Shown piece by piece: positions 1 through 64,000 of a stretch of DNA of 64,000 nucleotides. Within the stretch, counting starts at the first letter, position 1. Every line of letters begins with the position of its first letter. This stretch comes from a virus. Its lineage: Duplodnaviria; Caudoviricetes. The notes beneath the pieces are model-generated. The model was not told where the DNA came from. It made no database searches and worked only from the letters and a program-made list of their open reading frames with translations. A program made the translations under genes and the position numbers. The stretch lies in IMG/VR virus record IMGVR_UViG_3300032893_001402, positions 22 to 64,021 of that record; one strand, given 5' to 3'.

Positions 1-87
1 TTGCCGCTTGCGTACTCGTTCCCCCGCCTAGCGCATTGAGGGCTCCGGCGATTACTCCACCGACTAAGGCATGGTCAAGGTCGCGTT

Positions 88-381
88 TCATACCCAGCGC
101 TCGTCTAACAGGCCTAAGTATCGTTTTGCCGCCAGCCAAAAATCCAAGTCTCTGCCCCAAGGCCCCCCTGCATCTGCCCATAGTCTACGGGCGACGCTCG
201 CAATATTTTCGTGGTGCTGCGTCCAATCGACGGGTGGGGCATAGCTGAGCTGGTCGATCCATCGATAGCTACCATCGGCTTCGACCTCTACAGGATCAAG
301 CGGAAAATCGAGCTGGAACGTATCGGCAGGTGTCAGGCCGATCGTCGCGGAACTGTTTTTATGGTGTTTGTGGCTCATCAT
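88..381 (-). CDS. Small chimeric protein: tail-protein-like segment plus C-terminal DUF2934-like motif
   Basis: C-terminus IASVARRLWADAGGPWGRDLDFWLAAKRYL resembles DUF2934. Segment FQLDFPLDPVEVEADGSYRWIDQLSYAP matches the tail protein at 34444-36552. Start moved to ATG 381 because 385-466 is a tRNA-like element. Confidence 0.6.
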   Translation of the reverse strand: MMSHKHHKNSSATIGLTPADTFQLDFPLDPVEVEADGSYRWIDQLSYAPPVDWTQHHENIASVARRLWADAGGPWGRDLDFWLAAKRYLGLLDERWV

Positions 382-384
382 GCA

Positions 385-466
385 TGCGGGGCGAAGGACT
401 CGAACCCTCTTCTCTGGACGCACCTGCCTTCTAGGTCCTACCAGATTGCTACCCAGCAAACCCCGC
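385..466 (-). ncRNA. tRNA-like RNA with non-canonical anticodon arm
   Basis: Minus strand reads GCGGGGT-TTGCTGGGTAGCAA-TCTGG[23 nt]CCAGA-GAA-GAGGG TTCGAGT CCTTC-GCCCCGC-A: 7-bp acceptor stem, canonical T-loop, short D hairpin, oversized anticodon loop. Confidence 0.7.
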
Positions 467-471
467 CGTGG

Positions 472-969
472 CTAACCGCGCAATCTGAAAAAGCCGCCGA
501 AAGGCCGGAACCATCCGAGAGGGCGCCAACTTCCGTAAGACGAGCAGCTGCCGCTCCCGCAACTAGATTGCGCTTGCCCACAAGCACATGAACTGCCGCA
601 TGCGCAATTCTGGGCCCGTGTTCCATGACCGTAGGCAATCGTCGGAGTCAGCGGCGGGAAGGTCTGGCCCGGCCGCACTCGATAGCAATAGCCACCCTCG
701 CATCGGCACCAGCAGACGCCGTCCCAGGTGTAGCGATGTCCGTCGGGCCAGTCGCAGCAATAGTCCGAGCCGACACGATAGACAGGTGGCGGAGCAGGAA
801 CCATTACGCCTCGGATGTGAAGCGAGCCGTTAGGATCTGTCCATTGTGAGATCGTCTGGCTCGATGAGAGCGGTTTAGGCTCGCCTGAGGTAGCCCAAAC
901 ATGCGGATCGAACATAGAAGCTGCTGCCAGAATCAACAGCGCGAGTGAAGTAACCGTAATACGTTCCAT
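472..969 (-). CDS. Secreted Cys-rich hypothetical protein
   Basis: N-terminal signal-like segment (ITVTSLALLILAAA), several CC/CxC motifs, C-terminal GGFFRLRG. Confidence 0.65.
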   Translation of the reverse strand: MERITVTSLALLILAAASMFDPHVWATSGEPKPLSSSQTISQWTDPNGSLHIRGVMVPAPPPVYRVGSDYCCDWPDGHRYTWDGVCWCRCEGGYCYRVRPGQTFPPLTPTIAYGHGTRAQNCACGSSCACGQAQSSCGSGSCSSYGSWRPLGWFRPFGGFFRLRG

Positions 970-985
970 GGGTGGGCCTTTCATG

Positions 986-1588
986 TTATGGCGTTGTGGG
1001 CGGGGTCTGTCCTTTGACAACATCGTCGAGTTGTTCAAGATGGTGCTGTTGATCGGAGTTCTGATCTGAAAGCTTCTCTGTCCGGTTCGATAGCGCTGCT
1101 ACTCTTGCGCCCAAAACTGCGACCTTATTTTCAGCCAAATTCGCCCGTAACTTGGCCTCAGTAGCGACGCTGTTGGCTTCCTTGATCCCACTCTTGAGAG
1201 CGTCAATCTCTCCCTGCTGAGCCTTCGACCGTTCCTCACACTCTTCGTGGAGATTGCTTAGCTTGACAGTTTCCTTTTGAAGCGCAAGAATCTGCCCCGC
1301 TTTCTCTTCTGAATCTTTGATCGCCTGGCGCCGATGCTCCTCAATATCCTGAGCCAAAGTTCGGTACTGAGAAATCACGGATGAAGCCTGTTCGGAGTCT
1401 TGTTTCTGTCTCTCGGATCTCTGGTCAAAGTCCTGTTTTTGTCTTTCGGCTTCCTGGCGTCTGCGAGTTTCGGCAGCAGCAGCGCGGGAATTGAGAATGC
1501 TGAGCACAAGGCCGCCTATTGCCGTGGCCGCTGTCGCAATGCCCCCCATAATCATCGCGATTTGTTCTGCCGTGAAACCCCACAACAT
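986..1588 (-). CDS. Membrane-anchored coiled-coil protein (lysis module candidate)
   Basis: N-terminal TM helix followed by long heptad-rich region; GGAGG RBS upstream. Confidence 0.7.
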   Translation of the reverse strand: MLWGFTAEQIAMIMGGIATAATAIGGLVLSILNSRAAAAETRRRQEAERQKQDFDQRSERQKQDSEQASSVISQYRTLAQDIEEHRRQAIKDSEEKAGQILALQKETVKLSNLHEECEERSKAQQGEIDALKSGIKEANSVATEAKLRANLAENKVAVLGARVAALSNRTEKLSDQNSDQQHHLEQLDDVVKGQTPPTTP

Positions 1589-1612
1589 AACCTCCTAGGC
1601 GCAACGCGCCGC

Positions 1613-1978
1613 TTAACTTTGGCGGGCAGCCGTCAGTAACGCTCGATGGTCCCGATGTTCCAACCACCAACGAACCAAGGCCGAGACAATCCCGCTAATA
1701 ATCGCGCCGAGAATAATAACCCAAATCACGAATCCGTATTTGTGCTCATAGGCCTTTCCGACGCTCTCGTAGAGTTCGTGTTCAAACTGCGCTACAGCCG
1801 TTCCGTCATTCACCAGCTTAAGCGCAGCGGTTTCATCCATCTCCGCCCAGTGCGGGTCAGCAATTGCCAGCTCCAAAACCTGGCCGGCCTCAGCGGGATG
1901 CCCCACGCAGGCGAGTCTATAAAGACCCGTAACTTTGGACAAAACCTCGGACGAAATTTGCAGGCCGGCGGCGTTCAT
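1613..1978 (-). CDS. Hypothetical membrane protein
   Basis: C-terminal TM (FVIWVIILGAIISGIVSALV); translationally coupled to the upstream gene. Confidence 0.65.
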   Translation of the reverse strand: MNAAGLQISSEVLSKVTGLYRLACVGHPAEAGQVLELAIADPHWAEMDETAALKLVNDGTAVAQFEHELYESVGKAYEHKYGFVIWVIILGAIISGIVSALVRWWLEHRDHRALLTAARQS

Positions 1979-2283
1979 CTCTTTCCCTTGCGCTTTCTAG
2001 GACGAAGCTTGAATTTCGAGCCGAGCTTGGACTTGGCTTTTGGTTCGAGGTCGTAGATTCGGGCTTCAAGTGAGTTCGCTTGCCGCTGAACTTGGTTGCA
2101 ACCGGCGGCAATTTCGCGCTTGAACGCATCGAAGTCGGCGGCTCTTACATCGCGTTCGTTCGTGAGTCCGGTAAGTTCCCGGCTGGCTTCGGCGTAAACT
2201 CCCCTTAGCCATTTGATCGCTATGCGCTGGGTGGTTACTACAACAGTCAGAAGCCCCAGCCAGACAAGAATCGTGATCATCAT
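1975..2283 (-). CDS. N-terminal TM plus coiled-coil protein (i-spanin-like candidate)
   Basis: MMITILVWLGLLTVVV TM then coiled coil; ATGA overlap with the lipoprotein gene. Confidence 0.55.
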   Translation of the reverse strand: MMITILVWLGLLTVVVTTQRIAIKWLRGVYAEASRELTGLTNERDVRAADFDAFKREIAAGCNQVQRQANSLEARIYDLEPKAKSKLGSKFKLRPRKRKGKR

Positions 2284-2573
2284 CGTGGGGTCCCTTGTTC
2301 GCCCGGAATAATGTATTTGGGCCCATAACCTAATAAGCGCTGCCACAAACCGAGTTGAGGATTCAGCCAATACTCTTGGCCCTCGGTTATAATGTGGCGG
2401 AAAGTGCCGTCCGATTGCTCTTTCCAGGCCGCCGCGCTATTAGGCGGTTGAAGCTGCTTATCGATCTCCCAAGCGTAGTGGTGCGGATGGTACGGATCGG
2501 GCTCGGGAGTCGGATAGAAGCATCCGCCTAGGAGCAGAGTCCCCGCCAGTAATATGAGATAGCGCGCTTTCAT
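2280..2573 (-). CDS. Lipoprotein (o-spanin-like candidate)
   Basis: Signal peptide II MKARYLILLAGTLLLGG-C with lipobox, followed by a Pro-rich segment. Confidence 0.65.
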   Translation of the reverse strand: MKARYLILLAGTLLLGGCFYPTPEPDPYHPHHYAWEIDKQLQPPNSAAAWKEQSDGTFRHIITEGQEYWLNPQLGLWQRLLGYGPKYIIPGEQGTPR

Positions 2574-3047
2574 TTAAGGTTTCTCCGCCCCTAATCCTCT
2601 CTGGTCTTGTGGCGGCAAGCTGCCTTGTTCAGGCGGCGGGCTCGAACCAAGTCCGATCGATCCAAAATCCAGAGTTTCATCGGCAGCCGGCGGCCAGCAG
2701 CGGAACCAGCCCCATTCTCCCTTGTTATTCGTGAACCAGCGCCAAGCTTCAGTACTGCGATCTCGACCGTCATAGACTGGCGGCGGCGCGACTCTGGCAA
2801 GTCTCCAACCGTGCGCTAGCGGAGAATCGACCTGGCGAGAGGGCGGATTCTGGTGGCCGATCGGAGCACAAAGCAGGATTACAATGCCTACGAAACACAT
2901 ACCCAGGAATCCTAAAGACGCACCTACCACGAAAATCCAACCCATACCTAATGTTAGCCGAGGTTTCTGGGGCTGACTCCAACGGGCTACCTGCTCAGCG
3001 ATAAGCTTTTCGATGCGCGGATCAAGGCTAGGGTCTTGGCTGCTCAT
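2574..3047 (-). CDS. Hypothetical membrane protein
   Basis: Single TM, Trp-rich C-terminal part, abuts neighbouring genes. Confidence 0.6.
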   Translation of the reverse strand: MSSQDPSLDPRIEKLIAEQVARWSQPQKPRLTLGMGWIFVVGASLGFLGMCFVGIVILLCAPIGHQNPPSRQVDSPLAHGWRLARVAPPPVYDGRDRSTEAWRWFTNNKGEWGWFRCWPPAADETLDFGSIGLGSSPPPEQGSLPPQDQRGLGAEKP

Positions 3048-3062
3048 AATGGGGCTCGCGAG

Positions 3063-3347
3063 TTATTGGAGATGCGTAAGGTCAGCCGGATAGCTGTTTG
3101 CTGCCGGGGCAGAAACGGGAGCCGAATACGGGAGAGTCTGCTGCCGATTGCCATGCCCGCGAACGAGCAGCAGCGTTAGCGCTGTTATCCCGCACAGGGC
3201 CCCGAACAGCGAGAATAGCGCCAGACAAACGAATCCGAAAATGATCTTGCCGGGGTGGTACAAAATCCAAGCCATCAGGTAGCTATCCCTTAAGAGTTCG
3301 AGGATTGAGAGATCGGGCAGCCCAATTCCCGGCGGTGTAGGGGGCAT
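3063..3347 (-). CDS. Small membrane protein
   Basis: Hydrophobic segment IIFGFVCLALFSLFGALCGITALTLLLV. Confidence 0.6.
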   Translation of the reverse strand: MPPTPPGIGLPDLSILELLRDSYLMAWILYHPGKIIFGFVCLALFSLFGALCGITALTLLLVRGHGNRQQTLPYSAPVSAPAANSYPADLTHLQ

Positions 3348-3348
3348 G

Positions 3349-3549
3349 TTAGAGCACTCCGAAAATGTGAATCAGAAACACGAGGGCGACTACCACGACA
3401 GCCGCGTAGGCCAAAGGCCTCAATTTATTCGACAGGGGGAGCTTACGGGCGATGAACGTCATTACTGTTACGAGCGCCGCTAAGAGCATTAGCGAAAACA
3501 GTAACTCGAGCAAATGAACTTGATACATCGGAAGGGATTGGCGCAGCAT
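3349..3549 (-). CDS. Small two-TM protein (holin-like candidate)
   Basis: Two hydrophobic helices in 66 aa, directly downstream of the peptidase gene. Confidence 0.55.
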   Translation of the reverse strand: MLRQSLPMYQVHLLELLFSLMLLAALVTVMTFIARKLPLSNKLRPLAYAAVVVVALVFLIHIFGVL

Positions 3550-3552
3550 CCG

Positions 3553-5400
3553 CTAGTTATAGCTCGCCGTAACTTGCAGCAGGTGGAATCCGCTATCCGG
3601 CGTACCGTGCCCCTCGCGATACACTGCGAATCCCGCGAACCCGAGGTCATTTTTGGCCCCCCACTCGCCCCAACTGTTCCTCACGCGCAGTCCGAAGCTG
3701 CCGGGTTCGATCTCTACGCCGTCACACATACACATAACGTGGCTCATCCAATTGTAGGCGAACGCGCCGGGTCGAGTCAGCAGGCACATGGCCATATACC
3801 GCTCAAAGACGCTCCCACAATCGACCCACTTAAGGGCTTTGTGCTTCGGTCGATCCGCGATTACTTCCGGCCTGTTTTGCAGGCTCCCGTCGCAAGAATA
3901 GTTGGGCCAAAGATCGGTCGAGACTCCCCCATGTTCGGCCGCATACTTAAGCGCGTTTCCTTCCCATCCCCCGCTGTGTCCGCCGGAGATAGGAACGGCA
4001 AAGCTCGCGGCGCTGATTTGCTTATGCGGTAAATGCTGGATGCGCCGCATTATCGTCATAGCCTGCGCAGGGCCATTAGCCCAACAGTTGCCGGAAATCA
4101 AAACAGAGCCATTCCGGCGCGTAATGAGAGTTCCGTTAGCCACCGAAGCGCAGTAAACAAACCCGTTATACCTATCCCACTCGATATGCTTCTTACGGTC
4201 GAGGCAAAGGCTGTCCGTCCTGCTGGCATAGAGTCGGTAGCGCCTGGAGGGGCGTTCGTTCGTCTCTCCGCTGGGTAGAATGTGGGGCTTTGGATCTTCA
4301 AAGAAGACGCCGCCCCGCTTTCCGAGGCGTAAGTGAAGCTCTTGCAGATCATCGATCATCCGCTTGCTGCTGCTATAGAAAACCTTTTCCCGGTCTTCGT
4401 CGTGCGATTGATCTCCAAAATAATCAAGGAAGATTTCAATCTGGCGCGGACAAGCCCAGCGTAGAAACTCTGGAGCTTTCTTGTTGAGCGCCCCCAACTC
4501 TCGCGACGTGTAGCAAGTTTCGCGTACCCAATCTGCCAGGGCTCCCGCGTCATATCTGACCCAGACTCCAGGCCGGCTAGGGAGTTCCCGGAACCCCAAA
4601 CGTGCTGCAAGAAGCTCGACAAGCTTGCGCCGTTCGGGACGGAAGCAACAGAAGCCTACCCAGTTTTTGGTATTGGCCGTGCCCCCCGCATATCCATCCG
4701 AACAAACCATCCCCAAGAGGGCAATCAAGTCATCGCCTGCGTATACCCGATCTCCAGGTACTCCGAGCTTGACGAAGTTGGTTCCTCTCCAGCTTCGTGG
4801 GGCGTGCATTAGACCTACGTACCATCCCAAATCCTTAGCGAGCTGGAATGAGTATTGATCCGAGAGAGTCTTGCGCTTTTGGTCCCATCTCCGAACAAAC
4901 ATGCGATGGTTCGGAGTAACACCGAAATCGAGCCGTCGGTTCGAGCTGTAAATCATTTCCCCGCGGCGGCGATAGACATGCTTCTGTAAGCACGGTTGGA
5001 ACTCCAAGACGCCATTCTCGGGGTTGACCGTCGCCAGCAAATCTAACCAGTTATAATCGGGCCACGGAATCCAACCCCTTTCGGTCAGAACTTCGGTATC
5101 TTCCGTAGCGCATTGTGGAGTTCCGTCCTGATCGTAGGGGGGGAAATCGCAATAATCGCTGACTCGCGCTTTTCTTGCGATCTGCTCTTTGAGCATCGCC
5201 GACCATTCATTACGCGGCGGGATAGGAATGCCGGCTACTTCCCACGGAACGCTAAAGGATCGGGGGTGGGGTTCATCTCCTAGCGGCGGTCGAGCAGCCA
5301 ACAGCCGCCATTCTCCCCCGGCAAAGACGCGCGTACCGTCGCCGATCAGTTCGCGAAAATTCGACTCGTCATAGACTTTTTCACCCGCGTAAAGCATCAA
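3553..5400 (-). CDS. Papain-like C1 cysteine peptidase interrupted by an intein
   Basis: Spliced extein reads DQDGTPQ|CWANG (oxyanion Gln and catalytic Cys), WMSHVM (His) and RVRNSWG (Asn). Confidence 0.85.
   Translation of the reverse strand: MMLYAGEKVYDESNFRELIGDGTRVFAGGEWRLLAARPPLGDEPHPRSFSVPWEVAGIPIPPRNEWSAMLKEQIARKARVSDYCDFPPYDQDGTPQCATEDTEVLTERGWIPWPDYNWLDLLATVNPENGVLEFQPCLQKHVYRRRGEMIYSSNRRLDFGVTPNHRMFVRRWDQKRKTLSDQYSFQLAKDLGWYVGLMHAPRSWRGTNFVKLGVPGDRVYAGDDLIALLGMVCSDGYAGGTANTKNWVGFCCFRPERRKLVELLAARLGFRELPSRPGVWVRYDAGALADWVRETCYTSRELGALNKKAPEFLRWACPRQIEIFLDYFGDQSHDEDREKVFYSSSKRMIDDLQELHLRLGKRGGVFFEDPKPHILPSGETNERPSRRYRLYASRTDSLCLDRKKHIEWDRYNGFVYCASVANGTLITRRNGSVLISGNCWANGPAQAMTIMRRIQHLPHKQISAASFAVPISGGHSGGWEGNALKYAAEHGGVSTDLWPNYSCDGSLQNRPEVIADRPKHKALKWVDCGSVFERYMAMCLLTRPGAFAYNWMSHVMCMCDGVEIEPGSFGLRVRNSWGEWGAKNDLGFAGFAVYREGHGTPDSGFHLLQVTASYN
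4087..5112 (-). mobile_element. Intein (342 aa) with LAGLIDADG-type homing endonuclease domain
   Basis: Block A CATEDTEVLTERGW, block B VTPNHRM, LAGLIDADG-like LLGMVCSDG, blocks F/G YNGFVYCASVANGTLITRRNGSVLISGN followed by Cys+1. Confidence 0.9.
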
Positions 5401-5411
5401 ATCCCCAACCT

Positions 5412-5891
5412 CTAATTGAGTTGATTGAGCATTCGGATTAGGGCCTGAGGGTCATTTGGTAGCGGTCCTTCGAATCCAGTACGGCCGTTGCTGGCGATGA
5501 TCCACGGCAGGCTAGTTCTAGGCCGCTGCCAGGCGCGTTGCCAAATCGGATCATCGAACTTAAGGCCGTCGGGCTGGTCTTTGTCGAGCAATCGATAAGC
5601 AGGTTCGCTCTTAGCCGAACCGTGCGATTCCTGGATGCAATGCGCGTTTAACCACTCTCGCACTGACCCGGGCCCGGTCGAATTAAGAATCTCGAATTGC
5701 CCCGGGTAATCCTGCTGCATCTTCGCCATTGCAGCGGGCTCGGTGTCATAGACGATCATGCACCGAATTCCGTACTCCGGGATCGGAGCCGGGCCGAGTA
5801 TCGCGCCGCTATCGAGGGCGAGATAGAGAAAGCAGAGAGCAACCGCAAAGACTGTTAGCGGCTTGCTCGGACCTTGAGGTTGTTGATTCAT
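5412..5891 (-). CDS. Exported hypothetical protein (possible degenerate thioredoxin-like fold)
   Basis: N-terminal hydrophobic segment; C-terminal SLPWIIASNG..FEGPLP resembles the thioredoxin cis-Pro region; no CxxC. Confidence 0.55.
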   Translation of the reverse strand: MNQQPQGPSKPLTVFAVALCFLYLALDSGAILGPAPIPEYGIRCMIVYDTEPAAMAKMQQDYPGQFEILNSTGPGSVREWLNAHCIQESHGSAKSEPAYRLLDKDQPDGLKFDDPIWQRAWQRPRTSLPWIIASNGRTGFEGPLPNDPQALIRMLNQLN

Positions 5892-6250
5892 GCGGCACCC
5901 GGAGCGGCGTCCGCTGTCTTTCCTCCCGTGTCGCTAGGCAACTTCGGCATCAACAGGCCCGGCAAAAGCTGCTCAAGTACCTTTAATCGTGCTATGTCTT
6001 TGCGCGCAACAAAGTGCCCACGCATAGCCTGGAATGCTTTCAACAAGCTCTCTTCGTCGGGCCGGTATTCGGGAGCCTGAGCTATGCCGACCTGCGAGGG
6101 AGTTGCGACATAGTAGGGCGGATTCTGCGGCGCGTATGGCTGAGGATTCTTACTTCTGGCAAACTGTACGACAAGAATCAGAACCAAGACCAGAATCGCG
6201 CAGACTACGATGAACTTGAAAACGAATCCTGCGAGCGTGAGAGGGTCCAT
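5888..6250 (-). CDS. Hypothetical membrane protein
   Basis: Strong N-terminal TM. Confidence 0.65.
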   Translation of the reverse strand: MDPLTLAGFVFKFIVVCAILVLVLILVVQFARSKNPQPYAPQNPPYYVATPSQVGIAQAPEYRPDEESLLKAFQAMRGHFVARKDIARLKVLEQLLPGLLMPKLPSDTGGKTADAAPGAA

Positions 6251-6266
6251 TTTGGGCCTTATGGGG

Positions 6267-6743
6267 TTAGGGCGCTATAGTTGCCGTCGTAGGGGCTGGA
6301 GTCTGGAATGACGCGGCAAGGGAGAGATTCAACGTTTGGAAAGTGGCTATTGCACCTTCAATCATGCCGTCGATAATGCCCGGTAGAAAATGGTTGACGA
6401 AGGCCTTGGCCGGGAGATCAAATAGCGAAACTCCCCCGGGTGCAGCCGAAAAAGCCATATCGACAATCGAATCGGCCGCTGTTAGAACGGCTGCCTTTTT
6501 CTGCGCTCCCGTCGAAGTTAGATCCTGTTCGGCCGCGATTACCAACTGGTCAACACCGTAGCGCAATACTCGGAATAGGATCGCGTATTTGAATCCGCCG
6601 GCAAGCTGTTCTTTCGCGTAGGCCTCTGTTGCAGTAAGCGCCGAAACAAGCAAGGATTGCAAATTGGACGGGGTTGCTACTACCGAAGCTGTTGCCGCCG
6701 CTGGAGTTATTGTTGTGGCTGGGGTTGTAGTAACACTGCTCAT
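6267..6743 (-). CDS. Holin-like protein (LL-H-like)
   Basis: AAEQ..TGAQKKAAVL...IIDGMIEGAI pattern resembles LL-H family holins; first gene of the membrane module with GGGAG RBS. Confidence 0.5.
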   Translation of the reverse strand: MSSVTTTPATTITPAAATASVVATPSNLQSLLVSALTATEAYAKEQLAGGFKYAILFRVLRYGVDQLVIAAEQDLTSTGAQKKAAVLTAADSIVDMAFSAAPGGVSLFDLPAKAFVNHFLPGIIDGMIEGAIATFQTLNLSLAASFQTPAPTTATIAP

Positions 6744-6849
6744 GTCTAGGGCTCCCTTTCTCTCCGACTACGTGAAATTCTATCCGGCAAGCTGTGCTAT
6801 ACTTTGCCGGTTAATCTAGTTTTTTTCTTGTACACTTTTGGGGATTCGC

Positions 6850-7116
6850 ATGAGGCACATCGCCAGCAAAGAAAAGTCTCGTGTAACCCGGCGCGACATT
6901 GCCGAGGCAAGCGGAAACAAGCTCACGAATCACAATGTCAGCGAATTACTTTACATCTTACAGCACTTAGGCTTAGCTCGCCGCGTGGATCGAATCAAGG
7001 CCTCTTCTGGCGCAGGCCGACCGTCTGTAATTTGGGAGGTTCCGAAGTGGCTCAAGTTTCTCGCTCCTCCATCTCGCGCTGCCAAAAAGCCGAGGTCGAA
7101 GTCAAAAGTAGCCTAG
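6850..7116 (+). CDS. Winged-helix DNA-binding protein
   Basis: TRRDIAEA..VSELLYILQHLGLARR..GAGRPSVIWEV, typical wHTH with GRP wing. Confidence 0.7.
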   Translation: MRHIASKEKSRVTRRDIAEASGNKLTNHNVSELLYILQHLGLARRVDRIKASSGAGRPSVIWEVPKWLKFLAPPSRAAKKPRSKSKVA

Positions 7117-7127
7117 ACCTTTCGGCC

Positions 7128-7553
7128 ATGCTCAAAGCCGCTATGGCCGCTTGTAAACGCTATGGGCATCCCGTCTCCGACAGTGAGTACGGCAGCTCTA
7201 TAGGAGATGCCGTCTGGCGCGCTGCTACGAGGTTTGACCCTTCCCGTGGCATCAAGCCTACGACGTTGGCTGTCACTTACGCGCTTAGAGCTTGCTCACG
7301 CTTGAAACGGCGCTTGGCCCGTGAACGTACGCGCATCCCATCATTGATCGAGGCTGAGATTGAGCCTCTATCTCGCGAGGCCACAGCCTCGGCAAATCTC
7401 TCGCGCGTAGACTTCGAGCTGTTATCGTATGTCGCCGCGAAGGGTCTAGGAGTTCAAACTGCCAAGGATCTCGGCATGCGCCCTGACCAGCTTCGAGAGA
7501 GAATCGACCGAATAAAGCTGCGCGTAAAGCAAGCCCACATGGAAGCCGGTTAA
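7128..7553 (+). CDS. Small sigma-70-like factor
   Basis: Region 2-like AVWRAATRFDPSRGIKPTTLA and C-terminal region 4-like HTH (QTAKDLGMRPDQLRERIDRIKLRV). Confidence 0.7.
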   Translation: MLKAAMAACKRYGHPVSDSEYGSSIGDAVWRAATRFDPSRGIKPTTLAVTYALRACSRLKRRLARERTRIPSLIEAEIEPLSREATASANLSRVDFELLSYVAAKGLGVQTAKDLGMRPDQLRERIDRIKLRVKQAHMEAG

Positions 7554-7673
7554 CTCCTATCTAAATGTGAAGCTTGTTGCTGGGGTGAAGTCTGCGGGAG
7601 GGCCGTCCTAGTTCGATTTTCTGCTCCGGTGCTGAAGCCGTGACGAGTTATTTTCACAGATATAACTTGTAAG

Positions 7674-7859
7674 TTAAATGTCGCCCTTCTCTACTCTTCT
7701 GGCGGCTTGCAAAAGAATCTCGCGAGCCCACGTTGACGATTGACCGTTAGCGGCTCGGTCGATCTCTTCGCGCTCTGCCTTCGTAAGACGGATTCGCAGG
7801 GGCTTTGCGCGGAGGGCTTCGGGCGGAAGTCGCGGGCGTCCCATCTTGGCGGCTGTCAT
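7674..7859 (-). CDS. Ribbon-helix-helix-like small DNA-binding protein
   Basis: GRPRLP..KPLRIRLTKAEREEIDRAA..SSTWAREILL; GAGGA RBS. Confidence 0.7.
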   Translation of the reverse strand: MTAAKMGRPRLPPEALRAKPLRIRLTKAEREEIDRAANGQSSTWAREILLQAARRVEKGDI

Positions 7860-7878
7860 TGGATCGTCCTCTAAGTTA

Positions 7879-7996
7879 GGAGGGGGACCGGAATCGTACA
7901 CCGGCTCTACGCACTTTATCCCGGGTCGTGGCTGGCCGTGTCACAGCCCTTTGGACTCAACCCAGGTGGCGTGTGCTGCAATTACACTAGCCCCCC
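7879..7996 (-). ncRNA. tRNA-like RNA with large structured insert in the anticodon arm
   Basis: GGGGGGC-TA-GTGTAATTGCAGCAC (D arm) ... GCCGG TGTACGATT CCGG TCCCCCT CC; the middle holds nested helices CTGGGTTG/CGACCCGG and AGTCC/GGGCT. Confidence 0.6.
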
Positions 7997-8018
7997 ATAA
8001 ACTCCGCTAGCACCTATC

Positions 8019-8267
8019 CTACTCTTCTTCCGGTCGAAAAAACGGAGCGTTATACTCCATGTAACGTCTCAGCGCTGCAACCGCTTCTTTGGCCGTAGTA
8101 AAGCAGGTTGCTTTTTCTTCACCTTTAAGCACTAGCGGATACGGCCCCACATAAAGCCACCATCCATCCAACCAAGTCAACGAAATAGAGCCCCTAGGCC
8201 AACCGCGAGCAGCATTCAGATACTCTCGCAGCGCTTCGTATTCCGATTCGTAATCAATTTTCTCCAT
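8019..8267 (-). CDS. Hypothetical protein
   Basis: AGGAG RBS, natural-looking composition. Confidence 0.65.
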   Translation of the reverse strand: MEKIDYESEYEALREYLNAARGWPRGSISLTWLDGWWLYVGPYPLVLKGEEKATCFTTAKEAVAALRRYMEYNAPFFRPEEE

Positions 8268-8283
8268 TTTCGACTCCTAGGTT

Positions 8284-8634
8284 TTAATCCGTAGACTGCT
8301 CAGGCCTGTTGAATCTTTGGCAAGCTCTTGTTGAGCCATTCGGCCATGTCGAGAGCTTCGTTAACGTCGTCGAAGCAGCACCAATGCCGCGCGACGATCC
8401 TGTCGACAATAATCGGTACATACCGAAGTTCTCCAGTTCCTTACCTGCCATTGCGATCATCGTGCCACCACTTGCTGCTACGTGTGGAACGAATACGCGG
8501 ATCGTCTGGAAGTAATTGCGAAGGGCACGGGCGACATAGAAGGCCTTAGCTCTGGTGCATCGGGGCTCACGATAACAGCCACCGGCGCTAATCGCGGATC
8601 GACGTTTGGCATGGTTGCTGTCTCCAGAGATCAA
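8284..8634 (-). pseudogene. Disrupted or chimeric ORF containing a fragment of a ClpP/SppA-class (SDH_sah-like) serine protease
   Basis: AFYVARALRNYFQTIRVFVPHVAASGGTMIAMAGKEL matches the catalytic Ser region of that family, but the flanks do not; plausible coding sequence lies in other frames on both sides. Confidence 0.5.
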
Positions 8635-8647
8635 AACTCAGGGAATG

Positions 8648-8884
8648 TCATAGCGGCTCGCCGGGTTCAACATCGGTTTTGAGGCTCGTGTACGGCTTCC
8701 CGTTTTTAAGGGGATCCAAACCAGCACTCAAAAGCCCCTCGATACTACCGTCTTGCTCTGAACCATAGATGTCAAGAGACATTGTGCGCTCATCGATAAG
8801 GACCAGTACATACAGACCAAGAGTTCTTCGATGAATCTCGTCTGTAATTTGATCCATCGTAGCCAGATGCAATTCGACGCTCAT
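8648..8884 (-). CDS. Hypothetical protein
   Basis: ATGA-coupled to the upstream gene. Confidence 0.6.
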   Translation of the reverse strand: MSVELHLATMDQITDEIHRRTLGLYVLVLIDERTMSLDIYGSEQDGSIEGLLSAGLDPLKNGKPYTSLKTDVEPGEPL

Positions 8885-9276
8885 ATTACATACTCCGCAA
8901 GAGCCGATAAAGAGTGCTGAGTGATCCCCGGCAGGTCAAGTACGCTCTCCCAATATGAGCTATCCCAACACCGACAAAGCTTTCGTAGCGTTCGGCTGCA
9001 ACGGCTGGCGTAAGGAACTGTGTCGAGAGCCTCATACAAAGCCATTTCGTCAGCATGACCGAGGCCTCTAGCGTCGGGCCAGAAGCCTAGTAGCGTGCTA
9101 AGGATCTTCGGAAGGTCTTTTATCTCGGCCATATTCGAGCGCAGAACCCCGATTACTAGAATCCTCCAAGGACAGCCCCCCATACCAGCTTCGATCGGAT
9201 CGGCGTCAAAGTTAGGAGGAATTGTTCGCGCCTTTTCGGTTGCGATTAGCGCCGCGCTTCTTTCCAAGTATGCCAC
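8881..9276 (-). CDS. MBD4-like HhH-GPD DNA glycosylase homologue, probably catalytically degenerate
   Basis: PWRILVIGVL..FWPDA..AD..L..L..RTLRKL..W..VLDLPGITQH follows the MBD4 glycosylase pattern; the Asp after the HhH motif is absent. Confidence 0.6.
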   Translation of the reverse strand: MAYLERSAALIATEKARTIPPNFDADPIEAGMGGCPWRILVIGVLRSNMAEIKDLPKILSTLLGFWPDARGLGHADEMALYEALDTVPYASRCSRTLRKLCRCWDSSYWESVLDLPGITQHSLSALAEYVI

Positions 9277-9697
9277 TTAGCTTCTCCTTTTCGAGCAACC
9301 GACGTAGTTGCTTCGACGTTAAGTGTGCCGGCTCGGGGTATATTTCGGCATAGGCCCGTCCGGCTCGATCCGCTCTCACTCGGTCGTTAATTCGCTCTTG
9401 TTCGATTCGTTCCAGCTCAATCCAAAAGCTGTTACTCTTGGCGCGTTTTGTGACCTCGGCCAACTTTTCAAGGTAGCTTACGAAGTCGGCCTTTAATTCT
9501 AACATGCGATTCCGTAGGGAATCCGGCAATCCCAATTGCTCATCAATCGCCAGCAACAAATCAAGTTCGACCTCGCTGATTGCCAATCCTCGGTATTCGA
9601 TCGGCCCCGACTGCTTGCGCAGACGTAAATGTTTGAGCTTAGCCGGAGCGGTTTTTCGCCGTTGGCGAGGCTGTTTGCGCTGGCGCCTAGGGATCAT
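9212..9697 (-). CDS. Hypothetical basic protein
   Basis: Fills the gap between methyltransferase and MBD4-like gene on the same strand. Confidence 0.55.
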   Translation of the reverse strand: MIPRRQRKQPRQRRKTAPAKLKHLRLRKQSGPIEYRGLAISEVELDLLLAIDEQLGLPDSLRNRMLELKADFVSYLEKLAEVTKRAKSNSFWIELERIEQERINDRVRADRAGRAYAEIYPEPAHLTSKQLRRLLEKEKLSGILGKKRGANRNRKGANNSS

Positions 9698-9707
9698 AGC
9701 AAGGCTT

Positions 9708-10883
9708 TCATCTAGTAATTCGGTGCCTGGATTTTCCCGCCAGATGCGCCAGGGCTGGTCGGCTAAATAGCTCCCCTTCAATTCTGACAATTGCGTTATT
9801 GCGCAGATAGGAGTCCGAAAGGTCGATCCCCCAACATCGTCGGCCTAACCCGATTGCTACGGCGGCGGTTGTCCCCGATCCGATAAACGGGTCGAGAATA
9901 ATATCTCCCGGTTGTGATCCAGCTAAGATACAGGGCTCTACAATTGCCGTCGGAAACGTCGCGAAGTGACCCCCTCGATAGGATTGTGCCGCCGCGGTCC
10001 AAACCGATCGGCGATTTGGCAAGTCGCCGCTTCTCATCACTGACCCCGGTATAGCGTTCCCTGACGGCTTTTTACCGGACGCAATTGCCTGACCTAGTGA
10101 TCCAGACTTTCCGCTAACTACTCGCTCACACGGCTCGGCAGGGGTCTTAATTGCTTCGGCGTCATAATAATATCCCATCGATTTGGCGAGCAAAAATATA
10201 TACTCGTGCGACTTAGTACATCGATTCTGGACACTCTCCGGCATGGGGCTAGGCTTGTGCCAGATAATGTCTTGGCGCAGTACCCAACCATCCGACTGCA
10301 AAGCTAGAGCAACCCGCCAAGGTATTCCCACGAGGTTTCCACTCGGCAACTGGATCTTTTGGCGACGCGCCTCAAAAGATCCAGCATTGCTCGACTGCAT
10401 TGAATTCAAACTTCCCGGGGGGCCGCCGTTATATGTATCCCCTAGATTCAGCCAAATTGTTCCATTGTCCCTCAGTACGCGCCTCACTTCAGCGAAGACC
10501 GCGACTAGCTTAGCTACGAATTCCTCGGGTGTTCGCTCGATCCCGATTTGTTTATCTTCGACTCGAAGCGCCCCGCAAATTCCACAGACGGCCCCAAACG
10601 GCGAATCTGGTTCGCCGTTATTCCCCTTATTCTTACCTTGCTTGACGTTGCCCCCTGTGGCTCTCGACATATGGTTACAAGTCTTGTTACCACCTTCCCA
10701 AGTGCCTGTTCTATAATCTCGCAGGCCCCAGTAGGGCGGACTTGTCACGACACACTGAACCGATTGACTCGGCAGGCGCCGAAGTACGTCGATAACGTCG
10801 CCGCAATAGAGTCGGCAAAGACTACCCCCGTCGGTAGTTTGCCAAAATGGGACAAGTGGATTAGTCTCTGGTCGCTTCGGCAT
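9708..10883 (-). CDS. DNA methyltransferase, N4C/N6A class beta
   Basis: Catalytic TSPPYW near the N-terminus, IIWHKPSPMPES, HFATFP, SAM-binding LDPFIGSGTT. Confidence 0.92.
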   Translation of the reverse strand: MPKRPETNPLVPFWQTTDGGSLCRLYCGDVIDVLRRLPSQSVQCVVTSPPYWGLRDYRTGTWEGGNKTCNHMSRATGGNVKQGKNKGNNGEPDSPFGAVCGICGALRVEDKQIGIERTPEEFVAKLVAVFAEVRRVLRDNGTIWLNLGDTYNGGPPGSLNSMQSSNAGSFEARRQKIQLPSGNLVGIPWRVALALQSDGWVLRQDIIWHKPSPMPESVQNRCTKSHEYIFLLAKSMGYYYDAEAIKTPAEPCERVVSGKSGSLGQAIASGKKPSGNAIPGSVMRSGDLPNRRSVWTAAAQSYRGGHFATFPTAIVEPCILAGSQPGDIILDPFIGSGTTAAVAIGLGRRCWGIDLSDSYLRNNAIVRIEGELFSRPALAHLAGKSRHRITR

Positions 10884-13104
10884 CCGCTACAACCTCACGA
10901 TAGAGTTCCCGCATTCGATCCGTTAGTTTCCAGGCCTTAGGCAGCTTAATTTCCTCTCCCCGCTTATTAGTCGCTACTGGCTGAAATGACTTGACTGCCC
11001 CGATCTGGCTCAAGAATCGCATCAAGACGCGCTCTTTTTCTTCGCTGTGACCTGTCTTGCTCGCCAACTGCCTTAATTGCATTCCCCCCTCGCCGGCCTC
11101 GTAGAGCAGTTTCGTTAGCTGGAGGGTTCGACCGCGAGCCGTATCGAGGGCAACGGCTCTCACTCGGCGCATGACAAGCGGGTCCGAGACGGCTTTCTTA
11201 CCAAGCACTGCCGCCATACACTTCGCAAGCCTCACGAGCTGCGAAACGAGACGCGCGGCAAACTCTCGCTCGGCCGATTCTTCCTGGCTGGTTGAGGGCC
11301 TGCCTCGCATGTAGGCTACGAATTTTCCGAGTAGGATAATTCGCCGTTTGGATTCTTCATCCATCTCGACTTGGGCCAACAGCTCCGAAGCGCTCTTACG
11401 CAGATAATCTATGTATCCACCAGTTAAGCGCATTGCCGTCGCAAGGTCGGGATCATATTGAGATTGTAGCTGGCCGTTCGCCTCGCGAGTCACATTCCGA
11501 TCGGCTCTGCTCGCTACGCGCATTAAAATCTCTTCCTCCAATTCGTCGTCAATCCCGTCCATAATCACGCAATCAAGAAACCTCTCTCCTAGCTCGCTAC
11601 TGTCGAGCCTGCGTAAGCTGGATGTTCCGCAAAGAATCATCGTCATGCGTATTCCTTCGTGGTCACGACTCACGCTCTTTTTCCGGTAGCTACTGCGCGA
11701 AGTCGTATCGTACAGGTCGCGGGCTTCGCTGAGGATCTGACCAAGATTTGGAGATTGTAGCAAGGTATCGGCGTCTTTAATCACGAGAGTCTTGCCGGCG
11801 ATAGCCGTAATAAGGCTATGGTCCTCTCCACCGTCGCCCCAGCCCGAATGAAACCCGCGTAAGGTACTTTTAGCGATTACGTACTCTTTATTGACGCTGA
11901 GAGCTTCGCAAAGCGTCGATTTTCCCGTGCTTGGAGGAGCAACAATCTTGACCCAAAGCTGATCCCCCAGAAGCGTAGTGCTCACGACCGAAGCCAACAT
12001 TGTCGCTAATGCCCGCTCTAACCCCTCGGTCCATTTAAGGGCCCTGCGCCAAGCCTGGGTTAGCTCGCGCCAGTCTCGACAAGACAAGCATGTTAGATCG
12101 TCCGAACCCCCCTTACCTTCGGAAGATTCTCCCTTCCACTCGTCGGGGACAGGATGGATTTTGCCTAAGAGAGTTTGCAGGCCGGCAATCCTATCGCGCA
12201 ATCGGAGCCCATTAGCAGTCAACAAATCCCGCACGTCGTAGCCGTCGGATAAGCTCGGATCGTGTCCACCTTCTCCCCAACTGAGATATTCGATTCCCGC
12301 CGGTCGCAACTCCGGCTTAGCCCCTAACAAGATTTTGGCTGTGCGCCGCATGCCGAGGTAGCCGGCTCCCAAGAGCTGCTTACCGTTTGGGTCGGTCTTC
12401 GGATGATCGTTATCGAATAGCAACACAACTTGTTTACCAGCAACAAGTTGTAGCCAATTCGCAGAGAAAGACGAGCAGCCTGGGATCGCAATCACGTTGG
12501 CTCTGGCTGCCAGGCTATGGGTAACGTCAGAGGTCAAAAGCAATTCCCCATCCCCGCCATACTTTACGCGCTTTAGCACTTCGAGCAGAGCCACCCCATC
12601 CCATGGCCCCTCGCAAATGTAGAGGATAGGTTTGTCAGAATCGTATTCATTCACGCCGTACGGGTATGTGTGCAGTCCCGATGTAGCGCGCAGAATCGCT
12701 TTCTTATCGCCTGGACCCTGCGCGTATCGGTAAAGAGTTCCGATCTCGCCGTTGATCTGGTAGCCCGGCACAAGCGGCACCCCAAGAGGAGAGATTCTGA
12801 CCCCCCAGAGCTTTAAGACTTCCGAGCTGAGGAGCTTGCGTTCGGCCACCAAATGACTAAGAGGCACGGCATCTGCTGAACACATTTCCCAAAGCTGCCG
12901 GATAAACGTAATAGCGTTTCCCGATGCCCCACATTTCAGACAGCGCCAACGGCCCGTAGCTACCTCAACCGAAAACTTGTCAGCGCGCCCGCAGATAAGA
13001 CAATCACCGTAGACGTTTGCTTCGTTTTCGCGATAACGCAACTCCGCGCCGTGGAATTGGTAAGGTCGAAGCGTCTGCGGAATCTGTAGGGCTACTTTGG
13101 GCAT
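10861..13104 (-). CDS. Primase-helicase: Zn finger, TOPRIM, MCM-like AAA+ domain, C-terminal wHTH
   Basis: CLIC..CLKC, ICEGPWD, LFDND, Walker A APPSTGKST, LVIKD, Arg-finger-like LGERF. Confidence 0.85.
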   Translation of the reverse strand: MPKVALQIPQTLRPYQFHGAELRYRENEANVYGDCLICGRADKFSVEVATGRWRCLKCGASGNAITFIRQLWEMCSADAVPLSHLVAERKLLSSEVLKLWGVRISPLGVPLVPGYQINGEIGTLYRYAQGPGDKKAILRATSGLHTYPYGVNEYDSDKPILYICEGPWDGVALLEVLKRVKYGGDGELLLTSDVTHSLAARANVIAIPGCSSFSANWLQLVAGKQVVLLFDNDHPKTDPNGKQLLGAGYLGMRRTAKILLGAKPELRPAGIEYLSWGEGGHDPSLSDGYDVRDLLTANGLRLRDRIAGLQTLLGKIHPVPDEWKGESSEGKGGSDDLTCLSCRDWRELTQAWRRALKWTEGLERALATMLASVVSTTLLGDQLWVKIVAPPSTGKSTLCEALSVNKEYVIAKSTLRGFHSGWGDGGEDHSLITAIAGKTLVIKDADTLLQSPNLGQILSEARDLYDTTSRSSYRKKSVSRDHEGIRMTMILCGTSSLRRLDSSELGERFLDCVIMDGIDDELEEEILMRVASRADRNVTREANGQLQSQYDPDLATAMRLTGGYIDYLRKSASELLAQVEMDEESKRRIILLGKFVAYMRGRPSTSQEESAEREFAARLVSQLVRLAKCMAAVLGKKAVSDPLVMRRVRAVALDTARGRTLQLTKLLYEAGEGGMQLRQLASKTGHSEEKERVLMRFLSQIGAVKSFQPVATNKRGEEIKLPKAWKLTDRMRELYREVVADAEATRD

Positions 13105-13223
13105 GGCGTTTTTACCTCGGATTTTATCGAAATTCCTCTGGCGCGATTGTTAAACGGCGCCTATACTATAGGAAGTCGAGCGCCGTTGCTCGCCAGCCCA
13201 GTTTCTATCTAGGAGCCCTTATC

Positions 13224-13811
13224 ATGCCAAAAGAGAAAAAAGAAAGCGGTCGTATGCGTCTATTTAAGGTTTTGGCCAAGCTGCCGGAGCACTCGGACGG
13301 CATTAGTTTGCGCGAAATCTACAAGCGGTTGAATGTCCCCTACGGAAGCGGGCAGCCGCCAATTCTGCTACGCGGAGAAGTCACCGCCAAGCGAGTTCGC
13401 TGCCAACTCGACCCCGATACAGACGCCAAAGTATACCGTCTGACAGCCCTCGGCCGCGAGCACTTGAAAGCCGGTAAGGTCAATTCGTACAGCAGGGAAA
13501 AGCACTTGGTTGCCCTCGGCCGCCCGTGGGACTCCAATCCCGACGGGACACCTAAGAGTAGCAAACCAAAAAAGAAAAACCCGCGGAGCAAGAAACCTGC
13601 CCCCAATAAAGTCAACAAAGCCGAGTCTCCGGCCAAGAAACCCAAGTCGTCCCCCAAGAAAAATCCCAAGGCAAAGCCCACTCCCAAAGCAGTGAAAGCA
13701 ACGAAGCCGGCCCCTAAGGCGAAGAAAAAGCCGCCGCCAACTCCTAAGCCGGTGCAAGAGCCTCAAGTCGCCGAAGCTGCCGAGGCCGCTCCCGCCGCTG
13801 CTGTAGCCTAG
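13224..13811 (+). CDS. Histone H1-like protein: wHTH plus Lys/Pro/Ala-rich tail
   Basis: N-terminal ISLREIYKRL..VYRLTALGREHL, then PAKKPK-type repeats; AGGAG RBS; own terminator. Confidence 0.75.
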   Translation: MPKEKKESGRMRLFKVLAKLPEHSDGISLREIYKRLNVPYGSGQPPILLRGEVTAKRVRCQLDPDTDAKVYRLTALGREHLKAGKVNSYSREKHLVALGRPWDSNPDGTPKSSKPKKKNPRSKKPAPNKVNKAESPAKKPKSSPKKNPKAKPTPKAVKATKPAPKAKKKPPPTPKPVQEPQVAEAAEAAPAAAVA

Positions 13812-13833
13812 GCGATCCGCGTTCCTCTCATTG

Positions 13834-13869
13834 GCCGCCCGCGGGATTTTAGATCCGCGGGCGGCTTTT
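13834..13869 (+). terminator. Rho-independent terminator between convergent genes
   Basis: GCCGCCCGCGGGA..TCCGCGGGCGGC followed by TTTT. Confidence 0.8.
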
Positions 13870-13891
13870 GGTTTACAGTAACTCGTGCCAC

Positions 13892-15973
13892 TCACGCGGC
13901 AATAGCGATCCCTTCTGCCCAGGTGTCGGGGTGGTATTCGATCCCTAACGGGGTCGGAACCGCGGGGACCAAATCTTCGCCGATTCTGTCAAGCTTTGTT
14001 TTCAAAGCAACGATCTTGTCGAGATTCCCTTGATTTGGGACCGCTGGAAAATCCAAGACCAGCTCATCATGGATTTGCATGATGAGCCAATAGTTTTCCG
14101 CTCCCTCAGCGCGATTGAGTTCGGCCAGGTAGGCTTCGGTTGCCACCATCATGCGGCCGAGTACCCAACAGGCAGTCCCCTGCACATGATAATTTAGCGG
14201 GACCGTCGGTAGGATTCTTCCCCAATCACTGCGCGAGCACAAAAGGGGATAGCCTCGACTTGGGTCAACCGTCCGATCGGGAAGCGTTTCGACATAGCCG
14301 AACCTCTCCGCTTGCGCAATATAGTACTGGTTGAGCTTTTCTTTCTTCGCGAATCTGGATTTCAATCTCGCGTGGCTGCCAGGGCGTCCGAAAGTCCGGT
14401 CTGCCGTCCCGGCTCCGTCGGGTCTATCAACGGCACCATAGCCTACCGCGAAATCCCCGTTCTTACAGCGCTGGTACCACGTTGAAGCGTACTTCTTTTT
14501 GATATGAGGTCCAACTTTCTCGATCCCTACGGCCGCAAGCTCCTCAGCCCAAATATCGGGGTAGACTGTAGAGAAGTTCAGCAGATGTTCGCTGCCATAG
14601 TAGGGTGGTTCATCGGCGCGCTCGAAGAGGTCAATCAGCTCTTGCTCTCCGCACTCGTAGGCAGGGATGCGTAGTTCGATGTTTTTTGCGTCCAGGGACC
14701 ACCACTCTCTACCGGGGGCAGGACCAAAGCCATGGCGTATGTTCGCCTCTGCCTTTTTGCCGATCTGCTGGGCATTCGGGTTTGAACACGACCAGCGTAG
14801 AGTATCGGTTCCTGTCGGGTTGAGCGAAGGATGGAGAACAAACCATTGCTTCGCTCTGTCAATTGGCAGCCAGTATTGCGCGTAACTATCGAGGTAGCCT
14901 AAAGCAGTCCCGAATGTCCGGCGCGCTGCCAGGGCCTTGATAAATTCATGGGGCACCGAGCCCGGTCGCAGTGTATCGAGGTAATAGGGTATAGCGTTCT
15001 TCGCGTCCAGGCTTGGCGCGTCTGTTTTAGCTTTCGGATTGCGAATCGGCTTAAGGCCTAAAGTATCAAAGACAAAAGTTCTCAGCGATTTATTAACGCT
15101 GGCTCCCTTTGGCAGAGAGAGTTCATAACCCCCGTGCGCGTAGGCAATCTTTTGCATTGTCGTGCCTAGCTCTGCGACGCGGTTTCCGAATTCCTTTCGT
15201 TGTTCGCTATGGCGCTTTTTACTGACCGTGATGCCACGATTCTCCATTCGATAGGCGATCGGTAATAGCTTAAGCCGTTCGGCATAGATTCGATCTAATC
15301 CTCGCCTCTTTAGCTCCTCTTTCTGTTTGATGTAGAGCGCGACTGTCGTAGAGCTATCCGCGTTCGCATAGTCTGATGTAACCGTATACCATTCATGGTC
15401 AGTAGGATAACCTTTAGCCGCTGCGAGAGCACTCGGAAGCCAGGCATCGTACTTCCAGGTTTTCTCTCTGGCTGAAGGCATATCTTGCCGCCCTTTGGCC
15501 GCAAGTTGCCACCCTGGATAATCGCGCTCGGCTAATTTACGGGCCGCCCGACAGGCTTTTTCCAAGGCCTTTTCAAGCGGTTCAATATCGACGCCCAGAT
15601 AAACCAGAGCCATCGACGTTAGATCGTGTGGCGCGTTACTGGCCAGCAAGTGACCCGCTAGGAGTGTATCGCGCACTTTGGGCCACGTTGCGTAATCTTC
15701 TCCCTCGCCCCATATCCCTATCGAGCGCAAAGCCGCAAAATCAAACTTGGGATTCTGCAAGACAAGCTGGTCGGCCGATCGAATCAGCTCACGGATCTCT
15801 TCGAGATCGTCGGGCACAATCGAGGGCTCGCGGGTAAGAGGATCGACCGGCCATTCCCAATAGGCCAGATTCCCGCTCTCGTCGCAGGTCGTGACGAGAT
15901 AAGGTTTTGCCCCGTGCCAGAGGTCAAGTCCCGTAGTTTCACAATCTAGCGCAACAAGCTTGGGTTGCGGCAT
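13892..15973 (-). CDS. polA: Family A DNA polymerase with 3'-5' exonuclease
   Basis: Exo motifs LDCETTG, QNPKFD, YANAD; polymerase motifs DAKNIELR (A), RCKNGDFAVGYG (B), QIHDEL (C). Confidence 0.93.
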   Translation of the reverse strand: MPQPKLVALDCETTGLDLWHGAKPYLVTTCDESGNLAYWEWPVDPLTREPSIVPDDLEEIRELIRSADQLVLQNPKFDFAALRSIGIWGEGEDYATWPKVRDTLLAGHLLASNAPHDLTSMALVYLGVDIEPLEKALEKACRAARKLAERDYPGWQLAAKGRQDMPSAREKTWKYDAWLPSALAAAKGYPTDHEWYTVTSDYANADSSTTVALYIKQKEELKRRGLDRIYAERLKLLPIAYRMENRGITVSKKRHSEQRKEFGNRVAELGTTMQKIAYAHGGYELSLPKGASVNKSLRTFVFDTLGLKPIRNPKAKTDAPSLDAKNAIPYYLDTLRPGSVPHEFIKALAARRTFGTALGYLDSYAQYWLPIDRAKQWFVLHPSLNPTGTDTLRWSCSNPNAQQIGKKAEANIRHGFGPAPGREWWSLDAKNIELRIPAYECGEQELIDLFERADEPPYYGSEHLLNFSTVYPDIWAEELAAVGIEKVGPHIKKKYASTWYQRCKNGDFAVGYGAVDRPDGAGTADRTFGRPGSHARLKSRFAKKEKLNQYYIAQAERFGYVETLPDRTVDPSRGYPLLCSRSDWGRILPTVPLNYHVQGTACWVLGRMMVATEAYLAELNRAEGAENYWLIMQIHDELVLDFPAVPNQGNLDKIVALKTKLDRIGEDLVPAVPTPLGIEYHPDTWAEGIAIAA

Positions 15974-15974
15974 G

Positions 15975-16571
15975 TCACTCCGTTCCATACTGCCAGTAGC
16001 GTTCCCACTCTTCGTAGCTTTGAAACCTAGGCGGATACTCTGCTTCTCCGATTACGAGCCGCCAATCCTGCCAGGCAGCCATCGGACCCGCGTAATAACC
16101 GAGTCGCGCTAATCCCGCAGAGTCCAGCACGTTTTGCCCGTGTCTTAGGGTGGCATCGTACTTAGATTGCGTACACTCTCCGCGTTCAAGTAGTGCCCCC
16201 AAGCGGCCGTCGTGAATGAAGTTGTGGCAGGCATGGCAGAGTGGAACCGTCTCCAGGTAAGTCGCCCGACCAAGAGCGTAATCAATCCTGTAAATTTCGT
16301 GGCCTTCGAGCCAGTGCCGAAAAAGCGCTCGATACTTCGACACTCCACAAGCTGTGCAATGAAAGTCCGTCGAAGCATATGCGGCTCGACGTTCCTTGTT
16401 CCACCAGGTGGAGCCCAAGACAATACGCGGCGCGACTCCGTGCAGAGGCTTGGGAACATTCGGACAAAGTAGAATCTCGGGGCGAAGCTTCCAACTTCGC
16501 TGGCTCTCATCCCGAGCCCCGAGCCGCTTAAGCCGATCGCTGAGGCTTTCGCTTGATCTTCGCGAGGGCAT
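15975..16571 (-). CDS. HNH endonuclease-like protein
   Basis: CTACG..LEGHEIY..PLCHACHNFIH. Confidence 0.8.
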   Translation of the reverse strand: MPSRRSSESLSDRLKRLGARDESQRSWKLRPEILLCPNVPKPLHGVAPRIVLGSTWWNKERRAAYASTDFHCTACGVSKYRALFRHWLEGHEIYRIDYALGRATYLETVPLCHACHNFIHDGRLGALLERGECTQSKYDATLRHGQNVLDSAGLARLGYYAGPMAAWQDWRLVIGEAEYPPRFQSYEEWERYWQYGTE

Positions 16572-16651
16572 ATTAGCTCAACAAAAACGCGCCGAGTGGG
16601 GCTAGTTGTGGACGGACTAGACTCCCACCCGGCGCGGAGCAAAGAGCTTGC

Positions 16652-17728
16652 TTATTCTTTGCCGATCAAATCATCCCACGAGACGGCCAGGGGCTTCTTA
16701 TTCGCGCCTAACACGACCTTCCCGCTGTCGAAGTGTTTGAGTGTGACCGTCTTTGCTTCTGTGTTAACCGACAGAACTTCGTGGTCGGACTCCTTTCCTG
16801 GCTTGCCGTTGCTGCCCTTCGGCTTGTAGCCGTAGACTTCCTTAACGGCCGGCTCCCACTCGTCTTCTTCACTCTCGCTCGTTTCGGCTGAAAGCCAGCC
16901 TGCGACCGTACCCCAATCCTTGGCCCCGTCGATCTTCTTTTGCGAGATTCCGGCCTCAAGTGCCAAGTCATTTAGCCTGGTTCCCGCGTCTGCGTCCCCC
17001 CCGTCGGCGGCCTCGGCTAGAGCCGTAGGATCGTCCCCAGGGGACTCGACGGCGTCTTGGGGCTCCTCCTCAGTAGCCTCGGCTAGAGGCCCTGTATCGT
17101 CCTGTACGGCCTCAGCTTCAGGTTCTCCGCCCTGTTCGACATCTTTGGTTCCGTACCAGTTTTCCCATACCCTCTGAGTGGGGTATTGGGCCGTAGGATC
17201 TCCGCTGGTCGAGGTGCCGAATTTGAATCGGGGGGCCGCTTCCTTGAGTGTCGCGAGCAATGCGATAAGATCCTCTTCCGTCTCAACGTCGGCCGTGCAT
17301 TCCTCTCCGCCCAACTTGCGCAGCTCGTTCAGAGCGCGCTTGACATGCTCGTCATAATCCGTGACTTCGCCAGCAGCGTTTTTCGTGTCGCACAGAGGAA
17401 TCATAACCGAGGTCCTTAGGCCTCGGACCCTCTTTTCGACCGGTGGCGCGATTCTGACTCCACCCTTGCCGCCGGCAAGCGAGGCGTCCCACGACTTGAC
17501 CTGCTCGACTACGGATATGGGTTCAATCACTGTGCCAGCCAGGTACAAAAACTTTTGGCCGATATTCGGACCTTTGGCATAAACACTGAGCTTGGCCTCG
17601 ACCAATTCGGCAATTCCGTTCGTGATTCCGGCCGGAAGCCGCGACAGATCGACGCCGTAATCGGTTTCGTCCTTCGCGTGCTTTTTCAAGGACTTGCTGA
17701 GGTCAACCTTTGACTTCGTTGCGGGCAT
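16652..17728 (-). CDS. Putative single-stranded DNA-binding protein with acidic C-terminal half
   Basis: Position between Sak4-like ATPase and polymerase; highly acidic linker. Function inferred from context. Confidence 0.55.
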   Translation of the reverse strand: MPATKSKVDLSKSLKKHAKDETDYGVDLSRLPAGITNGIAELVEAKLSVYAKGPNIGQKFLYLAGTVIEPISVVEQVKSWDASLAGGKGGVRIAPPVEKRVRGLRTSVMIPLCDTKNAAGEVTDYDEHVKRALNELRKLGGEECTADVETEEDLIALLATLKEAAPRFKFGTSTSGDPTAQYPTQRVWENWYGTKDVEQGGEPEAEAVQDDTGPLAEATEEEPQDAVESPGDDPTALAEAADGGDADAGTRLNDLALEAGISQKKIDGAKDWGTVAGWLSAETSESEEDEWEPAVKEVYGYKPKGSNGKPGKESDHEVLSVNTEAKTVTLKHFDSGKVVLGANKKPLAVSWDDLIGKE

Positions 17729-17749
17729 GGACTTTGCTCCAAAATTGGG

Positions 17750-18601
17750 TTAGGGACTTTGGTATCGACCTTCAATCACGGCTAGCACTTTCGAGTAATC
17801 AGGGTCAACGATTTCCTCGGGAAGCGGAGAGCCTTTGGGCAGGCGAAACTTGGTCATCATCACGTCATGTGGCCCGGTGCGCAGGCAGTATTCTACCCCC
17901 TTTCCGCGCTGTCTTTGAACGGTTTTCTTGCCGCCGATAGAAACCGCTTTTTCGATCATTACGGGGCGCTTGAACGTCTGGACAACGTAATCACAAGCCG
18001 GATTAAGCCAGCCTGTAACCGAGGGAATCAGAGCCGCCCCAACGGTTGGAGTGATTGAATCAGCCACCCCCTGTTCGTCGCCACCGCCAAAGATTCGTTC
18101 CTGGGCAATAATGACGACATTCCCCGGCAGATTCAAGAGGGCTCGAAAACATTCCTTGCACCGTAGAGCTACCTCGCCCCATTGCTGCTGTTGGGCGATT
18201 CCCCACTGTTTCTGAGCGGGTAGCGAGTCGATGCCTAAAACTTCGCGCAAATGGAGATCGGCCAGACCGCTGGCGTGGTCGAGCACCGTAGTAGCGTATT
18301 CGCCGGTATCTGATTCGAGGCTAGCGCGCAAGTCGTCACTATTGCGAATGATCGTAGGATGAATTTTCTTGCGGTACTCTGGAGTGTTGATCGATCGCAG
18401 CTCGCCCGGCTTATCCCCACCAGAGCAAATAAACCAGCGGATAGGCCCTGGAAAAGTCGCCGCGAAAGTCGTCTTGCCTGTTCCGCTCTGTCCATAGAGC
18501 AGCATCCGAACGCAGTCCACCAGATCCCATGCCGAAGCTTGATCCGTTGGACGTTTCGCTGCCGGAGCGCGATTGCTTTGCTTGTTCCCTACCGTGGGCA
18601 T
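17750..18601 (-). CDS. Sak4-like (AAA_24) ATPase/recombinase
   Basis: LLYGQSGTGKTTFAATFP, TTVLDH, NVVIIAQE, CDYV. Confidence 0.85.
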   Translation of the reverse strand: MPTVGNKQSNRAPAAKRPTDQASAWDLVDCVRMLLYGQSGTGKTTFAATFPGPIRWFICSGGDKPGELRSINTPEYRKKIHPTIIRNSDDLRASLESDTGEYATTVLDHASGLADLHLREVLGIDSLPAQKQWGIAQQQQWGEVALRCKECFRALLNLPGNVVIIAQERIFGGGDEQGVADSITPTVGAALIPSVTGWLNPACDYVVQTFKRPVMIEKAVSIGGKKTVQRQRGKGVEYCLRTGPHDVMMTKFRLPKGSPLPEEIVDPDYSKVLAVIEGRYQSP

Positions 18602-18602
18602 G

Positions 18603-19748
18603 TTAGGCTAGCTCCTCAAAGAGTATATCCGTTACGCGCAGCCCTACTGTCGAACCCGATTCGAGGTAGCTGTCAACGTCGCTACTGCCACCTTCGTCGA
18701 GCGGATTAAAAACTCCGAACGGATGGCGCCAATGGACAGCCCTATAAGGATCTTCACGCGGCGCTCTAAACACATCGGACGGATTACTCAGTATCCAATC
18801 GTACCACTCGCACAGTTGCTCTAGAATCGGGTCTAAAAATTCGCGCCAGAATCTTGTTATGTCCGCTCCCGAGACTCCAACAGGCCAGCGCGCAAAGTAG
18901 GTTTCGGGGGATTCGGCGATTATACCAGCCAGTCTAGCGTAGAATTCTTCCGCCGATTCCCCTTGGGGGTTTTTCTTGGTCGGCTGGTGGCGGACGATTG
19001 TGCCTTTGCCACCGCTAAGTGGACGGCGCACAACGTTGTAGCGGACTCCCTTCAGGCCTAAGTTACGACCGAACGATAGGGCTCGGCAAATATCTGGAAT
19101 GTGAGATTCGAGCGCCACCAAATAAAACATCGTCTGGAGATCGAATGTCAGTTGGCGCTTGATTTGTTGCTCGTTAATGTCCCCCCGCGTTTTGTGCTCG
19201 AAGAGGTAGATTCCAGCCTCTTTCCCCTTTTTGATAAGCTCTACTCTGTCCCATTTGCCGCGCAATCTAACTATGCGCTTCGATGGCAAGATATAAGGTA
19301 CGTCAAAAGTCTGCTCGCTCAATAGCGTAGTCCGCTGCTCTGTCTCGGGGTGCTGAGCCCAATAACGGACGTAGATCGGAAATTGCGCTTGGCAGACACT
19401 ATACCAGTGCAAAATCTGCTCTTGCTGGAGTGGATAGCGCTTGCACTGAGTTTCGACATAACTGCGAAGAGGCTCCAGACTCTGAGATTCTTCGCAAATG
19501 TGCCACATATTGCCGTAGCCTAGTCGATGATTCCAGGTATCAGCGGGGCGCAGTCCTTTTACCGCGTAGAGTCGGAATCGCTCCCGACAGACAAGGAATC
19601 TGCTCAAGAGGCCTTGGGTTACTCCCCCGTTAGGTCCTGCGCCGCTAGGACCACTCCAGAGAGGAGCCGTGTCCATCGATGGGCACTTTTGCTTGGCGCG
19701 CTTAATCGCTGCCGCGAGATTGCTTGTTTTCTTGGCTACTCTCTGCAT
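18603..19748 (-). CDS. PD-(D/E)xK exonuclease (RecB/Cas4-like)
   Basis: LRGKWDRV..LFEHKT..LQTMFY; YGNMWH helix motif. Confidence 0.8.
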   Translation of the reverse strand: MQRVAKKTSNLAAAIKRAKQKCPSMDTAPLWSGPSGAGPNGGVTQGLLSRFLVCRERFRLYAVKGLRPADTWNHRLGYGNMWHICEESQSLEPLRSYVETQCKRYPLQQEQILHWYSVCQAQFPIYVRYWAQHPETEQRTTLLSEQTFDVPYILPSKRIVRLRGKWDRVELIKKGKEAGIYLFEHKTRGDINEQQIKRQLTFDLQTMFYLVALESHIPDICRALSFGRNLGLKGVRYNVVRRPLSGGKGTIVRHQPTKKNPQGESAEEFYARLAGIIAESPETYFARWPVGVSGADITRFWREFLDPILEQLCEWYDWILSNPSDVFRAPREDPYRAVHWRHPFGVFNPLDEGGSSDVDSYLESGSTVGLRVTDILFEELA

Positions 19749-19938
19749 TACTCTTTTCCTTTGCTCTTGAGGTTTCGCGGTTGATTGCGTCTTGGACTTC
19801 GCGCCGATGCACGGAGATTTCCGGCGGGGCTTCGATTCCGAGCCGAACCTTATCTCCTCGGATCTCGACCACCTCGATTACGATTCGACCGCCATCAATC
19901 ACGAGGGATTCGTTTTTCTTCCTTGAAAGCACCAGCAT
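19702..19938 (-). CDS. csrA: Carbon storage regulator CsrA/RsmA
   Basis: MLVLSRKKNESLVI..VVEIRGDKVRLGIEAPPEISVHRREV. Confidence 0.95.
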   Translation of the reverse strand: MLVLSRKKNESLVIDGGRIVIEVVEIRGDKVRLGIEAPPEISVHRREVQDAINRETSRAKEKSNAESSQENKQSRGSD

Positions 19939-19940
19939 GG

Positions 19941-20504
19941 CTAGGACCTTTCAAAATGGTAAAACGCGCTTGCCAACACGACTTCGCAGCGTTGAGCCAG
20001 CAGCCCACGGCTTACAACAGGGGCCCGTAGTATAGCCGCCGGATGCACGATATTTACCGTATGGCAGTCCACGTAGGTCGGGCTCAACAGTTTCGGCAAC
20101 CAATTCTCGGCTAGCTTACCGACTCCGATGATGATTTTCGGGTCCGCGATCTGCACAAGCTCGTTTAGTCGATCCGCACAAGCTCGGATCGCTTTAGGCG
20201 GCGGTTCAGCGGCTTTGTCGGCTCCATCCCGGGGGATACAGGCTACCAAATTTGTTAGCGCAATCCTAGGCCGTGCCTCAGAGCCCTCTAGCGCACGCTC
20301 GATAATCAAATCAAGCAAATGCCCCGCCGGACCTCGAAAGGGCGAACCCAACACATCTTCGCTCTCGCCTGGGGCCTCGCCGACAAAAAGCGTATCGCAG
20401 GGGAGCCGCCCACGTACCAAGACGACGTGCTTTCTAGTATCGCATAAAGGGCAGAGCTTGCAGGCTTGCCAATGAAGAACATGGCTCTCATACGGAGTTC
20501 TCAT
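19941..20504 (-). CDS. Uracil-DNA glycosylase family 4 (Fe-S)
   Basis: CKLCPLC, VGEAPGESED, PFRGPAG, TNLVACIP, HPAAILR. Confidence 0.9.
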   Translation of the reverse strand: MRTPYESHVLHWQACKLCPLCDTRKHVVLVRGRLPCDTLFVGEAPGESEDVLGSPFRGPAGHLLDLIIERALEGSEARPRIALTNLVACIPRDGADKAAEPPPKAIRACADRLNELVQIADPKIIIGVGKLAENWLPKLLSPTYVDCHTVNIVHPAAILRAPVVSRGLLAQRCEVVLASAFYHFERS

Positions 20505-20713
20505 TCCAGGTTTCCAGGTTCTCTGAGTCGTGCGGCGAGCATCGTATCTGCATAGAAGTATGCAGCGCTTGTTAGGTTTTTGTCCACCCGAATAGTCGCC
20601 TCGTTGGCGGCGCTAAAACGGCTAGCAATTATCCCACATAACGCCTGTCCGGCAAACCAGTCTCGGAGTGTAAGCGTCATAGGAACAGAAAGCGCAGGAT
20701 TGTTATTGTCCAT
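20501..20713 (-). CDS. Small phage protein (TLRDWFA..AY..AD.ML family)
   Basis: LTLRDWFAGQAL..AYFYADTMLAAR, a common small phage family motif. Confidence 0.75.
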   Translation of the reverse strand: MDNNNPALSVPMTLTLRDWFAGQALCGIIASRFSAANEATIRVDKNLTSAAYFYADTMLAARLREPGNLE

Positions 20714-20714
20714 C

Positions 20715-21287
20715 TTATCCCCCTCGGTGTGTGCGGCGGCAATACTCCGCAATCAGCAGAGCGTCGGCTGTCGCTAGTGTGATATTCTGTGAAGGAAATA
20801 GCTGCTGGGCTCGCGCCTTCAGCCGATTTTTGTACTTGCTCTTGGACTCGTTCGGCTTACGCGCAGGAATACCTAAGGTCCTCTGCCATTTTTGCGGAGT
20901 TACGAGTTCGTAGGGCGCTCCAAGCGCAATAACGAGGCCTTCCAGGATTCCCGCGGATTTCCCGAAATTAAACATCGCGGAGCCCGGCAGCTTGCTCCCT
21001 TGGATAAATCCGCCAACGCGCTCGATACAGACAAAACCGGGCCTATTAACCCTATTAACAAGGTTTGGCCCTAGAATTTTCGCGCTCCCCTTTAGACAGT
21101 CCCAAACGTCTTTGTCTGTCAGCGAGCCGAGGGGGGCTAGAACAACAGCGTCTGTTCCCGAGAAAACCCACGCGATTCCTCCACTCTTGCCGGGGTCGAT
21201 TCCGACATACCACCTCGAGTTAGATACTGCTACTGATTGAGCCAGGCGAGATCGTTCCAGATGGCTAGGGCTAGGACGTTTTGGCAT
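20715..21287 (-). CDS. RuvC-like Holliday junction resolvase
   Basis: VGIDPGKSGGIA, CIERV, FNFG..G, VTPQKWQR, ADALLIAEY. Confidence 0.85.
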   Translation of the reverse strand: MPKRPSPSHLERSRLAQSVAVSNSRWYVGIDPGKSGGIAWVFSGTDAVVLAPLGSLTDKDVWDCLKGSAKILGPNLVNRVNRPGFVCIERVGGFIQGSKLPGSAMFNFGKSAGILEGLVIALGAPYELVTPQKWQRTLGIPARKPNESKSKYKNRLKARAQQLFPSQNITLATADALLIAEYCRRTHRGG

Positions 21288-21296
21288 TCGGCTTCC

Positions 21297-22385
21297 TTAG
21301 TTGGCCAATCCACGCAGAGGCTTACCGCCGTAATCGTGGGGCCAGAGTGGAGGGTCGATCAAGTGCCGATGGTCCCCTAGCTCGGGATGTTGAAAAATGA
21401 ACGGCGCGGGCGGTTCTGTGCCGTGGTAGTCTACATACATAACTCGATGCAGGTGCGAGAGAAAAAGCTTGACCGCCCAGCGTCGAGCCCTCTCGTGGAC
21501 TTGCAATGGACGGAGCTTACCTTCCTTCCAATGCCCCCAGGTTGGACTCCCTTTCATTCTGCGCCGTTCTTTCATGTATTGCGCTGCAAGCTCCCGATAC
21601 TCGCCGGCTTCATTCCTCGCGGTTAGCTCGGCCTTTTTCTTCGCGTAGAGTTGGCCGTAGAAGCACTCATCGCGCCCCGAGAATTTTACGAAACACTCGC
21701 CCATACGATAGGCGCAAATTGCTTTGAGCTTGGCATTGTAAGGTCTCACGGAGAGCCAGGAAATTAGCCCTTCAGCGCCTTTCTTTAACGTAGTCGATTC
21801 CCGATCGAACGAACGGAATCCCTCGTTAAAGACGCGCACCGCGTTGACTTCGTGTTGGCCGCTAGCTGCTTTGATAGCCGTTGCCATGTCTTGGGTGAGA
21901 GTTTTTGAATCTCCGACTACCGACTTGACTAATTCTTCAGCTGCGGTTTTCCCCAGCCATTTGCAGGTCGGGTCGAGTCCGGCAAAGCGCCACATGTGCC
22001 CCACGGTCGGGGCTTTGGCAATGTCGAAGTGGCTCAAGAGCCCCGCCGAGATAACAGGGCCGATTCCGTACTGAGCTTGGAGCCAGCGGCCGACCGCGTA
22101 GGCCTTTGCGAATTCTCCGAGAGCGCTCTTTAAGCCCGACTCGAATTGGCGCATCGATGTAAAAATCCATTCGACTAAACGATAGGGCTCGCCCCCTTCG
22201 GCTGACGCTCTCTTCTGTCCGGCGGCGCGAATTCGTTCATCTTGCAAGCAGTAATACATATCAACGACCCACCTGGCATGCCTGCGCGTGAGACCCGCGG
22301 CGCTCTGCTGAATATCCTTTCGGAGCTTGGTGAAGAGTTCGATTGTAACGTCATCGATTTCGTTTGAGACTTCTAGGGCTGGCAC
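21297..22385 (-). CDS. Nop-domain/IS110-like RNA-binding protein without nuclease domain (TasA-like)
   Basis: Coiled coil (VDMYYCLQDERIR), GIGPVISAGLL, MWRFAGLDP, PYNAKLK, HERARRWAVKLFLSHL; lacks the N-terminal DEDD RuvC domain of IS110 transposases; likely GTG start at 22385 after GGAG; directly downstream of the 36-nt array. Confidence 0.8.
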   Translation of the reverse strand: MPALEVSNEIDDVTIELFTKLRKDIQQSAAGLTRRHARWVVDMYYCLQDERIRAAGQKRASAEGGEPYRLVEWIFTSMRQFESGLKSALGEFAKAYAVGRWLQAQYGIGPVISAGLLSHFDIAKAPTVGHMWRFAGLDPTCKWLGKTAAEELVKSVVGDSKTLTQDMATAIKAASGQHEVNAVRVFNEGFRSFDRESTTLKKGAEGLISWLSVRPYNAKLKAICAYRMGECFVKFSGRDECFYGQLYAKKKAELTARNEAGEYRELAAQYMKERRRMKGSPTWGHWKEGKLRPLQVHERARRWAVKLFLSHLHRVMYVDYHGTEPPAPFIFQHPELGDHRHLIDPPLWPHDYGGKPLRGLAN

Positions 22386-22420
22386 ACTTTGCTCCAATAC
22401 AAAAAGGTAAAACAACGCTC

Positions 22421-22740
22421 CATAGTCACAAATAGTCGCAGGCTTCGGCTACACTCAACGTTTGCAGATAATCAGCCGCTTCGGTTGTACTCGCGCCATT
22501 CAAACAATCACATGTTACGGTTGCACTTACGGCCTTCAAATAATCTTACATTCCGGTTGTACTCACACCCTTCAAATAATCACACATCACGGTTGCACTC
22601 ACCGTTGCTAGACGATCTCGCTTTTCGGTTGCGCCCTGAGTGTCCAAATAATCCTGCCGACCGGCTACTCGTATGGATCGAATAATCCTGCATCACGATT
22701 GCGCTCCTCTGTTACAAACGATCTGCCATTCCGGCTACTC
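22421..22740 (-). repeat. TIGR-like array: 9 units of 36 nt with two alternating repeats and two 8-nt variable segments
   Basis: Plus-strand 9-mer caaataatc-like at 22429, 22465, 22501, 22537, 22573, 22609, 22645, 22679, 22715, alternating with 11-mer cggttgyactc (9-mer cggctactc in two units); all intervening 8-mers differ. Confidence 0.9.
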
Positions 22741-23088
22741 CCACGCCTCGGCCGCCGCGCGGTTAGCCTCGATAGCTTGGCAAATCTCTGGCACCGTAGC
22801 GTCGAGATTGCCAATGGCCTTACGAATTGGCGCCATTGCGCCTTCGTGGACCGCGGACCAATTACTATCGAGCTGCCGATAGCCTGCCTGAACCTCAGCA
22901 AGCTCCGCTTTCAGCCGCTCGACTTCCGCCGCATGGGCGGCGCGCTCGGCAGCGAACGCATCAAGCACGTCCCGGCTTTCAATCAACAGATCGCGAACCT
23001 CTACATGGTCTGCCATTTCGAGATTGAACAATGCGCCCGATTGCAGGTACGCCCTGATGCGCTCTGCCACTTGTTCTGCTGGGGTCAT
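22735..23088 (-). CDS. Hypothetical coiled-coil protein
   Basis: Natural-looking ORF whose TAG stop lies inside the first repeat of the array. Confidence 0.7.
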   Translation of the reverse strand: MTPAEQVAERIRAYLQSGALFNLEMADHVEVRDLLIESRDVLDAFAAERAAHAAEVERLKAELAEVQAGYRQLDSNWSAVHEGAMAPIRKAIGNLDATVPEICQAIEANRAAAEAWE

Positions 23089-23091
23089 GTG

Positions 23092-23346
23092 TCAATTCCC
23101 TTCCGCGTATTCGGCTATGAGGCGACGCAGGAACTCGCGACACTCGTCCTGCCGCGCATCAAGGAACGCCTCGCCCTCGGCCTCGGATACGTGCGGCTCG
23201 CCGATTTCCTCCAGGGCCGCGAACAGCGACCAGTAGCCAGCGAAGAACGCTTTTTTCATTTCCCGCCGTTGAACTTCGCTGGCCGGCGTTCCCTTGAACA
23301 CCATCTCGGAAAACGACTGCCATTCTTTTTCGATTGAGTTCAGCAT
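23092..23346 (-). CDS. Hypothetical phage protein
   Basis: QRREMKKAFFAG motif; GGAG RBS. Confidence 0.7.
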   Translation of the reverse strand: MLNSIEKEWQSFSEMVFKGTPASEVQRREMKKAFFAGYWSLFAALEEIGEPHVSEAEGEAFLDARQDECREFLRRLIAEYAEGN

Positions 23347-23639
23347 GTGTTACTCCAGCCAGCTCGGCGGAAGCACATAGCAGTCGGATGCCGACGCCGC
23401 AGGCGATCTCGCCAGGATGTAGGGGCAGGTACGCAATAGCAATTCATGTGGTCATCCATCGCAGTCGCTCCTCTTATTGATCTACCTCGTATCGCCGCGT
23501 CGCTTCCCGTTTCTGCTCGTGCGTCCTGTTGGCGGCCTCGAACTCCCGCTCGATGATCCGCGGATCTCGGCTTCATTCCGTAATCTACCGACAGGGCTCA
23601 TCATTTCGTACTCCCTTCCTGTGTTATTCCCGGGGTGTA

Positions 23640-23960
23640 ATATAACGTCCGATACTGACCCCTGCTAGGTGAGGTTAGCTGGCTTCCTTCTCTCTGAAAT
23701 TTCTTGGTCTTCGACCCCTTGCGTAGTCAAGTAGATTATATTACAATGTACACCGGACCACCCTACTACTACACACTACATAGTAGTGTATATGTAGTAG
23801 AAGAGTAATGGAGATAAGAGCTTACGGAGTTCTTGTCTCCAAGGCTATCCTCTCTCGATAGCCCTTCTCAGCCAAACTTTTCCTAGAAAAGTTTTCTCTC
23901 GCTGAGTCAAAAGATTCTGGGCTTTACAGCTCTCTAGCCGATCTTATAATCATCCCTGTT
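23640..23960. promoter_or_regulatory. AT-rich divergent control region, possible replication origin
   Basis: Gene orientation switches here. Sigma-70-like TTGCGT-17-TACAAT (23719-23747) and TTTACA-16-TATAAT (23923-23950); nested inverted repeats of CTACTAC/GTAGTAG around 23763-23800. Confidence 0.55.
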
Positions 23961-24004
23961 ACGGATGCCCTACCTAAAAGCGCCATGTGAGAGGAGCAAA
24001 CACA

Positions 24005-24268
24005 ATGGCCCCAATTGCTGCTAGCGGAGTCTACCCGCCGATCTCCCGCCCTACCTCTGGACCTGTCGCGATGATCTCGCCAGGCTTTCCTACACTCTGT
24101 CCTGTCTGTCACGCCCCACGAACCGGCTTGATCGCCGGGGGAGCCCAGACGGCTAAACGCTGTGTCTATGCTTGCGGGGGCGGTTACGGCTTCGGCAGGG
24201 TCACATCGATAGGGGACCGAGTTGTATGGGTCGGCCGGTGTGGATCGCCCCAGAAGCCGGCTTCCTAA
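24005..24268 (+). CDS. Small Cys-containing hypothetical protein
   Basis: GAGGAG RBS; CPVC..YACG..C. Confidence 0.55.
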   Translation: MAPIAASGVYPPISRPTSGPVAMISPGFPTLCPVCHAPRTGLIAGGAQTAKRCVYACGGGYGFGRVTSIGDRVVWVGRCGSPQKPAS

Positions 24269-24646
24269 GCCATTTTTGTCGGCGCTTTTAGCGAAAATCT
24301 GCCCTAATCTCTGTCTCGCCGCGGCAATCGGAGACACGGGCGAAGACGGGACAAGAGCCCGGATTACTCTTCTTATTCCCCACGGAGCAAGCGCCGTTGA
24401 CGCATCTAGAGGTAGAGGTATCCCTGTCCTCGGGGCCGGCGGTTGTTTTGGTACGTTGATGCCAGTAACCGAGACCAAAAGCTTCTCAACACTAGCCGAA
24501 GAATACGACCGATTAGTTACAGACTACGCGGCGGCGCGAAATTCCCAAAAATAGCCCTAACCTCTTATTCTAGCAAGACTTAAAGTGCGGTAATGGTTGC
24601 CGTACGAACTCCGTTTGATGGCTCGAACGTGGAAAGGATTGTGAGA

Positions 24647-26086
24647 ATGGCCCCTAAACTCGCGGATCTCCGCAAGCCCAAAACTGCCCAACAGGCTCCC
24701 GATACTGAACAGCGCGAAATTGTCTATCCTGAGCCTCAAGTCTTTATCCGTTCTGACTTTACAGCCGCCGATGCAAAGGAACTTTTGGGGTGGGAAGAGG
24801 AAACCGAGGCCGTAAAGTTCTCCAAGGGTGGCTACTTATTAACTGACCGCCATGGAAAGCGCTGCCGCTGTGTCGCTAATACCAGAAACCGGGATTTCAG
24901 CCTGGCTCTCGCCGAATGCTGGCGACAAGAAATGCTCCGTCGCCGATGGCAGCTAAACGGCGAGACGATCATCCTTGATAAGTACGGCGAGATCGTAAGC
25001 GGTCAGCATCGACTAATCGGGTTGATCCTTGCCGAGCAGGACCGCGGGCTAAACGAGTCTTGGTCAGCTGAATGGCCCTCGCCTGTCTCAATCCCGATCA
25101 TTCTGGTCGTAGGGATCGACGATGCCGACGATGTAGTCAATACGGTCGATACCGCTAAGCGCCGCGAGCTGGCCGATGTATTTTTCCGTTCGGGACACTT
25201 CGCCGAAAAGAACACTACAGATCGGCGCGTTATTTCCAGAATCGCGAGCTGGGGCTTGCGAGTACTTTGGAATCGGACTCAGGCCGGTAGTAATTCATTT
25301 GAGCCGGAGTTTCTGCAACGCTCTCACGCTGAGGCAATGGACTTCTGGGCGCGCCATCCTCGGCTGAAAGCCTGTGTTACCCACATTTTTGAGGAGAACA
25401 CGGGAGACCGGATCTCAACCCACATTTCGCCAGGCTTGGCAGCCGGCATTATGTATTTGATGGGCTGCTCAACCACGAAGGACCCGAGCCGATACCACGA
25501 ACTAGGAGCTTCGGCCGATGAAAGTCTGCTTACTTGGGATTGCTGGTCGCGCGCTCAAGACTTCTGGGCAGAGTTTGCGGGCGGCTCGGAAAGTGTTTCA
25601 GCAGTGCGCGAAGCCATCGCCAATCTAGCCGAAGGGGGCACGACCGCCGAAAAGCTTGCCATCGTTGCCAAAGGCTGGAATGCCTACTGGAGAAATGAAG
25701 CGGTAAGCCTATCCGACGTAAGACTCTCTTACAGCAAAGACGAAGCCGATATATCCCGGCTTGATGAACTCGTAACCCTCGGTGGGATCGATCTCGGAGA
25801 ATCCAGGCGAGATCCGATCGAAGTCGTTCCCTCGGCTCAAGAGATCGCACAACGTAAGGCCGAGGTTGATGCGGCCCGCGAGAAAGCGAACGCCGAAGCC
25901 GCCAAGAAACCCGCCAGAGGCTCGAAAATAGGCTCCAGTAAATCTCCTACTAGACCGAAGAAACCTGAGAGGCGCGCTGCCAAAGCCGAGGCTGAGGTAG
26001 AGTATATCGAGTTCAAAAACGAGCAAGGGGACGATTGCATAGCTATTGCTCCTAAGAAAAAGCGCCCAAAGAGAAAAAAGTCCTAG
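24647..26086 (+). CDS. ParB/Srx-like N-terminal domain protein with basic C-terminal tail
   Basis: NRDFS..EMLRRRWQLNGETIILDKYGEIVSGQHRLIG..VDTAKRR, typical of phage ParB-like proteins. Confidence 0.75.
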   Translation: MAPKLADLRKPKTAQQAPDTEQREIVYPEPQVFIRSDFTAADAKELLGWEEETEAVKFSKGGYLLTDRHGKRCRCVANTRNRDFSLALAECWRQEMLRRRWQLNGETIILDKYGEIVSGQHRLIGLILAEQDRGLNESWSAEWPSPVSIPIILVVGIDDADDVVNTVDTAKRRELADVFFRSGHFAEKNTTDRRVISRIASWGLRVLWNRTQAGSNSFEPEFLQRSHAEAMDFWARHPRLKACVTHIFEENTGDRISTHISPGLAAGIMYLMGCSTTKDPSRYHELGASADESLLTWDCWSRAQDFWAEFAGGSESVSAVREAIANLAEGGTTAEKLAIVAKGWNAYWRNEAVSLSDVRLSYSKDEADISRLDELVTLGGIDLGESRRDPIEVVPSAQEIAQRKAEVDAAREKANAEAAKKPARGSKIGSSKSPTRPKKPERRAAKAEAEVEYIEFKNEQGDDCIAIAPKKKRPKRKKS

Positions 26087-26111
26087 ACCTAAACCCTTAG
26101 CCTGTTAGCTC

Positions 26112-26192
26112 TTATGCGGCGCGAATAATAATTTCTCTGCAAAATCAGTTGCGTTATTCGCGCCGCTATGTATAATTGTATTATGCGGCGTT
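26112..26192 (+). promoter_or_regulatory. Sigma-70-like promoter overlapped by inverted-repeat operator candidates
   Basis: TTGCGT (26149)-16-TATAAT (26171); GCGGCGCGAATAA (26116) and TTATTCGCGCCGC (26154) are perfect inverted copies; TTATGCGGCG occurs twice. Confidence 0.65.
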
Positions 26193-26407
26193 AAGAAGAA
26201 TCACGACACACTTTAACTAAGAGAGAAAACGATGACTAATAGAGGTGACCCCCTAACCGCCACTCCCCCGCGCTCGCCGTGGCCGGCCAAGCCACTCCGT
26301 GATGCCGTTAGGCGTTGGCGGGCGCGGGGCCTTTGATCGGCGATTTATTGCAACAACGACATTCGCCGGCCTCGGCCGGCCCCATTGAAGGAGAAAAGGA
26401 GAAGAAG

Positions 26408-26605
26408 ATGAAGACGGTCGAAGAATTGCGCAGTGAGATGCGATCGGAAAACTTTTTCGCCGCCTTTTACGCCGCCAAGGAACTCCAGTCGCGCGCCGCC
26501 CTGTCGGACGTGGACTTCGTCGGCACGGTCATTTCGCGCGAATCGCTGACGAGTCCAGAGCTGGATAGCTGGGACCGCATGTGCCGCGCGTCGGGCCGTC
26601 AATGA
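26408..26605 (+). CDS. Small early protein starting MKTVEEL
   Basis: AAGGAG RBS. Confidence 0.65.
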   Translation: MKTVEELRSEMRSENFFAAFYAAKELQSRAALSDVDFVGTVISRESLTSPELDSWDRMCRASGRQ

Positions 26606-26825
26606 CTTCCGCAGCCAGAGGAATGTTCTTCCGGGCCGGCGCGGCCCCATTGAAGGTAGTACGGTTTCTGAAACGGTGATATTACCGTACGATTTCCGCG
26701 CCGGCCCCTTTTTGCGTCCTTTCGCCGCGCTGTGCGGCTCCATCGAAGGTTGAATGGGTGCGTTGAACAGCCGCCATTTGACAGTCATTCCGCACAGCGC
26801 GGCGCTGAAATAAGGAGAGACGAAG

Positions 26826-27458
26826 ATGAAGACCGTCGAAGAGCTAATCGTTGGATTGCGTGCCCTGCTGGAAACCGAAGGCTGTGACGAGGCTATCCGC
26901 GTCGTAGCGGCGGCCATCAAAGCCGCTGGAGCGAGCGCCGAAATCGAGACGGATGATGAATCGCCGGACGGCCTCAATAGCGACGATGCGCTTTGGGTCA
27001 CATCCACCCACCGTCTGTTGATCGACGGTGAGCAGATCGCAGAGTGGACGCGCTGCGCGATGGGCTGTTATGGCGAGGCCGGCCGTCAATGCTCTGAGGA
27101 CGATTGGTGCGTGTCCGAGGACACCAATGGCGGCGATGAGCTGCCCGAGAATATCGGCGTCGTACTGGAGGCACTGTCCCTGAAGGATGAAATTCCCGAC
27201 GTACCCGAGCCCGAGAAGGCCACGGAGATCCACGACACCGACACTGATGGAGAGTGGGCAGTCTATTGGGAGACGGTTGGTGACGATGCCCATGTCTGTC
27301 AGCGCTATAGCACGCGGGAGGCTGCTGAAGCCGTGCGCAATCAGCGGAATCGCGAGTTCAGCGCGGCCAATCCGAGCGGAGGAGGCACGTCATACCTGTG
27401 CGGCTATGGCGTCAGAATGCTGGTAGATGGCAAGTGGGTAGCTAGCGAGTGCGAATAG
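26826..27458 (+). CDS. Acidic hypothetical early protein starting MKTVEEL
   Basis: TAAGGAG RBS; strongly Asp/Glu-rich. Confidence 0.75.
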   Translation: MKTVEELIVGLRALLETEGCDEAIRVVAAAIKAAGASAEIETDDESPDGLNSDDALWVTSTHRLLIDGEQIAEWTRCAMGCYGEAGRQCSEDDWCVSEDTNGGDELPENIGVVLEALSLKDEIPDVPEPEKATEIHDTDTDGEWAVYWETVGDDAHVCQRYSTREAAEAVRNQRNREFSAANPSGGGTSYLCGYGVRMLVDGKWVASECE

Positions 27459-27746
27459 ATGCGTTGGTACATTTCCGCTGCCGCGGTCAAGCAGTACATG
27501 GCCATCATGGGCTACGCGCCAGACGACGACGGTCCCGGCTTCGATCGCGCGGCGAAAGAGCTGGAGTCGCTAGCCTCCGAAGCGCGGCTGGCCAAAGATG
27601 TGGGCCCTGGCCAGCATTCGCAGCAGTGGCGGGTCAAAACTACCGTGCGCGGCAAGCGCACTCGGCTGGAGCTAGTCGTCTCACTGGGCGAGCGGCTCGA
27701 AGGCGAGCTGCCGCAGTTGATCGCTGTCCGAAACAAGGGAGCATAA
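27459..27746 (+). CDS. Hypothetical protein
   Basis: Starts immediately after the upstream stop. Confidence 0.65.
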   Translation: MRWYISAAAVKQYMAIMGYAPDDDGPGFDRAAKELESLASEARLAKDVGPGQHSQQWRVKTTVRGKRTRLELVVSLGERLEGELPQLIAVRNKGA

Positions 27747-27942
27747 CATGCGATTCCGCATCATTAGCTTTGACGGACAACCGGACTTCGCTACCGAGGC
27801 GGAAGCGGAGGCCCACGGCAGCGGAGATCGCTGAATGGGAGCGCCTCGACCGAGAATAGTTTGGGTGTGATTGGTTTGTGGGCAGCATTTTCGCTGCCAG
27901 GCCGCCGGGCCGATCCGGCCACATACTTCAAAGGTAGTTTCT

Positions 27943-28245
27943 ATGGGTAGATTAACAAAACATACAGCGGGGACATGGCAGGTTGCCCCTGGCGATGCCC
28001 GTCGTGTCGTAGTCCCCGGGGTCGCCAAAACGATCGACTGCGGCAACCGAGCCAACGCTAGACTAGTTGCAACCGCGCCGGAGCTACTAGCGGCTTGTCT
28101 TTATGCAATTGAGACGTGGCCGGAATACGACTGCGAGGAAGAGGAGGAAACTTCTGAGTCGTCTAGAGCGAGAAACGAAGCTGTGCGAGTATATGCCAGG
28201 CTCAAGGCAGCGGTCGCTAAAGCGCAGGGGGTGCGATATGAGTAA
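27943..28245 (+). CDS. Phage protein of the HTPGPW..ANARLIAAAPELL family
   Basis: KHTAGTW..ANARLVATAPELLAAC..AAVAKAQG. Confidence 0.75.
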   Translation: MGRLTKHTAGTWQVAPGDARRVVVPGVAKTIDCGNRANARLVATAPELLAACLYAIETWPEYDCEEEEETSESSRARNEAVRVYARLKAAVAKAQGVRYE

Positions 28246-28600
28246 GCATACCTTAGGGCCCTGGTATGCCGTCCATCACGACGCGCGGCAATCGGATATG
28301 CAGCCGGAGTATTGGACGATCGAAACTTTGATGCTGCTCACGAAAAGTGGTATAGTCGCCGACACGCTCAACTGTGACTCAACAATCTCCCCAGACGAGA
28401 TGCGAGCTAACGCGCAACTACTGGCCGCTGCCCCGGACTTATTGGGCGCTTGCCGCCAACTACTCAGAGTCGAAACCAGCGGCAGCCGATCCGCGTCGAG
28501 GCTGAAGTGTTCGTATTGCTCTGGCAATCCGTGTTGGGGCGGCTGCCCGGTGGAAGCTGCGCGAGTTGCCGTTGCCAGGGCGGAAGGGGTAGGAGTATAG
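28238..28600 (+). CDS. Second, tandem member of the same family, with Cys insert
   Basis: KHTLGPW..ANAQLLAAAPDLLGAC..CSYC..C..C..AVARAEG. Confidence 0.75.
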   Translation: MSKHTLGPWYAVHHDARQSDMQPEYWTIETLMLLTKSGIVADTLNCDSTISPDEMRANAQLLAAAPDLLGACRQLLRVETSGSRSASRLKCSYCSGNPCWGGCPVEAARVAVARAEGVGV

Positions 28601-28660
28601 ACCGCCGACCGTGAGGCAATAAGCGATTGATTCAAGTCCGTCTAGTTTGGAGTCCTAGTC

Positions 28661-30559
28661 ATGTCCCCACGTCGCCCTACTCCTACCCCTAAACCAAAAT
28701 CCCCTAGCCAAGCTCCGCAGACGAGCCCTGTCGCCTCTGGGCCGGCTGAGGCTATTCCTCCCCGTTCCAAACAGGAAGGCCCTGAGGAGCGTTCTACGGG
28801 CTCTAGCAATGCTAGTAATAATGGGGGAGAAGCCATCCGGTTAGGGGGTACGCCTCTGGTCCGCCCCAAGCCTAAAGACGCGCCGCATGTGCTGGTAGAA
28901 GCCTATGCGGGAACCGGGAAAACTTTTACTGAGATTGTCGGAGTAGGTTGGGCATTCGCGCCTAGTCTGTGGACTCAAATCCAGGCCGAGATTACTCGAC
29001 GCGCCGGATTACCTGAGGGTACTCCGATAGTCCCTAGCCCAGAGCAGCAAGCCGTATGGGATGCTCTGCGGCAAAGCTCTGGCATAAAAACTATCGCCTA
29101 TTGCGCGTTTAATGTTTCGATTGTCAAAGAGTTTAGTACAAAGTGGGGCTGGCTGGTCGAGCTACTAAAAACTGTCGGCGTCAATCTCCAGTTTGCGACA
29201 GTCAATGGGCTTGGGAATCGTTCGGTTTATGCGACGTACGGCCGTTGCCAGGTGGTCGATTGGCATACAGAGACTTTACTAGGTCGGTTATTAGGGCGCG
29301 ATACTCGCGATCTAAAGAGGCAAGACGCCGTTTTCGTCAAAGCCTGCTGTGAGTTGGTGGCTCTCTGTAAGCTGACGCTCGCTGGCTGGAGTGAGCGAAA
29401 CGGATTCGACTCCGAAGCCGTGACAGACGAAGTTCTGGACGAGATTTCCGCCCATTACGACCTTGAGTTCAACGGTAGTCGGGAGCGCGTTTATCGAGCT
29501 GTTCCACAACTCCTAGGAGCGAGCCAGGATGTAGCGGCAACGCACGAGATCGATTTCAACGATCAAAATTGGCTCCCCGTAGTTAATGACTTGCCGGTCT
29601 TGAGGCTGGATCTTGTATTAGCGGATGAGGTCCAGGATCTCCCCCGAGCCAAGCAAGAGTTTTTGCGCAAGCTCGGCCGGCGGCTCGTCATGGTTGGCGA
29701 TACTTACCAGGCTATTTACGGTTTTTGCGGGGCGGATACCGAGAGTATGGGTAGGCTAAGGACTCTTCTAAGTCCCACGGCCGATCGACCCATCGAGCCC
29801 CTACGGCTGACTGAGACTCGCCGCTGTGGGCGAGCGATCGTAGCCGAAGCCCAACGCGACGTGCCGGATTTTCGCGCCCACGAATCTAACCCCTCGGGAA
29901 GAGTCGGCCGGATAGAGGCGGCCAAATATATGACTCAAGTCCAAGACGGGGATATGATTCTCTGCCGGGTAAACGCCCCGCTCATTAGCCACGCGCTAAG
30001 GTTCATCAAGGCTGGGCGAAAAGCTGTCGTTAGGGGCCGAGACTTTGGTAAACAGTTGCTTGACTTTGTCGCGAAAATGCGGGCCTTGACTGTGCCGGGG
30101 CTCGTCAGTGCTACGGGGGAGTGGTTGGAACGGGAATGCGCGAAAGAGAATGCCAAGAAAAATCCGAGCGAGGCGCGACTACTGACGCTACAAGACAGGC
30201 ATGACTGCATCTTGGCTTTCTGCGAGGGGGCTACGGATCTTGCGGCGGTCGAAGAGAAGATGCAGCATGTTTTTGCCGGCAAGCAGTGCCCTCAATGCCA
30301 AAAACATTTTAACGAGTCTAGCGAGGAGTGCTTCAGCTGCAAGTGCCGTTTGATTCAGCCTAAGGGAGTAGTTTTCTCGTCGATCCATCGTGCTAAAGGG
30401 TTGGAGTCTCGCCGGGTCTTTATTCTGAGGCCGGATTTGCTCCCTCATCCCTCGGCAAAAAGCCCTTGGCAGCAGCAACAGGAAAGGAATTGCCGATATA
30501 TCGCTGTTACGCGCGCAATTGAGGAGCTAACCTACGTTATAGAGCCGCCGAAGGAATAA
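28661..30559 (+). CDS. UvrD/Rep-like superfamily 1 helicase with Zn-ribbon insert
   Basis: AYAGTGKT, DEVQD, VGDTYQAIYGF, TRRC, SIHRAKGLE, YIAVTRA; CPQC..CFSC insert. Confidence 0.9.
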   Translation: MSPRRPTPTPKPKSPSQAPQTSPVASGPAEAIPPRSKQEGPEERSTGSSNASNNGGEAIRLGGTPLVRPKPKDAPHVLVEAYAGTGKTFTEIVGVGWAFAPSLWTQIQAEITRRAGLPEGTPIVPSPEQQAVWDALRQSSGIKTIAYCAFNVSIVKEFSTKWGWLVELLKTVGVNLQFATVNGLGNRSVYATYGRCQVVDWHTETLLGRLLGRDTRDLKRQDAVFVKACCELVALCKLTLAGWSERNGFDSEAVTDEVLDEISAHYDLEFNGSRERVYRAVPQLLGASQDVAATHEIDFNDQNWLPVVNDLPVLRLDLVLADEVQDLPRAKQEFLRKLGRRLVMVGDTYQAIYGFCGADTESMGRLRTLLSPTADRPIEPLRLTETRRCGRAIVAEAQRDVPDFRAHESNPSGRVGRIEAAKYMTQVQDGDMILCRVNAPLISHALRFIKAGRKAVVRGRDFGKQLLDFVAKMRALTVPGLVSATGEWLERECAKENAKKNPSEARLLTLQDRHDCILAFCEGATDLAAVEEKMQHVFAGKQCPQCQKHFNESSEECFSCKCRLIQPKGVVFSSIHRAKGLESRRVFILRPDLLPHPSAKSPWQQQQERNCRYIAVTRAIEELTYVIEPPKE

Positions 30560-30698
30560 TTCTGCCTCAGGTAGAATATAATCGGTGATGGAACAGTCTG
30601 GAGGGTAGAAAACAGACCAACGATGAAGCGCCGGAGATACTGCTAGTGAAGCTTTAGGAAACTGGTTCCCAATACGATCAAAACACAAGGGATTTAGC

Positions 30699-31571
30699 AT
30701 GATTATGTTAGCTTTTCATAACGATTCGGCCATCAAAGCGAAGTATCTTGCGCGGGTGCAAGAGCATCGCAAAGCAGACGAGATACTACAGCATTACGGC
30801 TATTGGAACGAAGCGGCCGGTAAGGGTTGTGCCGTCGGTTGTACCCTACATTCCGCGGCGCCCCATGCGGGATACGAGACTGAATTAGGGATTCCCCAAA
30901 TAATTGCACGTCTCGAAGATGCTATCTTCGAGGGTCTACCCCAGGCTCGCTCGAAGACATGGCCAGAAGAATTCTTGGCAGCTATTCGGCCTGGCGCGGA
31001 CCTCACCGGAATATGGCCTAAATTTGCTCTTTGGCTGTTGCGAGATTCGGGGTTGTTAACTGTTACCGAGCTAAATCGAGAGGCTATCGATAGGGTCATA
31101 GGCCTTTACGATCGTTGGGTATCCGGCGATAGGCCGTCACGGAAAGAGTTTGAATCGGCGGTGGAGTCGGCGAGGTCGGCGGCGGAGTCGGCGGCGGAGT
31201 CGGCGGCGTGGGCGGCGAGGTCGGCGAGGTCGGCGGAGTGGGCGGCGAGGTCGGCGAGGTCGGCGGCGAGGTCGGCGAGGTCGGCGGCGTGGGCGGCGTG
31301 GGCGGCGAGGTCGGCGGAGTGGGCGGCGGCGGAGTCGGCGGAGTGGGCGGCGGAGTCGGCGGCGTGGGCGGAGTCGGCGGCGTGGGCGGCGGAGTCGGCG
31401 AGGTCGGCGGAGTGGGCGGCGGAGTCGGCGGCGTGGGCGAGGTCGGCGGCGTGGGCGGCGGAGTCGGCGAGGTCGGCGGAGTGGGCGGCGGAGTCGGCGG
31501 AGTCGGCGGCGGAGTCGGTGGCGTGGGAAAAGATGGCCAACAAATTGCTTGAACTACTCGCGGCGGCTTAG
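30699..31571 (+). CDS. Phage protein with Ala/Ser/Trp/Glu/Arg low-complexity repeat
   Basis: Globular N-terminus (GKGCAVGCTLH..YETELGIP), then about 120 aa of SAA/WAA/ESA/RSA triplets, then WEKMANKLLELL. Confidence 0.8.
   Translation: MIMLAFHNDSAIKAKYLARVQEHRKADEILQHYGYWNEAAGKGCAVGCTLHSAAPHAGYETELGIPQIIARLEDAIFEGLPQARSKTWPEEFLAAIRPGADLTGIWPKFALWLLRDSGLLTVTELNREAIDRVIGLYDRWVSGDRPSRKEFESAVESARSAAESAAESAAWAARSARSAEWAARSARSAARSARSAAWAAWAARSAEWAAAESAEWAAESAAWAESAAWAAESARSAEWAAESAAWARSAAWAAESARSAEWAAESAESAAESVAWEKMANKLLELLAAA
31155..31525 (+). repeat. Coding 9-nt-based tandem repeat (tcggcgagg / tcggcggag / tgggcggcg)
   Basis: Seen directly in the sequence. Confidence 0.95.
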
Positions 31572-31612
31572 ACATCAACTGTGAAATTTGCTTTTCATTA
31601 AAGAGAGTCAAC

Positions 31613-32032
31613 ATGCTAGCTTTTCATTCTAACCCGAACATCAAGTCCACGTATCTTGCGCGTGTCCGTCGGCATCGCGAGTGGGATGAGATTTTGCAGG
31701 GCTATGGCTATTGGTCCGACTCCGACGGCAAGGGCTGTGGAGTCGGATGCACTGTGCATACTTCCGAAAACCCACACAAAGCCTACGAGATTGAACTTGG
31801 TATTCCGGCCGTACTCGCGTATTTGGAGGATGTGACTTTCGAGAAGCTTCCGGCCAAAGAGGCTCGATTATGGCCAGTGTGCCGAGAGGCGCCCTTGGGG
31901 AATACCCAGGATCAGGAATTCTTGACCCCAGCCGAGAAAGAGCTTGAGAACTCTGGTCCGTCGAACGAGGAGCTATTGGCGTACGCCAAAACGAATCGCG
32001 CTCCACAAGAATGGTACAACGAAAAGATTTAA
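31613..32032 (+). CDS. Truncated paralogue of 30699-31571 with unrelated C-terminus
   Basis: First ~88 aa align with the upstream protein (MLAFH..YLARV..DEILQ.YGYW..GKGC.VGCT.H..WP), then diverge. Confidence 0.75.
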   Translation: MLAFHSNPNIKSTYLARVRRHREWDEILQGYGYWSDSDGKGCGVGCTVHTSENPHKAYEIELGIPAVLAYLEDVTFEKLPAKEARLWPVCREAPLGNTQDQEFLTPAEKELENSGPSNEELLAYAKTNRAPQEWYNEKI

Positions 32033-32053
32033 CATCCACTCGGTAAAACCTCT

Positions 32054-32524
32054 ATGGTATTCCAAACCCTACTCGCAATACTCGGATGCGCTACATTCGC
32101 ACTAGCGCTCGCCGTCACATTCAATCTCGGTAAACTACAAGGTCAAAAATTCGCGCAGAAAGCCCCTAAGGTGAAAGGGATCTGTGACCTCAATTTTGCA
32201 GCTTGGGAAGCGGCTTTAGACAAGAAAGTCCAAGTCTTTTGGGTCCGTACACGCGAGGGCGCAACCCTCGAATTCGCAGGCCGGTCATGGGAAGAGGCAG
32301 GCTTCGGTATGAACGAGGCCGGCGAGCCGATGAACGATGTAGACAAGGAAGGTTTTGTCGGATTCGGAATCGAAAACCCCGATCCGTTTAATAGCGCCCA
32401 CGTCGATCTAGTAAACGAATGGTGGGGAAGCTATGCCATTAAGCTCCATAGGGAAAGCGCCGATTCAGATTGTCTTTTCGCTGATTACAGCCCCCGCAAG
32501 GCTGAATCCCAAGAAAAGTCGTGA
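32054..32524 (+). CDS. Membrane-anchored hypothetical protein
   Basis: N-terminal TM; last gene of the plus-strand block. Confidence 0.6.
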   Translation: MVFQTLLAILGCATFALALAVTFNLGKLQGQKFAQKAPKVKGICDLNFAAWEAALDKKVQVFWVRTREGATLEFAGRSWEEAGFGMNEAGEPMNDVDKEGFVGFGIENPDPFNSAHVDLVNEWWGSYAIKLHRESADSDCLFADYSPRKAESQEKS

Positions 32525-32801
32525 CTTTAGCGATCGTATCGCCTAGCCCGCGACTCGGGGAAGAGAGTATAGCCCTGCGAGCTTCCGCCTTTTGTGAGGC
32601 TTCCGCCGCGGCTATCTCATGGAGAGAAATTACGGGGAGAGGTCGCAAGCCCTTCATGGGCTCGCTGTGGGGGTACTTACATTGCTTGCACGTCGCCAGA
32701 TGGACAAGGGGGTTGCTGACGCGCAAATCGAGGCAATAAAGAATCTTGCCGTCTACGATCCGGTTTGGGCAATCCGCTAAGTGTGAACTGTTATCGAGCA
32801 T
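32439..32801 (-). CDS. Small Cys-rich protein at the end of the tail operon
   Basis: CKQC and GLGDTIAKVT..GIQPCGGCNQRKDNLN motif; start uncertain. Confidence 0.65.
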   Translation of the reverse strand: MLDNSSHLADCPNRIVDGKILYCLDLRVSNPLVHLATCKQCKYPHSEPMKGLRPLPVISLHEIAAAEASQKAEARRAILSSPSRGLGDTIAKVTTFLGIQPCGGCNQRKDNLNRRFPYGA

Positions 32802-33760
32802 CCGGCGCCGCTCGCGTCACACGTATCGGGGCAGCTCGGTCCACCGAGCCCAGTAAAGGGGACTGACCTCGTTCCTATCTGCCAAGCTTCCAGCAGACTG
32901 CCTACGACAAGTTGGAAGCCCCCCGCGCACGAACCATCCCCTACGCTCGCCTGAATCGTCGTGGTCTGCGCCGCGTAGTTGTAGGCAATCGAATAGCTGA
33001 CGGACCCTGGCGTACCAATGACAAATGTTCCTGCGCAAGTCGCAAGGCCGTGATTATTGTAGGTTCCGTTGAGGTCCGAACACGATCCCCCGAACCCGCT
33101 GAAAACAATGTCGAGTTCATAGCCGACCATCGAGCAACTGGGCGGATAGCACGGGCAATCGCCCCCTCTCCCACCACTACCGACATCCGCCCCCGAGGTT
33201 GTCGAGATCGTCAGATTTGAGAATTGCACGCTGCCCGACACTGCTCCCGTACCTAAGATAACGTGTGTATTCGATTGGGTAGGCGCGAATGCTACCAGAC
33301 TTGGAGAGAACGAACTAACAAACCCACTGGCAATAACGAGGCCACCCAGGTCATCCGTCACACATATGGTTACAGTGAGTGAAGTAGCGTCATTCTCTTG
33401 GGACGCTACCAGATTGCCCCCGTGGCTGAATTCGATCTTGCCCCCGCTTCCAAACGTGATTTTGACTTCGTAGTCTCCGTTTTCGACGGCCAACGTCGCT
33501 ACGTCTCCGGCGCTTCCCTCTACCGTGACTAAAACGGAATACCCGGATGCACCAGAGGGCTTTCCCGAGTTTACGGTAACGCTGGCGCTGCTGCTGGACG
33601 TGGTGAGCGGAGTATTCGCGGAGATCGTCCACGATCCGTTGTTGATCGTGTAGCCGCTGCCGAGATCGCTCCTCCCGGTAAGCGAATCGCTGACATACGT
33701 TCCGCAAGTGAGGCAATCGCAGCAACCGGCCGGCGAAAATGGGAAGCTAGAGACGGGCAT
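32777..33760 (-). CDS. Putative tail tip / receptor-binding protein
   Basis: N-terminal CCDC, Ser/Gly/Thr-rich beta-type composition, tail operon context. Confidence 0.6.
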   Translation of the reverse strand: MPVSSFPFSPAGCCDCLTCGTYVSDSLTGRSDLGSGYTINNGSWTISANTPLTTSSSSASVTVNSGKPSGASGYSVLVTVEGSAGDVATLAVENGDYEVKITFGSGGKIEFSHGGNLVASQENDATSLTVTICVTDDLGGLVIASGFVSSFSPSLVAFAPTQSNTHVILGTGAVSGSVQFSNLTISTTSGADVGSGGRGGDCPCYPPSCSMVGYELDIVFSGFGGSCSDLNGTYNNHGLATCAGTFVIGTPGSVSYSIAYNYAAQTTTIQASVGDGSCAGGFQLVVGSLLEAWQIGTRSVPFTGLGGPSCPDTCDASGAGCSITVHT

Positions 33761-33772
33761 ATCTTATTTCGC

Positions 33773-34444
33773 TTAACTGGCAACCGGGCAAGCCCCGGCT
33801 TCGACCACGTACCAATATCCGTGTAACCAACGGCAGATAACCCACGAACCAGAAGGAATCTTGTTGCCCGTCGAAAGCAAGCGATCGTAAGCAGTGATCG
33901 TCATGCCTGTATCCGTTTCGTCTTCTCCGCCTAGATCGTAGGGCTGGCCCGCATAGAGATTGACCCCCGCCGCGCCATGATAACTAAGATCGTCAGTCAG
34001 TTGGCCCATAACCTCATTGATGGGATAGGGGTCGAAAATCGCGATCCAACTATCGTCGCCAAAGACATTCTCGTCTTTTTGCGCTGCTCCACCTAAGCAG
34101 CGAAAGCCGTAGTAATTCTTACGCAGCTTAAAACTGCTGGGCTCGACTCCCCACTCATCGCCGTACTCGGCCTCTCCATCATCATCGTGGTCGAATAAAA
34201 TATAGGCGTAGTGTCCCTCGGAGCAGACTCCATAGTCGCCTTTAGCAATCAGAGTCGGCCCGTTGACGTAGTAGATGCGATCGAATTCGTCGTCCGGCTG
34301 CTCCATCAATAGGTAGATAATAGCGCCGTCAACATCGGAGCCCGTACAGACCATAACGGCAAATGGGGGAATCGATTGTTCGCCGACGTTTTTGAACGGT
34401 ATCGAGCCCGGGAAAATCCGCGGCAGTTTGGGGATATTTGCCAT
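33773..34444 (-). CDS. Putative tail protein
   Basis: Coupled to the hub-like gene; C-terminal WYVVEAGAC. Confidence 0.6.
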   Translation of the reverse strand: MANIPKLPRIFPGSIPFKNVGEQSIPPFAVMVCTGSDVDGAIIYLLMEQPDDEFDRIYYVNGPTLIAKGDYGVCSEGHYAYILFDHDDDGEAEYGDEWGVEPSSFKLRKNYYGFRCLGGAAQKDENVFGDDSWIAIFDPYPINEVMGQLTDDLSYHGAAGVNLYAGQPYDLGGEDETDTGMTITAYDRLLSTGNKIPSGSWVICRWLHGYWYVVEAGACPVAS

Positions 34445-36552
34445 TACGGGGGTCTGCGAAAGACTTCCTGGGTTGTAACTTGTACGCCTGGAGCTAGACG
34501 TTCTAGCAAGCTGCTTACTCCGCGCAGCATCTTAAGTTGGCGATAACTGATAATCGCCGGATGCGTCTCGTTGTTGCGGCTGACCTCGGTCGTAGCGCCC
34601 TGCGGTCCGACGTGCCAAATAACCTGCTGAATAGCCCCATCGGGTTCGATCGGATGCAGGCCGATATAAGTCGCCTGCTGAGGGTTCGGGCGCTGGTACT
34701 GCTTTAGTACAGCGTTGGCAATAACTCCCGCCTCGGTATCGCACAGGTCTTGATTATCGGTTGGGGGGCCGCCGGAGCTGGACGGCTGACCTGTCAGCGG
34801 GTCAATATCTTCGGTTGAAGGATTCCCGTCGTTAAGCGCCAAACCGATCTGCTTTCCGTTGGGCCCCTGGGTTGTTGTCGCGGTAGTTCCGCTGGAGTTA
34901 TAGCCTAGCCCATACCAAGCCGATCGCTTGTGTACGATCTCGGGGCGATTGATAATGCGCTCATTAGTTTGTAGTAGTTCCTGCCCGATCGGATTGCCGA
35001 TTCGAGTCAAGCGGTACTGACTCCGGTAAAACGTAGTCGGATCTCGCGGAGAGCACGCGCAACGTAATACGAGCAGCGCGGGGACATAGATTGGGCCTCC
35101 TTCTCCGTAGTGATTCTCTCCCTTTACGATGCGATAGACAGGCTCGCTAAAGTGAACAATGCCTCTTTCTTGGTCAAGGTTCCAACCGGCTTGATTAAAC
35201 TCGCTACCTATGTCGTGCGCGGCGGCCAGCCAGGGCATATAGTTAGAGACGCCGTAAATGATTTGACGCGCTTCATTGGTTCCGATTCCTCCTAGAGCTT
35301 CTGGAGGATCAAGCGTCTGTGCATTGTTGTAGCCGCCGCGCGTATTGTGAAAGATCCCAAAAACCCAAGCCGGGATATTCACTAACCCGCGATAATCGGC
35401 CTGGTCAACGCGGTCGATGTTGGGTTTCATCTCATCGACTTGCTCGACTTCCAGAGGCAAAAACAAGTCGAGGGTTGTAGCCTTAACTCCCCAGAAAGTT
35501 TTTTGGGATTGCGAGCGGGGAATCTTCGGCTTGTATGGGCTACCATCTCCGAGAAAGGCATTTAGCGCGGCCGTGGTTAGAGGGGAATCGTCCGTAAAGA
35601 CGCAGAGCCCGTCGGGCCCAAATACTCCCATAGGGCGGTACATTCTCCAGATAGTGTTTCGCGCCAACCACTCTAGCCGTTCATCTCTGCCGCTAGGGCC
35701 GTCTCCGCCGAAGATCGGAGCTGGGTAGTTGGGATCGTAGAATTCCCATCCCCCATAAGCGCCTGGCAAGTGCGGGGCATAACTAAGCTGGTCAAACCAT
35801 TGATAGCTACCGTCTACTTCCTCAATGCCTACGGGATAGAGTAGAAAATCATATTGGAGCCGGTCCTGTCCGCCGAGAATTACGGTCAAGTCGGGGCATT
35901 CTGGGCTGTCGATGGTATCCGCAAAGTTGATGCAGGGAATTTCGTCTGGAGTCGGGATGTTCGCGCCAATACCGACCGGCTCGATACTCAAGTTGCCGGC
36001 GATCTTGAGGATGATCCGACAGCCGTAGAGGTCTACAAGATTCTGGAGTTCGAGAGCCGGGTTCGAGCCTTGCCAATCGACCTGGGGATAGTTCTGCGCC
36101 GGGTTAAATCCCGAGGTATCCGCGTCCCGCTCGCCCATCGCTTGGAGGATCTGCTGTACAAGATCCGTTGGAGAAAGCTTTGTCGGATTCCAGATGATGT
36201 TATCTGCGCGCCGGACGTTGTAATTTCCGTCCAAACTCCCGAATTGGAATCGCCAGCGTCGATCAAGTAGCGAGATATACCATGTAAAGCCGTCCGACCC
36301 GCGCGTCTGCCGCACGTCCGCGACCTTGAAGTCGTAAAGCTGAATTACGTTGCCGCTGATCCCATCGACTAGGGCCAAGTCCCCAGTTATTTCCGGCAGA
36401 GAATCCATCGGCCAGGTTGTAATTACGGCCGTACCCGGAGTGATTCCGTGACAAAGCGAGTAATGCGCCGCCTTGATTGGTATATAGCCGGCTCCCGAGT
36501 ATAAGAAGTAGCTAGGGCCCGCTCCGCCAGTAGGATTGTTAGCGATAGACAT
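34444..36552 (-). CDS. Putative tail hub / baseplate protein
   Basis: 702 aa downstream of tape measure; LLDRRWRFQFG motif; function from context. Confidence 0.6.
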   Translation of the reverse strand: MSIANNPTGGAGPSYFLYSGAGYIPIKAAHYSLCHGITPGTAVITTWPMDSLPEITGDLALVDGISGNVIQLYDFKVADVRQTRGSDGFTWYISLLDRRWRFQFGSLDGNYNVRRADNIIWNPTKLSPTDLVQQILQAMGERDADTSGFNPAQNYPQVDWQGSNPALELQNLVDLYGCRIILKIAGNLSIEPVGIGANIPTPDEIPCINFADTIDSPECPDLTVILGGQDRLQYDFLLYPVGIEEVDGSYQWFDQLSYAPHLPGAYGGWEFYDPNYPAPIFGGDGPSGRDERLEWLARNTIWRMYRPMGVFGPDGLCVFTDDSPLTTAALNAFLGDGSPYKPKIPRSQSQKTFWGVKATTLDLFLPLEVEQVDEMKPNIDRVDQADYRGLVNIPAWVFGIFHNTRGGYNNAQTLDPPEALGGIGTNEARQIIYGVSNYMPWLAAAHDIGSEFNQAGWNLDQERGIVHFSEPVYRIVKGENHYGEGGPIYVPALLVLRCACSPRDPTTFYRSQYRLTRIGNPIGQELLQTNERIINRPEIVHKRSAWYGLGYNSSGTTATTTQGPNGKQIGLALNDGNPSTEDIDPLTGQPSSSGGPPTDNQDLCDTEAGVIANAVLKQYQRPNPQQATYIGLHPIEPDGAIQQVIWHVGPQGATTEVSRNNETHPAIISYRQLKMLRGVSSLLERLAPGVQVTTQEVFRRPP

Positions 36553-36615
36553 GCTTAGGATTTGTGTTCCATGGCTCTTGAGTCAAATTACAACGAGCAA
36601 TCGCTGCCGCGCAAG

Positions 36616-37923
36616 TTACATCGTGATTGCGTCGCCCGTACGTCCTCGATTGATTGTTGTAGTTTGATCTCCGTCCACTTCCGTAACTGTGCAGTTATGC
36701 GCCGTAGCGTTGGGGTCCCAAAAGAAGCTCCCCGCCGACAAATGGATTGCCATTCCACCGAGGTCTTTTCGACGGGGATCTTGAGAAAAGTCGAGTTTAC
36801 CCGACGGGTAGACGACTAGCGGGCCGCTAGCCAAAGTCGCGCCGGGACATTGAAACACGACAACAGCTTGCCCCAGGCTCTGTCCGCGATTGCCTACGGT
36901 TAGCGAATTAAGAGCAACAGCACTGTCGCCGTAAATCGTCAATGTGCCGCCGGTCACAACGGCCGAGCAAGGGGAGTTTGAGAGTGAGAAAACCGGAGCC
37001 AACAACGTCCCGCCCTCTTGATTGATGGCCGCGACAATCGAAGTGGTGCCAATCTCGACGTTGCTCGCGATGTTGGCATTGGCCGGATTGAGCAGGTTGA
37101 GCGTTGCGGCAACCGCCGAAGTACCTGGCAAGGTCCCGAGCCCTACATCGCCCTGCAAGACGCTTACAACGTTATTAACGTTCGTTCCGGCAAAGTTGAC
37201 CGCATGCTGCCCTGTCGCCGGAGTGCCTGTATTCCAGACCGTGAGCGCAGTTTGGACCGTAAGATTGTCGAGATTGATTCGCGTACTGCCATTGCCAGGT
37301 CCGGCGCCGATGTCGATCGTTGTCGAGGGGAGTTGAAGCGAAAGGGGACGGTATTCGATATAACCGCCACCTTGGTTGCTTGCTGAATTAGTATAAGGCA
37401 ATCCGATCTGACCGCTGAAATTGTTGAGAATATTCAGCGCTGCTGGCCGCACCCCCGACAATCCCGTCAAGTCATAGAGCAGACTGGGGACACTTCCCTG
37501 TACGATAACTGTCGAACCATTCGTAGGAAGTGATCCCGTAGACCAGTTCGACGCCTGATCGACTACGTTTGGCCCGGCATTAGCTACCGTAATCGAGCTA
37601 CTAAGCGTCCCCGATCCCCCGGAAGTTCCGTTGGAGATCGTACCGGGACGCCCGGCTTGGGTTGCCGTGGCAATGACAAGTGGGGAGCTAGCGTTCGCTC
37701 CCGGATTCGACCAAGTGAATTCCTGAAACTCCGTAATCGGGCTTGCGGTTAAATCAGCAGCAGCATCCGTCGCCGTTTGGTCGGCGCTTGTATCGCCAGG
37801 AACAGCAACCGTCTTACTGTTGATCGTGATATTGTAAGTCGTATTTACATCATACGCCGTCACATCTAGCGTATTGACTTGCGCGACTGCAACCGAATTG
37901 CCAGTGTAATAGATTGTAGTCAT
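36616..37923 (-). CDS. Putative virion structural protein, beta-helix-like
   Basis: Thr/Asn/Gly-rich, ASNWSTGSLP motif, tail operon. Confidence 0.6.
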   Translation of the reverse strand: MTTIYYTGNSVAVAQVNTLDVTAYDVNTTYNITINSKTVAVPGDTSADQTATDAAADLTASPITEFQEFTWSNPGANASSPLVIATATQAGRPGTISNGTSGGSGTLSSSITVANAGPNVVDQASNWSTGSLPTNGSTVIVQGSVPSLLYDLTGLSGVRPAALNILNNFSGQIGLPYTNSASNQGGGYIEYRPLSLQLPSTTIDIGAGPGNGSTRINLDNLTVQTALTVWNTGTPATGQHAVNFAGTNVNNVVSVLQGDVGLGTLPGTSAVAATLNLLNPANANIASNVEIGTTSIVAAINQEGGTLLAPVFSLSNSPCSAVVTGGTLTIYGDSAVALNSLTVGNRGQSLGQAVVVFQCPGATLASGPLVVYPSGKLDFSQDPRRKDLGGMAIHLSAGSFFWDPNATAHNCTVTEVDGDQTTTINRGRTGDAITM

Positions 37924-37933
37924 GGCCTAAGCC

Positions 37934-38686
37934 TTAGTAGGGAACCGATGGGGTAGCAATGATTGGGCCCGCACTTTCCATTTCATAATGCCAGGCAACA
38001 CCGTAATCGATATATCCCGCGTTGGGAGATTGTCCGATCAATTTTGGACCGATCTCCCGCACGTTTCTCAAGTGTCGATGCTCGAATTGCGGCGCTGCTG
38101 GAGGGGGCGGAATCGGATAGGAGCCGGGTTGCTGAGCTTGCCCCTCTTGTGTGAGTCGATAGGGGGTCTGAGCGTAAATGAGCTGATATTGCGGGGGAAA
38201 ATTGCCCAAAGCCGGCGTTAGCGTCCAGAGTGGGCCGCCCCCGCTGAAAGTAAGCGTCTCGTTCCAATCCGTGATAATTCCCCACCCCGAGCCCTGCGTC
38301 ATCCACTCGACTACGACCGAGTAAGTTACATAGGTCGTGTATTCGGCTCCCGTGTTACCGGGATAGTTGGGACGCATCCGTACGCGCACTCCGCCAATAA
38401 CTCCCGCTTGGCTCGGGGAGACGGCCCAGGCTGTTTTGCTCCCGGTGGCGCTGTCATAAACGGCGAAGGCCTGATTAGGAATCGCATAGGCTGCTTCAAG
38501 AGCTGCTAGAGCCGTTGTGAGAGCAGAGATATTAGCCGCTTGGAGAATCCCTTCTAACGTAATGCGATGAATCACAGAGCGCTCATTCATCGCGGGCCCA
38601 AAGTCGCCTTCGCACGCTACCTTAACCGATACCTCTCCGATGGCGTGCTTGTAGTTGCCGTACTGTGCGTAGAGTCCGACAGGCAT
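37934..38686 (-). CDS. Putative distal tail protein
   Basis: Immediately downstream of the tape measure gene. Confidence 0.55.
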   Translation of the reverse strand: MPVGLYAQYGNYKHAIGEVSVKVACEGDFGPAMNERSVIHRITLEGILQAANISALTTALAALEAAYAIPNQAFAVYDSATGSKTAWAVSPSQAGVIGGVRVRMRPNYPGNTGAEYTTYVTYSVVVEWMTQGSGWGIITDWNETLTFSGGGPLWTLTPALGNFPPQYQLIYAQTPYRLTQEGQAQQPGSYPIPPPPAAPQFEHRHLRNVREIGPKLIGQSPNAGYIDYGVAWHYEMESAGPIIATPSVPY

Positions 38687-38689
38687 GGC

Positions 38690-40489
38690 CTAAAAACCAC
38701 CCGCAATAGCCGCATTCTGGTCTGAGACGCGCTTCAAGATTTGCATATTCTGTTCGACGTTCGGATTGCCTAGCGGAATCGCGCCTTTACCGATGGCTTC
38801 GAGCAGACTTATAATTACTGCCAAGCGGCTATCGACTTTCTCGACAGCCTCTTTACTTGTCAGACCTTTTTCCGTCGTGGTTCCTAGAGCCGAGGTAAGC
38901 TGCTCGCCCTGCTTGCCGAGCTGGGCTTGAATCTGCGCCATGTTTTGCAGGACGGTCCCTAGTGGACCTTCGAGGTTGCCGCCGTTCTCCGAAACCCCGG
39001 ATAGCTGCTCAAGTTCGCGTTGCTGCAACCCCTGCGCTATTTCGTCTCCGCCTTCCATCGCCCGACGGCGGTTAAGATTATCGAGCTGGTTCCGTAGCTG
39101 ATTGGGCATCGCCCAGCGCAGCCCCTGAGCCTGGGCAATCTCTTCCGGCAGCAGGTTTTCGGGATGGTTTTTGAGTTGGCTGAGGATGTAGTTGGCGTGA
39201 AGACGCTGGCCGGAGTTCATCCCCGCCGCGGTTGCATGGCCGCCTTGCTCGGCCCTCAATCCAGCTGCCTGCGTTTGGGCAACGCCCATGGCAACTTGGC
39301 TTGCTCGCTGCACTACGTCGAGTTCATCGTGTCGAGCCTTAAGGATTCGCTCTTGGATGCGTTCGATTTCTAAGGCGTTCCTTAGCGCTGCCTCACCATC
39401 CATATCTCCCCGCCCGCGTTGATCGGCGATTCTTCCAGCCAGATTTTCATCCGAGCTGATCTGACTGCGGATTCTGGTCAAATCTCTACCAAGAGCAAAC
39501 TGCTCCCGCTGCCCTGCTCGTAGGGCTCCCGTGTGCGCATCCCAAAACTCTCCGGTAGTGGGCTGGATGGCTCCAATAGCCCGAAACCGATTGGCTTGGG
39601 ATTCGATCGCATTAGTTGCCTCGCGTCGGCGCGACTCCTGATTGAATTGCAGAGCGGTAGGCATATCGGCTCTACGGGCTCTTTCGATCTCTCCGGCTTC
39701 GATACGAAGCTGGTCCGCCTGGCGGTGCCTACGCTCGTAGTTGCGCGCTGCCTGATCGTCGAACCCTAATCCGTGGCTAGCCCATTCGTCAAAGCGTTGG
39801 AAAGCCGTATCGATAGGATAAGGATTGATGCCCATCGCTCGAAGTCGGCGCATATGATCTGCGCTTCCGGCCGGACCCCCGCCTAAGCCTGGAGTATGAG
39901 TGTAGGGGTTGAGTTGCCAGCGGTTACTTGCCTCGATAGCGCCGGCTGTCCCTAATCCGACTAAAGCCCCTGTCCCTAAGCCGCCTAGGGCTCCCCCCAT
40001 AAGACCCGTACCGAGCAGACCATGGAGGGATCTCCCCCCATGAACCAAAGCCTCGATGCCGGCGAGGGCTTGCAGACCCCCTAAGATGCCACCCCCGCCG
40101 CTAGCAATCGAGCCCATCGAAAGGGCCCTAGCGAGATCGGTAGCCGACCCGACTACACCACCAAGTCCAGGCCTTCCTTGAGGTTGCTGGGGCCCCTGAG
40201 GCTGCTGTCGCGATCTAGCAGCATGCTCCAGGCCGGCTCCGTGGTAATGTGTTCCTTCTGAGTATCCCTGGGGGAGAGTAGCCCCAGCCGAGGAACTACT
40301 ACTTACGGGTGGCGGAGTAACCCCTAATCCCCCCGTTGGGCTACCTAAGCTTACTGGGATATTGAACCGCTGGCGAAGATCCTCGGACATTCGTACGAGG
40401 CTATCGTACACTGCGCGATTCTTCGACTCTTGCGCTTCGAGCCCTACCCGATAGAGTAGGTCGCGTTCGTCTCCGCCGCCGGTACTCAT
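38690..40489 (-). CDS. Tape measure protein (599 aa)
   Basis: Gly/Ala/Gln-rich helical protein with hydrophobic Gly-rich segment, following the TAC genes. Confidence 0.7.
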   Translation of the reverse strand: MSTGGGDERDLLYRVGLEAQESKNRAVYDSLVRMSEDLRQRFNIPVSLGSPTGGLGVTPPPVSSSSSAGATLPQGYSEGTHYHGAGLEHAARSRQQPQGPQQPQGRPGLGGVVGSATDLARALSMGSIASGGGGILGGLQALAGIEALVHGGRSLHGLLGTGLMGGALGGLGTGALVGLGTAGAIEASNRWQLNPYTHTPGLGGGPAGSADHMRRLRAMGINPYPIDTAFQRFDEWASHGLGFDDQAARNYERRHRQADQLRIEAGEIERARRADMPTALQFNQESRRREATNAIESQANRFRAIGAIQPTTGEFWDAHTGALRAGQREQFALGRDLTRIRSQISSDENLAGRIADQRGRGDMDGEAALRNALEIERIQERILKARHDELDVVQRASQVAMGVAQTQAAGLRAEQGGHATAAGMNSGQRLHANYILSQLKNHPENLLPEEIAQAQGLRWAMPNQLRNQLDNLNRRRAMEGGDEIAQGLQQRELEQLSGVSENGGNLEGPLGTVLQNMAQIQAQLGKQGEQLTSALGTTTEKGLTSKEAVEKVDSRLAVIISLLEAIGKGAIPLGNPNVEQNMQILKRVSDQNAAIAGGF

Positions 40490-40506
40490 TTAGTCTTTAG
40501 TCTGGG

Positions 40507-41007
40507 CTAAGATTTGGACAGAATTGAGGACAAGAATTGCTTCAGACGCTCATTGCCGGCCGTAACCGAATTGGCTAGCTCTGCGCGTCTTAAAATCGGA
40601 TCGACGATACCGAGATTCCGACGTACGATAGCGTCGGCCCAGGATGGAAGCTGTCCCGTGGCTCGAACCTCAAAATAGGTCAGCAAGCAGACGATCGCCC
40701 TTCTCAGTACCTTCTCGCACTTCAAGCCGGATTTTTTGAGGGCCGGCAGATTCGCTACGGAGCGCTCGATTGTGGGATGCAAGAGCAGGGCTTTCGGGCA
40801 GCGGTAGCATGGGGTAGGGGCTCCCTGGCGAGAAAGATAACGCATTCTGCCGCCGCGCTTCCAACTCGGGTGCTTCAGTTTCTCTCCGCTAAAGACGAGC
40901 GTTCCGATATGGTCATCGTCGTGTTCGTAGACGAATTTCGCGCATTCTTCGCAGGTACGATTGACTAACCCGGGGTAGGTACAGAGCAGGTCTACCCCGG
41001 CCGCTAG
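40507..41007 (-). CDS. Tail assembly chaperone frameshift extension (gpGT-like) with two CxxC motifs
   Basis: The -1 frame is open from the slippery site: KLAAGVDLLCTYPGLVNRTCEEC..GGRMRYLSRQGAPTPCYRCPK.., continuous with ORF 40507-40845. Confidence 0.8.
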   Translation of the reverse strand, partial: LAAGVDLLCTYPGLVNRTCEECAKFVYEHDDDHIGTLVFSGEKLKHPSWKRGGRMRYLSRQGAPTPCYRCPKALLLHPTIERSVANLPALKKSGLKCEKVLRRAIVCLLTYFEVRATGQLPSWADAIVRRNLGIVDPILRRAELANSVTAGNERLKQFLSSILSKS

Positions 41008-41013
41008 TTTTTT
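40970..41013 (-). promoter_or_regulatory. -1 programmed ribosomal frameshift signal
   Basis: A AAA AAC (41013-41007) just before TAG, 6-nt spacer, 9-bp stem CCGGGGTAG/CTACCCCGG. Confidence 0.85.
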
Positions 41014-41492
41014 ACCGCTTCCTCCTCACGAACGATTCCGGGGGCCTTCCGTTGTACGCTGGCGGCATAGTTGGCAACGCTTTCATCGCGCTGTTTTTCC
41101 TTTGACCAGAGAGGGTCGAGGTCGCTTGCTTCGCGCCCATAGATGATATATTGGAGCCGGACGAATAGCGCGTAACGAATAATCTTGATTCGATCGGGCT
41201 CGATGTCAGCCGCTTGGCCGTCCGCTTCCGTGAGGGACCAGCTTTGCAGATGGTCGGCCATAAACTGCGCGGTTGCGTCCATATGTTTCGTAAGGGGCTG
41301 GAATTGAAATGATCGCAACCATTCCTCAGTCTCAATCCCCAGCGCCGGCCGGTAGCTGAAACGCAGCTCGGGATGGAGCCCTGGCACTTCGCGGATAAAA
41401 CCGGGCTCCGTGTAGCCATCGCGGATAATTCCGCACATGGCAGGCTTTTGGACATTGGTTTGAGTAGGACTAGGGTTAGGGCGAGGGTACAT
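41004..41492 (-). CDS. Tail assembly chaperone (gpG-like)
   Basis: Between tail tube and tape measure; ends EEAVKN at the slippery site. Confidence 0.8.
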   Translation of the reverse strand: MYPRPNPSPTQTNVQKPAMCGIIRDGYTEPGFIREVPGLHPELRFSYRPALGIETEEWLRSFQFQPLTKHMDATAQFMADHLQSWSLTEADGQAADIEPDRIKIIRYALFVRLQYIIYGREASDLDPLWSKEKQRDESVANYAASVQRKAPGIVREEEAVKN

Positions 41493-41646
41493 AGCGCGAA
41501 TCTCCAGAACGTTAAGTAGGAATTTGAGCACTACGGCATGGCTAGAAAGAACTACCGCGAGCGAACACGCAATTCCCGGTTGCTTAAAAGGAATTGGTGG
41601 GTATGTATCCGCTCGCGGTAGGTTTATTGCGCAAGACTAGGGAAGG

Positions 41647-42525
41647 TCAGGATAGAGCCAGAGTCGCCCCTATATCGGGAACACTTCCCCCTAAATTACG
41701 CCTGGCAATCGCTTCTACCGGCAAAAGGATCTCGGTACGGCCGTTTACAGTCGGATCTCTGGGGGGAAATTGCAGAGCCCCGAACGTGAATGTGAGAACT
41801 TTCGCGCCGTAATTGAGTTGCAGGCTGGCTCCCGCGTCTGTATTACTAGCCCCGGCGTTGGAAACCATGTCGATCTCAGCCGAAGTAAAGGGAGATGTGA
41901 GACGGAGCGTAACATTGCGATCCGTAGGCATAATTTGCGACGGGTCTTGGTTCTGACGGTACTTAACTTCGAGCGCGTTGCTTATCGATAACTCAAAGTC
42001 CTCAATATTGCGGTTGCTGCTGAGGATCGAAAGCACAGTTCCGAAGATCATCAAGCTGGCGGTGTTCTGATAGGTGACTTCGGGGAAATTTCCCGCGTTG
42101 GCTACTGTCTCTCCGCTAGCCACTAAGTCAAGCGCCAAGCGCATCGGACTTCCCGATGAGCAGCTAAAGCGCGCTGTATCGACATATACACCGCTGTAGG
42201 TATAGACCTTTGTAACTTTGTCGATCGTAAGGTAGCGGCTCTGGAGAGTTTCCGAAGTCGCGTAGTTGTTCCCGCTGGCGTTTGCTCCGAGAATCCAGGG
42301 TAAGAGGTAGGTCAATTCTTCGGGGGAGGGCTGCATCGAGAGCGTGCCGCGGTAGGTATTGATACCGTCCCGGGTGCGAGTGTCCATGTGCTGTCGAGTT
42401 CCGCGCAAGCCTGTCGTATCAACGATCGTGCCCGCTTTCTGCATTGAGCAGTTATCGAACTCGAATCCGTAGCGCACTGTCGATTGAGTATCGATCCCTA
42501 GTTGGGATTGAAAGCCTTGGGACAT
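41647..42525 (-). CDS. Tail tube (major tail) protein
   Basis: Position; TYSGVYVDTARFS, FELSISNALE, RNVTLRLT patterns. Confidence 0.75.
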   Translation of the reverse strand: MSQGFQSQLGIDTQSTVRYGFEFDNCSMQKAGTIVDTTGLRGTRQHMDTRTRDGINTYRGTLSMQPSPEELTYLLPWILGANASGNNYATSETLQSRYLTIDKVTKVYTYSGVYVDTARFSCSSGSPMRLALDLVASGETVANAGNFPEVTYQNTASLMIFGTVLSILSSNRNIEDFELSISNALEVKYRQNQDPSQIMPTDRNVTLRLTSPFTSAEIDMVSNAGASNTDAGASLQLNYGAKVLTFTFGALQFPPRDPTVNGRTEILLPVEAIARRNLGGSVPDIGATLALS

Positions 42526-42546
42526 TGAACTAGCTCCTAAGCAGGC

Positions 42547-43155
42547 TTAATTAGAGGGTTGTCGGTAGGTGGATTGCCCGGCTCCGCGCACTTCGCGGCA
42601 AATGAACCGCACGATGAAAGAAGAAACCCAGGCATTTCCCACAAACTCGCCGGGAATTGCGATTGAATTGGGCTCTACCGTCACGGTCATAACCTCGGGA
42701 ACGGCCGCAAAAGGCTGATTCCTCAAGGATCGACTGAGTATTTCGCGCCAAAGCAAGTAGCGATTGAGAGATTTTGTCTCGTCTCCATTGGCTCCGGGAT
42801 CAAGCCGCGTATCGGGCGATTGGACGAACGAGACAAGACAGGGATAGCCGACATCATCCCGTCGATTGAGAGTCTGGCCTACAGGCATAGATTCCTGAGC
42901 CCAAGGGCAGACCAGAATCATGGGATAGCTATAGCTGTAAGGTTCACCTTGTAAGCGTACTACCCAAGGGAATTTGACGAGCGCGATGTTGGCCGAGTTG
43001 ATCCCTGGAAAATAAATACCTTGCAGGTACGTTACGAGATTCGCCAGGCAGGACGTGTGAACAGCCGGCGGATCATCCTCAATGAGCCATTGGCCGTCGT
43101 CTGTCTCCAGCTCGAAAAAGCCGGAAGAATCTTCGAGTTCAAAAAAGTTAGGCAT
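42547..43155 (-). CDS. Putative tail terminator
   Basis: Upstream of tail tube; YPMILVCP motif; start at MPNFFELED. Confidence 0.55.
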   Translation of the reverse strand: MPNFFELEDSSGFFELETDDGQWLIEDDPPAVHTSCLANLVTYLQGIYFPGINSANIALVKFPWVVRLQGEPYSYSYPMILVCPWAQESMPVGQTLNRRDDVGYPCLVSFVQSPDTRLDPGANGDETKSLNRYLLWREILSRSLRNQPFAAVPEVMTVTVEPNSIAIPGEFVGNAWVSSFIVRFICREVRGAGQSTYRQPSN

Positions 43156-43157
43156 CG

Positions 43158-44387
43158 TTAGACGAACATCAAGAAAGCCGCTCCGCTTGTTGCGCCAGTA
43201 TCGCCGCTGAGCGTCCCAGCATCGCCGCTGAGCGTATCGGTGTAGGTAGCCGTCTCGACCACCGTATAAACCTTGCTCGCAGCTCCGGCCGAGCCGCTGG
43301 TGATTGTCACACTGGCGACGTTGTAGTTGTTCCCGCTGAAACCGCTGTTGAGCGCCGTCTTGAGATTGGCGGCCGATTCGTTCCAAGGGATCGCGATCGG
43401 GTTGGCGCCGGTCGTGTCATTCAAGTTCCAATCGCCGCTTGTGCCAACGACGGCAACGGTGTAGGTCTGATCCAGCCCATCGGCAAACGTCGCCCCGGGG
43501 CTCCAAAGCTGATTGCCGGCATTGGAGACAGTCAAGCCGCTGAAGTCGAGACTGCTCGTTGGATCGGAAGCGCTCGTTGTGTCGTGCGAAGCCACAAGCG
43601 CGGTGCCGCTGCTGACTGCGGCAGCCAGGCTTTTGTTCAGGGTCCAAGCCCCGACAGTCGTGTCGGTCGGTCCAGGCGTGTTGCCATCGAATGCCCAGGT
43701 GCCTCCATCCGGCGCGACGGTCCCGATGGCGAAGGGACTCCCGGAAGATAGCGAAAGCGTAAATGTCGCCGGCGCTCCATCAACAAATCCTGTTGCAGCG
43801 GGGTTATTGCCTGTGCCTGGATCGAAACCGCTCACGGACGGCGTGGAGCCAAACGATTCATTTGCTACGCTTGTCCAGGTTTCTGTTCCCGCTGGCGTTG
43901 CCGGCGGTGTCCAATTGCCGCCAGTCATCCATAATCCAGTGTCGCCGTCGATGTAGTAAGTGTCACTACCGATACTTATATAGGCATAATTTCCCATCCC
44001 GTCGGAACTCGGGGGAGTAGAGCCATCGCCCCATTTAATCGTCAGCACGGCTTGCGAGCCGGCAGAATAGCTCGACGAATTCACGCTGCCCGCCCACCCG
44101 ATGGTCAAAGCCGTAAGGTCATAGCTCAGGCTTTGACCGCTGCCAAGCGTGTTGCAGGTCCACACGAGATTCGATCCGGCGCTGACGGCCGAGGCCACGT
44201 CGGCGCCGGTCGTTTCCGTATAACCGCTGGGCGTTGGTGCCGTCGCCTGGTCAACAGTCGAATCGCCGATCGTGATTGAGCCACCTGTCGGCACCGTTCC
44301 GGCCGTGAGCGCAGAGGTGCAGACAGGCACCAGCGTAAGCGTCGCGTAGGTCGGCGAGACAGTTTCGGTTATGGTCAGAGAGGCCAT
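43158..44387 (-). CDS. Ser/Thr/Gly-rich virion structural protein
   Basis: Composition; IPWNESAANLKTAL motif; coupled to the fibre gene. Confidence 0.6.
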   Translation of the reverse strand: MASLTITETVSPTYATLTLVPVCTSALTAGTVPTGGSITIGDSTVDQATAPTPSGYTETTGADVASAVSAGSNLVWTCNTLGSGQSLSYDLTALTIGWAGSVNSSSYSAGSQAVLTIKWGDGSTPPSSDGMGNYAYISIGSDTYYIDGDTGLWMTGGNWTPPATPAGTETWTSVANESFGSTPSVSGFDPGTGNNPAATGFVDGAPATFTLSLSSGSPFAIGTVAPDGGTWAFDGNTPGPTDTTVGAWTLNKSLAAAVSSGTALVASHDTTSASDPTSSLDFSGLTVSNAGNQLWSPGATFADGLDQTYTVAVVGTSGDWNLNDTTGANPIAIPWNESAANLKTALNSGFSGNNYNVASVTITSGSAGAASKVYTVVETATYTDTLSGDAGTLSGDTGATSGAAFLMFV

Positions 44388-46288
44388 TAGTGAATATCCT
44401 GACCACACACAAAGCCGTCAAAGGCGCCGCCGGCCGTGCAGAGAAAACCAAATAGGTCGGCATGGCCTGCCGTGGTAGAAAGAGTGGGCGCCGAGCCGCC
44501 GGCCCAGGTAATTCCGCTCCACCACGTCACGGTATGCGAGCCGCCCGAACCTTGTGTAATGCGAATCAGGAATCGTTGCCCGACATAGTTGTTTGCAAGT
44601 GCAAGTGTACGGTCGGCCGCGATGGTCGCTGCATGAACGCTATTTACCGACAAATCAAATGTAATCGTTGAGGCATCGCTATCGGTTGTTATCCCGCCAG
44701 CCCCGCCCCGCAACACGGCAAGACTTCCGCTTGAAATGTTGCTCGCATTTGTAGTGTCGGTCGTCGCGCTGGCGGCTAGTCCGCTGGTTGAAATCGTCAG
44801 GATGTTCGACGAATAGACGCAACTGATGTTGGTGCCGTTGGTGATCTGCCGAAACGCGCCGTCATCGGCAAGGAAGTAGGGCGGACTGTGAGATGAAGCG
44901 CCAGGATCGGGAACATACCCAACGGCATGACTCGCGCCGGCCTGGACGAAAGCTATTGGTGTGTTCCAAGTACCGTCGCCGCGTAGCCATTGAGTAGTGC
45001 TATTGGGCGCTTTGGGAGCAAATCCGTGGGCGCTGGTGCTGACGTTACCGGTAGTCACATCCGATAGCGATAGCCCACCCTCGGCTAGCGCGGCATAGTG
45101 CGGAGCATTGTTCGCGCCCTGGCTTACCAGCGGCAAGCCGGACGTGCCTGGGGAAATTGCTACTAGAGCGTTTGTGCCGTTGCCGCTGAGGACCGAGCCA
45201 GTTGAAATATTGGCAAGTCCTGTACCTCCCGCGGCAACTCCGGCTATTCCCGAAATATCGCTGAACGAAAGAACTACGTTCCCCGTACGACCCGCAACCG
45301 AGAGGACTTGAGCGGCCTGGCCATCGATTTTGCGCCATACAGAACCGTCAAAAACGGCCCAATCCGCGGCATTCCAGCTCGAAATGCCATCGAGCGTAGT
45401 TGTGCCAGCGGTCGAGACAACGTAGACGTTTCCTTTCGTACCCGTGCTGCTGGCGAGAGTCGGACTATTCGTATTGGCGTTCCAGGTCCCCTGAAACTCC
45501 AGCCCGTTGACGATTGCCGAGGGGAGTTGCGCTGTCGGAACATGACCGCCGCTGTCGAGTGTTGCCACTCCGTTATTCGCCCCGGCTGCCGAAGAGAGGA
45601 TATTGAGGCTGGCCGCCCCAACTACGCTTCCATTAAGTACCCCCGAGATCGTGATATTGCCGTTGCGGTCGATCGTTGTAACCGCATTGCCGGATGTGTC
45701 GGCAATCTCTAAACCGGCGCTTAAGTCGAACTTGAGCCCATAGACGGCATTCGGTACATCATAGATTTGAAAGTATCCGCTGGCGTCGAATCCGATACGG
45801 CTTGTACCTGTTCCTGAGATATAAGATTCCAGATAAACATTTCCAGCGCTATCCGTGACGACGGTTGCATGGTTCGTCGAATTCGTGGCGATCGTTGTCG
45901 AATTCGAGACATTCAGCGGTATGACGTGGCTGGTAGCGATAGGACTCGGGAAGTCGGCCGAGACTATTGCGCGCAATCCGAGAGGGCCGCTTGCTCCGTT
46001 GGGGGTTGCCAAAAACAGGTTTTGAGTCTGTCCACCCGCAAAAGATAGGGCGAGAGTCCCGCTGTTCGTGATCGGCGAACCCCCGACGTTAAATACCGAG
46101 GGCGCGGACATGGCGACACTTGATACCGACCCATTTCCGCTGCCACCAGATTGCAACCAACGGTCATCAAGTTCTTCGACCGTAATCTGACTGTTCACGC
46201 CGTTGTGAACGAGCGGAAAAATATCCGCGTCTTGCAAGTCCGTTTGGGCGACGGATTGCATCTGGCTAACTGCTAAGTTTCCGCTCAT
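44387..46288 (-). CDS. Tail or neck fibre protein
   Basis: GSVSSVAMSAP, NGVATLDSGGHVP, FQGTWNANTNSPTL, VLSVAGRTGNVVL, QWLRGDGTW fibre modules. Confidence 0.8.
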   Translation of the reverse strand: MSGNLAVSQMQSVAQTDLQDADIFPLVHNGVNSQITVEELDDRWLQSGGSGNGSVSSVAMSAPSVFNVGGSPITNSGTLALSFAGGQTQNLFLATPNGASGPLGLRAIVSADFPSPIATSHVIPLNVSNSTTIATNSTNHATVVTDSAGNVYLESYISGTGTSRIGFDASGYFQIYDVPNAVYGLKFDLSAGLEIADTSGNAVTTIDRNGNITISGVLNGSVVGAASLNILSSAAGANNGVATLDSGGHVPTAQLPSAIVNGLEFQGTWNANTNSPTLASSTGTKGNVYVVSTAGTTTLDGISSWNAADWAVFDGSVWRKIDGQAAQVLSVAGRTGNVVLSFSDISGIAGVAAGGTGLANISTGSVLSGNGTNALVAISPGTSGLPLVSQGANNAPHYAALAEGGLSLSDVTTGNVSTSAHGFAPKAPNSTTQWLRGDGTWNTPIAFVQAGASHAVGYVPDPGASSHSPPYFLADDGAFRQITNGTNISCVYSSNILTISTSGLAASATTDTTNASNISSGSLAVLRGGAGGITTDSDASTITFDLSVNSVHAATIAADRTLALANNYVGQRFLIRITQGSGGSHTVTWWSGITWAGGSAPTLSTTAGHADLFGFLCTAGGAFDGFVCGQDIH

Positions 46289-46812
46289 GGTCGTTGCGCT
46301 TTTAGTTGAGTATCGAGTTCATCCATAATCAGACTCGCGCCAAGCTGTTTGCTCCGCTCCGTCAAGCCCAGGTAGGGTCGAGCAGGAAGATTGCCGTAGC
46401 CCTTCTGCTGGGCCCTGGCATAGATCAGCGTTTGACCTTCTTTGGCCGTAGGATCAAGGCGGCCGCTGTAATTGATTCGCTGTTGGCTCATGTTTACGCC
46501 GAAAGCCAGAGAGCGGCTTTCGATGCTCGCGATATGGCCGGAGCTTCCATCCCCTGTAGCCGCCATTTGAAGGGCTTCCCAAAGCCTCAAGAGAGGATGG
46601 GTCTTGAGCGTACCGTCGGGCCACTTATTGATCTTCCGAGGGGGCCAGCTTTCTCCGTCTGGGCTGGTAGCCGTCTCAAAAGCTTGCTCCGTATCCTTTC
46701 TCCCTAGCTCGTGTATTTTCGACAGGGCTCGGCCGACGTTGCCGCTGTTGATGATCGCCAGACGGTTCTCAACGTGTCGGGGGAAGTCTTCGGCGTAAAT
46801 TGGAGTGCCCAT
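46285..46812 (-). CDS. Virion morphogenesis / tail completion protein (Mu gpG / P2 gpS-like)
   Basis: FETATSPDGESWPPRK..YARAQQKG..LPARPYLGL. Confidence 0.8.
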   Translation of the reverse strand: MGTPIYAEDFPRHVENRLAIINSGNVGRALSKIHELGRKDTEQAFETATSPDGESWPPRKINKWPDGTLKTHPLLRLWEALQMAATGDGSSGHIASIESRSLAFGVNMSQQRINYSGRLDPTAKEGQTLIYARAQQKGYGNLPARPYLGLTERSKQLGASLIMDELDTQLKAQRP

Positions 46813-47141
46813 TAGTTTGCGCTTAGCTGGGCCTGGCAAGTGCAGAGATAACGAACACCCGTCGTGCGCAGGTCGGCAATCAGAATAATCCAGTTGTCGG
46901 ACCCGTCGTTAAGAATATCCCCGTTCTTAGGGACGATACCGCTTAGATTGGGTACGGGTAAGCTAAAGTTGCGCGTTCTCTTGTCCTCTCCAACGATCCC
47001 CGCCGCCTCGATTTGATTGCGGGTTAACGGGCTGATCGTACAGTTAGCGACTGTTTGGGTAATTCCCGCCGCTGTCGTCAGCGTGAGAGTTACTGTACGG
47101 TCGAAAATTCGGTAGTCGTTAATGGGGTTAAACGTCGGCAC
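46812..47141 (-). CDS. Putative head closure protein
   Basis: Size and position; PKNGDIL..W.I pattern. Confidence 0.6.
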   Translation of the reverse strand: MPTFNPINDYRIFDRTVTLTLTTAAGITQTVANCTISPLTRNQIEAAGIVGEDKRTRNFSLPVPNLSGIVPKNGDILNDGSDNWIILIADLRTTGVRYLCTCQAQLSAN

Positions 47142-47143
47142 AG

Positions 47144-47359
47144 CTAATCACTCTGCGCGGGGCAATTGTTCTGCCAAGGTATTAGCGCAATTTGAGCGTT
47201 GATCTTGTCGAGGCTAGCCCAAAGAGAATCATAGAGCGACTGCCATTGAACACTTTGGCCATCAACCGAGTAATTCGGCTGAGGGTTCTCAATCATTTCA
47301 TCGAGCTGGGCGGAGATGTTATCGCGCCTGGCGACCAGCTGTGCCAACGTTTGAGCCAT
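47144..47359 (-). CDS. gpW-like head-tail adaptor
   Basis: Helix, then PNYSVDGQSVQW hairpin, then helix. Confidence 0.65.
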   Translation of the reverse strand: MAQTLAQLVARRDNISAQLDEMIENPQPNYSVDGQSVQWQSLYDSLWASLDKINAQIALIPWQNNCPAQSD

Positions 47360-47366
47360 ATGCGCC

Positions 47367-47825
47367 TCACGAAGTTGGAGTCAACGTGCTGCCGGCCGGA
47401 GTGTGCTGTACAAGGCCCTTGGATGCATCGCTACCCCGAGCAATCGCAACCGGATCATGTTGCCGATACCGACCGTTGGGAGTTAGCTTGTCAGGCGGGC
47501 ACTCTCCGAGGTCTTGAGCCGAGCATTGCGATTCGTCAACCGGAGCGTGGCGAATTCCGACAACGCGCTTGTACTCAGCATAGGCGTCTTCCTTCGTGCC
47601 GGTCCAAGCCGTGGTAACTTTGCGCTCCGCCGAAGATTTGATCTTTACAGACCATAACCGACGGCGCTTGGCGGGATCGGGTTCCAAAAACTTGACCGGA
47701 GCCGAGGTCGAAGTCGAATCTGCTCCGGTTGGGGTTTCGGTTCCTGCTGCTTCCGGCGGACTTGCCGAGGGGATAGCAGCGTTCGCGGACGCTTTGGAAC
47801 TGCCGGGTTCGAGTTTGGGGGGCAT
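47367..47825 (-). CDS. Hypothetical protein
   Basis: AGGAG RBS downstream of the capsid terminator. Confidence 0.65.
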   Translation of the reverse strand: MPPKLEPGSSKASANAAIPSASPPEAAGTETPTGADSTSTSAPVKFLEPDPAKRRRLWSVKIKSSAERKVTTAWTGTKEDAYAEYKRVVGIRHAPVDESQCSAQDLGECPPDKLTPNGRYRQHDPVAIARGSDASKGLVQHTPAGSTLTPTS

Positions 47826-47865
47826 TCGTTGGATCTCCTAACAGGTTTGAGGGTAAGAACTTAGG

Positions 47866-47918
47866 GAGAAGAAAGCGGCCCCGCTTGAAATGGGATAAGC
47901 ACTCCAAGCGAGGGCCGC
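47866..47918 (-). terminator. Terminator-like hairpin after the major capsid gene
   Basis: GCGGCCCTCGCTTG..CAAGCGGGGCCGC followed by TTTCTTCT. Confidence 0.65.
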
Positions 47919-47983
47919 CCCGTAGCACAAGAGCCCGCGCCCTAGAACGGGTCTGCGCATCGGTTTCCGCGACGCAGGGCTGA

Positions 47984-49339
47984 TTACTGGTCAGACGGAA
48001 TCGTGCTCGGCCAATGCCGCTGGACCTTGCGCGGCTCTTTGACGAACGGAACTCCCATTTCGTCCACAAAAATCGAAGCCACAAGCCGCCGATCGGCCAT
48101 CGTGTAGCTATCGGGAGTGGCGCGCGTCGTGGTGAAGGGGATGTTTTCGAGGTAGCCAAACGCGCCTTTGAAGTCTCCGTACCACCAAAGACCATTCGCG
48201 GTAGTTGCCGCGTCGGCAGAGTCCTGACTACCGTAAGCCGAAGTTTCCATCATGGCTTGCGCTTGCCGCCAAAACCATTGGCTAGACATCGGATCGCCGA
48301 TACCCATCTTCACCAGCGGATTATCGCCAAACATACGATACGTCGAAGTCTGGGTTAGCCGCTCTACGGTTGTCGTGCGCAACGTGTGCAAAGTTGTCGC
48401 GAGGTTGATCGGCGCTACAAGCAGTTGGCGATTGGGGCCGATTGAAACGGGCAATCCCGTCTCTTGATCGGTCATCTGAGTGGCGAGGTAAATCGCCGTG
48501 TTGATGTTCGTGTAGTCGGCCAGCGCGTTGCTTGCCGCTTCGTTTACCCAATTGCCGCCGCTGCTGACGTACGTGTTGTAGGTCACGCCGTCATATGTGT
48601 AAGTATTCACATTTCCGACAAATACGTCGGCCATGCGGATCTCTTTACGGATGCGCAGCGTTTCGACCACCTTCTCTGCGTTGGCCAGCACTTGGCCGGT
48701 ACGATCGAACAAGACGGCTTCGACCGTCACGTCAACGGCCGTACCGAAGTTCGTAGTATCGGGAGTCGTGACGTAGCGTTCCGTGAGCTGCATCCGCGCG
48801 TGCTGCTCGCCAGACTTGCGTTCCATAGCCACGTCGCCGGGAATCGAAACCCCGATAAACTTCTGAGCCCGCAAATCGCTGTTGATCGTTTCGGCTACTG
48901 AGTCGGCAATAAAGTCCGGCCGGTTCCAAACGTCCAACATCCGCGCTTCGAGCAGCCCTAGCGCAGCCGAATTGTACGGGGAGATGTCCCCAAACTGTGA
49001 AGGAACCATCGGAGCAGCCCCGGCGGCTTCCATCGCATGGACTTGAGTGGTTATCCCGCCGACAAGAATCCGGCGCAACTCTTCGTCCGACGGATCGCCG
49101 AAGAAAGCCCTAGCCAGCCCCTTAAAGCTGACTTCCTCGGGGCGCACCCGGCCGCCGGGAATCCCCTCGTAACTCTCCAATACCGGAGTCGTCCCCAGGT
49201 CCCCCGTCATGCGACGGCGCAGCGATTTGGTAGCCGGATCGTATTTTCCAAGCCCCAGAATCCCTTGAAGTTTGAGGCTGGCGACATGCGGCCCCTCTTT
49301 TCGCACAACGTCTCTCAAAGAACCCCAATCGAATGGCAT
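47984..49339 (-). CDS. Major capsid protein (HK97 fold, Mu gpT-like)
   Basis: Position after protease and decoration genes; FG..VDVTVEAVLFDRTGQV, LLVAP, WWYGDFK motifs. Confidence 0.85.
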   Translation of the reverse strand: MPFDWGSLRDVVRKEGPHVASLKLQGILGLGKYDPATKSLRRRMTGDLGTTPVLESYEGIPGGRVRPEEVSFKGLARAFFGDPSDEELRRILVGGITTQVHAMEAAGAAPMVPSQFGDISPYNSAALGLLEARMLDVWNRPDFIADSVAETINSDLRAQKFIGVSIPGDVAMERKSGEQHARMQLTERYVTTPDTTNFGTAVDVTVEAVLFDRTGQVLANAEKVVETLRIRKEIRMADVFVGNVNTYTYDGVTYNTYVSSGGNWVNEAASNALADYTNINTAIYLATQMTDQETGLPVSIGPNRQLLVAPINLATTLHTLRTTTVERLTQTSTYRMFGDNPLVKMGIGDPMSSQWFWRQAQAMMETSAYGSQDSADAATTANGLWWYGDFKGAFGYLENIPFTTTRATPDSYTMADRRLVASIFVDEMGVPFVKEPRKVQRHWPSTIPSDQ

Positions 49340-49439
49340 GAATAAATTCCTTATGCTGTAGTGCTGTCGCACTTGCCTGATAGTGCGCTGCGCGGCAACG
49401 TGCCGACAGCGTTACATACGAGAGCGGCCAGAGTGCCGC

Positions 49440-50255
49440 TTACTTGGCGAACCAAGAGCCAACGTAGACTTCGCTGGCAATCAGAAGGGAAATCGAGTTA
49501 TTGTTGATCGTGACGGCGCCATTAGCAGCACCGCCATTGATCGAAGCGCCGGCTTGCGGATAGATTTTGCCGACGTTGGTAGGATCGGAATTGACGAACT
49601 CGATTTGCATACCGGGCACTGCGACCGGCAACTGTACGCCTTGATTCTGCCCCGTCAAAAGCAGCTCAACTACCCCGCTCGTTACCGTGACAGCCGCCGC
49701 ATTGCCAATTGCGCTTCCCGTGGCGGTCAGCTTGACCGGCGCTAGCGGAGCATTCGACAGCCCCAGAATAAGCCGGCTGCGCACAATGCACTGTACCGAA
49801 GTCACGGAGCTGGCGTACTTTTGGGTAACGATGGCGATGGCTAGCGCCGGATCAGTCGTCTTTTCGAGCAACTGATTATCGAGCGTATAGACTCCGCCAG
49901 CGTTGCCGGGGTTGGGAGAAAACGTGAGCATATCGCCCACGTTAAACGTGCCGCTGACTACCGTACGGGTTTGAACACCAGTATCGAGCCAGCAATTCAC
50001 GCTCCCCGCCGGAGTCGTACCGCTGAGGTTCGTCCCCGGTTTGTATTCGCGGGATACTCCCGCGAAGAGTTTGACGGCCGCAATCTGGTTGGCGACCTTA
50101 CTGCCGAGGTCAGCCGCGTCACCCGCTGAATAGCAATCGCTACCCGTGGCAAGTACCAGATCGTTGATGTTGACCGTATTCCCATTGCCGCCGTAGACAA
50201 AGTCGAAATCGACCAGCGGCGGGGGATACAGGGTTGATGTCCCTGCCTGTGCCAT
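49440..50255 (-). CDS. Capsid decoration / cement protein
   Basis: Between protease and capsid; FAGVS..FNVGD..AIAIV pattern with an extra C-terminal domain. Confidence 0.6.
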   Translation of the reverse strand: MAQAGTSTLYPPPLVDFDFVYGGNGNTVNINDLVLATGSDCYSAGDAADLGSKVANQIAAVKLFAGVSREYKPGTNLSGTTPAGSVNCWLDTGVQTRTVVSGTFNVGDMLTFSPNPGNAGGVYTLDNQLLEKTTDPALAIAIVTQKYASSVTSVQCIVRSRLILGLSNAPLAPVKLTATGSAIGNAAAVTVTSGVVELLLTGQNQGVQLPVAVPGMQIEFVNSDPTNVGKIYPQAGASINGGAANGAVTINNNSISLLIASEVYVGSWFAK

Positions 50256-50307
50256 AATGGTTCACCTTTCGGTTGCTTGGAGGAAGAAAAGTAGAAGTCG
50301 CGGACAA

Positions 50308-51699
50308 CTAAATCATCGACCGGCTACGCAAGCTACTCGCGAAGTCGGCCGGATCGAACGAAGCGCTTTTGTCGTTAGCCCCCGGCTTGGCGCTTTCCGT
50401 AACGGAAGAGGCCGGGACACTCTTCGGCCGAGCGACAGGAATCGCCTTCTTCTGGCCCTGCGCTTGGGTCGGATCGGCATTGGATTCCTTGACGGCGATC
50501 CAAGTGCTCACCAATTCCTCGGCAACGGCCTTGCTCTCGACAACGGCCGCCAGAGCCCTGACTTGAGACGGCTTTGGATTACCGATGCCTTTTTCGGCCA
50601 GCATGTTGCGAGCCAGAAGCTCTTGCTTCAACCCGCGTACTTCGGCTTGCAGAGCCGCAATCCGGTCGGGTTTGGCTTTGCCCTTGCTCTCTTCCTCGGA
50701 ATCCGTTGAAGCCGAATCGTTCGTATCGTCGGCCGCGCCTTCGCCTGACTGAGCCGAACCCGTCTGGCCGCTCAAGTCTTTGTGTTCCAGAGCGCTGGCC
50801 AGCAGCTCGCTGAACTGCTTGACCTTTTCTCCGTTGTCCATATCCGAGGAATAAAGCTTGCAGAGCTTTTCCGCCAGGTCGGCAAACAGCGGATCGCTAC
50901 TGCACATCTCGGCCACCGGCGATTGCTCCATAACATTCGCCGCGTCGTCATTGGTTGTTGCAGTTGCGGCGTTCGGGTTTACAGCCCCCGCCGGATCGCT
51001 CTCGTATCCAGGTCCCGTACTCATGTTATTGCCTTTCATTCCGCGAGGACTCCAGGGATTAAAAAGCGCTCCCTGATTGCGCTGGTTAACGATTTGCCAG
51101 TAGTTGTCTGGATTAACGCTCTCAAAAATCCCCTGGGTCGTAGCGGGGTCCGAGACGAGATCCACCGAACGTACTACCTCGATTGCTTCAACGATAATTC
51201 GCCCGTCTTGGATGCGTTGGCGCTGTAATGCGTTGTGAGACAGGCCGAGTTTGGTGGGGAATCTTTCGCAGTTTTCGCAGACCTGTTCGGCCCGGGGATG
51301 GCTCTTGGTGAAATGCAAATCTGCATACAACCCGTCTTCGCAAACTATGACGTTACGGAGTTCTCCAAACCCATCCTCAAGTTTGCGCTCTACCGTAGCA
51401 TCCGTCTTGCTGATCGGCTTGCCGGCCCCAGGATGATCGAGATAGACGCGAGCCCCTTCGTAGAGATTCTTGGCCGCTTCAAGCACGGCTAGAGGATAAA
51501 TACGATTGTTGCGGCTCTTGAGGCCGATGATCTTGACCCCATGAATCACGCCGTTTTCCCGATCGACGCGCGATGCAATGGCGCCTCTTGGGGGCGGTTG
51601 AAGATCCTCGAAGACCCAGGCGATACCGCGCTCTTGCCGGGATTGCGCTTGTCTTGCCGAGTCTGATTGCTTTGCTTGTTTTGTTGCCGTGCTCATCAT
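50308..51699 (-). CDS. Prohead protease-scaffold fusion
   Basis: SRNNRIYP, YLDHP (His), GLSHNA (Ser), SVDLVSDPAT (Asp), then acidic/coiled scaffold. Confidence 0.85.
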   Translation of the reverse strand: MMSTATKQAKQSDSARQAQSRQERGIAWVFEDLQPPPRGAIASRVDRENGVIHGVKIIGLKSRNNRIYPLAVLEAAKNLYEGARVYLDHPGAGKPISKTDATVERKLEDGFGELRNVIVCEDGLYADLHFTKSHPRAEQVCENCERFPTKLGLSHNALQRQRIQDGRIIVEAIEVVRSVDLVSDPATTQGIFESVNPDNYWQIVNQRNQGALFNPWSPRGMKGNNMSTGPGYESDPAGAVNPNAATATTNDDAANVMEQSPVAEMCSSDPLFADLAEKLCKLYSSDMDNGEKVKQFSELLASALEHKDLSGQTGSAQSGEGAADDTNDSASTDSEEESKGKAKPDRIAALQAEVRGLKQELLARNMLAEKGIGNPKPSQVRALAAVVESKAVAEELVSTWIAVKESNADPTQAQGQKKAIPVARPKSVPASSVTESAKPGANDKSASFDPADFASSLRSRSMI

Positions 51700-52487
51700 C
51701 AATTTCCATAATCCGAATATTCGAGCCAACATCTGCAATTAGGATGCGCCGGAGGTCCCTCGGGGAATTCTTCGGCCCATTCTTCGCTGGGCTTCTGATT
51801 CAGAGGTCTGCAAATAGGACAGACCTTGTCATCCTCGCTCGTATTCCAAATCCAGATACCCGTTGCGAACATCGCAAAGGGCACTTCGTCGGGAGAGATT
51901 TCCTTAGCGATAGGAATCTCATCTACAAGAATCGGCTTGCCGTAGCCCCCGAGTGGGATGGGCTTTAGAAGCCCTCGGCTAGCCGCGATTGCCGATCGCT
52001 GGCCCGCTGTATGGGCTCCCGTAATCGACGTGACGGCGAGCGTGGTAGCTCGATTAGGACCGAATAAGCGATCGAGGCCGGGCGGTGCGAGTCTTGATAC
52101 GGGTGGCCGCTCGTAGGGCCTGAGCAGCAGATAGGCAGCAGCTAATTCGGCGTCATGCTGCTGTTTAAGTTTGCCGTACGCTTCACGGTCTTTTGCCGTG
52201 GCTTCGTCGGCAATCTTTAAGGCGCGTTTTACCGCCCACTCGCGGGCGTTTCGCCGATTCGTCGCAATATCGCCATAGAGGGCATTGGCAGAAACTTCAT
52301 AGACAGGGGCAAGTGAAAGGGCTAAAGCCGACGCTAGTTCGTCGCGGTTGCGCTTCCAATATTCGTCTGTGACAGTTTGATTTGAGGCGACAAGGTCTAG
52401 TAGCCTGCGATGCTGCTTTTGTTGAAGAAGGAAAAGCGTGCCTGCAATAACCCGTTCATACGGGTAACGGTTAGCAAGGTCCGGCAC
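51699..52487 (-). CDS. Minor head morphogenesis protein (MuF / SPP1 gp7-like)
   Basis: W.TSEDDKVCPICRPLN..PPAHPNCRC. Confidence 0.85.
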   Translation of the reverse strand: MPDLANRYPYERVIAGTLFLLQQKQHRRLLDLVASNQTVTDEYWKRNRDELASALALSLAPVYEVSANALYGDIATNRRNAREWAVKRALKIADEATAKDREAYGKLKQQHDAELAAAYLLLRPYERPPVSRLAPPGLDRLFGPNRATTLAVTSITGAHTAGQRSAIAASRGLLKPIPLGGYGKPILVDEIPIAKEISPDEVPFAMFATGIWIWNTSEDDKVCPICRPLNQKPSEEWAEEFPEGPPAHPNCRCWLEYSDYGN

Positions 52488-52543
52488 TAGGTTTCAAGGT
52501 TGGCGTTACAAATCTGGTCACGGTTTCTGGTATAATGCGTGCC

Positions 52544-53140
52544 ATGGGCATTCCAGATTTTCCAGGCTGGCAATTGCTTGGGGCTTTCCCGGACGGCGAG
52601 TCCGACGATGTCGGAAGCTGGCTGCTAGCGGACGGCCGCGAAGCCATGCTCTTGGAAGTCCCACCCGGCCTGACTCCAAGCTACGTGCTTTTTGCTCTTG
52701 AGCGCGCCAATGCGAAGCTGTGCTTCGTGACAGCATCGCATGACCACGAAGACCACCTTGACGCGGACGCCTGGCGTGCCTTGGAAGTGGCGTTCCCACG
52801 AACGAGATTTATCCATCCACAAGAGGTTGATAGATTATTCACGCGCGGCGACTTGAGGCTAACCATCGGAAGCGAGCCTCTTTGGCTCGTCAAAGCGCCC
52901 AAGCATTCGCGCACGGACATAGTGACGGTGTTTCGAGGTGTCGCCATGACCGGCGACATCGAACTAGGAACGCTGGACTCAGTCAACCGCGAAGTCCCCA
53001 AAAAAACCAAAGCCAAGAGCATGGAATGGCTGGCGGCCTTCCAAGATCGTACGGGATACCTCATCCATTTCATTGTCAGCGCCCACCTGAACGATTTTCG
53101 ATTGTCAGTTGATTGGCCTGCCCTCTTTCGCGTTTCGTAA
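52544..53140 (+). CDS. Metallo-beta-lactamase-fold hydrolase (moron-like, antisense to the head operon)
   Basis: SHDHEDH (HxHxDH), PKHS, TGD, SAH; extended -10 TGGTATAAT at 52528-52536. Confidence 0.85.
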   Translation: MGIPDFPGWQLLGAFPDGESDDVGSWLLADGREAMLLEVPPGLTPSYVLFALERANAKLCFVTASHDHEDHLDADAWRALEVAFPRTRFIHPQEVDRLFTRGDLRLTIGSEPLWLVKAPKHSRTDIVTVFRGVAMTGDIELGTLDSVNREVPKKTKAKSMEWLAAFQDRTGYLIHFIVSAHLNDFRLSVDWPALFRVS

Positions 53141-55004
53141 GCATGCTGCGAATAAACCGCACATGCGCCGGATCTTGGCCGGTAAGGTGCGATACGTAAG
53201 AATCGATGGTGAATGGATTGTCCGTCAAATATCCGGACTGGCCACTGTCGTTGGACGGATTGGCCTCGACAACGCGATAGCCCTTGTCGGTTTTCATCAC
53301 GTCCGGCGCATAAATCTGCCCTTGCCGCTCTGAGGCCGGAAGGGCATTGATTGCATCGACGGCTGCTTTGGCCATGGCCCTGGTGTCATCATTCTCGAAT
53401 ACCACCGGCAGCGGCGCATTCTTGATCCAAGTTGCGTGCGGTACAATCGAGGCGACTCCGTTTTGGGTGGTGATATGCACCCTGCCCTCTCCCGGAGCTA
53501 TTGTTTTGCCGGCCGCACGATCGGCGTCCGATACGCCTACCGCCGCAAAAGCTGGCTGGGCCATGAATTCCTTTCCGCCGCCAGGAAGCTCCGCGCCATG
53601 TTCGTTTTGTGCCGCCTCGGCCGCACGATCTGCTAACTCGCGCGCGTGTCCGAAAATCGTGTTCGCGTAGCTCCGGCTGCCAAACTTGTACTGCGTGCCG
53701 TCGGAACCTTTCAGGCCAGCAAGCCTGCCATCCTTGTCGCGGTAGAGTGATAGGCCGTACTGCGACAATTCCTTGTCGGCGTGGTGGATCGTGGATTGCG
53801 CGTCACGTTCGATTTGTTCGGCGTACTGCGGGAAAAAGATCCCGTAACCGGCAGCAGCTTCGTTGCCGTACGCTTTTACAATCCACCGACCCGCCCCATA
53901 TTTATCGTCCAGCTTCTTGCGCACATCGGGCGAGAGATGCGTAACTTCGTGGCCGGCGATCTTGTTGATGTCTTCGCTGGATTCGAGCCCTGGCAGCTTT
54001 TTGGCTTCGTCCAATTTGTTGACAAGGTTGGGTTCGGCAGATTGGAAGTCGCCAGGCTTATCGGCCTCGTAACCGCGGAACTCTTTGGGCTCGGATGAAA
54101 TGCTGCGCTTCCCCTCGATGCGCCTGCTCGACCTGTTGAGCGTAATCCCGGTGCGCTCCAAATACTTTTGAGCGAATTCAGCGGCCGGTAAACCGCCAGT
54201 GAAATCCTCGGGTGCCGCTGCACCTTGATACTGCACGTCCTGCTTGCCGCCGCCCCTACTCTCCCCAAGAGCCTCAAGAGCGGCCTCAACGCCCACATCG
54301 TTGACATGCGACTTCACCTTGTCGAGCCAGGCGGCTTGTTCGTGTTGGCCGTTTTTGCGGAACAAGCTCGCCACCCGATCAAGCTTTTCGTTTACTCGAT
54401 GGATTTCGGCGGGTAGAGCCTTAGGAGTTCCTGAACGTGCGGGCTGACGCTCACCCTCCCCGCCTTGACTAGCTGCTGCATCGTGGGATGCGCCAGACGC
54501 TCGCGCCACTGGTCCGCCGTCTTGCGGAGTGTCGCTTCGGCCGCTTGGACCTCCTTTTCCTCCTCGCTTGTCAGTGTCACTTTTGCCACCTCCTAGCTTC
54601 GATTTCAGCAGGTCTTTAAGGGCTCGAAACGCATGGCCAAGATGCTTGATACTGACGCCGCGCATGGATGGCGGAATACTTCCGCCGACGATCTTCCCAT
54701 CGCGATCCAGCAGAACTTTGTGGCCACCCCCTTCATCGTCGCCATGAATCGTAATCCAGTGCTCGCCAGATGATTCAAGCGCTGCGCCGTCAAATGACTC
54801 GGCTATCGCAGCTTCGCCATCGTCCGACCCAAGTTCTTTCGGATCGAATCCAAGGATGGCGGTCACGTCTTCCGGTGTTTCCGGCAACTCTTCGTCGTCT
54901 GGATCTTCGTCCACGACGGAGTGCAGCCCTGCCCTCCAGTCAATTGGCGCGCTTTTGGCATCGCCAAAATGAACATCGGCTGGCAGATCAAAAACGCGGC
55001 TCAT
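53076..55004 (-). CDS. Putative head-packaged protein with C-terminal ATP-grasp domain
   Basis: N-terminal HWITIHG..HKVLL motif; C-terminal WIVKA..GYGIF, FMAQP, EGRVH, APDV..YRVVEANP. Confidence 0.7.
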   Translation of the reverse strand: MSRVFDLPADVHFGDAKSAPIDWRAGLHSVVDEDPDDEELPETPEDVTAILGFDPKELGSDDGEAAIAESFDGAALESSGEHWITIHGDDEGGGHKVLLDRDGKIVGGSIPPSMRGVSIKHLGHAFRALKDLLKSKLGGGKSDTDKRGGKGGPSGRSDTPQDGGPVARASGASHDAAASQGGEGERQPARSGTPKALPAEIHRVNEKLDRVASLFRKNGQHEQAAWLDKVKSHVNDVGVEAALEALGESRGGGKQDVQYQGAAAPEDFTGGLPAAEFAQKYLERTGITLNRSSRRIEGKRSISSEPKEFRGYEADKPGDFQSAEPNLVNKLDEAKKLPGLESSEDINKIAGHEVTHLSPDVRKKLDDKYGAGRWIVKAYGNEAAAGYGIFFPQYAEQIERDAQSTIHHADKELSQYGLSLYRDKDGRLAGLKGSDGTQYKFGSRSYANTIFGHARELADRAAEAAQNEHGAELPGGGKEFMAQPAFAAVGVSDADRAAGKTIAPGEGRVHITTQNGVASIVPHATWIKNAPLPVVFENDDTRAMAKAAVDAINALPASERQGQIYAPDVMKTDKGYRVVEANPSNDSGQSGYLTDNPFTIDSYVSHLTGQDPAHVRFIRSMLTKRERGQANQLTIENRSGGR

Positions 55005-57901
55005 GTGCTCTGACTCCAGGTGGCAAACACCGTCGGATCGATGTAGCTCTGTAGCGCCACGGTTGGCGTATTGCCCAGCGCCTTGCTAACGACCGTGGCC
55101 ACCCGCTTCACCGTCTGCTTGTATTCCTTAGGATTCTTGCAGCAAGCGCCAACCTTTTTGATTTCATCGATCGCAAGCGACGTGCCTCGCAGCGTCCGAA
55201 AATCCTTGGGCTTGAAACTGCCGCCGTCAAGCGTGTGTGCATATTTGCGAAGCTCGGAATCGCTGACGCTGAACAAGCGACCGTCGCCAACGACTTGCTT
55301 CCGCTCGCGGAGCATCGAAGCAACTTTTGGGTCCGTGACAGGCAGGTCAAGCTTGACCCCCTTCTTCCCGGTAAATTGCAGCCGCACGCCATCTGGCGTC
55401 TCGATTACGTGGCTGCCGCGCAATGTCGTCGCTCCGTATGCCTGGGCCTTGGCTTGCGTGTCACGCTCGCTGCCAGGCCGAAGGCCCATCGACTGAATCA
55501 ACGCCAAGACGGTTGCAGCCTCGCGCGTTTTTGGATCCCCGCTTTCCATGTCGCGTGAGATTTCAGCTGCAATCCTTTTTTGCTTCTCCATCAGTTCGCT
55601 GATCCGAGCAAACTTGATAGCCGCCTGGCGTGTGGCGTGCGTATCGCTATAGATCGATTGCCGCCGCCCCTTCTCGTCATATCCGGTCGCCAGAAGATCG
55701 CCTTTAGGATCGGGGTTGATCTTCACCCCCGTCCAGGCCGGTGGAATCTTCAAGGCCGCGATATGCGCCGGCAGAGCCTTCCCGCCAACATGCCGCTGCG
55801 CGTCTTTGAGGTGCTTGCCCTCGGCATCCTTGGGATGGTCCGACGCATCGAGCGTTGGTGTCGATTTTGATGAACCAGACCCTCCCTTTGAAACAAACTG
55901 CCCGCCGCCAGGCCCCTTGCCCTTGTGTTCGTGCCCACTAGCGTCCTCGGCTTCTAGGACGCACCGCAAGCTCTCCAGGGCATTGCTGACGGCCTCTTGG
56001 ATTGATTCCCCAGGATCTTCGCCCGTAACCCCTTGTAGGCCTTGCGGAGGGCCCTGAGGAGGGCTTTGGCCGTCCGGTGGATTACCACCATTGGGGGGAG
56101 TGTCATCATTAGGCTTCCCCCCCGCTTGAACTATTTTAGCAATTGGGGGGAGTCCTACTGCCTTGCGCTTTTCTTGCTGGGTGTCGTAATCCAGCTCCTC
56201 TCGCCCCGACCATTCCTGAGGAGAAAGAATCCCGGCGTCCGAGAGGGTTTTATTGCGCGCCGTGGCCTTATCTTCGTCGCGTACCCTGACACTCGGGGGA
56301 ATGACTGTGATTTCCAGTACAGCGCGAATAATTCCCCAAGGTAGAATATCCGGGTTGCCGAACTCTCCACATTGCCAGGCGAACCAAAGAACGCGCAGCA
56401 AGAGTCTCTGCCAGCTCTCCACATGCAGACCTTGACGAGACTCGCATTCGTTAACAAAAGGATCGCCTGCTACAAGCAGGGACGCAAAGTTATTGTTGCT
56501 CGCGTCTCCCGTGAGCATGTTTTCGGGCATCGACCAGACTTGCGCCGCCGATCTCAGGCAGGTATCGCGGATGGCGATAAATTCGTTGGCGAACTCTCCG
56601 ACCGGAGCGGGCTTGAATTGCTTTGCGCCGTTGGTTTGAAGGATCGTAGACGAACGATAACGAAAGCTCGTCTCGTTCGGATTGTTGCGGCTAGGCCTGG
56701 CGCCGGGTTGAAGGTTATTCGAGGAAACAACGTCGCTTTGGAGCACGCCAGGCGCATACTCTTCAATCCAAGCGATGGCCGATTGAACGCTACCGACTCG
56801 GCCGATATTGAGTAGGAGCTTATGGGCAAGGTCAATGGCAATCTGCGAGCAGAATAGATCGCTGATCCCCCGCTTGACATTGGCATCCGTATTGCGCTTT
56901 ATGTGCTCGCACCAAGCCGCCGCACCTTCATCCGGCGGAAGAATCGGATTCACTCCTCCGGGGATATAGCTCCAACTCGTGTCGGCGCTGTGCCATTGGA
57001 AGTAATAGCCGTGGACTCCGGCAATATCGTCCTGAGGGCAATGCACTCCGAATGTCCAACTTGATCGGGGCATGCCGTTCTCTAGCGGCTCGATGCCCAA
57101 CCAGTTGTCCAGGTGTAAAGTGTTATAGGGCTGTGTGTTCTGCTCTGGTTCGGCAAAGCGGAGAGAGCAACGGCCCTCGCCGATATGCCATAAGGTCAAG
57201 TAACTCTCGCCGTCTCTTCCTAGCCGCAACTCGCTTTCACGCTGCATTTCGCTAGCGCGATTCTCGCCACAAAAATCCTCGATAATCGATTGCGCTCTGT
57301 TGACGAGCTTTGTGCCAGTCTCGGAATCGATAAGCCCCCGAGATGAGCGCTTTAGACTCACCTGGGGCTTGAATCCGCGAGGCCCGACAACATAGTTCTG
57401 AAGCTTGGCAAAAGCCCCCTTTGCCGTATCGTTATAAGCCGCTAGAACCCGCGCCATGCCTCGGATTAAGTGCAGGTCGGCCTCTGTATAAAAGATCGGC
57501 CGATTGCGACCCTCTTGGCGATCGCTGCGAGTCGTGGGGTAGGTGCCCCAACCGTAGTATCCGTAGCCCTTATCGGCCGTGAGATACTGCCAGATATTGA
57601 CGACTTCGGAGCCCTCGTTGTCGCACACGCTTTCGAGGGCTCGTTCTATCGAAGCCCCGCCCTCCAGGACATTAGCCAGGCCGAGTCTGGAATCTGGATC
57701 GACGGGAGCTGTCCCCGTCATTTGACGGCGCATATTCTCCCGTACCAGACGATTCGACTCTTTGACCGCTTCGGCGCTCTCGCCTAGGCTCTGAGAGAGT
57801 AGATCGCGCTGAGCTGCAATTTTGATTAGCAGAGCGTTCTTACGTTCGATCGCTTCGAGCCGAGATAACTCGGGATCGTGGGTAGTAGCTTGGTCGATCA
57901 A
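55001..57901 (-). CDS. Portal protein fused to a C-terminal type IB DNA topoisomerase
   Basis: Portal-like N-terminus (RDGESY, RGISDL, MPENMLTGDASNNNFAS); C-terminus has IPPAW, GRRQSIY, GLRPG, GKKG, KDFRT, LGNTPTVALQSYIDP in one frame. Confidence 0.88.
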   Translation of the reverse strand: MIDQATTHDPELSRLEAIERKNALLIKIAAQRDLLSQSLGESAEAVKESNRLVRENMRRQMTGTAPVDPDSRLGLANVLEGGASIERALESVCDNEGSEVVNIWQYLTADKGYGYYGWGTYPTTRSDRQEGRNRPIFYTEADLHLIRGMARVLAAYNDTAKGAFAKLQNYVVGPRGFKPQVSLKRSSRGLIDSETGTKLVNRAQSIIEDFCGENRASEMQRESELRLGRDGESYLTLWHIGEGRCSLRFAEPEQNTQPYNTLHLDNWLGIEPLENGMPRSSWTFGVHCPQDDIAGVHGYYFQWHSADTSWSYIPGGVNPILPPDEGAAAWCEHIKRNTDANVKRGISDLFCSQIAIDLAHKLLLNIGRVGSVQSAIAWIEEYAPGVLQSDVVSSNNLQPGARPSRNNPNETSFRYRSSTILQTNGAKQFKPAPVGEFANEFIAIRDTCLRSAAQVWSMPENMLTGDASNNNFASLLVAGDPFVNECESRQGLHVESWQRLLLRVLWFAWQCGEFGNPDILPWGIIRAVLEITVIPPSVRVRDEDKATARNKTLSDAGILSPQEWSGREELDYDTQQEKRKAVGLPPIAKIVQAGGKPNDDTPPNGGNPPDGQSPPQGPPQGLQGVTGEDPGESIQEAVSNALESLRCVLEAEDASGHEHKGKGPGGGQFVSKGGSGSSKSTPTLDASDHPKDAEGKHLKDAQRHVGGKALPAHIAALKIPPAWTGVKINPDPKGDLLATGYDEKGRRQSIYSDTHATRQAAIKFARISELMEKQKRIAAEISRDMESGDPKTREAATVLALIQSMGLRPGSERDTQAKAQAYGATTLRGSHVIETPDGVRLQFTGKKGVKLDLPVTDPKVASMLRERKQVVGDGRLFSVSDSELRKYAHTLDGGSFKPKDFRTLRGTSLAIDEIKKVGACCKNPKEYKQTVKRVATVVSKALGNTPTVALQSYIDPTVFATWSQST

Positions 57902-58167
57902 GTTGCGTTAATCGTCTTAGGAGGACGGATTCTACGCGGGCCTCGATAATTGAAAATATCGTTGGCCGTGAGGTTCATCAAGGGTCGATACTTCGCATCG
58001 AGCCAGCCTAAAAACCATTGAGTACGGGCTCTTTTGTAGGAAGCCTTCGCGCCGATAACAATCGGATAGGGAGTATCATTAAAGGCCATTCCTGCGCGAT
58101 AAGCTTCTGCTCCGGCATTCCAGGCGTAGGATTTGGAATCGTCGTCAATCAAGTTGGGTTTTGTCAT
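57898..58167 (-). CDS. Rmf-like small protein
   Basis: AWNAGAEAYRAG..TPY..RTQWFLGWLDA pattern. Confidence 0.6.
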   Translation of the reverse strand: MTKPNLIDDDSKSYAWNAGAEAYRAGMAFNDTPYPIVIGAKASYKRARTQWFLGWLDAKYRPLMNLTANDIFNYRGPRRIRPPKTINAT

Positions 58168-58172
58168 GCTAT

Positions 58173-58724
58173 TTATGGCGCTGGCCAGAAAGAAACTCTG
58201 GGCTGAACGGGCGGATTCCAATCGAAAAAGAAGTCTCGTTGGCGTCGATCTTCCTCGCGGATAAGCTCGTCTCTCCATAGCGCCAGTTCCGCGGATAATT
58301 CTAAATCGCGCTTTGGATCGGGCTGCCATTCATCCAAGATGCGCCAATCTTGCCGAGGAAGAGGGGGGCGCGGATCGGGTTTCCAGATCGGGCTGTCGAG
58401 TTCGCCAGGAACGATCGTCTCTGGGCCATCGCCTTCGAGTCTCTTCCAGGGTCCAGCCAGCGCGTTCGTGAGTTCGTAGAGCCAATTGCGGCGCGTTTCT
58501 TTGGCATAGTGGTGCCAGCGGCCGGCAATAATGTCCGTCTCTCGCCAGGATCTCCACTCGTAGCCTTGGGGCTTAGGCTCGACAATTGCGGGCTCCGGTT
58601 TGGACTCACGGGAGTTTCTTAATCGAAAATCGAAGAAAGCCGTTAGAACAATAGCGCATCCAACAACAACAATTGCGCCAAAATCAAGCAAAGACGGTTG
58701 GGGCCTATCTGATTTATTGGTCAT
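58173..58724 (-). CDS. Membrane-anchored Trp-rich hypothetical protein
   Basis: N-terminal TM. Confidence 0.55.
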   Translation of the reverse strand: MTNKSDRPQPSLLDFGAIVVVGCAIVLTAFFDFRLRNSRESKPEPAIVEPKPQGYEWRSWRETDIIAGRWHHYAKETRRNWLYELTNALAGPWKRLEGDGPETIVPGELDSPIWKPDPRPPLPRQDWRILDEWQPDPKRDLELSAELALWRDELIREEDRRQRDFFFDWNPPVQPRVSFWPAP

Positions 58725-58975
58725 GCGATACTCGCCCTAATACGGCGCCAGACTCAAATAACTTAACGAGCAAGTTGCGCATTGCTAGAGATTCACGACT
58801 CCCATAGCTCGGCAGCTATCGCGGATTTCCTTACGCAGCCGCTTAGCGCTGAGCCGTTTTCCTTGTCCGACGGCCTGGGCGATAACCATCCCTCGAACCG
58901 CCCGGCGAATTTTGGGCAGACGTTGTTTCCTTTGGTTGGGTATTGATATACTTGACTCACCAAGGCCCCCGATGA

Positions 58976-59121
58976 TTACTTCTTACGTTTGCCTGCCTTT
59001 TTCCGGGCAGCCTTCTTCCTTTTGTCTTTCTCGATTTCGCGGTCGAGTTCTGCTTTTGGCACTTGCGTTAGCTTGCCTAGCAGGTTTTGGAAGTCGCCAA
59101 TCCGTTCGCGCTTCGTGGTCA
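58976..59121 (-). CDS. Small basic ORF at the IS end
   Basis: FQNLLGKLTQVPKAELD..KRKK; approximate start. Confidence 0.55.
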
Positions 59122-59376
59122 TCGCCGAACCCCGTTTCGTTCGACCAGGGCAAAGCGTGTGGGCCACCAGCCGTATTCGTCCTTGTCGAGAAACAGGTAG
59201 CCGCAGTCAACGTCCGTTACGGTGTATTGCTCTCCCTCGTTGACCTCATGTTCCGACGTGCCGCCACCTTCGCCGGGCAGACATTCCACAACGTCGCCGA
59301 CTTCTGGCATTTCGCCGGTGCTGTAGTTCCCTTCGTTACTTACGTACTGTCCGCAAACGATAACTGGCCGAGCCAT
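59119..59376 (-). CDS. IS passenger, small acidic beta-barrel-like protein
   Basis: EVGDVVEC..GEQYTVTDV..WWPTRFALV. Confidence 0.6.
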   Translation of the reverse strand: MARPVIVCGQYVSNEGNYSTGEMPEVGDVVECLPGEGGGTSEHEVNEGEQYTVTDVDCGYLFLDKDEYGWWPTRFALVERNGVRR

Positions 59377-59936
59377 TTACTTGATCCCCATAAAGCCCGC
59401 GTCCCCGGTAGCCGTGAGCACGCGGTAAGTGATGCGCTTGCCGACCACCTTGGCCAGCAAGCGCTGAAATCGAACCCCGTCGGTGCATATTGCGGGCCTT
59501 CCCGCCGATGAACGTTTCGTCTACCTCGACTTCGCCGGCCAGCTTGTGGAAGCTCGTGGTCTGCATCGCCAAGCGGATTCGGTGGAGCATAAACCACGCG
59601 CTCTTCTGGGTTATCCCCAGGCCGCGAGCCATTTCATAGCTGCTGATCCCGTTTTTGGCGTTGGCGATACACCAGACGGCGACCATCCAACTGGACAACG
59701 GCAGCGGGCTATCCTCGAAAATCGTGCCGACTTTGCAAGAGAACTGCTTACGGCAGCCCTTGGCGTTGCAGCGGAGCATGGAACGGGTAGCGATCGTGCC
59801 GACCTTTTCGCTACCGCACTGAGGGCAGACGATCGTGCCATCGGGCCATTTGGCTCCAATCATCGCCTTGAAGCACGCGGCCGGATCGGAAAAGTATTTG
59901 ACGGCTTCGACCATGGCTTTCTCAAGGTGTCGGTCA
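59336..59936 (-). pseudogene. IS1595 (ISXO2-like) transposase with internal deletion
   Basis: Zn ribbon CPQC..C..C, GTIFEDS, LGITQKSAWFMLHRIR, VEVDETFIGGK; then jumps in another frame to the C-terminal DGVRFQRLLAKVVGKRITY, so most of the DDE core is missing. Confidence 0.88.
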
Positions 59937-60150
59937 TGGCAAATCCTCAAAATCCAGTCATTGCGTGCGAATGTCCCCACTGGAACAAAGCCCAAAACAA
60001 AAGAGCAAATCCTGGAATGACTATGGCGATTTGCAAGCAGAGCCAATGCCAGTCTTCGTCCATCATGTTCATTCTCCAAAAGCCTGCCGGCGGCTTTCTG
60101 CTTGTGCAGGCGGGGTGATTAGGCCCGCACCGCCGGCAGGGGAGATCGTG

Positions 60151-60846
60151 TTATGGTTGAACCCCAAGAGCCAGCAGGCCACTTCCGGCGACACGCGCGA
60201 GCGTGTTTTCGATTTGGTCAGAATCGAGAAGCTTTCCCAGTCGTCTGTAGAGCGTTTCAATGTTGTCGGCGATCGCTTCAAGTGCCACCCTGTTCTCAGG
60301 TGTATCTGGAATCATGGCCTTGATTCTGGGGTATCCGCGACGGTCCGCAATTGTGCCCACCTCTGGCCATCCCTCGGTGCCTTGATTCCAAACTTCGCGA
60401 GGACGTTCTTTTTGCAATCCTGGCCCCCACGGCTTGTAGTAGTTGTTGAACGTTCTCGACAACTTTTGCTTGCCAAAGGTAGCGATCTGGACGCGATGCC
60501 AGGACACGCCCAGCGACCCATCGCCGCTATATTCTGTGTCCATCGTATCCGGCTTCTTGCGCTTGTCGAAAAGCCTGTGCCGAGCGCATTCGACTTCCAC
60601 GACAAGCATCGACCTCCACTTAATTGACAACTGCTCTTTTATCTTGGCGAAGACAGTTTGCCGGAGCCGGTTGATGTCAGTGTCTTGCTCGTTGATCTCC
60701 GGTTCTTCCATCTTGACGGAGAAGTATACCTCCTTGGCGGTGTGGTTGTGGTCGGTATCGTCGACTACATGCACCGGCACCAAAAGCTTTACCTCTCGAT
60801 CACGGAATTCCCACGTGGTGAACTTTTTTCGTCCCTTGCGTCCCAT
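60151..60846 (-). CDS. IS passenger hypothetical protein
   Basis: GAGGGAG RBS, 231 aa, inside the TIRs. Confidence 0.7.
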   Translation of the reverse strand: MGRKGRKKFTTWEFRDREVKLLVPVHVVDDTDHNHTAKEVYFSVKMEEPEINEQDTDINRLRQTVFAKIKEQLSIKWRSMLVVEVECARHRLFDKRKKPDTMDTEYSGDGSLGVSWHRVQIATFGKQKLSRTFNNYYKPWGPGLQKERPREVWNQGTEGWPEVGTIADRRGYPRIKAMIPDTPENRVALEAIADNIETLYRRLGKLLDSDQIENTLARVAGSGLLALGVQP

Positions 60847-61169
60847 TGCAATCTCCCTCGGGAATCACCCCGAACTGCCGGATCGGCCCGGCGACCTTGC
60901 AGCGGAATTTGCTGCTCATAAACCAATCATACCCGAACTAGCGTGGTGAGTCAAGTATATTAGTACCTTTGGTTGTATACCGCAAAAGCCGCCGCCGCAT
61001 TTCGATGAGCAGCAGCACGAACCTTACGCAACTTCCGGGGCTTCATAGGGCTCCTCAAGATCGGCTTGACGATAGCCAAACCAGCAGACTTGCGCCATTA
61101 GGTTCAGCAATCGTAGGGCGAGCATTAAAAAGTCAAGGGCTTCACTGTCGAACATCTTAAACGCGCGTA

Positions 61170-62648
61170 TCACAAACTAGGGATCTGCTCCGTCACGCTT
61201 CCCCCATCGTTATTGTTACGATCGGCGAGGAAATTGATGCTTCTTAGTGCCATCTCCATCGCATCGGGTCCATCGTCGTGCAATCCGAGAGGAAAATTCT
61301 TCAATTGATCGACCAGAATTCTAGTCCCTGGAGTATCGCGAAAACTGACGGCGCGTTGTCTAAACCATGGATCAAGTCTGCGGATTCGATTCTCTTTCGC
61401 CACGCTGTTATTGACCAAGAGCCCTTCACAATCGAGGATTCCCGCGGCTTTTAATTGGCGAACGAACTCAGCCCCTAACAGGTCTTGCCAGGCGTTTCCT
61501 TCCGTAGCCAAAGCCTGAGGCTTGAAGCGGCGAACCAGCTCGACACCGTCGGCAACGATCTTTCCTGGCGATCTGCGAGCTAAGTCGGCTTCGACCCAGA
61601 GGTGGCCCGTTTCGTTCCAGGCCATTAGAATAAACGCGCTATAATCGCTATGGCGCGTACGACCCTTGCTAGGATCAAGGGCAATCACTCGCAAGGGCAT
61701 ATCCCGCGGCCAATCCCTGAACCAGAGGTCGTCTCCCTCGAAGTATTCGGGCGGCCACTCGACGCCAATACCTTGCGTCGGATTCTGCTGGTAAAGAGCC
61801 TGCCACCAGTAAAGGGGCATGCCGTTGCGGATCGTTTCTAATCCGCGCCGCAATAATCTGCCGTCCGGCGAGCGCAGATCGTGCAGGGGATAGCGGTCGG
61901 GCCAAAGGGCTTCTCCGAATACTCTCCCGAGGCTGTCGGATTCCGTGGCTATAGCCGGGAAGGACAGGACTCCCCAAGGTCGATCGCTTTCGGCTCGGAG
62001 CCTTCCCGCCAGGTCTTCCCGGTGCCAACGGGTCATGTTGACAATCACGCTTCCACCGGGCTCCAGCCGCGTCATCGCCGTGGAATGAAACCACTCCCAG
62101 CACGTCTCGCGCTTTACTTCGCTGGCGGCTTCCTGGGCATTCTTGATCGGATCATCGATAATCAGCAGATGAGCCCCTTTCCCCGTCAAGGGACCGCCGA
62201 TACCTGCCGTTTCCATCCCCCCTTCGTGTCCGATCAAATTCCATTCATTTGCAGCAAAGCTCCGATTGTCAATTGCTAAGACTTCGCCATGGTACTGCGC
62301 GAATAGTCTAGGGTCGAGCTGGTTGAACACATTGCGGGATAGTCTGCCATAGCGGCGCGCCTGGCGAGCTTCGTAGCTGACGTAGATTACTCGCCGATCT
62401 GGCCAACGTCCGAGATACCAGCAAGGAAGATACTGGCCGAGATACCAGCTCTTGCCATGCCGCGGGGGCATCTCGCAGATTAACCCAGGCAACCTACCTG
62501 TGACTAGATCCGTTACGCCCCGGTCCAATCTCAACAGATGCTTCGCCGGCTGCCAACGCCCCTGGCTCGCATACCTGGCAAACGTCGCCGGAGTCAGCGT
62601 GTACCTTAAAGAGTCGATCCCGCTCGAATTCGAGGTAGTTCGGATCAT
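61170..62648 (-). CDS. terL: Terminase large subunit
   Basis: MPPRHGKS (Walker A), LLIIDDP (Walker B), TRWH, ALDPS, HDDGPDA. Confidence 0.93.
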   Translation of the reverse strand: MIRTTSNSSGIDSLRYTLTPATFARYASQGRWQPAKHLLRLDRGVTDLVTGRLPGLICEMPPRHGKSWYLGQYLPCWYLGRWPDRRVIYVSYEARQARRYGRLSRNVFNQLDPRLFAQYHGEVLAIDNRSFAANEWNLIGHEGGMETAGIGGPLTGKGAHLLIIDDPIKNAQEAASEVKRETCWEWFHSTAMTRLEPGGSVIVNMTRWHREDLAGRLRAESDRPWGVLSFPAIATESDSLGRVFGEALWPDRYPLHDLRSPDGRLLRRGLETIRNGMPLYWWQALYQQNPTQGIGVEWPPEYFEGDDLWFRDWPRDMPLRVIALDPSKGRTRHSDYSAFILMAWNETGHLWVEADLARRSPGKIVADGVELVRRFKPQALATEGNAWQDLLGAEFVRQLKAAGILDCEGLLVNNSVAKENRIRRLDPWFRQRAVSFRDTPGTRILVDQLKNFPLGLHDDGPDAMEMALRSINFLADRNNNDGGSVTEQIPSL

Positions 62649-63084
62649 TCAGCAACTCATCGGCTGCTGTTCGATAGGCCGCAACAAGCGCATTGTTTTG
62701 GTTGTACTGATCTCCGGCAACATTATTGATCGTCGTGGGCTTTAGCTGGTCGAGCTGATTGGCCGCTTCCAGCGAAAGCGCCGTACGTTGGGCTGCCTCG
62801 ATACTCCGGGGATCGCCTTGGTCGAGTAGATCGTAAACCGACTTGGCGATTGCCTCGATGATCGTTGGCCCCTCCGGTTTGACCTGAGCCGCTTCTAAAA
62901 GCGATCTAGGAACCCGCGTAGGCCAACGCTGGCCTCGATTCCACTTGACGGAGCGCTCAAGTAACTCGGCCTCTTGAATCGCCGTTAACCCGGATTGCAA
63001 TCTCCGGCTACGGATCGGCTTGGCTCGTCGCGTCTTTGGCCGGGGTTTGGGCTCATCTTTCGCGGATTTTGGGCGCCGGGGCAT
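62494..63084 (-). CDS. Putative terminase small subunit
   Basis: Helical protein directly upstream of terL; function from position only. Confidence 0.45.
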   Translation of the reverse strand: MPRRPKSAKDEPKPRPKTRRAKPIRSRRLQSGLTAIQEAELLERSVKWNRGQRWPTRVPRSLLEAAQVKPEGPTIIEAIAKSVYDLLDQGDPRSIEAAQRTALSLEAANQLDQLKPTTINNVAGDQYNQNNALVAAYRTAADELLNDPNYLEFERDRLFKVHADSGDVCQVCEPGALAAGEASVEIGPGRNGSSHR

Positions 63085-63656
63085 TAGACTTCATCGTCGA
63101 GTAAATCATTGGCGCGAGACAGATCATCTGCAACCCAGGCCGGAATCCGGCGAATACTCGGGTTGTTTTCCCGTTCGAGCTGGCGCCGTCTGATCTTGAC
63201 CCCTCGCCGAGTTTCCGAAGCCTCTACTCCCTCGAACGCTCTTAAATCCTCTGGATGGAAAATTGCTTCTCCCGAAGCTACACGGCGAGCATACTCTTGG
63301 ATTCGATCGTAAGTTCCCGGAATCGTCCGCGTCGGCTCGGCCGGGTTTGGGGGCTCATAGTGTGGATCGATAATGGTGTTAGCGCGATCGCCACGGGTTT
63401 CGTACTTACGAGGTTCGGCGCGTCCAGTGCAGAGTGGGCAAGGCACTTCCCATACGAGGTTATGGCAGGTCTGGCATCTAAGTCCCTTGGTCAGATCGTA
63501 TTGTCTGGACTCTCCGCTTGGGTCGGGAATCGAGCCGTTGATGATCTGCGTTGCTAAGCGGCGCTCTTTTCCCCAGCTCCGAATTCCGGCAATGACCCGT
63601 GAAATGACCGAGTCATAAAGCTCTTGATCGATTTCAACCGTCTTGCTAAGTCTCAT
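63084..63656 (-). CDS. Hypothetical Zn-finger protein
   Basis: CQTC..CPLC and PTRTIPGT..RVASGEAIFHPED. Confidence 0.65.
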   Translation of the reverse strand: MRLSKTVEIDQELYDSVISRVIAGIRSWGKERRLATQIINGSIPDPSGESRQYDLTKGLRCQTCHNLVWEVPCPLCTGRAEPRKYETRGDRANTIIDPHYEPPNPAEPTRTIPGTYDRIQEYARRVASGEAIFHPEDLRAFEGVEASETRRGVKIRRRQLERENNPSIRRIPAWVADDLSRANDLLDDEV

Positions 63657-63662
63657 TCGTTA

Positions 63663-63902
63663 TTACCTGCGCATGGGTCGGCCGCACGAATCGGGCGGAT
63701 TGCATTGGGCGGTATCGGCAAGAGCATTGTTCAGTAGCCAATACAAACCCCAACCGATCGGATGCCAGGCTAGCATAACACCCCACACGACGCGAATAAC
63801 ATGCGTGGGGACGCCATAGCCCAAATCGTAACTCCACTCGCTCAATCCGCTGCAAATTCCCAAGAGCAGGCCCGTATGAGTATTCTTACGAAGCGCTGCC
63901 AT
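63663..63902 (-). CDS. PspC-domain membrane protein
   Basis: LLLGICSGLSEW..GVPTHVIRVVW..GWGLYWLL. Confidence 0.7.
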   Translation of the reverse strand: MAALRKNTHTGLLLGICSGLSEWSYDLGYGVPTHVIRVVWGVMLAWHPIGWGLYWLLNNALADTAQCNPPDSCGRPMRR

Positions 63903-64000
63903 TAGCGTTGAATCGAGCTAGGAGCCGCGGGCAGGCATAGCCAAAGCACGATGTAGACGATGAACCCGAAATGCCAGGCGAAGAATAGCGCGAAAAGTAT
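63902..64000 (-). CDS. 3' end of a second PspC-like gene (cut by the window edge)
   Basis: Reads ILFALFFAWHFGFIVYIVLWLCLPAAPSSIQR*. Confidence 0.6.
   Translation of the reverse strand: MLFALFFAWHFGFIVYIVLWLCLPAAPSSIQR

Follow-up and report, generated by a model that had tools for sequence, protein, structure and literature searches.

Genes and features of the locus

The window (the whole stretch of 64,000 nucleotides that was analysed) holds one minus-strand block with TerL (61170-62648), a portal gene fused to a type IB topoisomerase (TopIB), a MuF-like gene, the capsid and a tail tube gene. Within this setting lies P0001, a candidate ATP-grasp ligase composed, in order, of an acidic N-terminus, a 45-aa WITI motif, a Gly-rich linker, a helical hairpin and the ATP-grasp ligase itself (Table 1).

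Table 1. Features at the locus, with positions in the window, strand and basis of assignment
Feature	Position	Strand	Basis
Portal fused to C-terminal type IB topoisomerase, 966 aa, upstream	55001..57901	-	Pfam and PHROGs
ATGA start/stop overlap of ligase with portal-TopIB gene	55001..55004	-	sequence read directly
Candidate ATP-grasp ligase gene P0001, 642 aa	53076..55004	-	ORF list and translation
Acidic N-terminal segment, residues 1-81	54762..55004	-	composition: 23 D/E versus 4 K/R
~45-aa motif WITIGG..H.GG..V.ID..G.I..GP, residues 80-122	54639..54767	-	iterated local HMM
Gly/Ser/Ala/Pro-rich linker, residues 137-196	54417..54596	-	composition: 15 G; G/S/A/P 35 of 60 residues
Conserved helical hairpin, residues 197-255	54240..54416	-	AF2 helices and conserved consensus in alignments A1 and A2
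Predicted ATP-grasp catalytic module, residues 256-610: pre-ATP-grasp, RAGNYA and kinase-like domains	53175..54239	-	AF2, Foldseek, VIA-align, conservation
Metallo-β-lactamase-fold gene P0169, 201 aa, convergent	52535..53140	+	codon GC, homologues, AF2, Foldseek
MuF-like minor head protein, 262 aa, downstream	51699..52487	-	sub-threshold matches over C-terminal ~45 aa

The portal part of the 966-aa reading frame matches phrog_21 at E 1.2e-23 and Phage_portal_2 at 32.2 bits, just below the cut-off of 32.9, and its topoisomerase part matches PF01028 (E 5.6e-22) and PF21338 (E 1.7e-9). The matches of the MuF-like gene are weak but agree in three libraries: Pfam Phage_Mu_F (28.7 bits, cut-off 29.6), PHROG head morphogenesis (E 1e-5) and NCBIfam phageSPP1_gp7 (E 4e-4).

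An earlier note on this DNA had given the span of P0001 without a strand; the span is exactly that of the 642-aa reading frame, which runs on the minus strand. The same note had placed the gene between the portal and MuF-like genes, which stands with one correction: the MuF-like gene does not come next, as the plus-strand gene P0169 intervenes and overlaps the ligase 3' end by 65 nt. The ATGA junction with the portal gene was read correctly, the ligase ATG (55004-55002) overlapping the TGA (55003-55001) of the 966-aa frame, and on the strength of this overlap the ligase would be translationally coupled to the portal-TopIB gene. A programmed frameshift joining the two products was considered and rejected: although the ligase is read in the -1 frame of the portal gene, the ATGA junction shows no evident slippery sequence. 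A promoter and terminator scan of 51500-58800 found sites no more numerous than in shuffled sequence.

All the motifs previously noticed in P0001 were found again, namely the acidic N-terminus, HWITIHG..HKVLL (HWITIHG at residues 82-88, HKVLL at 95-99), the Gly-rich linker, WIVK, QP, E.RVH, D and VVEANP. The acidic segment is not kept in P0003, the closest full-length relative, with which the BLASTP alignment starts only at residue 83. The WITI motif is a small module that stands ahead of the ATP-grasp in some relatives: the iterated local HMM found it in 24 of the 165 collected proteins (P0001 counted) and at loci L005, L006 and L007, with a single occurrence within the window. No Pfam model matches it, and residues 62-140, searched by themselves against the database, retrieved nothing beyond the query. 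Comparison of the linker with relatives yielded low-complexity matches only. The hairpin, with helices at model residues 7-23, 27-43 and 45-51 (pLDDT above 90), lies directly N-terminal of the ATP-grasp and belongs to a conserved module of ~430 aa, outside the PDB-aligned region. Neither a portal nor a MuF domain occurs in P0001 itself, and no capsid-targeting signal was recognised in it.

On the opposite strand, the conserved neighbour P0169 had been missed in the earlier note. Its codon-position GC (0.63/0.44/0.63) is like that of real genes, and it has 425 homologues. A minus-strand 130-aa reading frame beneath it (52681-53073) was entertained as a small gene, perhaps a LysW-like carrier, and dismissed; it is a shadow of the plus-strand gene, as judged by an aberrant codon-position GC (0.41/0.60/0.63) and a translation enriched in S, R, W and C. 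The AF2 model of P0169 reaches pLDDT 93.0 and matches the metallo-β-lactamase (MBL) superfamily at E 2e-9 in Foldseek, with at least 500 matches at E ≤ 1e-3; among the 39 matches listed, all have the MBL fold. The αβ/βα fold is accompanied by the full set of metal motifs of the superfamily (HxHxDH, H, D, H): the HxHxDH motif reads SHDHEDH, and S68-H69-D-H71-E-D73-H74, H124, D141 and H184 show at least 90% conservation, up to invariance, in 45 sequences. P0169 has no Pfam match, and NCBIfam gave GloB at only 16 bits. An Apyc1-like (anti-Pycsar MBL) identity was tried and dropped, as the Foldseek matches listed are β-lactamases, glyoxalase II and ETHE1 and lend it no specific support.

Fold and catalytic residues of P0001

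The core of P0001 is predicted to fold as an ATP-grasp enzyme. Residues 195-642 were modelled by AF2 from a 47-sequence alignment with pLDDT 93.3 and pTM 0.88, and Foldseek returned 71 PDB matches at E ≤ 1e-3; among the matches listed, all are ATP-grasp proteins, including RimK (7qyr, E 2.6e-5, prob 0.97), Ddl, BacD, PurK and ITPK1. VIA-align placed LysX 3vpd first (Z 10.0, 228 aligned, rmsd 4.7), with LysX/ArgX 5k2m at Z 9.7 and RimK 5zct at Z 9.6. An unfiltered, Foldseek-independent search of 48,161 PDB chains gave the same picture, the best 50 rows all being ATP-grasp enzymes (5k2m 9.7, TTLL11 9.5, BacD 9.4, DcsG 9.1, RimK 9.1), and the nearest ESM-Atlas clusters are TTL, RimK, GSH-S and ITPK (score 0.87). 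The structural scores are moderate (Z 9-10, rmsd 4.3-5.7 Å, Foldseek TM 0.2-0.38); by the search tool's own note, models without a clear match typically score Z 7-8. Model residues 59-423 align to whole ATP-grasp chains, over all three parts of the fold. The ATP-grasp call of the earlier note is thereby borne out for residues 256-610, and the WIVK, QP, E.RVH, D and VVEANP that it singled out are the conserved motifs.

Catalytic positions were assigned by the ATP-grasp template as defined in the available text of PMC4431377, and residue counts refer to the aligned domain hits that the HMM gave in the 165 collected proteins (P0001 and 164 relatives), some of which give more than one hit, so that denominators run from 165 to 167. 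The motifs lie at WIVK 374-377, MAQPAF 481-486, EGRVH 506-510, APDV 566-569 and VVEANP 578-583, and the key residues are K330, K377, A383-I389 (ssxGbGl), Q483, E506xR508xH510, D568 and E580xN582. The strand lysine and glycine-rich loop of the superfamily are both present: K377, kept in 165 of 166 hits, ends the W374-I-V-K377 strand (model residues 180-184), and the loop A383-A-A-G-Y-G-I389 fits ssxGbGl, with G386 in 155/166 and G388 in 163/166. K330 (165/165; model residue 136) sits between the N-domain and the K377 strand, its putative equivalence to the linker lysine being one of position, not of residue-level superposition.

The Mg2+ ligands expected in the kinase-like domain, an acid on strand 4 and ExN, are found as D568 (165/166; strand at model residues 374-378) and as E580 and N582 (165/166 each), at the end of the strand of model residues 381-386. 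The only segment aligned by hhalign between A2 and E. coli RimK as a single sequence sets D568, E580 and N582 on RimK residues 248, 260 and 262, in an alignment that is itself non-significant (probability 0.56%, E 0.1) and unusable alone. Judged from the alignments, the classical catalytic set thus appears essentially invariant in the 165 proteins, and this full or near invariance among homologues takes the motifs of P0001 beyond chance. That the domain could be an inactive structural or scaffolding element retaining the ATP-grasp shape, as might be supposed from the fact that no curated enzyme family was matched above threshold, is extremely improbable: the catalytic positions are nearly or fully invariant across proteins that are only ~40-60% identical overall, a signature of selection for catalysis.

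The type of chemistry is indicated by E506-G-R508, with E in 167/167 hits and R in 166/167, followed by an equally invariant H510. In the available text of PMC4431377, the ExR arginine marks the amide-bond ligase assemblage of ATP-grasp enzymes, which argues against a kinase of the ITPK1, PPIP5K or synapsin type acting on a small molecule or protein, or against an enzyme directed at RNA or DNA. The former is suggested by ITPK1 (2qb5, Z 8.9) and PPIP5K2 (Z 7.3) among the structural matches, ~1-2.5 Z units below the best ligases and, for ITPK1, level with other ligases, and the latter by the frequent fusion of the module to TopIB, HNH and 2H. We hold either to be very unlikely, as amino-acid ligases head the ranking and P0001 shares a pre-ATP-grasp domain with ligases; the chemistry would be expected to be that of a ligase and not of a kinase.

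Family placement, domain partners and probable virion link

Sequence searches placed P0001 in no existing family. As a single sequence it reached no cut-off in Pfam, PHROGs or NCBIfam; phmmer against the PDB found nothing (the best E, 0.051, fell on an unrelated CheD-like chain), tblastn against 50,697 phage records gave no match, and the profile of alignment A2 found no ATP-grasp among PDB sequences at E ≤ 10, the best hit (E 0.18) being an unrelated protein. For the RimK family (PF08443), the core had no Pfam match at E ≤ 10 and a PF08443 search of its own genome was empty. The structural likeness to RimK (Z 9.1-9.6) is at the superfamily level only and does not make P0001 a member of that family.

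The only Pfam family with recurrent weak matches to the P0001 family is R2K_3 (PF14243), seen in 7 of 47 members, P0001 not among them, with a best E of 9.5e-4; where the cut-off is 26.3 bits, these matches reach 15.9-17.3 bits and extend over ~45 residues of the D...ExN segment. The R2K clade (CDC123/R2K.1, R2K.2/DUF4343 and R2K.3; Burroughs, Zhang and Aravind 2015, PMC4431377) likewise comprises phage ATP-grasp ligases, predicted in the available text to modify host proteins in conflicts. As described there, the clade lacks the linker lysine and ssxGbGl and has a second conserved K/R just past the strand-2 lysine. The P0001 family, in contrast, has K330 and AAAGYGI and shows no second loop K/R in K377-AYGNEAAAGYG or in the consensus KAYGDxAAAGYG; R2K.3 has ExGD where P0001 has ExN (VVEANP). 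A structure comparison with RimK and R2K families had been proposed as a check, and it went one way only: ATP-grasp matches including RimK were obtained, whereas the putative linker lysine, ssxGbGl, ExN and sub-threshold R2K_3 scores speak against assignment to the R2K clade or to R2K.3, and the R2K suggestion is unsupported.

The best structural matches are RimK, LysX/ArgX and the TTLLs, ligases that attach amino acids to the C-terminus or to side chains of proteins. P0001 and RimK/LysX share the motif order K, ssxGbGl, hinge Q, ExR, D, ExN; they differ in sequence (identity 10-13%) and in an extra N-terminal helical hairpin and a longer post-ExN loop in P0001. Since Ddl, BacD, DcsG and GshB follow within 1 Z unit, assignment of P0001 to a sub-family and substrate class is precluded. 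Literature pairing ATP-grasp with MuF, with portal and virion, with polyvalent protein, or with metallo-β-lactamase and prophage does not describe the module in its available text. Our verdict is that P0001 represents a previously unnamed, new ATP-grasp family inside a known type of system, the virion-borne phage effectors.

The homologues of P0001 include 26 of near-equal length and 330 representative clusters at E ≤ 1e-3, so that the family spans at least 330 clusters at 50% identity. The 165 collected proteins, all of which contain the module, have a median of 1,176 aa and a maximum of 3,137 aa, and the ~430-aa module is full-length in 158 of them (64 C-terminal, 67 internal, 16 N-terminal and 11 solo). 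A Pfam scan of 119 relatives found a portal domain in the same polypeptide in 13 and a MuF domain in nine (together 22/119). Other partners were Kinase-PolyVal (12), C39-like peptidase (6, or 7 with one weak match), NUDIX (4), ART (4), 2H (4), HNH (3), TopIB (2) and GNAT (2). The remaining 97 of the 119 have no portal or MuF domain, and many of these come from short contigs. On viral contigs the module is fused to portal in L002 and to MuF in L003, L006 and L007.

The earlier suggestion of a swappable cargo slot fits this pattern. ATP-grasp, TopIB, ART, kinase, NUDIX, 2H and C39 modules are fused or split in varied order at the portal/MuF position, and comparison of the slot in related phages, proposed as a check, found the same effector modules fused or separate around portal and MuF. 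Enzymes that are made late, loaded into the head and injected before phage gene expression are a familiar concept: the T4 Alt ADP-ribosyltransferase, P1 DarB and the N4 virion RNA polymerase are packaged phage enzymes, with packaging shown experimentally; the T4 enzyme is cited in PMC5512222 and PMC4431377. P0001 differs from them in fold and chemistry, and its packaging would follow from its relatives. The closest parallel is with the polyvalent proteins and their solo versions (Iyer, Burroughs, Anand, de Souza and Aravind 2017, PMC5512222), which, in the available text, occupy the same head-module position in portal-terminase phages; the ligase locus shows both the portal-terminase packaging system and the virion-gene context. 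There, portal- or MuF-linked multidomain proteins are argued to be packaged and injected. The module shares their multidomain character, occurring in polypeptides from two domains to many-domain giants with MuF, portal, ART, Kinase-PolyVal, NUDIX, 2H, GNAT, HNH and C39-type domains, while P0001 itself is a short, separately encoded version with a single enzymatic domain. The main text of that paper discusses no ATP-grasp amide ligase, the term ATP-grasp appearing twice, both times on RNA ligases. Pfam LPD models gave nothing at E ≤ 0.01 against the family (a single LPD39 match at E 0.02).

Packaging and host delivery of the stand-alone ligase are probable, being well supported, if indirectly, by the head-module position, the fusion of the module to portal or MuF and its co-occurrence with polyvalent effector domains. 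Weighing the other way are the absence of a recognised capsid-targeting signal from P0001, its unconserved first 81 residues and the 97 relatives with neither a portal nor a MuF domain. The same associations could also serve an enzyme that acts only in the producer cell, before or during assembly, on portal, MuF, scaffold or internal head components (for instance by adding acidic tails), and that does nothing in the next host. The coupled translation with the portal gene and the head-module position are in line with this, tethering in relatives would put the ligase beside such substrates, and ATP is present in the producer cell and absent from the sealed capsid. However, the partner domains (ART, Kinase-PolyVal, NUDIX, 2H, TopIB, HNH, C39) are of effector and not assembly type, and no obvious acidic C-terminal acceptor lies nearby, the MuF-like protein ending in ...EYSDYGN and a 476-aa protein in ...RSRSMI. 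We consider an exclusively morphogenetic role quite unlikely; such a role is moreover compatible with delivery as well.

The MBL-fold neighbour and the proposed role

Of 12 loci, 5 have the MBL gene next to the ligase (the window, L001, L009, L011 and L012), and in the three MAGs carrying both genes it is the only close copy. Among viral contigs, a scan with the MBL protein alone gave no match and one with the MBL alignment matched only the L001 contig; a metagenome scan with alignment A3 returned at least one true relative, on a 1.7-kb contig. At L011, in a Planctomycetota MAG, the pair lies next to a glucoamylase-like gene, and the 7 ORFs scanned there included none recognisable as a phage gene. 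In two loci the MBL gene runs opposite to the ligase gene, a point against obligate co-translation. Inverted repeats around the inverted gene were looked for, and those found were short (12-14 nt) and unconvincing.

This association raises the possibility of a two-enzyme cassette that is no virion cargo, with ATP-grasp and MBL hydrolase working in the infected or lysogenic cytoplasm on a small molecule, such as a glutathione-like thiol or peptide or a nucleotide-derived signal, and with the head-operon position incidental, as for a moron. The P0169 protein keeps every metal-binding motif and is as close to glyoxalase II and ETHE1 as to β-lactamases in Foldseek; glutathione synthetase (GshB, Z 8.7) is among the structural matches of the ligase, and the phage-free surroundings at L011 fit as well. 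Yet most relatives hold the ligase in portal or MuF polypeptides, with no MBL in the DNA stretches of L002-L007 and L010, and the closest matches of the MBL protein are generic superfamily members. We judge the cassette unlikely.

On balance we favour, with some confidence, a catalytically competent ATP-grasp carboxylate-amine (peptide-type) ligase in the polyvalent head-protein effector repertoire, most likely packaged and leaving with the DNA. Mechanistically, the ligase would be made together with the portal through the start/stop overlap, would most likely enter the capsid with the portal-TopIB and MuF proteins, and would leave it with the DNA. In the new host, host ATP would activate a carboxylate as an acyl-phosphate, which would then be joined to an amine. 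The most plausible reaction would tag a protein of the host (or of the phage) with an amino acid or a short peptide, in the manner of RimK, LysX and the TTLLs; that the target is a host protein is purely our conjecture.

A more elaborate version would bring in the MBL gene. The portal- or MuF-tethered ATP-grasp would be a new class of injected 'writer' of amino-acid or peptide tags, acting on a host target within seconds of DNA entry, a proposal we regard as rather improbable, with the MBL as an 'eraser' or guard. The complementary part, in which the MBL is expressed from the phage genome and reverses or prevents the modification in the producer cell, giving an effector/antidote pair within the head module, is equally doubtful. 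If this were true, the ligase would count among several payloads (TopIB, ART, kinase, NUDIX, 2H) that can be exchanged on a portal/MuF chassis.

Capsid-borne proteins act before any phage gene is expressed and so decide survival against the first host defences. Chemistries known for such cargo are ADP-ribosylation, phosphorylation, methylation, nuclease, peptidase and RNA synthesis, and an ATP-dependent amide ligase would extend them with peptide tagging. The recurrent fusion and splitting of modules around portal and MuF constitutes a data set on how phages shuffle payloads. With at least 330 clusters, no Pfam, NCBIfam or PHROG model above threshold, a complete active site and a high-confidence model, the family is a well-defined and tractable target for biochemistry.

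The ligase gene within the head block

The ATP-grasp gene, whose product is P0001, begins with an ATG (55004-55002) in overlap with the stop codon of the portal gene upstream (TGA, 55003-55001). The portal ORF carries a bacterial-type TopIB at its C-terminus (PF21338, E 1.7e-9, residues 711-742; PF01028, E 5.6e-22, residues 761-949), while the Pfam model Phage_portal_2 reaches 32.2 bits on it, slightly below the cut-off of 32.9. Portal-TopIB, ligase, MBL-fold gene (on the opposite strand) and MuF succeed each other in the window, all as separate genes. The source record, an IMG/VR virus contig of 64,021 bases, is 80% complete by the CheckV estimate. The transposase remnant between terminase and portal likely reflects an insertion into the packaging module.

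Every motif that the earlier note had named is present in P0001, at the positions tabulated below. The acidic N-terminus is not conserved even in P0003, the closest full-length relative, and a database search with residues 62-140 returned the query alone. Overlapping this region, we found a motif of about 45 aa, WITIGG..H.GG..V.ID..G.I..GP (consensus SEGHWITIGGHPEGEEHVGGTHVFIDKDGRIVKGPAALTGKKVKEL). A local iterated HMM locates it N-terminal to the ATP-grasp in 24 of the 165 proteins collected, P0001 being one, and also in the comparison loci L005-L007. The local HMM finds it nowhere else in the window and no Pfam model matches it. It may serve for docking or as a linker; a docking role for the N-terminal part as a whole is a guess.

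Coordinates of the window features and of the motifs and catalytic residues of P0001 (conservation counted over aligned HMM domain hits of the 165 collected proteins)
Feature	Position	Strand	Details
Sigma-70-like protein	6804-7553	+	region 2, E 8e-5
Replication/DNA-metabolism block	9708-20504	-	with the next row: N6/N4 DNA methylase, family A DNA polymerase with 3'-5' exonuclease, AAA_24 ATPase, PD-(D/E)XK nuclease, UDG-superfamily protein, UvrD-like helicase
Same block	28661-30559	+	
Tail tube gene	41647-42525	-	same block as ligase
Capsid-like gene	47984-49372	-	same block as ligase
MuF-like gene	51699-52487	-	sub-threshold yet consistent in Pfam, PHROGs and NCBIfam
MBL-fold gene (P0169)	52535-53140	+	201 aa
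Rejected ORF	52681-53073	-	130 aa
Ligase gene (P0001)	53076..55004	-	single ORF, 642 aa
Portal-TopIB gene	55001-57901	-	966 aa; portal phrog_21, E 1.2e-23, lambda-type
IS1595-type transposase fragment	59336-60079	-	Zn_ribbon_IS1595, E 6e-10; first 34 positions only of the DDE domain
Large terminase	61170-62648	-	same block as ligase
Acidic N-terminus	P0001 1-81		23 D/E vs 4 K/R
45-aa motif	P0001 80-122; window 54639-54767	-	
HWITIHG	P0001 82-88		
HKVLL	P0001 95-99		
Gly-rich linker	P0001 137-196		
Linker Lys	K330		model residue 136, assigned by position; 165/165
WIVK	P0001 374-377		
Strand-2 Lys	K377 (of WIVK)		model strand 180-184; 165/166
ssxGbGl loop	A383-A-A-G-Y-G-I389		after strand 180-184; G388 163/166
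MAQPAF	P0001 481-486		
Hinge	Q483		160/169
EGRVH	P0001 506-510		
ExR	E506-G-R508, then H510		E 167/167, R 166/167, H510 167/167
APDV	P0001 566-569		
Strand-4 Asp	D568		model strand 374-378; 165/166
VVEANP	P0001 578-583		
ExN	E580-A-N582		end of model strand 381-386; 165/166 each

Fold, catalytic residues and subfamily

Searched singly, the P0001 sequence has no match in Pfam, PHROGs, NCBIfam, the PDB sequences or the 50,697 phage genomes deposited. It does have relatives: 25 homologues are close to it in length, and a library clustered at the 50% identity level contains 330 representatives at E<=1e-3, 159 of them below 1e-30. The alignments delimit a conserved module some 430 residues long (P0001 ~195-625), and the local core HMM built on it matches all 165 collected proteins, P0001 among them, at 36-60% identity to P0001. 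These proteins have a median length of 1,176 aa and a maximum of 3,137 aa, and where the module is full-length (n=158) it is C-terminal in 64, internal in 67, N-terminal in 16 and essentially solo in 11. A planctomycete host for the window phage is only a guess, because the named relatives span Planctomycetota (Fimbriiglobus, Gemmataceae) as well as Rhodopila and Saccharibacteria MAGs.

AlphaFold2 modelled residues 195-642 from a 47-row alignment with a mean pLDDT of 93.3 and a pTM of 0.88. Foldseek returned 71 PDB matches at E<=1e-3, and all of those listed are ATP-grasp enzymes, including RimK 7qyr (E 2.6e-5, prob 0.97), Ddl, BacD/YwfE, PurK, ITPK1 and PurD. Alignment of the Foldseek candidates with VIA-align placed LysX 3vpd first (Z 10.0, 228 aligned residues, rmsd 4.7 Å), followed by LysX/ArgX 5k2m (Z 9.7), RimK 5zct (Z 9.6) and BacD (Z 9.4), with coverage of model residues 59-416, that is, the entire ATP-grasp with its N-domain; the first ~60 module residues (197-255) form a conserved helical hairpin in the model, outside the region aligned to PDB chains. 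A Foldseek-independent search of 48,161 representative chains gave Z>=8 for 16 chains, and all 50 matches listed are ATP-grasp proteins, as judged by their titles, with 5jcb chain F taken to be tubulin tyrosine ligase and the synapsins and the biotin carboxylase parts of 9kkm and 9zvm counted as ATP-grasp proteins. The scores are moderate (TM 0.2-0.38, rmsd 4-6 Å), as expected for a three-domain hinge enzyme, and a best Z of 7-8 is common for models that match nothing genuinely. Support for the fold accordingly comes from the uniform hit lists taken together with the motifs, and the ATP-grasp fold proposed from sequence holds.

PMC4431377 (Burroughs, Zhang, Aravind) gives the hallmarks of the superfamily: one Lys that sits in the linker joining the pre-ATP-grasp domain to RAGNYA, a second that ends RAGNYA strand 2 and is followed by the ssxGbGl loop of about 9 residues, and, in the kinase-like domain, an Asp in strand 4 and ExN ending strand 5. 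The amide-bond-forming assemblage adds an Arg (ExR) in strand 1. P0001 has these features, with K330 as the presumptive linker Lys by its position. The conservation pattern along the sequence is that of an active enzyme, and we consider it very likely that the family is an active ATP-grasp enzyme. That the module has instead become an inactive structural domain is highly improbable alongside near-invariant catalytic positions.

The subfamily is less sharply defined. Pfam's R2K_3 matches 7 of 47 family members weakly (best E 9.5e-4, 16-17 bits against a cut-off of 26.3), over only ~45 residues around D...ExN. The R2K clade, put forward earlier for comparison, was rejected in that the family retains the ssxGbGl loop and the presumptive linker Lys and lacks the second loop K/R, and R2K.3 in that the motif is ExN, not ExGD. 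Protein-tagging ligases (LysX/ArgX, RimK, TTLL11) head the structural ranking, but Ddl, BacD, DcsG, GshB and the kinase ITPK1 fall within about 1 Z unit of the top, so that no subfamily can be assigned. Aligning the family profile to E. coli RimK with hhalign gave a non-significant result (probability 0.56%), whose single segment sets D568/E580/N582 over RimK residues 248/260/262; ESM-Atlas feature neighbours (score 0.87, leads only) fall in TTL/R2K_3/Ddl, RimK/GSH-S and ITPK clusters. The ITPK1 similarity would suit a kinase or nucleic-acid-directed ATP-grasp, a reading that we find quite improbable beside the ExR motif, on which amide-ligase chemistry is favoured. That the substrate is a protein is no more than a reasonable guess.

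Fusions to portal, MuF and other domains

We scanned 119 relatives with Pfam (E limits of 0.01, 1e-4, 0.5 and 1e-4, some matches lying below gathering score). Within the module's own polypeptide we found portal domains of the Mu, SPP1, lambda and Phage_portal_3 types (13 of 119), Kinase-PolyVal (12), MuF (9), C39-like peptidase (6, or 7 with one weak match), NUDIX, ADP-ribosyltransferase and 2H phosphoesterase (4 each), HNH (3), TopIB (2, P0037 and P0070), GNAT (2) and sigma-70 regions (1). Neither portal nor MuF was detected by Pfam in 97 of the 119, many of them short-contig or fragment sequences.

The comparison loci, seven of which are IMG/VR viral contigs, present the same components in other arrangements. 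In L002 a 1,972-aa portal fusion has the module at its C-terminal end, and a MuF gene comes next. The module is fused to MuF in L003, L006 and L007, lies two genes downstream of a 2H-TopIB protein in L005, and in the MAG locus L010 ends a 1,367-aa weakly portal-like protein with a MuF gene downstream. This fits the swappable cargo slot of the earlier note, with components fused or separate around portal and MuF. A sigma factor gene clearer than that of the window directly follows the ATP-grasp protein in L005 (8229-8957), and in the relative P0165 the ATP-grasp is followed in the same polypeptide by sigma-70 regions 2 and 4. Sigma factors may thus be a further payload of the portal/MuF-linked system.

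The MBL-fold neighbour and the proposed role of the ligase

Downstream of the ligase, the 130-aa minus-strand ORF was rejected as a shadow of the plus-strand MBL gene, with an implausible translation and a codon-position GC of 0.41/0.60/0.63 against about 0.63/0.47/0.6 in flanking genes. The MBL gene resembles the flanking genes in its profile (0.63/0.44/0.63) and encodes an HxHxDH motif. It converges on the ligase gene, and the two share the final 65 nt of the latter, where the conserved MBL C-terminus meets the non-conserved ligase tail. Its product, P0169, has 425 homologues at E<=1e-3 (58-68% identity among the 119 matches listed), some auto-annotated as hydroxyacylglutathione hydrolase, and a 45-row alignment shows its metal ligands (HxHxDH, H124, D141, H184) to be invariant or conserved to at least 90%. 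Foldseek relates the AF2 model (pLDDT 93.0) to the metallo-β-lactamase superfamily broadly (GIM-1, E 2.3e-9; glyoxalase II; ETHE1).

An MBL homologue adjoins the ligase in 5 of 12 loci, the window counted. In L001, L009 and L011 it follows directly in the orientation of the ligase, and in L012 the two genes converge as they do in the window; no MBL homologue was found in the available DNA of L002-L007 and L010. In the three MAGs with both genes the adjacent MBL is the sole close copy. Across 401 Planctomycetota genomes a close homologue occurs only in the one already known, and distant ones (E ~1e-36 to 1e-21) occur in five, all without the ligase. This pairing suggests a functional link, such as a second enzymatic step or an antidote/eraser. 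In L011, a 1.04-Mb contig of a Planctomycetota MAG, a 670-aa ligase protein and an MBL gene (7311-9924) lie beside a glucoamylase-like gene, with no Pfam-recognisable phage gene in the 7 ORFs scanned; the two genes may also occur as a cassette outside intact prophages. A cytoplasmic ligase-MBL cassette with a small-molecule substrate would account for such loci; set against the portal and MuF fusions, we regard it as unlikely.

Iyer et al. 2017 (PMC5512222) argue that polyvalent proteins enter the capsid by way of their MuF or portal parts and are then injected together with the DNA. The module fusions in relatives have the same domain syntax as these proteins, which are fused, whereas the window counterparts are separate genes; by this analogy, we infer that stand-alone P0001 would be packaged too. 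The position in the head block would also suit a morphogenetic modifier acting on head proteins in the producer cell, which appears slightly less likely again than the cytoplasmic cassette. Our preferred reading is that an unnamed ligase family would make amide bonds through an active ATP-grasp, be co-expressed with the portal, travel in the head, enter the host along with the DNA and modify a target early in infection, a chain that as a whole we hold to be moderately probable.

No paper turned up in the searchable literature in which an ATP-grasp amide ligase is joined to portal or MuF, or counted among polyvalent-protein domains. In the main text of PMC5512222, "ATP-grasp" appears twice, for RNA ligases both times; the module could in principle be one of its 40 unnamed LPD domains, and no Pfam LPD model matches it at E<=0.01. 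Because no matching published description was found in the literature searched and polyvalent effectors are already known, we rate the module as a new enzyme family among the known virion-borne polyvalent and solo effectors, and not as a new category of system.

Follow-up and report, generated by a model that had tools for sequence, protein, structure and literature searches.

A phage portal protein fused to a predicted type IB topoisomerase, a module that recurs on other carriers in uncultured tailed phages

We describe a tailed-phage gene that encodes, as one polypeptide, a portal protein followed by a type IB topoisomerase (TopIB). The gene occupies 55001..57901 on the minus strand of the window, a 64,000-nt stretch of DNA (positions 22 to 64,021 of IMG/VR record IMGVR_UViG_3300032893_001402), and according to the ORF list and its translation it comprises 966 codons and a TGA stop. 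A single 966-aa ORF had been read here from the sequence alone, and the frame is indeed open from end to end. Its TTG start overlaps the stop of the upstream gene (TTGA), and its own stop overlaps the ATG of the next gene (ATGA). The choice of TTG is supported by P0003, a relative whose N-terminus, compared by eye, resembles that of the portal-TopIB protein. The TopIB cargo is a variation on an established portal/MuF cargo theme, and one that is apparently undescribed as well as widespread in phages.

The portal-TopIB fusion is genuine and did not arise through assembly. In run X1, a 23,454-nt Logan contig spans positions 54800-58000 with 0 differing letters and 0 gaps at a depth of 11.2. This comparison was made at contig level against the product of a second assembler, and since X1 may be the source sample, it provides an independent assembly rather than an independent sample. 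A check for stops or frameshifts near 55900-56150, suggested by the sequence-only reading, was thereby made at contig level, the second assembler's contig showing no differences. Run X2 contributed a single 151-nt piece, from which neither habitat nor a further occurrence can be deduced. On another contig, the relative P0002 aligned with our protein in one colinear BLASTP alignment of 882 columns that covers both halves (38% identity, E 5e-165), and alignments to P0004 and P0008 covered 86-88% of the query. It could be argued that two adjacent genes were fused erroneously, through misassembly or the loss of a stop to a sequencing error, considering that the gene comes from one metagenomic contig of modest depth (11.2) compared with contigs only. 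This is highly improbable given the identical sequence from a second assembler, the full-length colinear relatives on other contigs and the dozens of portal-TopIB fusions found in four portal families.

The N-terminal half is a portal protein. Residues ~120-591 (56129..57544, minus strand) form a portal body with a lambda gpB-like fold, as indicated by Pfam, PHROG, the AF2 model and Foldseek, and are preceded by a long N-terminal helix (residues 10-62; 57716..57874, minus strand; pLDDT 81-94 in the model). The lambda family Phage_portal_2 (PF05136) was the sole Pfam portal model to match the protein, at residues 141-490 (E 8.2e-8, 32.2 bits, which is 0.7 under the 32.9 cut-off). PHROG 21 'portal protein' matched residues 139-603 with E 1.2e-23, a scan against NCBIfam returned 0 families, and the portal half had 1882 library relatives at E<=0.001. 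With the AF2 model of this half (pLDDT 81.4), Foldseek returned 125 PDB matches at E<=0.001, of which all those listed were portals; the best were the lambda portal structures 8xot/8xow (E 4.5e-15, target-normalised TM 0.65-0.68). The portal-like N-terminus that had been suspected from the letters is therefore borne out by the modelled fold. The last portal helices (543-591) can be read as the crown. Pfam and PHROG gave no MuF match in the protein; its carrier is the portal itself.

The C-terminal half is, on sequence and model evidence, an intact two-domain TopIB of the bacterial/poxvirus type and is predicted to be catalytically complete. Its N-terminal beta-sheet domain (residues 711-752; 55646..55771, minus strand), with three strands in the model, was recognised by Pfam Top1B_N_bact (PF21338) at residues 711-742 (37.7 bits vs a cut-off of 27). 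The catalytic domain (residues 753-966; 55004..55645, minus strand), delimited by Pfam, PDB alignment and the model, was matched by Topoisom_I (PF01028) at residues 761-949 (78.7 bits vs 23.7). The best PDB sequence match of this half was Deinococcus radiodurans TopIB (2f4q, E 2.3e-20). The R-K-R-N-Y set reported in the sequence-only reading is complete, with every motif quoted there present: R808 in GLRPG (codon 55478-55480), K846 in GKKG (55364-55366), R902 in DFRT (55196-55198), N944 in LGNT (55070-55072) and Y953 in QSYID (55043-55045), all on the minus strand and annotated as catalytic. These residues aligned with chain positions 137, 174, 239, 280 and 289 of 2f4q, which we take to be the catalytic residues of that enzyme. 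All five were invariant in 74/74 aligned modules, and among 67 IMG/VR ORFs the Asn column was conserved at >=90%, not at 100%. The TopIB model (pLDDT 86.6) had D. radiodurans TopIB 3m4a as its best fold match (E 1e-13), its 22 top fold matches were all TopIB (22/22), and the best superposition was on DNA-bound variola TopIB 2h7f (TM 0.65/0.68, rmsd 3.7).

The two halves are joined by a Pro/Gly-rich linker at residues 592-710 (55772..56128, minus strand), as had been proposed, which is disordered as judged by model confidence and composition: 22 of its 119 residues are Gly and 13 are Pro, its pLDDT falls below 50 from residue 598, and the blocks for residues 640-710 score 44-69. The junction motif GHEHKGKGPGGGQFVSKGG that had been noticed in the sequence-only reading is present at residues 656-674 (55880..55936, minus strand), within the stretch modelled as disordered. 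It is a variant of E..HPR...G.F..GGG (here GHEHKGKGPGGGQF), a short motif found upstream of the TopIB module. The strict form of this motif occurs within 120 aa upstream of the module in 74/118 homologues and a loose form in 29 more, compared with 0/118 in shuffled control proteins; 15/118 homologues carry it in no form, including P0002, the closest relative of the same architecture. Of 16 short TopIB ORFs, 9 have the strict form at their N-terminus and 2 the loose form, and the motif was also found at the head of one stand-alone Alt-like ART and at a portal-ART junction. Because it heads stand-alone TopIB and ART genes as well, it looks like a cargo tag, and it is best read as marking head cargo (by targeting, docking or cleavage) and not as a plain spacer. 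With regard to cleavage, the 33 of 66 window ORFs that were scanned with PHROG and Pfam yielded no recognisable head maturation protease, so that cleavage is without support in this phage.

The TopIB module was encoded on at least 258 IMG/VR contigs. By contrast, tblastn located it in 0 of 50,697 GenBank phage records, with no portal match at E<=1e-5; there were just two weak matches, both to stand-alone TopIB. In the literature searched, neither a portal-TopIB nor a MuF-TopIB fusion was described; the supplementary tables of Iyer 2017 and Jamet 2017 might list one. The earlier view that the fusion has no characterised example thus stands as far as published descriptions and GenBank phages go, but the fusion is no one-off given its spread in IMG/VR. 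The HMM search that had been advised for portal plus TopIB architectures recovered them across four portal families in Pfam. Among the homologues listed, 119/120 carry the module, which is 43-61% identical irrespective of the carrier at the N-terminus; in 101/119 of these it ends 12 residues or fewer from the C-terminus. The carriers identified by Pfam include Phage_portal, Phage_portal_2, Phage_portal_3, Portal_Mu, Phage_Mu_F and DUF2213, as well as ART and InPase; P0021 and P0064 are among the relatives in which MuF carries TopIB. The portal-fused modules made up 62 of the 119 TopIB-bearing homologues listed (hand count), and the domain matches in 67 complete IMG/VR ORFs were to portal families (26), MuF (4), ART (5), NUDIX (5) and InPase (4). 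The closest portal relatives (n=156) bear different cargo or lack it altogether: 49 have a C-terminal extension of >=120 aa and 0 have TopIB. A scan of genome contigs recorded 13 module loci, all in MAGs. Host assignments from the MAG bin labels ('archaeon', 'Paceibacterota') were not adopted, since mis-binning of phage contigs is common.

In a quick tree, 60 cargo modules separated from 24 cellular TopIBs with SH-aLRT values of 94 and 99, in a comparison whose cellular sample represents one phylum and which has no outgroup. The carriers were intermixed within the cargo clade. The module moves between carriers and represents a large class known from uncultured phages. These data also bear on whether the protein could be an ordinary enzyme of replication, transcription or concatemer processing, one that is co-expressed late with head genes, acts in the cytoplasm and is fused but not packaged in active form. 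Phages do carry stand-alone TopIB genes outside head modules, such as top1E of Bacteroides phage BS162P1, which lies among early-looking small genes, and the fold matches in Motura and PaBG (Iyer et al. 2021, PMC7824862). However, those stand-alone TopIBs are just 26-30% identical to the module, and in the tree the two that were sampled fall outside the cargo clade, on very long branches. The cargo module, in addition, keeps to head-gene neighbourhoods and has the tag-like motif in common with Alt-like ART cargo. We therefore regard an ordinary, unpackaged enzyme as improbable.

We think it probable that the TopIB is a head-internal topoisomerase delivered with the phage DNA, and we infer the encapsidation, release and enzymatic activity of the module. 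The portal C-terminus is taken as facing the capsid interior, and the enzyme would therefore be carried inside the head on its flexible ~120-residue linker, at one copy for each portal subunit (up to twelve in total), beside the DNA end that exits first. Together with the genome it would pass into the cell, still tethered or else released near the conserved HPR..G.F motif, and could relax supercoils without ATP on incoming phage or host DNA at the onset of infection. The TopIB carried in poxvirus virions would be a functional parallel. Loading of the topoisomerase into the head via the portal had already been put forward in the sequence-only reading. It still reads as a proposal, now favoured indirectly by the recurrence of the module on four portal families and on MuF, by stand-alone copies within the head-morphogenesis module, and by polypeptides that the module shares with ART, NUDIX and InPase.

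Fusion to the portal, the DNA-packaging channel, fits a packaging role as well as a delivery role. The TopIB could stay on the portal and release twist during packaging or ejection, with no role inside the host cell. Such a swivel would be consistent with portals being the commonest carrier in both counts given above, with the position of TopIB at the C-terminal end (taken, in the model, as facing the packaged DNA) and with the lack of any protease in the window ORFs scanned (33/66). Nonetheless, the module is also found on MuF, on DUF2213, on long ART/NUDIX/InPase proteins and as a separate gene, and this variety is hard to reconcile with a function tied to the portal channel. The ~120-residue disordered linker, moreover, gives TopIB no precise position, many tailed phages package their DNA without such a domain, and most portal relatives have none. 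We consider the swivel unlikely, and the delivered, head-internal enzyme remains our preferred reading.

The gene neighbourhood places the fusion within a packaging/head module, marked upstream of the portal by the terminase large subunit (TerL; 61170..62648, minus strand). Downstream there are tail genes and a protein weakly matched as capsid-like (PF25209); a search for tRNA genes found none. The next gene (53076..55004, minus strand), coupled to the portal gene by the ATGA overlap, encodes 642 aa and has no family match; an Atlas search with its product gave ATP-grasp leads below threshold (feature scores 0.85-0.86, TM <0.5). Unfused copies of the module adjoin portal, MuF or protease genes, that is, they too belong to a head-morphogenesis module. 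Among the upstream neighbours tested, 5/7 were portal-MuF, MuF-like or head proteins, 1 was an Alt-like ART and 1 was unmatched, and among the downstream neighbours 1/3 was a head maturation protease, the others being NUDIX/protease-like and ATPase/kinase-like. Further downstream genes of these copies, unnamed, bear the HPR..G.F motif themselves.

These neighbours are relevant to another possible role, that of a toxin-like effector as in MuF polymorphic toxins, a weapon that would act on the DNA of the infected cell or of a competitor, damaging or relaxing it, while an immunity protein protects the producers. MuF carriers of toxin domains have been described (Jamet et al. 2017, PMC5576092), and TopIB does share polypeptides with ADP-ribosyltransferase exoenzyme-type domains. 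We ranked a toxin-immunity pair low because there is no small downstream gene: the portal-TopIB gene is followed by the coupled 642-aa ORF and not by a small immunity gene. The nameable genes downstream of stand-alone copies are the head protease, NUDIX/protease-like and ATPase/kinase-like ones listed above, and the others, unnamed, are motif-bearing. Jamet et al. 2017 (PMC5576092) do not use the word 'topoisomerase' in their main text (0 occurrences). Finally, the conservation seen here of the full five-residue set of a rejoining topoisomerase would be unexpected for a nicking poison. A toxin role is accordingly as improbable, in our estimation, as an ordinary cytoplasmic enzyme, and we continue to favour delivery of a head-borne topoisomerase.

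Head-borne enzymes act before phage genes are read and thereby influence how the conflict with the host opens. Known or proposed examples of such early-acting enzymes include ADP-ribosyltransferases and nucleases, and in the literature searched we found no description of a topoisomerase among them. If the TopIB is packaged and active, the phage could set DNA topology on arrival, which would bear on early transcription, genome circularisation and DNA-shape-sensing defences. The module should be easy to test: it is compact (~260 residues), is conserved over many carriers and, judging from other members of its family, would work without a cofactor. Should the tag-like motif prove to direct loading, chosen proteins could be placed in phage heads by means of it. 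With the cargo clade, the TopIB family gains a large viral branch; a viral origin of its bacterial members is a long-standing suspicion. Bacterial TopIB was proposed to derive from an undiscovered viral group (Forterre and Gadelle 2009, PMC2647321). As a broader and only tentative suggestion, many uncultured tailed phages may inject a head-borne TopIB as a first-minute effector that resets the supercoiling of the incoming genome or of the host chromosome before phage expression, with the motif as a general procapsid address label for enzymes (TopIB, ART and others) and the phage TopIB clade as a candidate for the undiscovered viral source of bacterial TopIB.

When compared with known proteins, the portal body (residues about 120-591) has its best fold match in lambda gpB (PDB 8xot, 8xow, 8k38), but the identity is 15-17%, and the matched chains have 468-476 residues whereas the portal-TopIB protein continues for ~375 residues past the portal body. 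The TopIB half resembles D. radiodurans TopIB (2f4q, 3m4a) and other cellular bacterial TopIBs in its two-domain layout, its Pfam families and its five catalytic residues. It differs from them in that cellular TopIBs are free-standing, with open frames of ~340-440 aa and without a portal or MuF carrier. Their identity to the module is 27-34%, compared with 42-56% for cargo modules from other loci in the same comparison, and in the quick tree they fall on the opposite side of the branch from the cargo modules. Poxvirus TopIB (variola, vaccinia) is likewise a small type IB enzyme with the same fold; virions contain it, and it promotes early transcription. It differs from the module (18-20% identity) in belonging to a eukaryotic virus and in lacking fusion to a structural protein.

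Among phages, TopIB folds are also encoded by BS162P1 (top1E), Burkholderia phage BCSR5, Achromobacter phage Motura and Pseudomonas phage PaBG. Those of BS162P1 and BCSR5 differ from the module in being 26-30% identical and unfused, with no recognisable head module in either record, and those of Motura and PaBG were compared as fold matches only. The internal proteins of phage T4 have a short N-terminal targeting peptide that is removed by the head protease. In a similar arrangement, the Alt-like ART and the TopIB described here bear the same N-terminal motif, although HPR..G.F is unrelated in sequence to the T4 targeting sequence and its role in targeting or cleavage is a hypothesis. T4 Alt itself has been cited as a head-borne, injected enzyme (Iyer et al. 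2017, PMC5512222).

The closest precedents in architecture are the cargo fusions of the same study (Iyer et al. 2017, PMC5512222), in which PBECR, 2H and InPase are fused to portal or MuF (including the BcepF1 portal-InPase), and in which portal/MuF-enzyme fusions were proposed to be packaged and injected. The polyvalent proteins treated there include ART, NUDIX and InPase, and the phage-encoded ones are likely capsid-packaged. Supplementary lists apart, TopIB is not among the domains named in its main text, where the sole occurrence of 'topoisomerase' is in the title of a cited reference and 'tyrosine recombinase' is absent. The portal-TopIB protein is like these fusions in joining an enzyme to a portal/MuF-type domain within a head-gene module, and it differs from the polyvalent proteins in carrying a single cargo domain.

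The portal-TopIB protein is encoded by a single open frame of 966 codons at 55001-57901 (-), whose TTG start shares bases with the upstream ORF's stop codon (TTGA) and whose TGA shares bases with the following gene's ATG (ATGA). Such start and stop overlaps are the usual coupling in late operons. The sequence-only reading had raised a joining error as a possible explanation for this architecture, and the fusion was checked with assembled contigs rather than raw reads. For sequencing run X1, a Logan contig of 23,454 nt covers 54800-58000 with 0 differences (depth 11.2); since X1 is possibly the source sample, this contig was assembled independently but perhaps from identical reads. A related 935-aa protein on another contig (P0002) gave one colinear BLASTP alignment to residues 127-965 (38% identity over 882 columns, E 5e-165), and this colinearity is stronger support for the fusion than the X1 contig. 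With two further relatives covering 88% (P0004) and 86% (P0008) of the protein, an artefact is excluded for practical purposes. The protein is almost certainly a real fusion of a portal and an intact TopIB.

The two halves (residues 1-639 and 640-966) were modelled separately. In the N-terminal half, the lambda-family portal of Pfam matched residues 141-490 just below its cut-off (E 8.2e-8; 32.2 bits, cut-off 32.9) and the portal family PHROG 21 matched residues 139-603 (E 1.2e-23), while an NCBIfam scan of the 966-aa protein returned no family. Among PDB entries, the model of this half (99 relatives in the alignment; pLDDT 81.4) came closest to the lambda portal as seen in the prohead and the virion (8xot, 8xow; E 4.5e-15, target-normalised TM 0.65-0.68), and numerous other portals ranked behind it. 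The portal body is predicted to end at about residue 591, and residues 592-710 are predicted to form a disordered, Gly/Pro/Ser-rich linker. In the C-terminal half, Pfam placed the bacterial TopIB N-terminal domain at residues 711-742 and the catalytic core at 761-949 (78.7 bits vs. a cut-off of 23.7). The corresponding model (73 relatives; pLDDT 86.6) is confident over 710-966 and disordered over 640-710, and its best matches were Deinococcus radiodurans TopIB (E 1e-13) and DNA-bound variola TopIB (TM 0.65/0.68). Residues 712-961 also aligned with D. radiodurans TopIB by phmmer against PDB sequences (E 2.3e-20), pairing R808, K846, R902, N944, and Y953 with chain positions 137, 174, 239, 280, and 289, which we take to be its catalytic residues. 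These five residues were invariant in 74/74 aligned modules. The portal-like N-terminus, Pro/Gly linker, junction motif, and TopIB residues noted from the sequence alone were thus all found at the positions given.

The gene lies in a phage head and tail module. The record (64,021 bases, classed as linear and ~80% complete in IMG/VR; G+C of 52–58% in the window) encodes a large terminase at 61170-62648 and a weakly matched capsid-like protein at 47984-49372, with a virion-morphogenesis protein and tail proteins further down. Its left half carries DNA polymerase, primase, helicase, exonuclease, and methyltransferase genes, and ARAGORN found no tRNA or tmRNA genes over window 1-64000. A 262-aa ORF at 51699-52487 (-) may encode a short, MuF-like head protein from the operon that also encodes the cargo-bearing portal; its C-terminal ~45 residues match the final part of MuF (PF04233, E 2.4e-6, below cut-off), and several PHROG head-morphogenesis families also match. 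Coupled to the portal gene is a 642-aa gene (53076-55004, -) without a Pfam or PHROG match; its leads in the protein atlas were all weak ATP-grasp ones (feature scores 0.85-0.86, TM under 0.5), and an ATP-grasp ligase inside a head operon would be unusual, if real. Between terminase and portal, a transposase-like 247-aa ORF at 59336-60079 (-) with an IS1595-type zinc ribbon (PF12760, E 6e-10) and a partial DDE domain (PF12762, first 34 positions only, below cut-off) may be a decayed insertion sequence within the head operon. A second mobile-element gene of this phage, a 372-aa ORF at 21297-22415 (-), matched PHROG transposase family phrog_4285 (E 2.9e-23).

The TopIB module occurs on many carriers. 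A search of 5.8 billion proteins, limited to 531-1691 aa and 8000 candidates, gave 142 matches, and 119 of the 120 listed bear the module (43–61% identity to ours), within 12 residues of the C-terminus in 101/119. By hand count of Pfam annotations, the 120 listed proteins included 52 Phage_portal_3, 4 Portal_Mu, 3 Phage_portal, and 4 Phage_portal_2 (our protein and P0003, which is without TopIB, among them), as well as 8 MuF, 7 ADP-ribosyltransferase (ART) exoenzyme, 8 NUDIX, 8 InPase, and 5 DUF2213; family names were confirmed on ten examples. Scanning IMG/VR without a length filter found the module on 258 contigs, and the best 80 of these were analysed. Among 72 complete ORFs, at least 300 residues precede the module in 38, 60-300 in 27, and fewer than 60 in 7, and 69/72 end within 15 residues past it. 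Pfam annotation of 67 ORFs gave 19 Phage_portal_3, 3 Portal_Mu, 2 Phage_portal, 2 Phage_portal_2, 4 MuF, 5 ART, 5 NUDIX, and 4 InPase. Intein splicing domains (PF14890) were seen inside the TopIB-bearing P0043, which also carries MuF, and in 2 of these 67 ORFs. One contig labelled 'MAG: archaeon' (L005) holds an open frame of at least 2335 aa, its 5' end beyond the locus, with the module at its end; this would be a giant polyvalent protein, unless the bin label cannot be trusted.

The nearest relatives of our portal either bear different cargo or lack cargo. At E<=0.001, 1882 library proteins are related to this portal; none of 156 relatives carries TopIB, and 49/156 have a C-terminal extension of at least 120 aa. 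InPase is present on P0121, ART on P0125, and NUDIX on P0126. The long non-TopIB extensions at the C-termini of its closest relatives, P0003 (1010 aa), P0121 (1497 aa), and P0132 (1897 aa), are further uncharacterised portal cargo; in P0003 an HPR..G.F motif is followed by ~400 residues without a Pfam match.

Of 81 genomes searched, from one bacterial phylum, 22 (unpublished G060 included) encode a cellular TopIB. These share 27–34% identity with our module, whereas cargo copies in other loci share 42–56%. In a quick tree without outgroup, one branch separates 60 cargo from 24 cellular rows (SH-aLRT 94 and 99) and carriers intermingle inside the cargo clade; for example, P0008, whose portal region aligns with ours, is sister to the Portal_Mu protein P0010 (support 99). 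Such a tree shows a distinct module shuffled among carriers and does not address the direction of transfer. Ten neighbours were scanned at loci that encode the module as a short gene of its own. The seven upstream were a portal-MuF fusion (L058), MuF-like or head proteins (L072, L088, L110, L113), an Alt-like ART protein (L064), and one without a match (L102); the three downstream were a head maturation protease (L088), a NUDIX/protease-like protein (L056), and an ATPase/kinase-like protein (L079). Fused or separate, the module stays among head-morphogenesis genes, a setting that speaks against the rival view of an ordinary cytoplasmic enzyme.

The junction sequence GHEHKGKGPGGGQFVSKGG is a variant of a motif with the majority form [DE]..F.E..HPR...G.F..GGG. 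The 120 residues ahead of the module contain its strict pattern (H, P/E, R/H/K, 2-11 residues, G, any residue, F/W) in 74/118 homologues, against 0/118 shuffled proteins; a looser form occurs in 29 more, and 15 (P0002 included) have none. It lies a median of 21 residues from the module, in a stretch predicted to be disordered. The motif is more than an inter-domain spacer: among 16 ORFs in which under 110 residues precede the module, 9 retain it at their N-terminus in strict form and 2 in loose form. Nor does it belong to TopIB alone, as it follows the portal body in 10/49 extended portal relatives. In our window it occurs once in a real gene. Across the best 80 of 258 IMG/VR loci, it was present in 24 non-TopIB ORFs vs. 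4 in shuffles, some of the 24 being clearly spurious because the ORF list spans all six frames. Among them are an Alt-like ART of 199 aa (motif at residue 9), the junction between a portal and an ART, and several genes without a name that begin immediately after the TopIB gene. Six of the latter (L051:6963-8186, L069:6010-6972, L078:6336-7919, L098:6993-8465, L117:6864-8195, L120:6945-9482) carry the full motif 59-102 residues from their own N-terminus; most lack a PHROG match, and L078 has weak head-morphogenesis and peptidase matches. Being conserved, short, disordered, and found travelling with head-associated enzymes, the motif would most simply be a docking, targeting, or cleavage signal. 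In some proteins a second glycine-rich motif (roughly GSGNFGH.GRPG.VGGS) precedes TopIB instead (P0021, P0055, P0100, P0107, L090:5917-6912, L058:1872-2753), with three copies in the MuF-TopIB protein P0021.

The C-terminal end of a portal is taken to be on the capsid-interior side, so each subunit would hold one TopIB within the head on a flexible tether. By a rough estimate from general protein density, twelve copies of linker and domain (~40 kDa each) would take up far less than 1% of the volume inside a capsid for this genome size. We consider TopIB likely to be present in the virion. Inside the host, such a type IB enzyme would relax supercoils of either sign without ATP, most likely those of the incoming phage genome or of host DNA as infection begins; poxviruses carry a virion TopIB that aids early transcription. 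A portal-bound swivel for packaging or ejection is a rival that the fusion to the portal would also suit. ART, NUDIX, and InPase are among the domains of polyvalent proteins, and such proteins, when phage-encoded, are likely capsid-packaged (Iyer et al. 2017, PMC5512222). The module was found on polypeptides with these three, on MuF, and as a tagged free protein; this company, together with the interior-side tether, favours delivery into the cell over a job in the portal channel, and we tentatively suggest that TopIB acts after entry, not during packaging. A toxin-like effector is a further rival to such delivery of a DNA-relaxing enzyme, and MuF toxins have been described (Jamet et al. 2017, PMC5576092).

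Full-text searches found no description of a portal/MuF-TopIB fusion, and none of 50,697 GenBank phage records contained the cargo module. The main texts of Iyer et al. 2017 and Jamet et al. 2017 do not mention TopIB ('topoisomerase' occurs once, in a reference title, in the former and 0 times in the latter). A phage-specific topoisomerase I that belongs to the tyrosine-recombinase superfamily occurs as a stand-alone protein in some jumbo phages (Iyer et al. 2021, PMC7824862). Two such phages, Motura and PaBG, are among the viral fold matches; the top viral match is a 957-aa protein, and no portal fusion is among those named. Bacterial TopIB has been proposed to derive from a still-undiscovered viral group (Forterre and Gadelle 2009, PMC2647321), for which the phage cargo clade is a candidate. 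The observation made from the sequence alone, a portal fused to TopIB, is genuine, and the protein belongs to a sizeable class that is uncultured and seemingly undescribed, whose choice of enzyme and shared tag motif would be of experimental interest to specialists. That enzymes are fused to portal and MuF domains is well established (Iyer et al. 2017), and as a member of such a class our protein represents a variation on this portal/MuF cargo theme, not a system of a new kind.
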